Assembly: GCF_000684975.1 (NCBI RefSeq)
Contig: NZ_BAXZ01000018.1
Coordinates: 4,924-36,923, forward strand
Direction of reading: 5' to 3'
DNA: 32,000 nucleotides
From: Paraburkholderia acidipaludis NBRC 101816
GTDB taxonomy: Bacteria; Pseudomonadota; Gammaproteobacteria; Burkholderiales; Burkholderiaceae
Each line of letters starts with the position of its first letter. Position 1 is the stretch's first letter. The translations under genes and the position numbers were made by a program. This document shows, in pieces, positions 1 to 32,000 of this stretch. The notes beneath the pieces are model-generated. The model was not told the origin of the DNA. It made no database searches and saw only the letters and a list, made by a program, of their open reading frames with translations.

Positions 1-1
1 C

Positions 2-1192
2 CTCGACGTGCAGCGTTTCGCCGTGCAGACGCTGGTCCTCTGTCCGACGCGCGAACTGGCCGATCAGGCCGCGCAGGAAATTCGCCGCCTCGCCCGCGCG
101 GAGCAGAACATCAAGGTATTGACGCTGTGCGGCGGCACGCCCATGGCCCCTCAGACCGCGAGTCTCGAGCACGGCGCCCATGTTGTCGTCGGCACGCCGG
201 GCCGCATCATGGACCATCTGGCGCGCGGCAACCTCGACGTCGGCGCGCTGAATACGCTCGTGCTCGACGAGGCGGACCGGATGCTCGACATGGGCTTCTT
301 CGACGATATCGCCACCGTCGTGGACCAATGCCCCAAGGAACGCCAGACCCTGCTGTTCTCGGCCACCTACCCGGAGGGGATCGCCCGGCTGAGCCGGCAA
401 TTCCTGCGTAATCCGAAGGAAATCAAGCTCGAAGAGCGTCACGACAGCAGCAAGATCCGCCAGCGCTTTTACGAGGTGGCCGAGGAAGAGCGGCTGCACG
501 CGGTGGGCATGCTGCTGAATCACTATCGTCCGGTGAGCACGCTGGCGTTCTGCAATACGAAACAACAGTGCCGCGATCTGCTCGACGTGTTGCGCGCGCA
601 GGGTTTCCATGCGTTGGCGCTGCATGGCGAACTGGAGCAGCGCGAGCGCGATCAGGTGCTGATCCGCTTCGCGAACCGCAGCTGCTCGGTGCTCGTTGCG
701 ACCGACGTGGCGGCCCGCGGCCTCGACATTGCGCAACTCGAAGCCGTGATCAACGTGGACGTGACGCCCGACCCGGATGTGCACGTACACCGCATCGGCC
801 GCACGGGCCGCGCCGATCAGGACGGCTGGGCATTGAGCCTCGCCAGCATGGACGAGATGGGGCGGGTGGGCAGCATCGAGCAGGCGCAGAAACAGGATGT
901 CGAATGGCACAAGCTGGCCGATCTGAAGGCCGCCAGCAACGAGCCCCTGCTGCCGCCGATGGAAACGCTGCAAATCCTTGGCGGGCGCAAGGAAAAAATT
1001 CGTCCGGGTGACGTGCTGGGAGCGCTGACGGGTGATGCGGGCTTCAGCGCTTCCCAGATCGGCAAGATCAACGTAACCGACTTTTCGACCTATGTGGCCG
1101 TCGATCGCAGCATTGCCCGCGAGGCGTTGCGCAGGCTCGGGGCGGGGAAGGTCAAGGGCAAGAAGGTCAAGGTCCGGATGATGGACGAATAG
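2..1192 (+). CDS. dbpA: ATP-dependent DEAD-box RNA helicase DbpA (5' end lies upstream of the window)
   Basis: Frame is open from the window edge. Helicase motifs PTRELA, VLDEADRMLDMGF (DEAD box), FSAT, ATDVAARGLDI and HRIGRTGRA are present. The C-terminal DbpA-type RNA-binding tail is present (IRPGDVLGALTG...GKINVTDFSTYVAV). Confidence 0.9.
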   Translation, partial: LDVQRFAVQTLVLCPTRELADQAAQEIRRLARAEQNIKVLTLCGGTPMAPQTASLEHGAHVVVGTPGRIMDHLARGNLDVGALNTLVLDEADRMLDMGFFDDIATVVDQCPKERQTLLFSATYPEGIARLSRQFLRNPKEIKLEERHDSSKIRQRFYEVAEEERLHAVGMLLNHYRPVSTLAFCNTKQQCRDLLDVLRAQGFHALALHGELEQRERDQVLIRFANRSCSVLVATDVAARGLDIAQLEAVINVDVTPDPDVHVHRIGRTGRADQDGWALSLASMDEMGRVGSIEQAQKQDVEWHKLADLKAASNEPLLPPMETLQILGGRKEKIRPGDVLGALTGDAGFSASQIGKINVTDFSTYVAVDRSIAREALRRLGAGKVKGKKVKVRMMDE

Positions 1193-1199
1193 CCGGCAT

Positions 1200-2909
1200 T
1201 CATGAGGCCACGACGTGGGGACCGATCGCGCTGAGCCAGCAGGTCACGGCGACAGCGCCGCCGTCGGGCGAGCCAATCGCACGATCGCCCAGATAGCTTG
1301 CGCGGCCGGCGCGCGGTTTCATCGTGGAGGTTGCCTCGGCGCCGAGCTTTGCGGACGAGACGGCCCGCGAAAAAGCGACGGCCGCGGGGCAGCCCGATCG
1401 CAGTTCCTGCGCGAACGTATCGGCAGCGGGGATGAGGGCATCGAGCATCGTTCTGTCACCGGCCTTGGCGCCGCCGAGCTCGCCGACGGCCTCGACGGCC
1501 GCTCTGAAGGCATCGGCCCAATCGTGGGCGGAAGGCTGGGGCGTTTCCGCGAGACGTCGTGACGCGCGCAGCAGCGCCGTGGCATAGAAGGGACCGGAGC
1601 TGCCTGCGACGGCTCGGCGTAGCGCGCCGCCCAAAGCGGCGAGCGCACCGGCGGGGTTGGCGAAGGCCGGGTCGGGGAGGGCGAGGATGGCGTCTGCGGC
1701 GCGCTTCATGCTGATGCCGAGGTCGCCGTCGCCGGCGAGGGAATCCAGCTCGGTGAGGCGCGGTTCGTCAGCGATCAGGGCGTGAGCGGCAGCGGTGAGC
1801 GCCGGCTTGAGGCGGGAGATCCATGCCTGGGCGGCCGCGTCGAGAATCGTCGGAGTTTCGCCGGCGCGCGTGACCGGCGAGTCCATCCGGATATCGGCGC
1901 TGACGCTGCCGCCGCGCGGCCACGCGCGGGCCAGCGTGGGCGCGTCGAGCAACGCGAGCCGGTCGTTATCGACGCGCAGGACGGAAACGGAGCAGCCGGG
2001 CATGTTCAACGCCGAGAGCAGGGTGCCCGACCATGCCCGCTCGACGGCGATCCCCTTTCCCGTCAACGCTTCCCAGGCCGCGCGCAGGACGATGTCCAGT
2101 TCCATCTGCGGCGTGGCTCCGAGGCCATTCACGAGGAGTGCTACACGTTCGCCTGCCGCGAGCCCCATGTCCTCCAGAATATTCGAGAGCAGGGTTCGGG
2201 TGATCTCGTCGGCCGGCTGTGGCGCGGTTCGCTCGACGCCTTTTTCGCCGTGAATGCCGAGGCCTAGCTCGATCTCGTCGTCTGCCAGCGTGAAGCCGGA
2301 TTTTTCGACGCCGGGTAGCGTGCAGCCGTCCAGCGCCACCCCCATCGATCCCAGGTTTGCCGCGGCGGCGCGCGCGGCAGACGTCACCTGATCGAGCGGG
2401 AGCCCTTGTTCTGCGGCGGCTCCGGCGACTTTATGCACGAGCACCGTTCCGGCGATTCCGCGGCGGCGATCGCGCGTCGTGTGCCGGCGAAGCGAAACGT
2501 CGTCGGCCACGATCACCACTTCGACGGGAATGCCTTCGGCGCGTGCGAGCTCGGCGGCGAGGCCGAAGTTCAGCCGATCCCCCGTGTAGTTCTTGACGAT
2601 CAGGACGGCGCCGGCGGGACCCGCGGTTGCGCGGATGGCGGCAAGGACTTCGTCGGTGGACGGCGAGGTGAACACCTGGCCGCACACCGCGGCGCTCAGC
2701 ATGCCGGCCCCGACATAACCCGCGTGCGCGGGTTCGTGGCCGCTGCCGCCGCCCGAGATGATGGCGACGGGTCGATTGAAGACTTCGGGCAGATCACGGC
2801 GAACGAGCACATTTTCGTCGCCCAGGATAGCGGTGTTCGGAGCCAGCCTGGCAATGCCCTCGAGCATTTCCCGAACGACGTTCGATGGATCGTTGATGAG
2901 CTTCTTCAT
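1200..2909 (-). CDS. Dihydroxyacetone kinase, fused DhaK-DhaL type (ATP-dependent DAK family)
   Basis: 569-aa ORF. N-terminal DhaK signature ISGGGSGHEPAHAGYVG and C-terminal DhaL signature AGDGDLGISM. Convergent with dbpA, 7 nt apart. Confidence 0.9.
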   Translation of the reverse strand: MKKLINDPSNVVREMLEGIARLAPNTAILGDENVLVRRDLPEVFNRPVAIISGGGSGHEPAHAGYVGAGMLSAAVCGQVFTSPSTDEVLAAIRATAGPAGAVLIVKNYTGDRLNFGLAAELARAEGIPVEVVIVADDVSLRRHTTRDRRRGIAGTVLVHKVAGAAAEQGLPLDQVTSAARAAAANLGSMGVALDGCTLPGVEKSGFTLADDEIELGLGIHGEKGVERTAPQPADEITRTLLSNILEDMGLAAGERVALLVNGLGATPQMELDIVLRAAWEALTGKGIAVERAWSGTLLSALNMPGCSVSVLRVDNDRLALLDAPTLARAWPRGGSVSADIRMDSPVTRAGETPTILDAAAQAWISRLKPALTAAAHALIADEPRLTELDSLAGDGDLGISMKRAADAILALPDPAFANPAGALAALGGALRRAVAGSSGPFYATALLRASRRLAETPQPSAHDWADAFRAAVEAVGELGGAKAGDRTMLDALIPAADTFAQELRSGCPAAVAFSRAVSSAKLGAEATSTMKPRAGRASYLGDRAIGSPDGGAVAVTCWLSAIGPHVVAS

Positions 2910-3194
2910 GTTGGGCTTCGGCGGTGGTTGGGTGTGAGTTCAGCGCTCTGGCGAGTGCATCTAGCGCATTACAAAGGGCGGCAATATTGGTATCGGTAGA
3001 TTGCGATCCCGGACATTATGATCCCTGCGGAGTTTCGGTCTCTCAGTGTGCTTTCCGGGACCTCGTTTGGGGTGGGCTCTTTATCAATATAATTTTACAT
3101 AATGCAAATTATCGAAATTTCTCCTGTAGCAGCTATATCCTAATGTCGTGTTCTGGCTATTTACAGATGTCGTGTTTTTGACCACTGGCATGCA

Positions 3195-3634
3195 GTGCTT
3201 CGGAGCTAAAGTGTGAATGCGGCTAGGTTATCTTTCGATATTCACAGAATTGCTCCCCTGAATCGCACATTCACAAGTTTGATACGCGGCCGGTCTGGCC
3301 CATTCGACGCTCAGAGATTTGCTCCAAAGCAACGTGCTTCGGAGCAAAATTGTGCATGCGGCCAATTTATCTAAGAGTGAAGTTCGGGGATTGGCTGGCC
3401 AATGGTTTGCCTCGGAAACCTGCGATATGCAAAAGTTTGCTCCGCGAATTGCACACTCAGGTTTGGTAGTCAGCCGTACTGGCCCGTTTTTCGACATTCA
3501 CGGATTTGCTCCGAAGTACTCCATGGCCACCTATCTATGCTCCGGACGCACTACAACCGCATACGATTGCTCCGGCTATGAACTAGCGGGCGAAAACCGA
3601 ATGCCCATGCTCCGGCGCACTAAATCGCGGATAC
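3195..3634. repeat. Degenerate tandem/inverted repeat array built on a TGCTCC(G) core
   Basis: Exact TGCTCC occurs at 3251, 3320, 3438, 3507, 3538, 3568 and 3608 on the plus strand and at 3341-3346 on the minus strand. gtgcttcggagc occurs at 3195-3206 and 3334-3345, each followed by a conserved tail of about 27 nt. An 82-nt unit at 3249-3330 is repeated at 3436-3517. An imperfect 25-nt palindrome lies at 3321-3345. Confidence 0.75.
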
Positions 3635-4018
3635 CTTGATAGTCCGCTGGGAAAGCTGCTATCTCGCTTTGCCCCCTTCTACTCCGACGGCCTCAGGCCG
3701 CTACCCCACCAGGCGGTACTTCCCCTCTTTTCGCATGGCCGGAAGGGCGTGCCGCGTGGAGACACGCGGGGGACGCGGTGGTGACGCTGTAGTGTGCGCC
3801 GCCTGTCCTCGGGTTCGCCGCCGCGAACACCTACCTCCACCCAGGCCGCTCGCCTTCATCTGGTTTTAAATTACAAGAAACCCTATAACATCGGAAAGGT
3901 CTAAATGGCCTCATGAGGCGCTCTGGGTCTGCATGCCTGCCGCCTATGCCCTTCCTGCGAGGGCCCTGTCACAAAAGCATCGCCAGACCTTCTATTTTCG
4001 TCCCATTGGGAGACATCA

Positions 4019-5458
4019 ATGGCGAACAACGAACCTGGACCGGATCTGTCGTCCGATGACGGCAATAGCGACTTTCATGGGCAGGCCGCGCCGGAGAGCG
4101 TTGGCCGCGCCGTCGCGGACGCGTACCACACCAAACTTGACCTAAGCCTCGGCCGGGACGATATCGCCTACGTCGCGGGCATTTTTCATTTTCAGAAGAA
4201 GTCTGACGATTCCTACATTGACGAGGCAGTCCTTCGCGCCATCTACGAACCCGTAAACGAAATGGTGAACGGCGACCCGGACACCATTCAACAGCGTTGC
4301 ACCAACGCGCTTTCCCGCCTGAAGTCGCAGAGCATCCTGATTCGTGCCGACGCGGGTGGGGTCTGGGAGGAGGGCCGATACACTCTCTCGACGCTGGGCA
4401 ATGCGATCGGCCGATATATCAGCGACGAGAGCAGTTTGACGGTGCAAAGTCTCACGATCCTGCTCTCGCGCATCCGCGCGGAGCTTGCCGATGTAATCGC
4501 TACGGCCCGCTCTGCGAACGAAACTACGGACTGGGACGCCACGGTGGTCGCCCTGCTCCGATATCTGGTCACGGATCTACTTGAGGCTCTGGAGCGCCGG
4601 GCGCGTGGGTTGGATATCTCGAACCAGCAACTTCGGCGACAAATCACCAGCCTCTTTCATCAAAAATGGGGAGATGCGGCGGACATCTGTAAGTCGATGC
4701 TGAATAGCGTCATGAGCACGCTGTTTGAGTTGTATTCCGTCCTCACCGAGCAAGTTGAGTCGCTGACCCGGCTGCTCGATGACATCGCGGAGTTTTCAGA
4801 CCGCGATGCGGCCATTCTGCCTTTGGTAGAGAGCCTGCGCACACAGTTGCACCGTTTGCACAACTGGAGTATGCAGCGTCACACCGAATGGGCAAATTAC
4901 CACGGGATGGTGATGACTTTCATCCGGACTCACGTGCAAATGGACCCGGACAACCGCATGCGTGGCCGAATCCGGGACCACATTCAGCGCTTCCCCGAGA
5001 CGCCCTACTATCTTGTCGTGCTGGACCCCGTCCCGTTCCTGCACATGCGGGAAGTCGAGCGGCCCGACAAGAACCACCAGGTTGATGTGCCCGCCTTCGC
5101 CTTCGCTAACCGGAAAGTGGCAGACGTCGGCGTGCCGCGGGAAAGCGACATCGGGCAGGTGATCAAGCGGATGCTGGCTCGTCTGGAACAAGATGGAGAG
5201 ATCGACCTCGCCACGTCGATTGTCACTGATGGCGCTCACCTGAGCGACCTCGACTGGTATGTGCTGATTTCACGAGTAACACCGCTCTTGCTGGATCGCG
5301 GTATCCCCCCGGCCGCGTTGAGTGCACGCCGTTGGGCGGCGCTGAGCGCCCGACTGGAAACGCAGTCGCTCAAACTGCGTTCGCGCTCGATGCCTGCCGA
5401 CGAAACTCAGCCAAATCCAGAAGCGCAGCATCCTGCCGAGGGAGAAAACGATGTCTAG
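4019..5458 (+). CDS. jetA: MukF-like kleisin subunit (JetA/MksF class)
   Basis: 479 aa with a GGGAGA Shine-Dalgarno 6 nt upstream. Colinear with E. coli MukF as I recall it. YTLSTLGNAIGRYI matches YRLTPLGIGITDYY, FHQKWGDAADICKSML matches LNKDWRAAISSCELLL, and FIRTHVQMDPDNRMRGRIRDHIQRF matches [26 protein letters not shown]. The stop overlaps the next gene by 8 nt. Confidence 0.85.
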   Translation: MANNEPGPDLSSDDGNSDFHGQAAPESVGRAVADAYHTKLDLSLGRDDIAYVAGIFHFQKKSDDSYIDEAVLRAIYEPVNEMVNGDPDTIQQRCTNALSRLKSQSILIRADAGGVWEEGRYTLSTLGNAIGRYISDESSLTVQSLTILLSRIRAELADVIATARSANETTDWDATVVALLRYLVTDLLEALERRARGLDISNQQLRRQITSLFHQKWGDAADICKSMLNSVMSTLFELYSVLTEQVESLTRLLDDIAEFSDRDAAILPLVESLRTQLHRLHNWSMQRHTEWANYHGMVMTFIRTHVQMDPDNRMRGRIRDHIQRFPETPYYLVVLDPVPFLHMREVERPDKNHQVDVPAFAFANRKVADVGVPRESDIGQVIKRMLARLEQDGEIDLATSIVTDGAHLSDLDWYVLISRVTPLLLDRGIPPAALSARRWAALSARLETQSLKLRSRSMPADETQPNPEAQHPAEGENDV

Positions 5459-6119
5459 TGAACTGATGGAGGTCATCGCCGATGACCGCTATCCACAAGC
5501 CGATCTGTTGCTTCGCCAGGGGAAGCATCTCGGTACTGATGGTGACGCCAGCCTGTACGACTTCATTCACTCTAACCAGGACTGCCTGGCCTCTTACTAC
5601 CGCCGTTATGGGGTACTGCTGCAGAGCGGTCCCGAAGGCTATTTCTACCTCCTGCCCGTCAGCGCGGACAGGGCCCCGCTAGGCCGGCGCCATCTTGGCC
5701 TGCTCGACATGCTCGTTGGCCAGACGCTTGCCCTAATGATGCTTGACCCGCAATGGCTGGAGACCAATCGGCGCATCCCGGACCTCCAGGTTCTGGCCTC
5801 GCTGGAGCAATTGTTGGGCACGAAGCAACTCCTGCGCTACGCGGGCCGCAAGCGCGGTCAGAATGATGAGTTAGACGCGCAGAAATTACGCGAATCGCTG
5901 GCGGGCACCATGAAGACCCTCGAGCGATTGGGATTCATCAAGCGGGAGGGCCGGGGCGAGAGTGCTGTCGTGATCCCCCTCTCCCCCGTCATGCGCTTCG
6001 CCGACCCGGTCCGTACGAGCACCGACGTGACCGAGGACGCGATGCGCCGGCTGATCCAGGAAGGACAAATTGATCTCTTGCCAGATAACCGCAAGAACGC
6101 CGCGCCTGTCGACGACTGA
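5451..6119 (+). CDS. jetB: MukE-like subunit (JetB/MksE class)
   Basis: 222 aa. Matches to E. coli MukE include LRQGKHLG vs LRSGRHIG, YYRRYGVLLQSGPEGYFYLLP vs [28 protein letters not shown] vs LDMMVGK and AMRRLIQEGQ vs AQRRLIRDGE. Confidence 0.88.
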   Translation: MSSELMEVIADDRYPQADLLLRQGKHLGTDGDASLYDFIHSNQDCLASYYRRYGVLLQSGPEGYFYLLPVSADRAPLGRRHLGLLDMLVGQTLALMMLDPQWLETNRRIPDLQVLASLEQLLGTKQLLRYAGRKRGQNDELDAQKLRESLAGTMKTLERLGFIKREGRGESAVVIPLSPVMRFADPVRTSTDVTEDAMRRLIQEGQIDLLPDNRKNAAPVDD

Positions 6120-6178
6120 CGAGCCAGCCAGGCGCCGCGAGCATAGGCCTTGATCAACCCAGTACCGAAGGATTTTCC

Positions 6179-9100
6179 ATGCCCAAGCTGACACGTGCGT
6201 GCCACCGTCACCTGTTGCTCGCCAACTGGCGGAGCGTCCCTTTTCAGGTGTGCGAGACGGATCGGTTTGTCACCGGTTTGGAAGGCGACAACGGGGCGGG
6301 CAAGACGACCACTATGGCTGGCTTCCTGACGGCGATCATCCCGAATCTGCGCCTGCTCTCTTTTCCGAGCATTGCCTCAGACGGCGCAGCGGACTCCGAA
6401 GAGGCGGGCCTTTGGGGACGCCTGGGCGAAGATGGCAGCACGTCATACACAATGATCGAGTGGATCACGCCCCGCGGCGAGAGTGTCTGGGCCGGTGTGG
6501 CCCTCGCTCGTGGCACCCGCCCGAAAATCGAGGTACTGCACTACTTCACAATTCAGTTCCTGGGCGAAATTGACCCTTATGCCACGTTCCCCATGAAGTT
6601 TGGGGGCAAGTGGATCGTCCCTCCCACCTATAAGCACATGCGGGAGCATCTCACGATGCAAGGTGCAAAGGTAACGACCTACCCAAGGCTGCAGAATTAC
6701 ATGCGCGCCCTCTACGACTACGGCATCACGCCGAAGCCAATGCAAGAACAAGCAGAGCAGGCTCGCTTCTACCGCCTTCTCGCCAGCTCCATGGCAGGAA
6801 CCTCACTAGGAGCCATTGCGAAATCGGAGCTGCGCAATTTCCTTTTGAATGCGGATCCGGACGTCGGTAACGTGGTGAGCAAGATGCGAACCTGCCTGGG
6901 TGACACCCAGCGCGCCAGGCGGGAGATTGAAAACACCCAAGAGAAGCATGACGAAATCCACGGGCTCTTCGACGCCGCATGGAAAATGGTCTCCTTTGCC
7001 TATTTCGGCGCGCTAGCTCGATTCGAGCAGGTGAACGAAGCATGGCTGCATCAACTCAAAGTCGCCCGCGACCTGCGGAAACAACACCAGAACTTGCTCA
7101 CTGAGCGGGGAGTCCTTATCGAGCGTCTCGCCAGGCTCGCCTCACAGGAAGCTGCGGATGACACTACAGCGCAAGCACGCAAAACATCTCTGGATATCGC
7201 CAGGCAGGCATTTTCTCTACGTCAGCAGTTGGCTGATGCATTGCAAAACCTCCAGGCAACGGCACGCAACTTCGCCGCCGAGTCCGCTGCGAGGGTAAAG
7301 GCCGAATCGGCCGAGACCAAGGCTAATGTCGAAGACCGCGCCGCACGCGACGAACACACGAATATCTCAACCCAAATGGGGAGCCTGAACCACGCCATCG
7401 AGGCACTAATCGGCCGTGTGATTCGCCTGCGCAAGGCCCGTGAAGTTTTGGCGAAAGCCCGCCGCGTGATTGATCAGAACGTCAACGAGCACAATGCGCA
7501 AGAACTTAGGGCGGGGTTCGATGAGCGCTATCAGGACCTGACCGAACGCGCGCTGCGCACGGAAGCCAACCTGGCTGACAGCAAGGCGCGAAAAGAGGCC
7601 TTTGACCGGCTCTTTCGGCAATTGCGGACCATCTGCAATGAGGATGGGCTGACCGTGGTGGATTTCGAAGCCCATGATCGCGCAGTGGAACTCGATCTGA
7701 AGTTGCGCGACATGAATGGATTGGCCGCCCGGGTGCCGGAACTTGACTCCGCACGCGTCAACATGAATCGGTTGAGCCAGCGGCAAGAGCAAGTACGCGC
7801 AACGGCAAGCCGCTTGAATATTCAGAACTCCCGACACCTGTTGGATGAAGGCGCCCTATTGCGAGAGAAAATCGCAGATCTGGACGCAGAACGCGACAGA
7901 AAACTTGACCGCAAGCAGATTTTGCTGAGCCAGGAAACCGACGCATCGAGAAAAGTGAATGAGTTGGTAGACGCGGATAAGGCGTATCGTCAACGTCGGG
8001 AACTTCAGCAGCAGCTGTGCGCACTGGACAAGGACTTTGAGACCATCACTAACCGTGACTATTTGGAGGAAGCCCGAGATAACGTCAATGTCCGGCTTGT
8101 CGCCGCTTTGGACAACCGACGCGAAAAGGAGAATTGGCTTCGGGCGCTGACGGAAATTATCCGTAGGTTACGCAGCGGCTTCGGCACAATCGACCAACGT
8201 GTCGGATCAGTCGCCGGGCATGTTGAAGGCTACTTACTTTCTGGCGAATTTGAAGATCTGGACGTCGAGGAAGCGGCACGCACCCAAGCGCGCCTTGGTC
8301 CCTGGATGGAGGCGATTGTCGTTGATGACCCTGAGTCCGCGGCCAAGATGGCCATCGACCTGCCGGACCGGCCCGAAAATTTACATTTCGTGCGCAGCGA
8401 CTTCGCTGCTGGACAACGTATTGGAGTCACGCTGGGCGACAGTGAAATTGTGAGCGAAGGGGTCGATGGAGCCGGCGTCCGCCTGTCGCGCCATCCTGAT
8501 CAGCCGGTTCTTGGTCGGAAAGCGCGGGAGGCTGATATTGAGCGACGAGAGAAAGAAAAGGCCGAAGTCGAGAGCGAGTTGGCGAGCCTGCGCGGCTATA
8601 GCGGGGTGTTAAAGCGAATCCTGGAACTGACTGAGCAACTTCTCGCGCTCGGACAATCGGTATGGCACGACGACCCCAGCCCTGCTCTGGACGAAGCGCG
8701 GGCGCGATGGTTCGGCATTCGCACAGGTCTGGCCGACCTGGAGACCGCCCTGACTAAAATTAGTGCCGACTTGGGAAAGTTGCGCGAGCGGCAGAAAGCG
8801 CTTGATGAAATCGCCGCCCACAGCGCGTTGCTCGATCAACCCACCTATCGGGACGAGGTACTGCGTGTCGAGGATGACTTGCGGACTTGCCGTACCGCAG
8901 CGGACTGGGTAAAGCGCTTCGAAAGCCCGGTGCGCGAAATTCTGGAAGGACTACCGATCCTGAGTCGATTGCCAGAGCCGGCAGAAATTGAACGAGAAGC
9001 GGCGGCCCTGGCCAATATCATCCTGGAGCGCAATGCTGCCGCGGCCTCGAGCGATGCACTTGGGGCTCTTCTCACGGTCGCTGGCGATCTTGCGTTCACT

Positions 9101-10609
9101 GAGGACGAAAAGGTTCATGACGAAAAATCCAGCGTGATGAAATCGTTGGAAGTCAAACTTGCTGCTGTCACGCGACGTCTTGAGACGGCATCCGCAGGAT
9201 TGACGAGCGCGAGGTCAGCCGTCGACGCGGCTCGCGCGAAAGAGAACGACTGCAACGTGGCACACCAACGGGCTCAAGATGTCCACAGGACGCTTAGCGC
9301 AAGCCTTGAATCGACCGGCTTGCAAGGTACAAACGAAGAGGTCATAGCCGCAGAGGCAACCTACCAGGAAGCACAAGCCGCCCTGAGCAAGACACAATCA
9401 GAGAAGGCGACGACCAACGAGAGGAAGGTCACGGTCGAAACTGACATTGGGCATTCTGAATCTGTCGTTAAGGGCGCCAACGATGAGGTAAAACAACGCT
9501 ACCAGAACATTCGCGCAGAACGAGCCGTTCGCCGTGAAATTCACGCCGCTGTCGCAGAGCACAAACTCGGCGGAAAGATCGACACGGAAATTAACGGGCA
9601 GGAAGTTCTGCAAGGCCGGCGGATGCCAACGCGGTCGCTATTCAGCGAGGCCGACAGGAATCAAACCCTCCTGTTCGAACGTCTTCGCGCGCAGCCTCAA
9701 GTACAGCAGCAATTGCAAGAACTGGTCGTTGACGATTCCGAAGAACGGCGTGTTATTCAGGCCATCCAGGGCTGGGGTTGCATCCTTTCCCATATTGAGA
9801 GCCGTATCCCGCGCAACATCGCATCAAGCGACGATCCGCGCATCGCCTTGAAGCAAATGCGGGAGAAGCTGGCCGAACTGCACCGGACTCTTGCCGATCT
9901 GGAAACGGAAATGCGAGCTAGTTCGAGCGGTCTCGGCGCCGCGATCACGTCTCGAACCCTCAGCGTCGGCCATTTAATAAACAAGCTAAATTCGCAACTC
10001 GAAAATGTTTCATTCGGCTCGATACGGGGTGTCAACATAAAGAAAGAACAGTCGGATGAGATGGCAAACATGCTCCTCGCCCTGAAGAATGGCGGCGATC
10101 GGTCATTGTTCGAAAGTGATGCCCCTCTGGACGAAACGCTGGCGAAAATCTACCAGCACGTCAACGGCGGTACGATCAAAGGCGCCGAACTGCTCGACTA
10201 CCGCAACTATGTCATCCTCAACGTCAAGGTTCGCCGGCTGAACGGCACGTGGGATTCGACCGCGGGGCTTTCAACTGGAGAATCGATCGGCGTAGGCGCT
10301 GCCATCCTCATCATGATCCTCCGGACGTGGAGCGAAGACCTGCGTCGAATCAATGGGGCAGGTGCTGGTTACTGTATGCAACAGATCCTGCTCGACGAAG
10401 CAAATCGCCTGGACCACAGGGCGCTCGACACTTTAACCGAGTTCTGCCAGGCCATGGATGTGCAGGCACTCGTTGCGGCGCCGGGGCTGGAAGAGCCTCG
10501 CAACGGCACCGTCTACAGCCTCGTGCGCGAAATCTACAACGAGCGCGAAATCGTCACTTATCAAGGACGGAGGTTCGGGGCATGGACTGGGCAAGCGACG
10601 ACCGTCTGA
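6179..10609 (+). CDS. jetC: MukB-like SMC ATPase (JetC/MksB class), 1476 aa
   Basis: Walker A [27 protein letters not shown] (MukB has [27 protein letters not shown]). FYRLLASS. Hinge [14 protein letters not shown]. C-motif LSTGESIG. Walker B [18 protein letters not shown]. The long heptad-rich middle is consistent with a coiled coil. AAGGA Shine-Dalgarno upstream. Confidence 0.9.
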   Translation: [1476 protein letters not shown]

Positions 10610-11565
10610 GGGTCGCGGCCATCCGCCTTCTGCTAACGGGGCGTATTGTTCGATCCAGGTCCAATGCGGACTTCGTGGCCCAACTTGAAGACGTCGGGGT
10701 CGTCAGTACGACCCCGCGACGAGGCGAACTCGTGCTTGTTCCGGACCGCCTTACCTACTACAAGACCTTCCTGATCTCCAGATGGCCCGACTATCGCGAG
10801 ATCGCAGCGAAGATCCAGTCCAGAGGTCTTCCGATCGACGTAGCGACGTTGCGGGATCTTCGGCGCGACCATCTCGCGCCGCCGGCCGGGTTCCCTCAAC
10901 TGAACAGGAGGACTTTGGCGGCGTATGCTGGAACCCACTCGAAGTCGCGCGGAGCCGTGCCAGACGTTTCCGCTGCGATAACGACAGATGACACGATTCG
11001 GGCGCGTGTGAATGAAGGTCTCCGGCTACGAGGTATGGATGGCATGGAATACGACCTGTCGGCCCTGCAACGCAGCCTGACGGAAATAGCGTTCCCAGAT
11101 CGCGGGTTATCGGAAAGCTGGACGTTCTGTGGCACCCTGCCCCGACTTCTGCTTACTGTCGAGAATGTCGGATCTTTCGTGGACATCAAAAAGCCCGACG
11201 ACTGCCTGATTGTTCACAGCCCGGGCTGGAATCTTCCCAATGTCAGGCGGATACGGGCACGGCTGCCGGCGAGTGTGCGCTGGCGGCACTTTGGCGACCT
11301 CGATCCCAACGGGATCAAAATTGGCCTCGTGCTCACCACAGACTCAGATGCGGGCAATGATGCAAAAGTCTGGATACCCACCTCCGCTGCAGCCCTTCTG
11401 AGATCCCACGCTCTTTGTTTGGATCGGGAATGGAATGAAGACAACATCCCCGAACCAATGCGTAATCATCCGGCGCTGTCATGGTTGATCGAGCACAGCA
11501 AGTGGCTTGAGCAAGAGCCAATAGTAGTACTTCCGGAGTTCATTGACGAGTTAGGTCGACTATGA
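10582..11565 (+). CDS. jetD: JetD/MksG-like Toprim-domain protein (putative nuclease subunit)
   Basis: ATG at 10582 is preceded by GGACGGAGG and overlaps the jetC end by 28 nt. Toprim-like acidic motifs LLLTVENVGSF and WRHFGDLDPNGIKI sit in the C-terminal third. The ORF-track start at 10249 is rejected because it lies inside jetC and its translation is Arg-rich. Confidence 0.75.
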   Translation: MDWASDDRLRVAAIRLLLTGRIVRSRSNADFVAQLEDVGVVSTTPRRGELVLVPDRLTYYKTFLISRWPDYREIAAKIQSRGLPIDVATLRDLRRDHLAPPAGFPQLNRRTLAAYAGTHSKSRGAVPDVSAAITTDDTIRARVNEGLRLRGMDGMEYDLSALQRSLTEIAFPDRGLSESWTFCGTLPRLLLTVENVGSFVDIKKPDDCLIVHSPGWNLPNVRRIRARLPASVRWRHFGDLDPNGIKIGLVLTTDSDAGNDAKVWIPTSAAALLRSHALCLDREWNEDNIPEPMRNHPALSWLIEHSKWLEQEPIVVLPEFIDELGRL

Positions 11566-11579
11566 GTTGACGTGGCGCT

Positions 11580-11804
11580 TCACTGCATTCCGTGCTGAGG
11601 CTGGTAGGCCAGATCGTCGTCGGCACCTGCCACGTCGCGGAAATTGTTGACGGAAGCGAGGATGGGCGTGGGCGGCATCGGCGCGGCGACCACGGGCGTT
11701 GCGGGAGTCGTGCTGCTGCCGCCCACGCAGGCGGCGAGCAGCGCGCTGCCGGCCGTGGGCAGCAACATGGTGCTGACGGCACCCCTGAAGGTTTGCTGCA
11801 GCAT
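11580..11804 (-). pseudogene. N-terminal stub of a lipoprotein tyrosine-phosphatase-like gene (Y_phosphatase3-type NFRDVAG start), truncated
   Basis: MLQQTFRGAVSTMLLPTAGSALLAAC (signal peptide plus lipobox) ...ILASVNNFRDVAGADDDLAYQPQHGMQ, then stop. Only about 74 codons, whereas the motif normally opens a catalytic domain of a few hundred residues. An alternative start is at 11864. The stop lies 14 nt from the jetD stop. Confidence 0.55.
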
Positions 11805-12073
11805 CCTGCGCCGGCCAGGTGAGCAAGGGGGAATTCGACGGGGGTGTTGATCGTTCGGGTGCATCGTAGGCCTCTTGCGTAAAAGGCCCGATGTTCGTGC
11901 GCGTGCATGTCTGCGAAATGAAGCCGCAGCATCCCAAAATTCAGCGATCGGGAAACCTTCGGACTCCGTGATCTGGATCAAGCTGGTTCCCGGAACGGGA
12001 AACCTTCACATGGTCCAGCCAGATCCAGCCGGCACCGCAGTGCATGGCTCATTGAGTTGACCGGTGGCGCGAT

Positions 12074-13135
12074 TCATGGTCCCGTCGTGTCGGCCACTGC
12101 CTGCCAGGGGCCGGCGTACAGGACGCCATTACGTTCAACCAGTTGACGGCGCATCGAGATGAGCCGGCCGCAGGCATTACACCTCGCCTGCGGGATGCCC
12201 GTATCGAACCCGATCTGGCGCTCGCCGCACCTCACGCATGGCGTGTCGGCCGCTGGGCGCACGCAGGCACGGATACGCGCGGCGAGCTGCCCTGACGGAT
12301 CGAGCTGCATGCAGCGCGCACGGAATTCATCGACAAGCCGCGCCGTAATGGCCGGATCCGTATCGATCATCTCCGCGAGCTGGAGGAGCGGCAGTGGCAG
12401 GCCCAGACAACGGATGAGCTCACGCTGTCGCGCGGCACCGCGGTTACGGGTGAAGGGTGTGCCGGTACGGCGATTGAACTGGGTACCGCAGGCCGTGCAA
12501 AGAAACCGCGGAAAGCCGCTGACGCGCCCCTTGCGCCGGACATTCCGGTTGCCGCAGATGGGGCAGACGGGCAGCGGATCGGCCCGGGGCGAATGGATGG
12601 CATCAAAATCGTGCGTCAGCGTCGCCGACAGCGTCGTGTCTTCTGCGTCAAAACCCGCTTCGGGTACAACAGACTGCACCACCTCCAGGCCACCGCCCAG
12701 CCGGATCAGACGCGCGCAATGACCGTCAGGATCCAGTTCCTGCAGCCAGCGTCGCACCAGCCGGACGGTTTCGCGCACGGTATGCTTCATCACGCCGAGT
12801 TCCCGCGCTGCCTGTGAGCAGCTAAGCGGTTGCGGCAGCATTGCGACCAGTTCGTTGACCTGCAGCCGGAACGGCCGGTGCGAGAGTGGCGTTCCCGTCA
12901 GACGGCTGAAGTAGTGACCACATCGCTCGCATTGGTACGTCGGCAGCGGGCCGGTGAGCAGCCGCGCGTAGCCCTTCTTCGCGATCCGTATGCCGTCGCA
13001 CCTGGGGCAACGCGGGACGGGGTCGGCATTCGGCGACAGGAGCGTGGCAATATGCGTCTGCAGGAAGCGGACAAGTGCCTGGCCGTCGTCCTGGCCTGTA
13101 CCGGGCGCAGGCGCGACGGCTCGCAGATCGCTCAT
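12074..13135 (-). CDS. Triple zinc-ribbon / HTH repeat protein (IS1 InsA-like; possibly DUF746 family), last gene of the T6SS operon
   Basis: 353 aa. Three CxxC...CxxC modules: CPRCDG..CERCG, CPICGN..CTACG and CVRCGE..CNACG. The first two are each followed by an HTH-like segment and a repeated LDPxG..RIR motif. The start overlaps the ompA-like stop by 4 nt. Confidence 0.7.
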   Translation of the reverse strand: MSDLRAVAPAPGTGQDDGQALVRFLQTHIATLLSPNADPVPRCPRCDGIRIAKKGYARLLTGPLPTYQCERCGHYFSRLTGTPLSHRPFRLQVNELVAMLPQPLSCSQAARELGVMKHTVRETVRLVRRWLQELDPDGHCARLIRLGGGLEVVQSVVPEAGFDAEDTTLSATLTHDFDAIHSPRADPLPVCPICGNRNVRRKGRVSGFPRFLCTACGTQFNRRTGTPFTRNRGAARQRELIRCLGLPLPLLQLAEMIDTDPAITARLVDEFRARCMQLDPSGQLAARIRACVRPAADTPCVRCGERQIGFDTGIPQARCNACGRLISMRRQLVERNGVLYAGPWQAVADTTGP

Positions 13136-13632
13136 CGGCCCATGATCCTGGCCTCGGACTCTCCGGTAATCACGATCTCGGTGCGCCGGTTCTTCGCCTG
13201 GCCTTCGGGCGTGTCGTTGCTCGCCACCGGCTGGTCATAAGCGAAGCCCTTCGTCGTGATCCGCGACGGGGGAATGCCGCGCTCATCGAGCGCATCAGCG
13301 ACGGTCGTGGCGCGTGCTTCGGATAACTGCATGTTGTACTCGTGCGTACCGACGTTATCCGTATGTCCCTCGACGATGACCGGCTTGTCGCTGCGTTTGA
13401 GCAGTACCACTGCGCGAGCCAGTGCAGGTGCAGCGTCTGCGCGCAGCGTGGACTGGTCGAAATCAAAGAGTACCTTTTCGGGCAGGCGCAACTGCACGCC
13501 GTCAGGGCCCTGTGTGACTTCGATACCCGTGGCCTGGTTCAGTGCAATTTCATGGTCGCGATCCAGTCCAGAGCACGCCGAAAGCAGTGCGAGCGCGCTG
13601 ATGCAGGTCCCCAGCGAAAGCAGTTTCTTCAA
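13132..13632 (-). CDS. OmpA-family peptidoglycan-binding lipoprotein (likely T6SS cell-wall anchor)
   Basis: Signal peptide plus lipobox MKKLLSLGTCISALALLSAC. OmpA C-terminal-like domain VIVEGHTDNVGTHEYNMQLSEARA...NRRTEIVI. Confidence 0.85.
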   Translation of the reverse strand: MKKLLSLGTCISALALLSACSGLDRDHEIALNQATGIEVTQGPDGVQLRLPEKVLFDFDQSTLRADAAPALARAVVLLKRSDKPVIVEGHTDNVGTHEYNMQLSEARATTVADALDERGIPPSRITTKGFAYDQPVASNDTPEGQAKNRRTEIVITGESEARIMGR

Positions 13633-13710
13633 ATTGTTCTCCTTCAGGAATGGGGCACGCGATAGGCGTACAGATCGCCATACCCCAAGGTTGCAGTAAG
13701 GGGGTACGGG

Positions 13711-14328
13711 TCAGCCCTGTTTGTGAGTTGTTGCCGACGACGCGGGACTGGCCGGTACGGCCTGCTGGGGCGCTTCGTGCTTGACCGGCTGCGAATCGGC
13801 ACCAACCAGAACCAGTTCGTTGCCGTTGACCTCGATCTTCACAGGGTCCGTTTTCTTCCACTGCTTCTTCGGAATCGCGAGCTTCCAGACCCGGTCCTGC
13901 ACCGGCTCACGGAAAAACGCCACCACCCCCACGACCTGGGCATCCGGGTTCATCGGCTCGGCAAGGCTCGCGCCCGCGTCAGGACGCAGCACAACGTCCT
14001 TCGTGGCCACCAGGTCCGCCTTGAGCAGGTTGAGGTCGTCAGACTGCAGCTGTGCATAAGTCAGTTGTGCGAAGGTCCTGGCATCCTTGAGCTGGTAGAA
14101 CCGGACCACCGTCGAAAGCGACTGTCCCTGCACATCCGCATTGATCGACGAGCGGCCCTTGAGGTCCACGTTCATGGTCTTGACCTGGGTCGTGAAGACC
14201 CACTTCGCGGCATCGACGGTGCTGTCACCCACCGCCTGACCGAGGCCGCAACCGGCCGTGGCCACGGCCGCCAGTATCGCGGCCGCGAGGCCGGCGTGGC
14301 GTGCCGCGCGTTTCCTGTTTGCGTTCAT
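13711..14328 (-). CDS. tssJ: Type VI secretion lipoprotein TssJ
   Basis: Lipobox AVATAGC. TssJ-like pattern INADVQGQSLSTVVRFYQLKD...VVGVVAFFREP. Positioned after tssG. Confidence 0.85.
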   Translation of the reverse strand: MNANRKRAARHAGLAAAILAAVATAGCGLGQAVGDSTVDAAKWVFTTQVKTMNVDLKGRSSINADVQGQSLSTVVRFYQLKDARTFAQLTYAQLQSDDLNLLKADLVATKDVVLRPDAGASLAEPMNPDAQVVGVVAFFREPVQDRVWKLAIPKKQWKKTDPVKIEVNGNELVLVGADSQPVKHEAPQQAVPASPASSATTHKQG

Positions 14329-14359
14329 TGGGATACTCCCCTGTTCCTTTTACTGTTCT

Positions 14360-15463
14360 TCATGTGCCCGTTCCCCCTGCTCCGTTCCAGCGGCCGAGCT
14401 GCACGCGCGTGACACGTTCCGACCCGCGTGCCGCCGAGCCGGGCAGGGTTTCGAGTTGTGCCGTAAAACCCAGGTTGGCCTCGCGCGGCTCCAGCTTTGG
14501 TTTTGGCATGAGATCGGCGCGCACATGCATCTCCAGATCCGCGTCGCTCTCGTAGCCCAGATAGAACCGCAGCAGCGCCATGATCTCGCGGTGGGCGGGC
14601 TGCCCCGGGACGAGCGACAGCACCGTTTCGCGCAGCGCCGGCGTGATCACGATCCGGACCACGTTCGCCCGGTCGTAGAAGCCGCGGCCGAGCAGGCACT
14701 GCTCGCCGAGCGCGGCCGGCTCGAAATCGTTGACTTCGCGCCACACCGGGTGGAATTCCTCGACCGTGATCGAGGCGTCCGGGACGGCGTGCCGGAGCAC
14801 GCCGGCCAGCCCTTCGGCCGTGCGCGTTCTCTGCATCGCGAGCCCGAGCATCGACAGCAGCCGGCGTTTGTCGGCCACCGCCGCGAGCCGCTGACGCGCG
14901 CTGATGGACTCCCCTGCTTCGCTGCCTGCGGAAGCAGGGACGCGCGCGGAGGTGCTGAACCCGAATCCGGCAAAGCTGAGCAGGTAGCGCGACACCGGGT
15001 CCGTGCCGTCCCGCCGGAAGCCGACGGGATACCGGTACTTGCGCGCGACGCGGTAGTACTGCGTGATGATGCGGTGATGGAAGAGGTCGAGGAACGCCGC
15101 CAGGGACTCGGCCCCGTCGCGGTTCTGCGCGACCTCGTCGACGAAGTACGCGGGCATGCGCGCATCGACGCCATAGAACCCGAGAAACGTCGTGACCACC
15201 GATGGTGGCACCGCCGGATTGTCGAGGTCATACCGGACCGCGTCGATCTCCCGGCCCGGAAAACCCAGCTGCGCGCGCGAGCGGAACCGCACCGGTTCTG
15301 CGGCGGGCGAATCTGTGGTGCCGAGCGGTGGCATGTCGGGTGCCGCCAGTTCGAGCAGTTCGCAAAATCGGATGAAATTCATCCGCGGCGCCTGATCGAG
15401 CAGCGCGGGCATCAGCGGCGCAGCGTTGGCAGGTGCGGCCGCCGGCATTCCGGGTGCGTTCAA
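14360..15463 (-). CDS. tssG: Type VI secretion baseplate subunit TssG
   Basis: 367 aa. N-terminal MNFIRFCELLE-type motif. 4-nt overlap with the upstream tssF. Confidence 0.85.
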   Translation of the reverse strand: MNAPGMPAAAPANAAPLMPALLDQAPRMNFIRFCELLELAAPDMPPLGTTDSPAAEPVRFRSRAQLGFPGREIDAVRYDLDNPAVPPSVVTTFLGFYGVDARMPAYFVDEVAQNRDGAESLAAFLDLFHHRIITQYYRVARKYRYPVGFRRDGTDPVSRYLLSFAGFGFSTSARVPASAGSEAGESISARQRLAAVADKRRLLSMLGLAMQRTRTAEGLAGVLRHAVPDASITVEEFHPVWREVNDFEPAALGEQCLLGRGFYDRANVVRIVITPALRETVLSLVPGQPAHREIMALLRFYLGYESDADLEMHVRADLMPKPKLEPREANLGFTAQLETLPGSAARGSERVTRVQLGRWNGAGGTGT

Positions 15464-17271
15464 AACGGCGCCCCCTCACCCTTCGTCTCGGGCCATTCGA
15501 TACGCCGTCCCGTCGGTTGGGTCACGATCACGAGCTTCGTGTAAAGGTTCACCGTCGCATAGAGGCCGAGGAACCGGTTGAGCATGCTGCCAAAGAGCTC
15601 GAGATCGCCCTCGCCGGCAAAACGCCCGGCGTCGAGTGTCACCGTGATTTCCACGCCGCGCATCAGGCCACCCTTCACAAGCTTGCTGAGCGGCCGGTGG
15701 CGCACGTCGGTGATCGCCTCGATGCGCCTGCGGTTCAGCTCGCCCTCCGTCCAGTCATAGAGCGCGAGCGAGCCACGCAGAATTTCCGCGTCGAGCAGGG
15801 AGAGGTAGTTCGGCGACAGGTGGGAAAGCACACGCCACTGGTACCGCTCCCGGGTGGGGGGATAGACCGGGAGGGTAGGCGCCGTGAGGTTGCGTACCGC
15901 GCCGATGTTGGTGAAGCCGCCGCGCATGCGCGTAATCCCCGCTTCACGCAGGGCCTTGCGCGGCAGCATGCCGTTGGTGCCCGTCACCGACAGTGTGAGG
16001 ATTTCCCTCGGCAGCGTGGTCGCCTGGTCCCACGCGTGGCCGCCGAGCACGAGCCACGTATCGAACCGCCCGGACGGGCCACGTCGCATGTGGGTGTGGT
16101 AATACCGCTCGGGCATGTCGTGGCGCAGCATGCCACCGCGATGCCTGAATGCAGCAAAAGGTACATACTCGAAGCGGCGGCCACGCTCGAAATACTCCAC
16201 ACCATCAACCGAATAGATGTCGATGAGCGAACCGGCCTCGGCCCGCGCGCGCACGCGGTATTCCGTCTCGTGCTGCGTGACCGTTACCGGATCGGCTCCC
16301 ACCGTGAAAAGGTTGATGACCGGCGTGCAGTAGAGGCGAATATTCTCGGCAGTAAAGCGCATGTCGTCCGGATACGGTCGCTCGAGCACGACCTCGACGT
16401 CCACGGACGTGGCCGACGGGGGAAGCGCCTGGATATCGAGTCCGAGCAGGTCGACGAACATGAACTTCTCGGGGAACGTGAAATACTCGAGCAGCAGCTG
16501 GTAGCCGCCAAACGCATTATCGGCCTTGGGCCAGAGGCGTTCTTCGGCGGCAAAGCCGGCGGGCGCGAGACGCAGTCCTGACATCGCGACCGGCGCACCT
16601 GGCCGGTCCTCGGGCCAGCCGGGCAGGCGCACCTGCATCGCCACCGGCTTTGCCGTGAGCGCGGCGTAGAGGGACAGCGCGACAGGCCGGTCTGCGTTCA
16701 GGTACAGCCTCAGGCGCGGCACCTGCAGGCGATCACGCCCGGCCTGGGCCTGGATGTCCAGATGCAGACGGATAACCGAGCGCCCATCCTCGCGCGCATA
16801 GACGCCCGCTTCGGTAAGCGCCAGCGGATACATGTCGACTTCCTGCGTCGTGCGGTACACGCACTCGATCGTGGCATCGTCCGGGCCAGAACCGGTACCG
16901 ACCGGATCGGAGGTGGCTTCCAGTCCGGCTTCGAGTGTTTCGTGCTTCTGCAGCGCGCCGTGCTCGGGGATGAGTTCGAGGATCGCGAGCGACGGGATCA
17001 TGCGCAGGTAGTGCGGCCACAGCATGCTTACGAGCCCTTCCGTCAGCTCGGGCAGCTCGTCGTCGAGCTTGTGGCGCAGGCGCCCCATCAGGAAGGCAAA
17101 GCCCTCGAAGAGGCGTTCGATATGCGGGTCGCGCTCGCCCACACGGTCGAGGTCCAGCTCGCGTGCGCGATCGGGGAACGCGCGAGCGAATTCTTTCCCA
17201 CCTTCGCGCAGGTAGCGCATTTCCGCCTCGAAGTAGCGCAGGATCTCGTTGTCGCGGGTAGATTCGGTCAT
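15460..17271 (-). CDS. tssF: Type VI secretion baseplate subunit TssF
   Basis: 603 aa. N-terminus ILRYFEAEMRYLREGGKEFA is typical of the ImpG/VasA family. Confidence 0.9.
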   Translation of the reverse strand: MTESTRDNEILRYFEAEMRYLREGGKEFARAFPDRARELDLDRVGERDPHIERLFEGFAFLMGRLRHKLDDELPELTEGLVSMLWPHYLRMIPSLAILELIPEHGALQKHETLEAGLEATSDPVGTGSGPDDATIECVYRTTQEVDMYPLALTEAGVYAREDGRSVIRLHLDIQAQAGRDRLQVPRLRLYLNADRPVALSLYAALTAKPVAMQVRLPGWPEDRPGAPVAMSGLRLAPAGFAAEERLWPKADNAFGGYQLLLEYFTFPEKFMFVDLLGLDIQALPPSATSVDVEVVLERPYPDDMRFTAENIRLYCTPVINLFTVGADPVTVTQHETEYRVRARAEAGSLIDIYSVDGVEYFERGRRFEYVPFAAFRHRGGMLRHDMPERYYHTHMRRGPSGRFDTWLVLGGHAWDQATTLPREILTLSVTGTNGMLPRKALREAGITRMRGGFTNIGAVRNLTAPTLPVYPPTRERYQWRVLSHLSPNYLSLLDAEILRGSLALYDWTEGELNRRRIEAITDVRHRPLSKLVKGGLMRGVEITVTLDAGRFAGEGDLELFGSMLNRFLGLYATVNLYTKLVIVTQPTGRRIEWPETKGEGAPF

Positions 17272-17389
17272 GATCGGCAGGTATCAGTGGTTGATGGTTC
17301 CGGATTCCAGACCGCGATCAGGAAATCGCGCGCGCCGCACGGAATTTCCTGGTCAAGACGCGCCTGGTCACGCTGACGGACCCGATGCT

Positions 17390-20300
17390 TCATTGAGGAA
17401 CAACGCCTGCGGGAAGCGCGACGGTTGAGTGCTTCGCCGCCGCGATGGCTGCCTTGGGCAGCGGCGGCGGCCCTGAGGGCGCGGGCTGCCTTGCGGCGGC
17501 GAAACTGCTGCGATCCACGAAGATGCGCGAGGGCAGCACAAAGCCCCGCAGTGCGAGCAGCTCCATCGGCCCTTGCCCCACATCCGTGTGGATCAGATAG
17601 CGCAACGGATGCGTCATGTCCGGGGGGGCAGGCGCGAGCGGTTCACGCGCCACCTGCGCGGCGAGATCGGTGAGCCCATCCACTTTCGTCACGCCAGACT
17701 TCGGATCGGCGTTTTCCGGCTTCGCCTGCCACGTCAGCTGATACGTCGCACTGTCCATTGGCTCGACCTTTGCACGCTCGAGCAGACGCACGAGCGCCCA
17801 GCGGCCCGGGAATTCAAAGCCCTTGTTCGTACCCGCCGTGTCCGTCTGCCATTCGAGTCGCGTACCGGCCTTCTGCGGTTCGCTCGATGGCCATGTCATC
17901 GTGCTCCAGGATTCCACCTGGTTGTAGTAATGCAGCGTCTGCCCGTCGAGCGTGAGCAGCGTGTCGGTGATGCCCGGTGTCGGCACGGGTTTGAGCCCGA
18001 ATACGAACTGCGGCTCGCCTTGCGCGAGCATGTGCCCCGCGATCTGTTGAAGGGTATTGATGGCCTTCAGGAACGCCGGATCGAATGCGCGTGCGGTGCT
18101 GGCCGACCCGCTGCCGCCGCCACCGGAGGATGGCACCCACTGGTCGCCCTGCAGCTGCAACGCTCCGGCGAGCTGCGTGGAGAGGAATGTGTCGATCAAG
18201 CCACCCTGCGGGCGCAGGAAGCGCGCGAGTTCCGGCAGCGACGCATCGTTGGCGGTGCTGGCAAACGGATAGCGCCCTGCAAACGAACGGTTCCACGCGG
18301 CGACGATCGTCTCGCGCCATGCGTCGTTCAGGCTCGCTTCCGCGGGTGCAAGCACCGTGCGGGTCGCCTGCGTGACCGGCTCGACGAAGAGCGAATTGCC
18401 CATGCCGGCCCACTGCTCGCCCAGGCTGGCCGCGATGAGTTGCGCATAGCCGAGCGTATCGGAGAGGTCCGAGCCCTTGCCCTGATAGAGCGCCTGCGCG
18501 ACCTGCCGTGCCTGGTCGTCGGAGTCGGGACTGTCGCTGATCTGCTGCAGTTTCAGGCGCAGCGTCGTCACCCGTTCCGTGAAGCGCTCAAGGCTCAGGT
18601 CGCTGGCCGGGGACGTGGCGTTACCGTTACCCTGGGCAACAAGCTTGAGCACCGGACCGAAGGAGGCGCCCAGCGGGCCGGCGGGATCGGCCTGTGCCGG
18701 CTGCGGGGTGTCGTCCTTCTTGCCGAAGAAGTTCTGGGCCTTCGTAACCAGCGCGTCGGAAAGCGTTGCCTGCTGCGCGCCGGCGCCGCCCTGGTAAGCA
18801 AGCGACTTCATCAGCGCAATGAGCGGAGACTGGCGTGCATCGGCGATGAGCTTCAGTTGCCCGACGGCGGCCGGCAGCGTGGGAGCGGCCGCACACCGGA
18901 TGCTGTTCATGAAGTCCTGCCAGTGCTCGGTGTAATCGGAGAAGTAGTGGGCACGCAGTGCTGTACGCAGCTCGTCGGGTGTCATGGCCGTGCCCGCCTG
19001 CGAACTGCCAGCGTTGCCGAGTACCCAGTTGCCTTCGACGCCATTGTGTTTGGCGGCGTCGTCGATTGCGGCTTCGATGGAGCCCTCCCAGGCCTGACGC
19101 GTAAAGACGCCCGGAACCGTCGCCGACGTCGAGAAAAGTCCGCGCGTGTCCGTGCCCGCAGTCACTGAGGCAAGCGTCTGGTCGGGGTACTTGTGGCCGA
19201 CCGAGTCGAGAATGCCCTGATAGATCGTGTCCTCGGAGTTCCTGACGCCGATGATCGCAAGCAGCGTCTGGCGCGCGTTGCCCACGAGATCCTCGCGCGG
19301 CTGGATGCGCCAGTCGGGATGCGTGGGAAAGTGCTGCGCCCAGAAACCCAGCAGCTGCGCGGACAGGTCGAGTTTTTCTCCGGGGCGCAGACCGGTATCC
19401 AGATTCCAGTGCTGCCCGAGCTGGGGCGTCATGAAGGCGGGATCGGCACGCTGCGGATCGGCCATCATGAGGTAGGTCTTGAGCGCCTGCTGGCCGTCCT
19501 GCGCGACCTGGCTGCTCTGCGTGTCGACCTGGGCCGTCGACATCTGACCGAGATCGACGAGCTGGCCTTCGATGTCCTGCTGGACGGGGGCGACGAGCAA
19601 CGGCTTTGCGGCGCGCGCGTAGGGCTTCCACAGGGCATCGAGTATGGCCCGGTCGTGGTTCAGCCCGAAACGGGTCAGCAGCGGCGTATGTTCCTGCACG
19701 CGAGCCTCATGCAGCCCGATGCGCTGCTGGAGACCGAGCAATGCGCGCAGGCGGCCCGGGGTATCGCCCGCACGGTTAAGCGCCTGCAGCGACTCGTTCG
19801 TGAGCATGACCTCGTGCGCGTTGTTCATGCCCGAGGCGAGCATGCCCACGCTCCAGATGCCGATGAGGACCAGGGCAACCGTCGAGGCAATCGTGACGGG
19901 ATTGGACCAGGTACGGCGGCCGGGCGTGTGCCTCGAGGCGTCAGCGAGATAGCGCCACAGCGGTAGACGGCTGCTGCACGAAGCGCCCGACGAGCTCGAT
20001 GCGGTTGCACCGGCAACGACCAGAGGAGCGAAGAAGGCGCCGGCTACCGGCAACGGGCGACGCTGCCAGTCGGTCAGGCCCGCGATCCAGCGCGCGAGTG
20101 GCGCACTGCGGACGTCGAGCCGCGTGGACAGATCCGATGCGTAAGCGTCGTCGCCGTTCGTCGCCAGCTGACGCACGCTGCGGTCGGCGAGCTGGTCACG
20201 CAGCCCGAGCAGCGCCGTTTCGATGGCGCTCACGTTGAGCGGGCGCGTGAATTCGCAGCCCGTCACCGGCGTGTCGAACCGATGAACAGCATCGGCGCCC

Positions 20301-20986
20301 GCGACATCCAGAACGTAGACCGGCGCCGACCAGTGCAGCAGTTCGGTCATGCGCGCAAGGCGGATACCCCACTGGTTCTTCTCGCCCGATGGGTCTAGCA
20401 ACGGCGTCCGGTCGTCGAGCACGAGCGCAATCGCATCGAGCGGTCGCATGCGTCGCGACGAACGGAGCTCGCGCAGCCACAGTTCGTCCGGCCGGTCATT
20501 CGCATCCAGCCCACCCCAGAGCAGGACGACGTCATCCGTGATGATGAAACCCTTCTGGGCCAGTTCCGGCATCCAAGCGGTCACGGCCGCGGCGTCACCC
20601 GCGACCAGCACCCACGGCTGGACGTAGGCCCAGAGGAACCAGCGCTTCTGCTTCAGCTGGAATTTCAGTTCTTTCGCCCAGTTGACGACCTGCTCTGCCC
20701 GGCTCTTTGCCGTCACCGCTGCGGGATCCGTCTTGCCGGGTGGTACGGCTCCCTTGTCCTGGGACGTCTGCTGGACCGCGTCCCGCTTCGCCTTGCGTCG
20801 TTGAAGAAGAAAGCCGAGCCCCGCGAGGACGAAGAGCCCCCCGAAAATGAGAATGGCCTTGAACCGGATGATCCAGGCGAGAATATCCTTCGGATCAACG
20901 GTATAAAGAAGCACGCCCGCGATAATGCCAATCACCGCAGCAGCAATCAGAATCCGGCCCAGGATGTGTTTTTTTTCGTTGTTCAA
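17390..20986 (-). CDS. tssM: Type VI secretion membrane-complex subunit TssM (IcmF family)
   Basis: 1198 aa. Two N-terminal TM helices and a third near aa 375-395, followed by a large periplasmic region. The usual P-loop position reads PWVLVAGDAAAVTAW. Confidence 0.9.
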   Translation of the reverse strand: MNNEKKHILGRILIAAAVIGIIAGVLLYTVDPKDILAWIIRFKAILIFGGLFVLAGLGFLLQRRKAKRDAVQQTSQDKGAVPPGKTDPAAVTAKSRAEQVVNWAKELKFQLKQKRWFLWAYVQPWVLVAGDAAAVTAWMPELAQKGFIITDDVVLLWGGLDANDRPDELWLRELRSSRRMRPLDAIALVLDDRTPLLDPSGEKNQWGIRLARMTELLHWSAPVYVLDVAGADAVHRFDTPVTGCEFTRPLNVSAIETALLGLRDQLADRSVRQLATNGDDAYASDLSTRLDVRSAPLARWIAGLTDWQRRPLPVAGAFFAPLVVAGATASSSSGASCSSRLPLWRYLADASRHTPGRRTWSNPVTIASTVALVLIGIWSVGMLASGMNNAHEVMLTNESLQALNRAGDTPGRLRALLGLQQRIGLHEARVQEHTPLLTRFGLNHDRAILDALWKPYARAAKPLLVAPVQQDIEGQLVDLGQMSTAQVDTQSSQVAQDGQQALKTYLMMADPQRADPAFMTPQLGQHWNLDTGLRPGEKLDLSAQLLGFWAQHFPTHPDWRIQPREDLVGNARQTLLAIIGVRNSEDTIYQGILDSVGHKYPDQTLASVTAGTDTRGLFSTSATVPGVFTRQAWEGSIEAAIDDAAKHNGVEGNWVLGNAGSSQAGTAMTPDELRTALRAHYFSDYTEHWQDFMNSIRCAAAPTLPAAVGQLKLIADARQSPLIALMKSLAYQGGAGAQQATLSDALVTKAQNFFGKKDDTPQPAQADPAGPLGASFGPVLKLVAQGNGNATSPASDLSLERFTERVTTLRLKLQQISDSPDSDDQARQVAQALYQGKGSDLSDTLGYAQLIAASLGEQWAGMGNSLFVEPVTQATRTVLAPAEASLNDAWRETIVAAWNRSFAGRYPFASTANDASLPELARFLRPQGGLIDTFLSTQLAGALQLQGDQWVPSSGGGGSGSASTARAFDPAFLKAINTLQQIAGHMLAQGEPQFVFGLKPVPTPGITDTLLTLDGQTLHYYNQVESWSTMTWPSSEPQKAGTRLEWQTDTAGTNKGFEFPGRWALVRLLERAKVEPMDSATYQLTWQAKPENADPKSGVTKVDGLTDLAAQVAREPLAPAPPDMTHPLRYLIHTDVGQGPMELLALRGFVLPSRIFVDRSSFAAARQPAPSGPPPLPKAAIAAAKHSTVALPAGVVPQ

Positions 20987-22140
20987 ACCGTTGTTTCCTT
21001 TTGAGGCAGGGGCAGGATCGTGCAGAGATGAAGAGAGTCGGCTGTGGGTTCGCGCCAGACAACCAGTTGGGGTCCTGCACCGCGCATCGCTTCCATCGCA
21101 ATGGCGAGTGCAATCCAGCCACTGGCGGGCCCGGGCAACCCCAGGGGTTTGTCGAGCAGGCGCTCGGCCGCAGAATCCTTGGGGTCCTGCGTGACTGAAG
21201 AACGGATCGCCGTCGACTCACCTTCTTCGCAACGGGTGAACCACGCGAGCATCGGGCGTTCAGGCGACACCTGGTAATCCTTGATCTGGGTGAGCCCGGT
21301 TTGTAGTGCGTCGGGCGTACTTGCCATGGGGCGGAAAATGGCACCGGCCTGCGGTGCATCCGGCTCAATGAGAAAGGCCGCTGCCCCCTCGCTGAACTCG
21401 TGGGTTTTTTTCCCATCTGCCCAGAACTGCGCGGCGACCACAATTCGCGTAGCCGGATCGACCCGGTCCACCAGATCGGTGATCCACTGCGCGCCGCTGC
21501 TCGCCGGCTGCGGATCGATGTGAAACGTGACGCCTGGAATCGTGCGGCCAAAAATATACGTGGCGCGACGGGTCCAAGACTCGACGTGTTCGAGCGACGC
21601 TTCATCGAGCATGAGGGTGATGGTGACTTCCCGTCGGGTTCGAAGCGCCTCGGCAAAATGCATGGCAACGTGGTGCAGCAGCCTGGTGCACCGGAACGTG
21701 GCGGGGCGATTTTTTCCCAGCTCGAATTCGGCGGTACGGTCCTTCCACGACGGCAGGTCAGCTTTCGGGTCGGCAAATTTGCCGACCTCCTTTGTGGCCG
21801 CCGGGTATGCCACGGCATCGACGACGCACAAGCGGCGGCGGCTCCAGTCACGCCATAACCCCTTAAGCCGATGCCGCTCCTTTTCGACTTCCTCAGCATC
21901 GGTCTGTTCGTCCTCCCACTGGTCGAGCTTAAAACCGAACGTCAAGGCGCAGGCGACCAGCGGTGCGCCAACCAGCGTGGCCCAGAACAAAAGCGTATTG
22001 GTTGGCTTGCCGTGCGGCCAGATCATGAGCACGGCGCCCGCGGTGCCCAGTGCAAGGGTACAGAGTGTGGGAATCCACACGCGCAAGGAGATCGGCTTCG
22101 GATATTCGATTTCCGGGAATGTCGGAATAGGCCAGGACAT
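20983..22140 (-). CDS. Uncharacterised inner-membrane protein translationally coupled to tssM (possibly DUF2875/Tla3-like; not verified)
   Basis: 385 aa. Two predicted N-terminal TM helices (VWIPTLCTLALGTAGAVLMIW and LLFWATLVGAPLVACALTFGF) followed by a soluble domain. Its stop overlaps the tssM start by 4 nt. Confidence 0.7.
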   Translation of the reverse strand: MSWPIPTFPEIEYPKPISLRVWIPTLCTLALGTAGAVLMIWPHGKPTNTLLFWATLVGAPLVACALTFGFKLDQWEDEQTDAEEVEKERHRLKGLWRDWSRRRLCVVDAVAYPAATKEVGKFADPKADLPSWKDRTAEFELGKNRPATFRCTRLLHHVAMHFAEALRTRREVTITLMLDEASLEHVESWTRRATYIFGRTIPGVTFHIDPQPASSGAQWITDLVDRVDPATRIVVAAQFWADGKKTHEFSEGAAAFLIEPDAPQAGAIFRPMASTPDALQTGLTQIKDYQVSPERPMLAWFTRCEEGESTAIRSSVTQDPKDSAAERLLDKPLGLPGPASGWIALAIAMEAMRGAGPQLVVWREPTADSLHLCTILPLPQKETTV

Positions 22141-22166
22141 GGGTCAAATGTGGTTCACGAATCACT

Positions 22167-22343
22167 TTACGGCTGACGCGGAGCCGTTCCCAAACCCGTC
22201 GGCTTTAGTCTGTCGTCGGACTTCACCCAACCCCTTGCGCCAGCGCCATTTTTTTGACTGAAATGGACAAGGGAAACATAACCATCGAACTCAGGGTGCG
22301 AATCGACCTCCCCGTTCGGCAGGACAAATATGTCAGACATCGT
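22167..22343 (-). CDS. Small hypothetical protein (58 aa)
   Basis: The ATG at 22343 is preceded by GAGGGAG with 5-nt spacing. The ORF ends 26 nt upstream of the 385-aa gene. No recognisable motif. Confidence 0.4.
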   Translation of the reverse strand, partial: TMSDIFVLPNGEVDSHPEFDGYVSLVHFSQKNGAGARGWVKSDDRLKPTGLGTAPRQP

Positions 22344-22669
22344 GTCTCCCTCGTCGGGTGCGCAATGGAGCTGCAGCCGATCACGAACAGTTGCCTTGCA
22401 CTCGTCGCCGTCGCCTGGCAGCAGCACCTCGGACTTGCCCTGCGTTCAAGCGTGTTGCAAATCGTAGCGGGAGTCCCGCCGGGATTTGGAAAAGGCGAGG
22501 ACATTGCTGACACACGTCAACATCAACGCGGGGACCCACAACCGAACTGGCACATGACTACCGCTGGATCGTCGTCCGGGGCATCAAAACCGCGTCGGGA
22601 ATGCCTTGGATTCCGCATCACAGCCGCCTATGACTATCGGAATAGCTGAGGTTGATTTGTCGAGCGCCG

Positions 22670-23026
22670 CTATTTATCAACAAGGGTTTTCAAATACTCA
22701 ACTCGCTGCTTGGTGATCGTGACAAGACAGTCTTTCGTAATCAGACCAGATCCAGCACCTTGAGCTTGCGAGGCCTCAGCTGCAATATAACCATTGCATT
22801 GCCGCTCCCTATAGTTAAGCCAAGCTTTTTGCGACTGTTCAAATTCATTCTTGTATTGCGTAGATGAATATATTTTCTGGTAAATGATATTAAGATCTTT
22901 CTTTAGCCGACCTGGATTTTGATCGGCGCAAGATAAATCATCACACACATTCCCGCTTTCGATACACGCTTTAGCAAATGAGCTCAGGGGTAACAGAAAA
23001 ATCACAAGAAAAATTAATTTTTTCAT
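22670..23026 (-). CDS. Secreted DUF1311/LprI-like protein (putative orphan immunity protein)
   Basis: Signal peptide MKKLIFLVIFLLPLSSFA. DUF1311-type pattern LNIIYQKI...QSQKAWLNYRERQC...CLVTITKQRVEYL. Confidence 0.7.
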   Translation of the reverse strand: MKKLIFLVIFLLPLSSFAKACIESGNVCDDLSCADQNPGRLKKDLNIIYQKIYSSTQYKNEFEQSQKAWLNYRERQCNGYIAAEASQAQGAGSGLITKDCLVTITKQRVEYLKTLVDK

Positions 23027-23096
23027 GACGATTTCAACGGACAAATAAGGTGAAAATTGATTTCGATAACGCTTTCATCCCATTTTTCAATAAATG

Positions 23097-23618
23097 CTAT
23101 TGCCCAAATTCGGCAAGCTGCTTTCTGATCGAAGAGGCAGTTTTGAAAGGATATTCGACTGGTTTTCCGTTTACCACCCCATCGAATCCTTCCCCAAACC
23201 GCTCAGACAGACGATCCAGTCGGAAGAACGCTGTATCAGAAATATCCCCAACGTAGCGATAGGCAAAGACTTTGTAACGGACCACTGTTGAGTCTTTAGC
23301 TCCGTCCTGCCACTTCAAGAGGGCTATAACGTCGCGATTCTTCGTATAGAAGACGGTGACAACTTCGGGAGTTCCGTTGTCTGCTCCATATGCATCGATG
23401 ACAAAAGGCTTCTTCCCCGTGCATTGCCAGTTTAGGCTCAGCTGGTATTTGTTGATGTCATCCGGATTGTAACCATATCTCGAAACCATCAACTTACATC
23501 CAGGCTGAATTGCGTCTGCCGAAAGTACGTCAGGCGACGCACGTTGAGCTAATACACTGACAGGACTAATCGCTAAAAATAGAGAACAGACAAGTGTGAT
23601 TTTTTTGAGCATGATCAT
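23097..23618 (-). CDS. Secreted hypothetical protein (putative immunity protein)
   Basis: 173 aa with signal peptide MIMLKKITLVCSLFLAISPVSVLA. Lies in the low-GC cassette. No recognisable domain. Confidence 0.6.
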   Translation of the reverse strand: MIMLKKITLVCSLFLAISPVSVLAQRASPDVLSADAIQPGCKLMVSRYGYNPDDINKYQLSLNWQCTGKKPFVIDAYGADNGTPEVVTVFYTKNRDVIALLKWQDGAKDSTVVRYKVFAYRYVGDISDTAFFRLDRLSERFGEGFDGVVNGKPVEYPFKTASSIRKQLAEFGQ

Positions 23619-23634
23619 TATCTTTTCTGGGTAA

Positions 23635-23835
23635 TTACTTGCCCTGGGGCGGTTGCGTGGTACCTATTGTCTCTTTTATTGCCGATTTTATTTCCAAGAT
23701 ATGTCTGGCGTCACAAAAATCCAACGGAGAATATTGAAAAGAGCATCCAGCATCGGCGTGAGAGTGCTTAATTTCCACGTTTTCGAATGGATGATTTGAT
23801 ATCGCAACTAGAGATTCGGCATGGCAGCCTGTCAC
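23635..23835 (-). pseudogene. Truncated paralogue of the adjacent 23838-24326 gene
   Basis: NHPFENVEIKHSHADAGCSFQYSPLDFCDARHILEIKSAIKE aligns with NHPFTDVRITCAHEECSFRYSNIDFCDQRHIESIKSSLQE of the upstream gene. It then diverges and stops. It has only a GTG start and no signal peptide. Confidence 0.55.
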
Positions 23836-23837
23836 GC

Positions 23838-24369
23838 TTACTCGTACATATAAATTGTCTTGTAACCGCTGAACCGATCGCCTAAGAATGTGAAACAGAA
23901 TTTCCCATTCTTAACCATGCCGTGCGTGAAGATTGAACCCAAGATGCAAATTCGATTGCTACTCAAGCTATAAGAGAGCTCGCCGGCATGTTTAGTCACG
24001 TAACTGTTCTTGAGTGTATGGCCGGAATACGAGTCAATCGGAAGCGGATAGACTACTCCAGTATATGTATCAATTAACATAAGTGAGCGTTGAAAATAAT
24101 TGTCGGGCCCCTCTTGAATTGGCAAGAGTATGTAGTGGAGAAAAAAATTCGGCTTATCTTCTTGAAGAGAAGATTTAATCGACTCAATATGACGTTGATC
24201 GCAAAAATCAATGTTGGAGTAACGAAAAGAACACTCTTCGTGAGCGCAAGTTATCCTGACATCCGTAAATGGATGATTTTCTGCATGACCAGAAATTGAA
24301 CCTTGAGCATTCGCTCCGCAACACAAGCATGATAGAATTATATATAATCAATGAGGTGATTTTCTTCAT
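23838..24369 (-). pseudogene. Secreted protein of the same paralogue family, reading frame broken in a (TA)4 tract (alternative reading: TTG-initiated 162-aa CDS 23838-24326 without a signal peptide)
   Basis: The ATG at 24369 gives MKKITSLIIY and then runs out of frame. The main ORF frame upstream of its TTG reads YIILSCLCCGANAQG. One extra TA unit in tatatata (24339-24346) would join them into a canonical signal peptide. Confidence 0.55.
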
Positions 24370-24611
24370 AATGATTTAATTGCACTGGGACGGCGCCATA
24401 CCTAACCCTGTTGGCCGCAATTGATTGGATTTGCCCACCCATGCACATTGGTATTGTTTTTTCAGTTGACGTATACCACTAAGGTGTAAGCCTTGTAGTA
24501 TTGGTGCGCGTCAGTTCTCCCACATGAAAGAATGAAAACACCATTCATCTTGCATCTCTTGTTCGGCGCTGACTCGTCATATTGAATAAGATTGTCCGGT
24601 GCCAGGTACCG

Positions 24612-25433
24612 TCATCTTTTTTGACAGAATTTAATTGTGTCAGTTATTGGTTTAATGCTTTTGGTGTCATCGCTCAATACGAATATTCTTTCTCTGCACT
24701 CTTCAGGAAGCGTAGTGGTCTGTTCGATATGGTACTGAGCAATCAGCATCTTGCTGTTGGCGCGACTAACAAGAGTGCTCGTATATTCATGGCTATCGGA
24801 TATTTTCTGGGAATGGCCGTCTGCGTTGGAGAAGATGTCCAGCGTACTTGAATCGGTCCCACTCGATAAGTCCGAGAGCGTGTAATATCTGCATCCAGCC
24901 CCACAACTATGAAGTCCGATGTAATATTTTCCTGCAAAATTGATCTCCAACGGAGCTACCAGTTTCCCCATATCATCTCGCCATCCATCGTCTGTTTTCT
25001 GATAATAATTCGGGATCTTCAATTGACCCTTATAAATTTCAGTTGTGTAGTCCGAGAATTTTGGTGGCACGCCTTTTTCAGCGACGCTCTTGTTGAGAGT
25101 CATCTTGCAATGCGTGTCGGATACACCATTCGGATCTTCTGCGCTTAAGAATGTCCAAACAGACATCTTCGGGTTGAATGCAATTGCCACTTTCCCATCA
25201 TCAGTCTGATAGAAATAACTGCCGCTTGTCGCAGGGTGTCGAACACCATTAATTGTTATTGATGCCCCGGGGTCGCGAGTGTCGATCGTGACCATTCCAT
25301 ATTGTCCGAAATTACAACTACAAGAATGACCTAATATTACCGCGTCTCCAGTAGAGTCAGCGAAGGTCGATGCCGGGTAGACTGCAATAAAAAATAATGC
25401 GAGGAAGGTCCAATTCAGCACTCTCTTTGCCAT
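24612..25433 (-). CDS. Secreted protein immediately downstream of the effector (putative cognate immunity protein)
   Basis: 273 aa. GAGGGT Shine-Dalgarno. Signal peptide MAKRVLNWTFLALFFIAVYPASTFA. Starts 39 nt after the effector stop. Low GC. Confidence 0.65.
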   Translation of the reverse strand: MAKRVLNWTFLALFFIAVYPASTFADSTGDAVILGHSCSCNFGQYGMVTIDTRDPGASITINGVRHPATSGSYFYQTDDGKVAIAFNPKMSVWTFLSAEDPNGVSDTHCKMTLNKSVAEKGVPPKFSDYTTEIYKGQLKIPNYYQKTDDGWRDDMGKLVAPLEINFAGKYYIGLHSCGAGCRYYTLSDLSSGTDSSTLDIFSNADGHSQKISDSHEYTSTLVSRANSKMLIAQYHIEQTTTLPEECRERIFVLSDDTKSIKPITDTIKFCQKR

Positions 25434-25472
25434 ATTACCCTCAATCTATTTTCATCGTGGTAAATGCTCGCC

Positions 25473-28370
25473 TTACGTGCCACTGCTCAAGCTAATCCGA
25501 TATGGCTCGGGGCGATATTTTTCCAATCCCGGTGTTGTTCCGTGGTAGTGGATGGCATTCCCCGTTCCATAGCGAGGTCCCGACAATGCATTTATCCAAG
25601 GCAAATTACTAGGCGATGAAAAGAAGGGATTCGCGTAATTCAAGTTAGTTCCAACGGAAGACTCAGCCCCATTGGCACGTTCACGCAAATAAGAATCGAC
25701 AATATCGTTGACTCGCTGGCTTATCGAGCTTACAGGGATTTGTTCAACTGATGATCGGCCGTGCTGGTTTCTAGCAATTGGTCCGCTAATATCAGAAAAC
25801 TGATTGTACTGGTTGACAACTTCCGAAACAGTACTTCCGAAATGATGGTTCGGTCCAAGCTGACCTGACGCTACGCGGTTCAATATCGTGTCGATGACTC
25901 CCTTCGCCTGCATGTCCCCTGCAAACTGCACCCACTCTGTCTGCAGAGTTTTCTTCAAATCGAGAACGTCTTTCGACGTCAAGATGAGAGTGTGAGCGGT
26001 ATCAGTGTTATTAAAAAAATTCCCCGCTAGTCCGATCGGATGGATATGCCACACCTCAGGATCTGAAGGATAACCCTTCACGGCTTTTGCCTGATCCCAC
26101 CATTGCAGCTTCTTGATCCGCTCCATCTCGGTTTTCCAGATGGGCTTTCCGGCGTCACCCATGATCGACAGGAGCTTTTCCCACTTGCTCATGTCGCCGC
26201 CCCACTCACTTTCGTAGCGGACGATCAAGTGTGAGACGGCTTCGGCCAACCACGGCACATTCAATGCGTTCTTCAGATCGGCCGGGATCACGTTCCCCTT
26301 GCCGCTACCCTGACGCTTCGCAGCCTGCTCAAGCTTTCCGATCAACAGCCCCGCATTTACTGTCGCTGCGACAACGCGAAACTCCTCTTCTTCGCCGTCG
26401 AGCAGTTGCTTCACTTCGTAAAGGTTGCGCCGGTACATATCGAGCAGCGGAACGCTGGTCGTATCAACTGTATCGAATCCCGGCCACGACCACGGACTTT
26501 GCCACTCCGTATTGGGATGATTCTTTTCGCAGACCCAGCCGGAGATAGTATTACCGTCGGCATCACCGGCCGTGATGGACCACCATTGCGTACCCTGCTC
26601 GTCCACCGCCTTGCCCGAATCGAATAGCTGGTCAAGCTGGGCGCGAGAGAATACCTGTTGATATCCGACAGCCGCGGACTTCGCATTGGCTAGTAGCAGT
26701 GGAAAGTCTGTCCAGGTCCGCACCATCGAAGTGGCCGCCTTTCCCGCAAACTTGCGCTCGACCCACACCGGCTTGCCCACGGGTGTCCCCGTAGGGTGAC
26801 TAGCGTGATGGGCGTGGCCTTGCCCATGGCTGTGCGCGGCGGCTTGTGTCGGGTACTCGGTCGGCTGCACCTTTGCCCAGTTGCCCTTGCCGGGATCGCC
26901 CTTCGCGGGAACAAGCGTCTTACCGATAACCGTAGGGATGTTTTGTGGATCCGCAGGTTTGACAAGTTGTGCCCCCTGCTGGATCACCAGCATCGTCTTT
27001 CCACTGTCAGGGAGCTGCTTCGCGCGATCCTGACTCTTGCTGATGAAGTCCTTGATCTGCACCCCGGTGAAGACTTCGACATGAAGCATGGGACGCATCG
27101 GCTGGGGCGGTAAGATTTGAGCGTGCGTCGAGTTCTCGTACTCGCCCAGGTAGCCCACCACGTCCCCAGCTTTGACCGGATATGGCTTGTCGAGCACCAC
27201 TACCGTATCCAGCGGCTTCGGATCAACGACCGTATCGAGTTCATCGAGATTCACCCACCCCGTCGCAGCGCGCGGATCGGGTGTACCGCCGGCGACGGCA
27301 GCGACAGGTGTACCCGAGATGATCGTCGCGATCTGCGCCCAGCCGGATGTTGCGGTGCCTGTCACGCCGAGTTCGCCTCCACGCGGCAGCAATCCGATAA
27401 CCGTCCCTTTGACCCGGTCCAGAATGCGAACGCCCTGAGCGCTCTCCGGCGCACTTGCCGTGTTCCCTGCATCGCCCGACGGCAGGGCATATCGGAGCGT
27501 CGGCTTACTTTGCCATGTGAGCGCTTCCAGACTGCCAGGAGACGGACCCGCCGCAACGCTGTCGAGTGGCAGGCAGTTTTCGAACTCTCCCGCCGAATCT
27601 GCATTGGTGGAATTCAGATCGAACCGGAATGGTGTGTTGAGCTGCGGGGGTTGCGCCTGGCGATCGTTAGCCTTGCTGCCGACGCGGTAGTGCTTGTCAC
27701 CCTCCCAGAATGGGAGTGAATGGATTGGGGACGCTGCCTGGCCGCTGCCGCTGGCTTCTGCTGCCTTATACCCTGCCCAATCGAGCTGGTGCATGTAGAG
27801 GCTGTAGAACTCCATCACCTCATCGGCGGGCGGCTGGTAAGCCTGCGGGGTGCTGGTGCCACCGGCGGATGCCCCAGAAGCGGGTGCTGCTGGCGTCGTC
27901 GAAGAAGCGCCTGACGCGCCTGCGGGCGTCGACGGCGAAGTTGAAGAGGTACCTGCCTTCTCAGGCGCAGGAGGTAACACAAGCTCATGACGCACCAGAA
28001 CAAACCCGGTGGAATACAGCGCGTAGCACGGTGGTGTTTTTGGATAGGTCAGTTCGGGATAGGTCGAATCCAGGCGATAGGCCACCACTTCGCCATCGGC
28101 AATGACCTTGACGCCATCGTCCTGCTTGAGCACGCCACCCGTGGCGGCATCGAAATGGATGCCACCATGAATCATTCCATTCGAGCCGAGCGGATAGAAG
28201 CCACCGTCCGCATTGGAGAGAGCCTTGAGCCAGGTCTGCGGGTCCGCCGGGTTGCCGCTCTTGGGCGCAAACGGAAAACTCCAGTTCAGGGGCTGCCACT
28301 GTGGTGGCGGCGGAGCGGTAGGTGCAGCCGGGGTCGCGGGATGCTTGGGGTGGCCGTTATGTTTCGTCAT
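25473..28370 (-). CDS. T6SS cargo effector: interrupted M23/LytM-like domain plus C-terminal SleB-like (Hydrolase_2) cell-wall hydrolase domain
   Basis: 965 aa, starting 17 nt after the vgrG stop. M23-like pieces are GFYPLGSNGMIHGGIHFD..VKVIADGEVV, EFYSLYMHQL and VKAGDVVGYLGEYE..MLHVEVF. The SleB-like motif is AKGVIDTILNRVASGQ...VSEVVNQYNQFSD. Confidence 0.75.
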   Translation of the reverse strand: MTKHNGHPKHPATPAAPTAPPPPQWQPLNWSFPFAPKSGNPADPQTWLKALSNADGGFYPLGSNGMIHGGIHFDAATGGVLKQDDGVKVIADGEVVAYRLDSTYPELTYPKTPPCYALYSTGFVLVRHELVLPPAPEKAGTSSTSPSTPAGASGASSTTPAAPASGASAGGTSTPQAYQPPADEVMEFYSLYMHQLDWAGYKAAEASGSGQAASPIHSLPFWEGDKHYRVGSKANDRQAQPPQLNTPFRFDLNSTNADSAGEFENCLPLDSVAAGPSPGSLEALTWQSKPTLRYALPSGDAGNTASAPESAQGVRILDRVKGTVIGLLPRGGELGVTGTATSGWAQIATIISGTPVAAVAGGTPDPRAATGWVNLDELDTVVDPKPLDTVVVLDKPYPVKAGDVVGYLGEYENSTHAQILPPQPMRPMLHVEVFTGVQIKDFISKSQDRAKQLPDSGKTMLVIQQGAQLVKPADPQNIPTVIGKTLVPAKGDPGKGNWAKVQPTEYPTQAAAHSHGQGHAHHASHPTGTPVGKPVWVERKFAGKAATSMVRTWTDFPLLLANAKSAAVGYQQVFSRAQLDQLFDSGKAVDEQGTQWWSITAGDADGNTISGWVCEKNHPNTEWQSPWSWPGFDTVDTTSVPLLDMYRRNLYEVKQLLDGEEEEFRVVAATVNAGLLIGKLEQAAKRQGSGKGNVIPADLKNALNVPWLAEAVSHLIVRYESEWGGDMSKWEKLLSIMGDAGKPIWKTEMERIKKLQWWDQAKAVKGYPSDPEVWHIHPIGLAGNFFNNTDTAHTLILTSKDVLDLKKTLQTEWVQFAGDMQAKGVIDTILNRVASGQLGPNHHFGSTVSEVVNQYNQFSDISGPIARNQHGRSSVEQIPVSSISQRVNDIVDSYLRERANGAESSVGTNLNYANPFFSSPSNLPWINALSGPRYGTGNAIHYHGTTPGLEKYRPEPYRISLSSGT

Positions 28371-28387
28371 GGTTTATTGCACCCCTG

Positions 28388-30712
28388 TCAGTTGGAATAG
28401 TGGTCCGCGCGATTCTGGGGAATCGTTCCGGTGCCGTGGGGCAGTATCGGATTGCTGTTCATCGACGCCGCGCCCTTCTTCTGGATCGTGATGACCTTGA
28501 AGAACAGGTCCGCAGGGCCACCCAGCGTGATGTTGCCGTCCTTGAGCTGGACGAACGCGCCACCGCACTCGAGAACCAGTTCGTTCTTCGCGCTGACGCG
28601 TACCGTGCCGTTGACGCTCGTCACCGACACATCCTGGTCGGCGAACATCGACATCGCGTCGCTCTGGGCCTGGATTTCGACAGGGCCTTTTGAGGCGAAG
28701 ATCTTGATGCCGAGCTTCTGTGCAAACAGGGAGAGCTTTTCGCCCGCTGCGACCGTGAAGCGCTTCACCACGCTCCAGTCGGCGTTTTTGCCCGCGGTGG
28801 CGGAGATGCTGCCCTCTGCGGCGAACTGCATGCCCTGGCCCGTCACGAGCGCGGCCGACGACGGCGTGCTCATCAGCATGCCCGGTTGCTTCAGGCCATC
28901 CAGATCGGTTTTGATCTGCTGCTGCGCATCGGTGTCGGCAGGCTCGGCCTTGGCGCTCGTCGCTGACGCGGCAAGTGCCTTCGCCGTGGCCAGCGCGCTT
29001 TCGAGCTGCGCGATGGTCTCCTGCATGTCGAGCTGCTTGCCGGTGGCGCCCGGCCGGTCCCAGGTCGTCAGATACAGACCCTTGCCTGCCCGATCCACCC
29101 CGTAGCCCGAGGTCCGCAGCTCGTAGCCCTCGCCGCGCTGCGTGAGCTTGCCATCGACCAGGTAGCCCATGTTCAGCTGGGTCTTGCCCGAGTGCTCGGT
29201 GGAGAGCTTGATGCCTTCCTGGCCCTTCCAGTCCTCCATGCGCAGCTTGTTGTTGCTCTGCGTGCGGATCGTGTTGCGCGAGAGCCAGCGACGATCGCTG
29301 GTGACGAGGTCGCGGGCCTGGCTATGATGGTGGAAGCCGCTGATTTCGGGCTTGTCCGGATCCCCATCTCTGAAGGTGATCTTGGCCTCGTCGTTATCCA
29401 GCGCGACGAAGTGCATGCCGGTCTGCAGCTTGCCGGCGAAGGGTTTGGCCAGCCGCAGCGGCACGCTCTCGCCGCCCTTGGGCCAGTCGCCGAAGTCGGC
29501 ATCGAGCCGCACGACGTAATAGCCCGCGGCGTTCAGGTAGCCATAGGTGTACTTGTCCGGGCTGCAGACCCGTGCCGACAGTGTGCCGGCGATTCTGGCC
29601 CATTTAGACGGCTCAAGCTGGAGCCTGAAACGCCGGTCGGCAGGGATCGCCTTGTACGAGTTCGAGTAGGGCTTGTCGCGCGCGCCGCGGTGCGTGATCT
29701 CCGTGATCACCTGACCTTGCGGTGCGTCCGGCAGCACGATATCGGTCTCGAGCACGCGCGCGCACTGCAGCGCGACGATATTGCTCTCGCCCTCGTACAC
29801 GATCTGGCGCGCGAGCACCACCTCGTGGCGCAGCTGCGCTTCCCACTTCGCGCCAGCCTGGTCCAGATGCCCGGTGCCGTAGATGTACGGCTGGCCGTAG
29901 GTGGTGGAATCTTGCGGCGCGACGTTGGCCTCATCCTTGAACCGCTCCCACGCGCTCTCGGGGTTGTAGTCCGCGACCATGTAGGACTGCGGCACGATCT
30001 CGGTGTGGGTCTTGAGCGTGCTGATCGCTTCCACGCCACCGGCTTCGAGGCCGGCCGCTTCGCGGTACGGCGCGATCAGTCTCGGGTCGTAAATGTAATG
30101 ATCGATGTCGTCGCCGAATACGATCTGGTCGCCGTACTCCGTCTCGACGACGTAGCAGTAGATGCCGGCCTTCTCCATGAGCATGTGCGCATAGTCGAAG
30201 TCGGTCATCTGGTACTGGAAGCGCCACAGCAACTTCGGATAGTTGCCGCGCAGGCGAAACAGCATCTGGTGCTCGCGGATGCCGTGCGCGCGCAGAAGCT
30301 TCTGGAGGATCTGGGGGATCGTGAGGTGCTGGAAGACCGCGGTGTTGGTGCGAGCCTTTAGGCGTGCGAAGTGCGACGTGAGGACCATCGCGTACTTCGT
30401 GTAGTCCCTGGTGGTCTGCACGGTCGACATGCGCCCGATGTAGCCGGAGAAGGTTCGCGGCACGCCGTCGTCGGGGACTATCTTGAAGCAGGCATCGCGA
30501 TTCAGATAGTCCGCGCGGGCGAGCTGGCCGGGGTGCGTCACCTCGATGGTGATGACGTTGGGCTCGCCCATCTTCTCGGTGGCGGTAAATGACACCACCG
30601 AGAGCTGCGCTGCGCTGTCGGTACCGGGCACCTCCAGAAAGTACGCCTGGCGGCCCGGGATGGTCGTCAGACTGGTTACGAACTGCCTCGCTTCGTCATA
30701 CAGGCTTGCCAT
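28388..30712 (-). CDS. vgrG: Type VI secretion spike protein VgrG (TssI)
   Basis: 774 aa. The N-terminal gp27-like and central gp5-like regions have typical VgrG sequence (FLEVPG...LSVVSFTATEKMGEP; ...GGAFVQLKDGNITLGGPADL). Confidence 0.9.
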   Translation of the reverse strand: MASLYDEARQFVTSLTTIPGRQAYFLEVPGTDSAAQLSVVSFTATEKMGEPNVITIEVTHPGQLARADYLNRDACFKIVPDDGVPRTFSGYIGRMSTVQTTRDYTKYAMVLTSHFARLKARTNTAVFQHLTIPQILQKLLRAHGIREHQMLFRLRGNYPKLLWRFQYQMTDFDYAHMLMEKAGIYCYVVETEYGDQIVFGDDIDHYIYDPRLIAPYREAAGLEAGGVEAISTLKTHTEIVPQSYMVADYNPESAWERFKDEANVAPQDSTTYGQPYIYGTGHLDQAGAKWEAQLRHEVVLARQIVYEGESNIVALQCARVLETDIVLPDAPQGQVITEITHRGARDKPYSNSYKAIPADRRFRLQLEPSKWARIAGTLSARVCSPDKYTYGYLNAAGYYVVRLDADFGDWPKGGESVPLRLAKPFAGKLQTGMHFVALDNDEAKITFRDGDPDKPEISGFHHHSQARDLVTSDRRWLSRNTIRTQSNNKLRMEDWKGQEGIKLSTEHSGKTQLNMGYLVDGKLTQRGEGYELRTSGYGVDRAGKGLYLTTWDRPGATGKQLDMQETIAQLESALATAKALAASATSAKAEPADTDAQQQIKTDLDGLKQPGMLMSTPSSAALVTGQGMQFAAEGSISATAGKNADWSVVKRFTVAAGEKLSLFAQKLGIKIFASKGPVEIQAQSDAMSMFADQDVSVTSVNGTVRVSAKNELVLECGGAFVQLKDGNITLGGPADLFFKVITIQKKGAASMNSNPILPHGTGTIPQNRADHYSN

Positions 30713-30981
30713 TTTTGTTCGCTCCTCACCTGATCAGCACTGCTTCGGAAATGCTTTCGGCGTCGTCGCGCACAAACGATGACTGCGCACGCAACGGCTA
30801 TTTTGGGCGAGGACATTATGCCGATTCAAACCGCGCGTGAATCGATGAAGATTCCATCAGGCAACATTGATTGCTCTTAATCAGAAAGTGGCAATCATTA
30901 GCTCTTGAATCTGGTTTTGAGATGGGCGGCGTGCTAAATATCACCGGCCAAGCGAAGCCGGGACAGATCAGGCATGGAACA
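30713..30981. promoter_or_regulatory. Divergent vgrG / tssC control region with two imperfect direct repeats
   Basis: 269-nt, lower-GC spacer between divergent start codons. ggcaacattgattgctcttaatc (from 30860) and ggcaatcattagctcttgaatc (from 30890) share GGCAA..CATT..GCTCTT..AATC, 30 nt apart. Confidence 0.4.
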
Positions 30982-32000
30982 ATGAGCGCAAGCGTCCAGA
31001 ACAGCACTCCGCGAGACCAGCAGACCACGATGGCCGGCACGCTCATGCCCGAGTGTGTGCGCGTGGACGCGCTACGCATCGATCACGATCTCGCTACCCT
31101 CGACCGGATGCTCGGCAGCCAGATCGACGCCATCCTCCATCACCCCGCGTTCCAGACGCTCGAATCAGGATGGCGGGGCCTGAAGTTCCTGGTCGACCGC
31201 ACGGACTTTCGCCAGAAGGTAAAGATCGAGGTCCTCGACGTCCCGAAGGAAACCCTGCGGCAGGACTTCGAGGACGCCCCCGATCTGACCCAGAGCGGCC
31301 TGTTCGTCCAGACGTACACACAGGAATACGACACGCCAGGGGCCTACCCCTTTGCCGCGATCATCGCAAACTACGAGTTCGACGCCGGCGCGCCGGACAT
31401 CGCGATGCTACGCAGTCTGTCAAAGGTAGCGGCCGCGGCACACATGCCATTTATCGGCGCGGTTTCACCGGAGTTCTTTGGCCGCGCATCGATGGAAGAG
31501 GTGACGGGGATACGTGACCTGCCCGGCTACTTCGAGCGCGCGGCCTATCTCAAATGGAAGGCGTTTCGGGAAACAGAGGATGCCCGCTATGTCGGACTCA
31601 CGCTGCCCCGGTTCCTCGCGCGGCTGCCGTACGGACCTGACACCTCCCCCGTGCGCGCGTTCAACTACACCGAGGATGTCCGCGGCGCTGGGAGCCGCGC
31701 GTTCGTGTGGGCAAACGCAGCGTTCGCCTTTGCCGTGAACCTGGTGAGAAGTTTCGTTCGCAATGGATGGTGTCTTCAGATCCGGGGCCCCCGTGCAGGC
31801 GGTATGATTCCCGATCTGCCCGTCCATCTTTACGATCTCGATACCAGTCGTCTGGGCAAGATTGCCACCGACGCGCTGATTCCCGAAACCCGTGAATTCG
31901 AATTCGCCGGGCTCGGCCTTATCGCGCTGTCGTACACCAGCAATCACGACTACGCGTGCTTTTACTCTGCGCATTCCACGCAGAAACCCGCTGTCTTCGA
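30982..32000 (+). CDS. tssC: Type VI secretion sheath large subunit TssC (VipB family), 3' end beyond the window
   Basis: My own translation; the gene is not in the ORF track because no stop occurs before the window end. It reads MSASVQNS...QIDAILHHPAFQTLESGWRGLKFLVDRTDFRQKVKIEVLDV...DARYVGLTLPRFLARLPY...GGMIPDLPVH, which closely parallels V. cholerae VipB. An alternative in-frame ATG lies at 30922. Confidence 0.85.
   Translation, partial: MSASVQNSTPRDQQTTMAGTLMPECVRVDALRIDHDLATLDRMLGSQIDAILHHPAFQTLESGWRGLKFLVDRTDFRQKVKIEVLDVPKETLRQDFEDAPDLTQSGLFVQTYTQEYDTPGAYPFAAIIANYEFDAGAPDIAMLRSLSKVAAAAHMPFIGAVSPEFFGRASMEEVTGIRDLPGYFERAAYLKWKAFRETEDARYVGLTLPRFLARLPYGPDTSPVRAFNYTEDVRGAGSRAFVWANAAFAFAVNLVRSFVRNGWCLQIRGPRAGGMIPDLPVHLYDLDTSRLGKIATDALIPETREFEFAGLGLIALSYTSNHDYACFYSAHSTQKPAVF

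What the first reader, a model, noticed from the sequence alone, without database searches (positions are those of the whole stretch)
4019..11565. MukFEB-type condensin operon wired to a JetD/MksG Toprim protein: a Wadjet-class system that is unusually close to true MukBEF
Four co-directional genes are packed with 8-nt and 28-nt overlaps and one 59-nt gap. Compared by eye with E. coli MukF/MukE/MukB as I remember them, the first three products are colinear along their whole length, not only at the P-loop. In the SMC head, [42 protein letters not shown] matches [42 protein letters not shown], with roughly half the positions identical. FYRLLASS matches FYRLIEAS. In the hinge, GPWMEAIVVDDPES matches GPSRHAIVVPDLSQ. 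In the C-terminal head, LLDYRNYVILNVKV..LSTGESIGVGAAILIMILRTWSED..QILLDEANRLD matches [49 protein letters not shown]. The SMC is 1476 aa; E. coli MukB is 1486 aa. The MukE-like and MukF-like products show similar blocks. The fourth gene carries Toprim-like motifs, as in JetD. MukBEF proper is a chromosome-organising complex of a subset of gamma-proteobacteria and has no nuclease partner. The characterised JetC/MksB proteins are, as far as I recall, much more remote from MukB and several hundred residues shorter. A MukB-sized, MukB-like SMC coupled to JetD, on an island in a high-GC beta-proteobacterial-looking genome, could be an under-described Wadjet lineage. It could also be an evolutionary intermediate between chromosomal MukBEF and plasmid-restricting Wadjet.
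Basis: partly seen in the sequence, partly recalled or inferred. Interest (0 to 1): 0.75.

Follow-up and report, generated by a model that had tools for sequence, protein, structure and literature searches.

The report
MukBEF-like condensin operon with nuclease
This Paraburkholderia locus is an intact four-gene operon whose first three proteins closely resemble the E. coli chromosome-folding complex MukBEF and whose fourth is a DNA-cutting enzyme, placing it in a little-studied defence lineage that is the nearest relative of MukBEF.

Summary
Window 4019-11565 holds four co-directional genes with 8-nt and 28-nt overlaps and a 59-nt gap.

- **Genes 1-3:** these are full-length, colinear homologues of MukF, MukE and MukB. 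The MukB score is 679 bits against NCBI's cut-off of 699. PADLOC's JetA/B/C models do not match any of them.
- **Gene 4:** this 327-aa protein has a confidently predicted JetD/MksG/topoisomerase VI-A fold and keeps the invariant Toprim acidic residues.
- **Distribution:** the four-gene arrangement recurs in about 50 of 58 informative loci from many phyla.
- **Phylogeny:** in trees, true MukB nests among or beside these nuclease-bearing systems. The window's own beta-proteobacterial subclade is not the closest one to MukB.
- **Prior work:** relatives are already listed as "FEBG" operons, sister to MukB, in the supplementary data of Bürmann et al. 2025. The idea that MukBEF descended from Wadjet is published. 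I found no paper in the library searched that names, types or tests this lineage.
- **Likely function:** SMC loop extrusion coupled to cleavage of small circular DNA. This is inferred from homology and has not been shown.
- **Side finding:** all sampled Aeromonas species keep a conserved, selected homologue of gene 4 a few kb downstream of their genuine mukFEB.

The parts
4019..5458 (+). Gene 1: MukF-like kleisin (479 aa)
   Evidence: Pfam gives MukF_M 5e-18, the KicB winged helix 3e-07 and a MukF_C match below its cut-off. NCBIfam MukF scores 188 bits against a cut-off of 407. It is 23% identical to E. coli MukF (E 2e-26). GGGAGA lies 6 nt before the ATG.
5451..6119 (+). Gene 2: MukE-like KITE subunit (222 aa); overlaps gene 1 by 8 nt
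   Evidence: Pfam MukE scores 108 bits and MksE 91 bits. NCBIfam MukE scores 110 bits against a cut-off of 250. It is 35% identical to E. coli MukE.
6179..10609 (+). Gene 3: MukB-like SMC ATPase (1476 aa)
   Evidence: NCBIfam MukB equivalog scores 678.9 bits against a cut-off of 699, matching residues 5-1465 to model positions 3-1466. The protein is colinear with E. coli MukB. In the PDB it matches only MukB chains (310 bits).
6284..6307 (+). Walker A motif GDNGAGKT (residues 36-43 of gene 3)
8120..8584 (+). MukB-type hinge (residues 648-802 of gene 3)
   Evidence: Pfam MukB_hinge scores 93 bits.
10268..10282 (+). ABC signature motif LSTGE (residues 1364-1368 of gene 3)
10385..10402 (+). Walker B motif ILLDEA, with D1406 and E1407 aligned to MukB E1407
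   Evidence: The E1407Q mutation abolishes MukBEF loading (PMC7617805).
10582..11565 (+). Gene 4: short JetD/MksG-type Toprim nuclease (327 aa); overlaps gene 3 by 28 nt
   Evidence: The AlphaFold2 model has pLDDT 93. Foldseek finds MksG 8b7f, topoisomerase VI-A 1d3y, JetD 7til and Spo11. A family profile hits the MksG Toprim domain at E 1e-5. The protein is 100% identical to the P. acidipaludis 'JetD domain-containing protein'.
11155..11172 (+). Toprim glutamate motif TVENVG (E194)
   Evidence: E194 is invariant in 47 homologues. It aligns with the glutamate of the IET motif in topoisomerase VI-A 1d3y, the position published as E197.
11287..11313 (+). Toprim DxD motif HFGDLDPNG (D239, D241)
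   Evidence: Both aspartates are invariant. They align with the DGD motif of topoisomerase VI-A, published as D249 and D251.
11503..11517 (+). Conserved acidic motif WLEQE (E310, E312)
   Evidence: The motif is invariant. It aligns with the MksG sequence IEQE.

Best explanation
The locus is an intact, horizontally acquired defence operon of the Wadjet/MksBEFG group. It belongs to an untyped 'Muk-type' branch.

**Components.**
- A MukF-like kleisin.
- A MukE-like KITE subunit.
- A MukB-sized SMC ATPase. Because it is colinear with MukB, it should have MukB-length coiled-coil arms.
- A compact JetD-type Toprim nuclease.

**Proposed mechanism.** The MukFEB-like core loads on DNA and extrudes loops using ATP. 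On a small circular molecule, extrusion runs to completion and the motors stall. The gene 4 dimer is then recruited or released from inhibition. It cuts the DNA with its metal-binding E194/D239/D241 site. The much larger chromosome is never fully extruded and is spared.

**Shown here.** Gene order and translational coupling; full-length homology to MukF, MukE and MukB; intact ATPase motifs; the JetD/topoisomerase VI-A fold with invariant acidic residues; near-obligate linkage of this nuclease type with this SMC type across phyla.

**Inferred from characterised type I and type II Wadjet.** Loop extrusion, recognition of circular DNA, nuclease activation, and the anti-plasmid phenotype.
For: - **Family assignments.** Searches give the Muk family matches. 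Searches show colinearity with E. coli MukB, MukF and MukE, with intact Walker A, signature and Walker B motifs.
- **Nuclease.** establish the fold and the catalytic residues.
- **Linkage.** A genome scan with the gene 4 family gave 80 loci. Of 58 with at least 6.6 kb upstream, 45 pass strict F-E-B coverage. Six more have the genes with lower tblastn coverage. Nineteen of 22 shorter loci have the MukB-like C-terminus directly upstream.
- **Accessory, defence-like behaviour.**
  - Seven loci are decayed by deletion.
  - Neighbours elsewhere include a BrxR/WYL regulator, and a SAVED-domain gene with an IS21 element.
  - Operon GC3 is 0.64-0.75, against 0.75-0.87 in flanking genes.
  - pN/pS against the C. 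yeoncheonensis copy is 0.29-0.46.
- **Mechanism of relatives.** Type I and type II Wadjet cleave circular DNA in an ATP- and SMC-dependent way (10.1101/2022.10.04.510915, PMC10586767, 10.1101/2025.03.10.642339).
Against: - No member of this branch has been tested experimentally.
- Gene 4 is about 40-110 residues shorter than the JetD/MksG-type proteins looked at here. Chains 8b7f and 7til span 368 and 374 residues; genes listed or fetched here encode about 413 and 444 aa. It matches them by sequence only in the Toprim domain.
- Gene 2 aligns with MukE from its first residue and has no N-terminal extension. An extension is where type I JetB carries the IFDR motif that contacts JetD. Recruitment of the nuclease may therefore work differently.
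- The core is so MukBEF-like that a chromosome-organising role, alone or in addition, cannot be excluded.
- The host's plasmid content and its other condensins could not be examined.
Confidence: 0.72

Rival explanations
1. It is chiefly a chromosome-organising condensin, a MukBEF/MksBEF-like back-up to Smc-ScpAB. Gene 4 then serves a housekeeping DNA-processing role, or is regulated so that it seldom acts, rather than restricting plasmids.
For: - The core is very close to MukBEF.
- The literature says nuclease-free MksBEF contributes to chromosome organisation in P. aeruginosa. It also suggests Wadjet may act on chromosomes too.
- In Aeromonas, a gene 4 homologue is conserved and under selection next to the genuine mukFEB.
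Against: - The distribution is patchy across distant phyla, with decayed copies.
- Some copies sit beside defence or mobile genes.
- The operon's composition is atypical for this genome.
- The nuclease site is strictly conserved.
- Every characterised SMC complex with a JetD subunit is a plasmid-restriction system.
Confidence: 0.15
2. It is an ordinary type I, II or III Wadjet locus that only looks MukBEF-like because all Wadjet SMCs are distant MukB relatives.
For: - Gene 4 gives weak PADLOC JetD1 hits of 15-25 bits.
- NCBI names it a JetD domain-containing protein.
Against: - Genes 1-3 give no PADLOC JetA/B/C hit. Other family members hit JetC models only as weakly as E. coli MukB itself does (53 versus 57 bits). 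A real type II JetC scores 1009 bits.
- The PDB sequence search finds MukB only.
- The outgroup Wadjet SMCs are 14-20% identical, against 23-34% for MukB and its relatives.
- In the published tree, relatives sit with MukB and apart from other Wadjet clades.
Confidence: 0.03
3. It is a decaying or silent relic: the ORFs are intact, but the system is no longer expressed or functional in this strain.
For: - About one locus in eight of this family is visibly degraded.
- The consensus scan of the 1.1-kb region upstream of gene 1 found no promoter-like site on the + strand.
Against: - All four ORFs are full length, with every catalytic motif present.
- A 98% identical MukB-like protein exists elsewhere.
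- pN is far below pS against the Cupriavidus copy.
- The promoter scan covers only sigma-70 consensus sites.
Confidence: 0.1

Closest known systems
[quoted passage not shown]
   Same: - The gene order is F-E-B.
- The proteins are of the same size and colinear: 1476 versus 1486 aa for the SMC, with 8% gaps.
- The MukB N-terminal head, the compact MukB-type hinge, the MukF middle domain and MukE all match their Pfam families.
- The Walker B glutamate falls at the same residue number, 1407.
   Different: - Identity is only 23-35%.
- All three proteins fall below NCBI's equivalog cut-offs: MukB narrowly, MukF and MukE widely.
- A fourth, translationally coupled nuclease gene is present.
- The host is a beta-proteobacterium and the operon looks acquired.
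- The SMC lies outside the true MukB clade (bootstrap 100 for that clade without it).
Type I Wadjet / JetABCD / MksBEFG (E. coli GF4-3, P. aeruginosa PA14, C. glutamicum)
   Same: - Four subunits: kleisin, KITE, SMC and Toprim nuclease.
- The nuclease has the CAP-plus-Toprim fold with the E...DxD site.
- The presumed logic is the same: extrusion-coupled cleavage of circular DNA.
   Different: - The SMC is about 300-370 residues longer.
- Its arms are presumably MukB-length. Published figures are about 580 Å for MukB and about 295 Å for type I JetC.
- There is no detectable match to JetA or JetB models.
- JetD is 327 aa, against 368 and 374 residues in the solved chains 8b7f and 7til.
- Gene 2 has no N-terminal extension of the kind that carries the JetB IFDR motif.
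FEBG operons listed beside MukB in Bürmann et al. 2025 (Sorangium cellulosum So ce56 CAN95856-59, P. aeruginosa NCMG1179, Massilia sp. PAMC28688, Sulfurifustis variabilis, Thiococcus pfennigii, Plasticicumulans lactativorans)
   Same: - The architecture and sizes agree: MksB 1445-1474 aa and MksG 315-340 aa, worked out from the table's coordinates.
- The So ce56 locus was recovered here as L071 using the gene 4 profile.
- These operons are the same family as the window's.
   Different: - The window's SMC is only about 25-27% identical to the family members outside its own subclade that I sampled, including the Sorangium-type loci. I did not retrieve the other listed SMCs.
- It belongs to a separate nine-member subclade with Cupriavidus, Duganella, Pseudoduganella and some Pseudomonas (bootstrap 98-100).
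- P. acidipaludis itself is not in that table.

Membership tests
Wadjet / MksBEFG group (broad sense) | An operon encoding a kleisin, a KITE subunit, an SMC ATPase and a JetD/MksG Toprim nuclease | tested here: met
   The genes are co-directional and overlapping.
Wadjet / MksBEFG group (broad sense) | Intact SMC ATPase motifs (Walker A, signature, Walker B D-E) | tested here: met
   GDNGAGKT at 36-43, LSTGE at 1364-1368, and ILLDEA with E1407.
Wadjet / MksBEFG group (broad sense) | Nuclease subunit with a Toprim fold and conserved metal-binding acidic residues, and no catalytic tyrosine mechanism required | tested here: met
   Fold matches to MksG, JetD and topoisomerase VI-A. E194, D239, D241, E310 and E312 are invariant in 47 sequences. 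The presence or absence of a tyrosine was not examined.
Wadjet / MksBEFG group (broad sense) | ATP-dependent restriction of circular plasmid DNA | not testable with these tools
   This requires transformation assays or in vitro cleavage assays.
Wadjet types I, II and III as modelled in PADLOC-DB v2.0.0 | JetA, JetB and JetC subunits match the type-specific profile models | tested here: not met
   Genes 1-3 give no hit at E <= 0.01. A type II JetC control scores 1009 bits. Only gene 4 gives weak JetD1 hits of up to 25 bits. DefenseFinder models were not available.
MukBEF proper | Subunits reach the NCBIfam equivalog cut-offs for MukB, MukF and MukE | tested here: not met
   MukB 678.9 against 699; MukF 188 against 407; MukE 110 against 250.
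MukBEF proper | The SMC falls inside the gamma-proteobacterial MukB clade | tested here: not met
   The MukB clade of 7 sequences has bootstrap 100 and excludes the window protein, which sits in its own clade of 9. These are neighbour-joining trees only.
MukBEF proper | No associated MksG/JetD nuclease, as stated in PMC7617805 | tested here: not met
   Gene 4 overlaps gene 3 by 28 nt. This feature is itself in doubt for Aeromonas.
MukBEF proper | It is the host's main condensin, replacing Smc-ScpAB, and co-occurs with MatP, SeqA and Dam | not testable with these tools
   Only 32 kb of the genome is available. From general knowledge, Burkholderiales carry Smc-ScpAB. This was not checked here.

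The most novel reading that the evidence does not exclude
True MukBEF arose from inside this nuclease-bearing Muk-type Wadjet radiation, and the loss of the nuclease is incomplete.

The lineage closest to MukB (Alteromonas-type) still has a JetD gene, either adjacent or 1.4 kb away. The whole genus Aeromonas keeps an intact JetD homologue under purifying selection, 4-8 kb downstream of its genuine mukFEB.

If that protein still works with MukBEF, a housekeeping condensin would double as a plasmid- or DNA-restriction machine. The window's operon would be a tractable stand-in for the ancestral state.
Probability: 0.25. Interest if true: 0.85.

Novelty: new variant of a known kind. Interest (0 to 1): 0.6.

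Why it matters
The origin of MukBEF is openly described as unresolved. The leading idea is that a Wadjet defence system was domesticated by losing its nuclease.

- **A testable comparison.** This lineage supplies the missing comparison partner. Its complexes have MukBEF's size and, by colinearity, its architecture, yet they still carry the nuclease. One could ask directly what distinguishes a chromosome organiser from a plasmid killer, and whether MukB-length arms change the plasmid size limit or the ability to bypass obstacles.
- **Missed by defence finders.** PADLOC's Wadjet models do not detect these systems.
- **Misannotated as housekeeping genes.** Genome pipelines sometimes label them as mukB and mukE with chromosome-segregation GO terms. 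Defence inventories and condensin surveys are therefore both skewed.

Tried and rejected
1. **An under-sampled tree.** My first tree had 56 SMCs, only one of them a true MukB. It grouped the window's subclade with E. coli MukB (bootstrap 79-84). With 175 sequences, including seven true MukBs, that grouping fell to 50 or below. I treat it as a sampling or long-branch artefact.
2. **A word-indexed search.** The homologue search with the full MukB-like protein returned only nine proteins. This is probably because coiled-coil words swamp the candidate list. The exhaustive representative search replaced it.
3. **Records not held.** GenBank plasmid accessions CU633751, CP044456, CP007513 and NC_010529 were not held. 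Two RefSeq versions worked and served as outgroups. Petrushenko et al. 2011 (PMC3179180) is not held.
4. **Island boundaries.** I found no tRNA, no flanking direct repeats and no Rfam match upstream. The case for horizontal acquisition rests only on composition and patchy distribution.
5. **Sequence search of gene 4 against the PDB.** It found nothing, even at E = 1. A family profile and the predicted fold were needed.
6. **Plasmid carriage.** The family is rare on plasmids: 2 of 72,556 records. One is an 880-kb replicon and the other a chromosome filed as a plasmid.
Full report
**1.

The window has ORFs at 4019-5458, 5451-6119 and 6179-10609 on the + strand. The fourth ORF is listed from a GTG at 10249. 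Its real start is the ATG at 10582, which lies 8 nt behind GGAGG. Forty-six homologues of 305-345 aa align from that start.

Similarity to E. coli K-12 MukFEB (fetched):
- Gene 3 aligns with MukB from residue 4 to about 1455, at 26% identity with 8% gaps (E 2e-88). All the quoted motif pairs appear in the alignment.
- Gene 1 against MukF gives 23% identity (E 2e-26).
- Gene 2 against MukE gives 35% identity (E 2e-28).

**2. Profile tests favour Muk over Jet**

- Pfam assigns MukF_M, KicB, MukE, MukB N-terminal and MukB_hinge.
- NCBI's MukB equivalog model scores 678.9 bits end to end, just under its 699-bit cut-off. MukF and MukE score well below theirs.
- PADLOC's JetA, JetB and JetC models give nothing for genes 1-3 at E <= 0.01. 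As a control, a type II JetC from a Bacillus plasmid scores 1009 bits. E. coli MukB and two other members of this family give only weak local C-terminal-head hits of 24-57 bits.
- A sequence search of the PDB with gene 3 returns only MukB chains, and no JetC or MksB.

**3. Gene 4 is a JetD-type nuclease**

By sequence it is barely recognisable. Pfam JetD_C gives 20.9 bits, under the cut-off. PADLOC JetD1 gives at most 25 bits. The PDB sequence search gives no hit.

The family evidence is much stronger.
- An alignment of 47 family members has E194, N195, D201, H236-F-G-D239, D241, E310 and E312 invariant.
- The family profile hits the Toprim domain of C. glutamicum MksG (8b7f, E 1e-5). It aligns E194, D239 and D241 with the metal ligands of topoisomerase VI-A. 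Those ligands are the residues published as E197, D249 and D251.
- The AlphaFold2 model has mean pLDDT 93.
- Foldseek's significant PDB matches are MksG, topoisomerase VI-A, P. aeruginosa JetD and Spo11.

The nuclease link therefore stands. At 327 aa the protein is shorter than the JetD/MksG-type proteins looked at here. The solved chains 8b7f and 7til span 368 and 374 residues. Genes listed or fetched here encode about 413 and 444 aa.

**4. The four-gene unit is a family, not a one-off**

The gene 4 protein is identical to a Paraburkholderia acidipaludis entry. Scanning one genome per species with the family's HFGDLDP motif gave 80 loci. They come from Myxococcota (many Sorangium), Planctomycetota, Gamma- and Betaproteobacteria, Acidobacteriota, Gemmatimonadota and Spirochaetes.
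- Of 58 loci with at least 6.6 kb upstream, 45 pass strict tests for F (about 435-475 aa), E (about 225-260 aa) and B (about 1472-1480 aa) in that order before G.
- Six more have the genes but lower tblastn coverage.
- Seven are visibly decayed, through internal deletions of the SMC gene or truncations.
- Nineteen of 22 shorter loci have the SMC C-terminus directly upstream.

The exhaustive search of 1.84 billion representatives found only 308 relatives of the SMC at E <= 1e-3, and 144 at 1e-30, true MukB included. The MukB-like world is therefore small and sharply bounded.

**5. Phylogenetic position**

Bürmann et al. 2025 (PMC7617805) built a tree of the Wadjet group and listed the operons. 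In their tree file, E. coli MukB and Endozoicomonas MukB (both FEB operons) are sister, with bootstrap 100, to a clade of FEBG operons. That clade holds Sorangium, P. aeruginosa NCMG1179, Massilia, Sulfurifustis, Thiococcus and Plasticicumulans. The So ce56 locus is my L071.

My own neighbour-joining trees used 175 SMCs on full-length and head-plus-hinge columns. They were rooted with a type II JetC, with an Acinetobacter BEFG SMC as the second outgroup. They show the following.
- A true MukB clade of 7 sequences has bootstrap 100.
- This clade joins two sequences of an Alteromonas-type lineage (bootstrap 89-95).
- Both sit inside a group of 23, with bootstrap 84-90 on full-length columns and only about 40 on head plus hinge.

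Genomic context for four of these near neighbours shows a JetD-type gene. It lies directly after B in P0093, P0131 and P0215, and 1.4 kb away in P0186. All carry the VEN/IEN, DLD and EQE motifs. A member of the true MukB clade (P0190) has none.

The window's SMC forms a separate clade of nine (bootstrap 98-100). Its partners come from Cupriavidus necator, Duganella, Pseudoduganella and Pseudomonas umsongensis/neuropathica. Its position relative to MukB is unresolved (bootstrap 50 or below). It is about as far from MukB (23% identity) as from the other FEBG members (24-28%).

"Unusually close to MukBEF" is thus a property of the whole branch. This locus is an ordinary member of one of its subclades.

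**6. Genomic setting**

- Upstream lie a DbpA helicase gene and a dihydroxyacetone kinase gene. Downstream are a DUF746 gene and a type VI secretion cluster.
- The operon's GC is 0.58-0.61 and its GC3 0.64-0.75. The neighbours have GC 0.64-0.69 and GC3 0.75-0.87. This fits acquisition by transfer.
- I found no tRNA, integrase or flanking repeats.
- Against the Cupriavidus yeoncheonensis copy, synonymous sites are saturated (pS about 0.75). pN is 0.22 for gene 4 and 0.35 for gene 3, which indicates purifying selection.

**7. How it most likely works**

By homology with characterised type I and type II Wadjet, the MukFEB-like core should load on DNA and extrude loops. It should recognise small circular DNA by extruding it completely. 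It should then activate the Toprim nuclease.

What I have shown is the parts list, the intact catalytic motifs, the fold, and the tight evolutionary coupling of this nuclease type to this SMC type. The activities themselves are inferred.

Two features may make the mechanism differ in detail.
- The SMC is colinear with MukB. It should therefore have arms about twice as long as those of type I JetC (published lengths about 580 Å versus about 295 Å).
- Gene 2 aligns with MukE from its first residue and has no N-terminal extension. That extension is where type I JetB carries the IFDR motif that contacts JetD.

**8. Known or new**

The hypothesis that MukBEF descends from a JetABCD-like ancestor is in print. 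The FEBG relatives appear in the supplementary table and tree of Bürmann et al. 2025.

I found no paper in the held library that names, types or tests this branch. The literature still speaks of three Wadjet types.

I rate it a new variant of a known kind. Its interest is moderate to high, because it makes the MukBEF-origin question experimentally approachable.

**9. Side finding**

A tblastn search of plasmid records hit an Aeromonas caviae chromosome that had been filed as a plasmid. Following this up gave four results.
- An intact 329-341-aa homologue of gene 4 lies 4.4-7.6 kb downstream of the genuine mukFEB, on the same strand, in A. caviae, A. veronii and A. hydrophila. MukB in these species is 50-60% identical to E. 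coli MukB.
- The best 120 relatives listed form a series at 48-96% identity. Every one that carries a source name is from an Aeromonas species.
- The catalytic motifs are invariant, and dN/dS is 0.16-0.25.
- In a tree of G proteins, the Aeromonas sequences group weakly (bootstrap 35) with the G proteins of the Alteromonas-type sister lineage of MukB.

This looks like a relic of an ancestral mukFEB-jetD operon, kept in a true MukBEF lineage. It needs proper phylogenetics and experiments.

Noticed in passing
L090:8653-9678 (A. caviae), L092 and L093:10001-11005 (A. veronii), L094:10001-10990 (A. hydrophila): Aeromonas species keep an intact JetD-type gene 4.4-7.6 kb downstream of their genuine mukFEB, on the same strand. 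It belongs to the same family as window gene 4 (hhalign probability 99.9). Homologues carry the names of many Aeromonas species. The Toprim residues are invariant and dN/dS is 0.16-0.25. This sits oddly with the statement that MukBEF lacks a nuclease, and it looks like a relic of a mukFEB-jetD operon. I found no paper on it.
   Followed up: partly
L084:4036-12843 and L088:2045-9420: The SMC lineage closest to true MukB includes an Alteromonas macleodii protein annotated as 'MukB'. It carries a divergent 296-299-aa JetD homologue. In one contig the gene lies directly after the SMC gene. In the other it is detached by 1.4 kb and three small genes. This suggests stepwise uncoupling of the nuclease.
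   Followed up: partly
L091:2527-9921 (Burkholderia pyrrocinia pBPJTT): NCBI's pipeline annotates a member of this nuclease-bearing family as 'chromosome partition protein MukE' and 'MukB' (gene mukB), with chromosome-segregation GO terms. The locus sits beside a SAVED-domain gene and an IS21 element. UniProt and JGI also label other members as MukB. This is an annotation hazard.
   Followed up: no
window 3195-3620: About 11 copies of a TGCTCCG(R)A-like motif lie on both strands within 425 bp of the 1.1-kb intergenic region upstream of gene 1. That is 11 of the window's 37 matches. The set includes 27-nt and 39-nt direct repeats and one inverted pair. There is no Rfam match. It could be an operator array or a degenerate repeat element. 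It remains unexplained.
   Followed up: partly
window 12074-30712: A type VI secretion cluster lies on the minus strand. It includes an OmpA-domain gene, tssJ, tssG, tssF, tssM and vgrG. A 965-aa putative effector is present. A low-GC stretch (0.42-0.47) at 23-26 kb holds three ORFs with no Pfam match, possibly an effector-immunity cargo.
   Followed up: no
L032, L058, L059, L010, L026, L035, L047: These are decayed copies of the family. In one, the SMC gene is reduced to residues 1-30 fused to 1341-1473. In two, a MukF-like N-terminal fragment is fused directly to the JetD gene. In four, including two from complete Sorangium genomes, the SMC gene is truncated and the F and E genes are absent.
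   Followed up: partly
L082:374-6880 (Acinetobacter indicus pB18-1): This BEFG-order operon of the Wadjet group, listed by Bürmann et al., also escapes PADLOC. Its SMC matches no JetC model; only that subunit was tested. Its nuclease gene is annotated only as DUF2399. It may be another untyped lineage.
   Followed up: no
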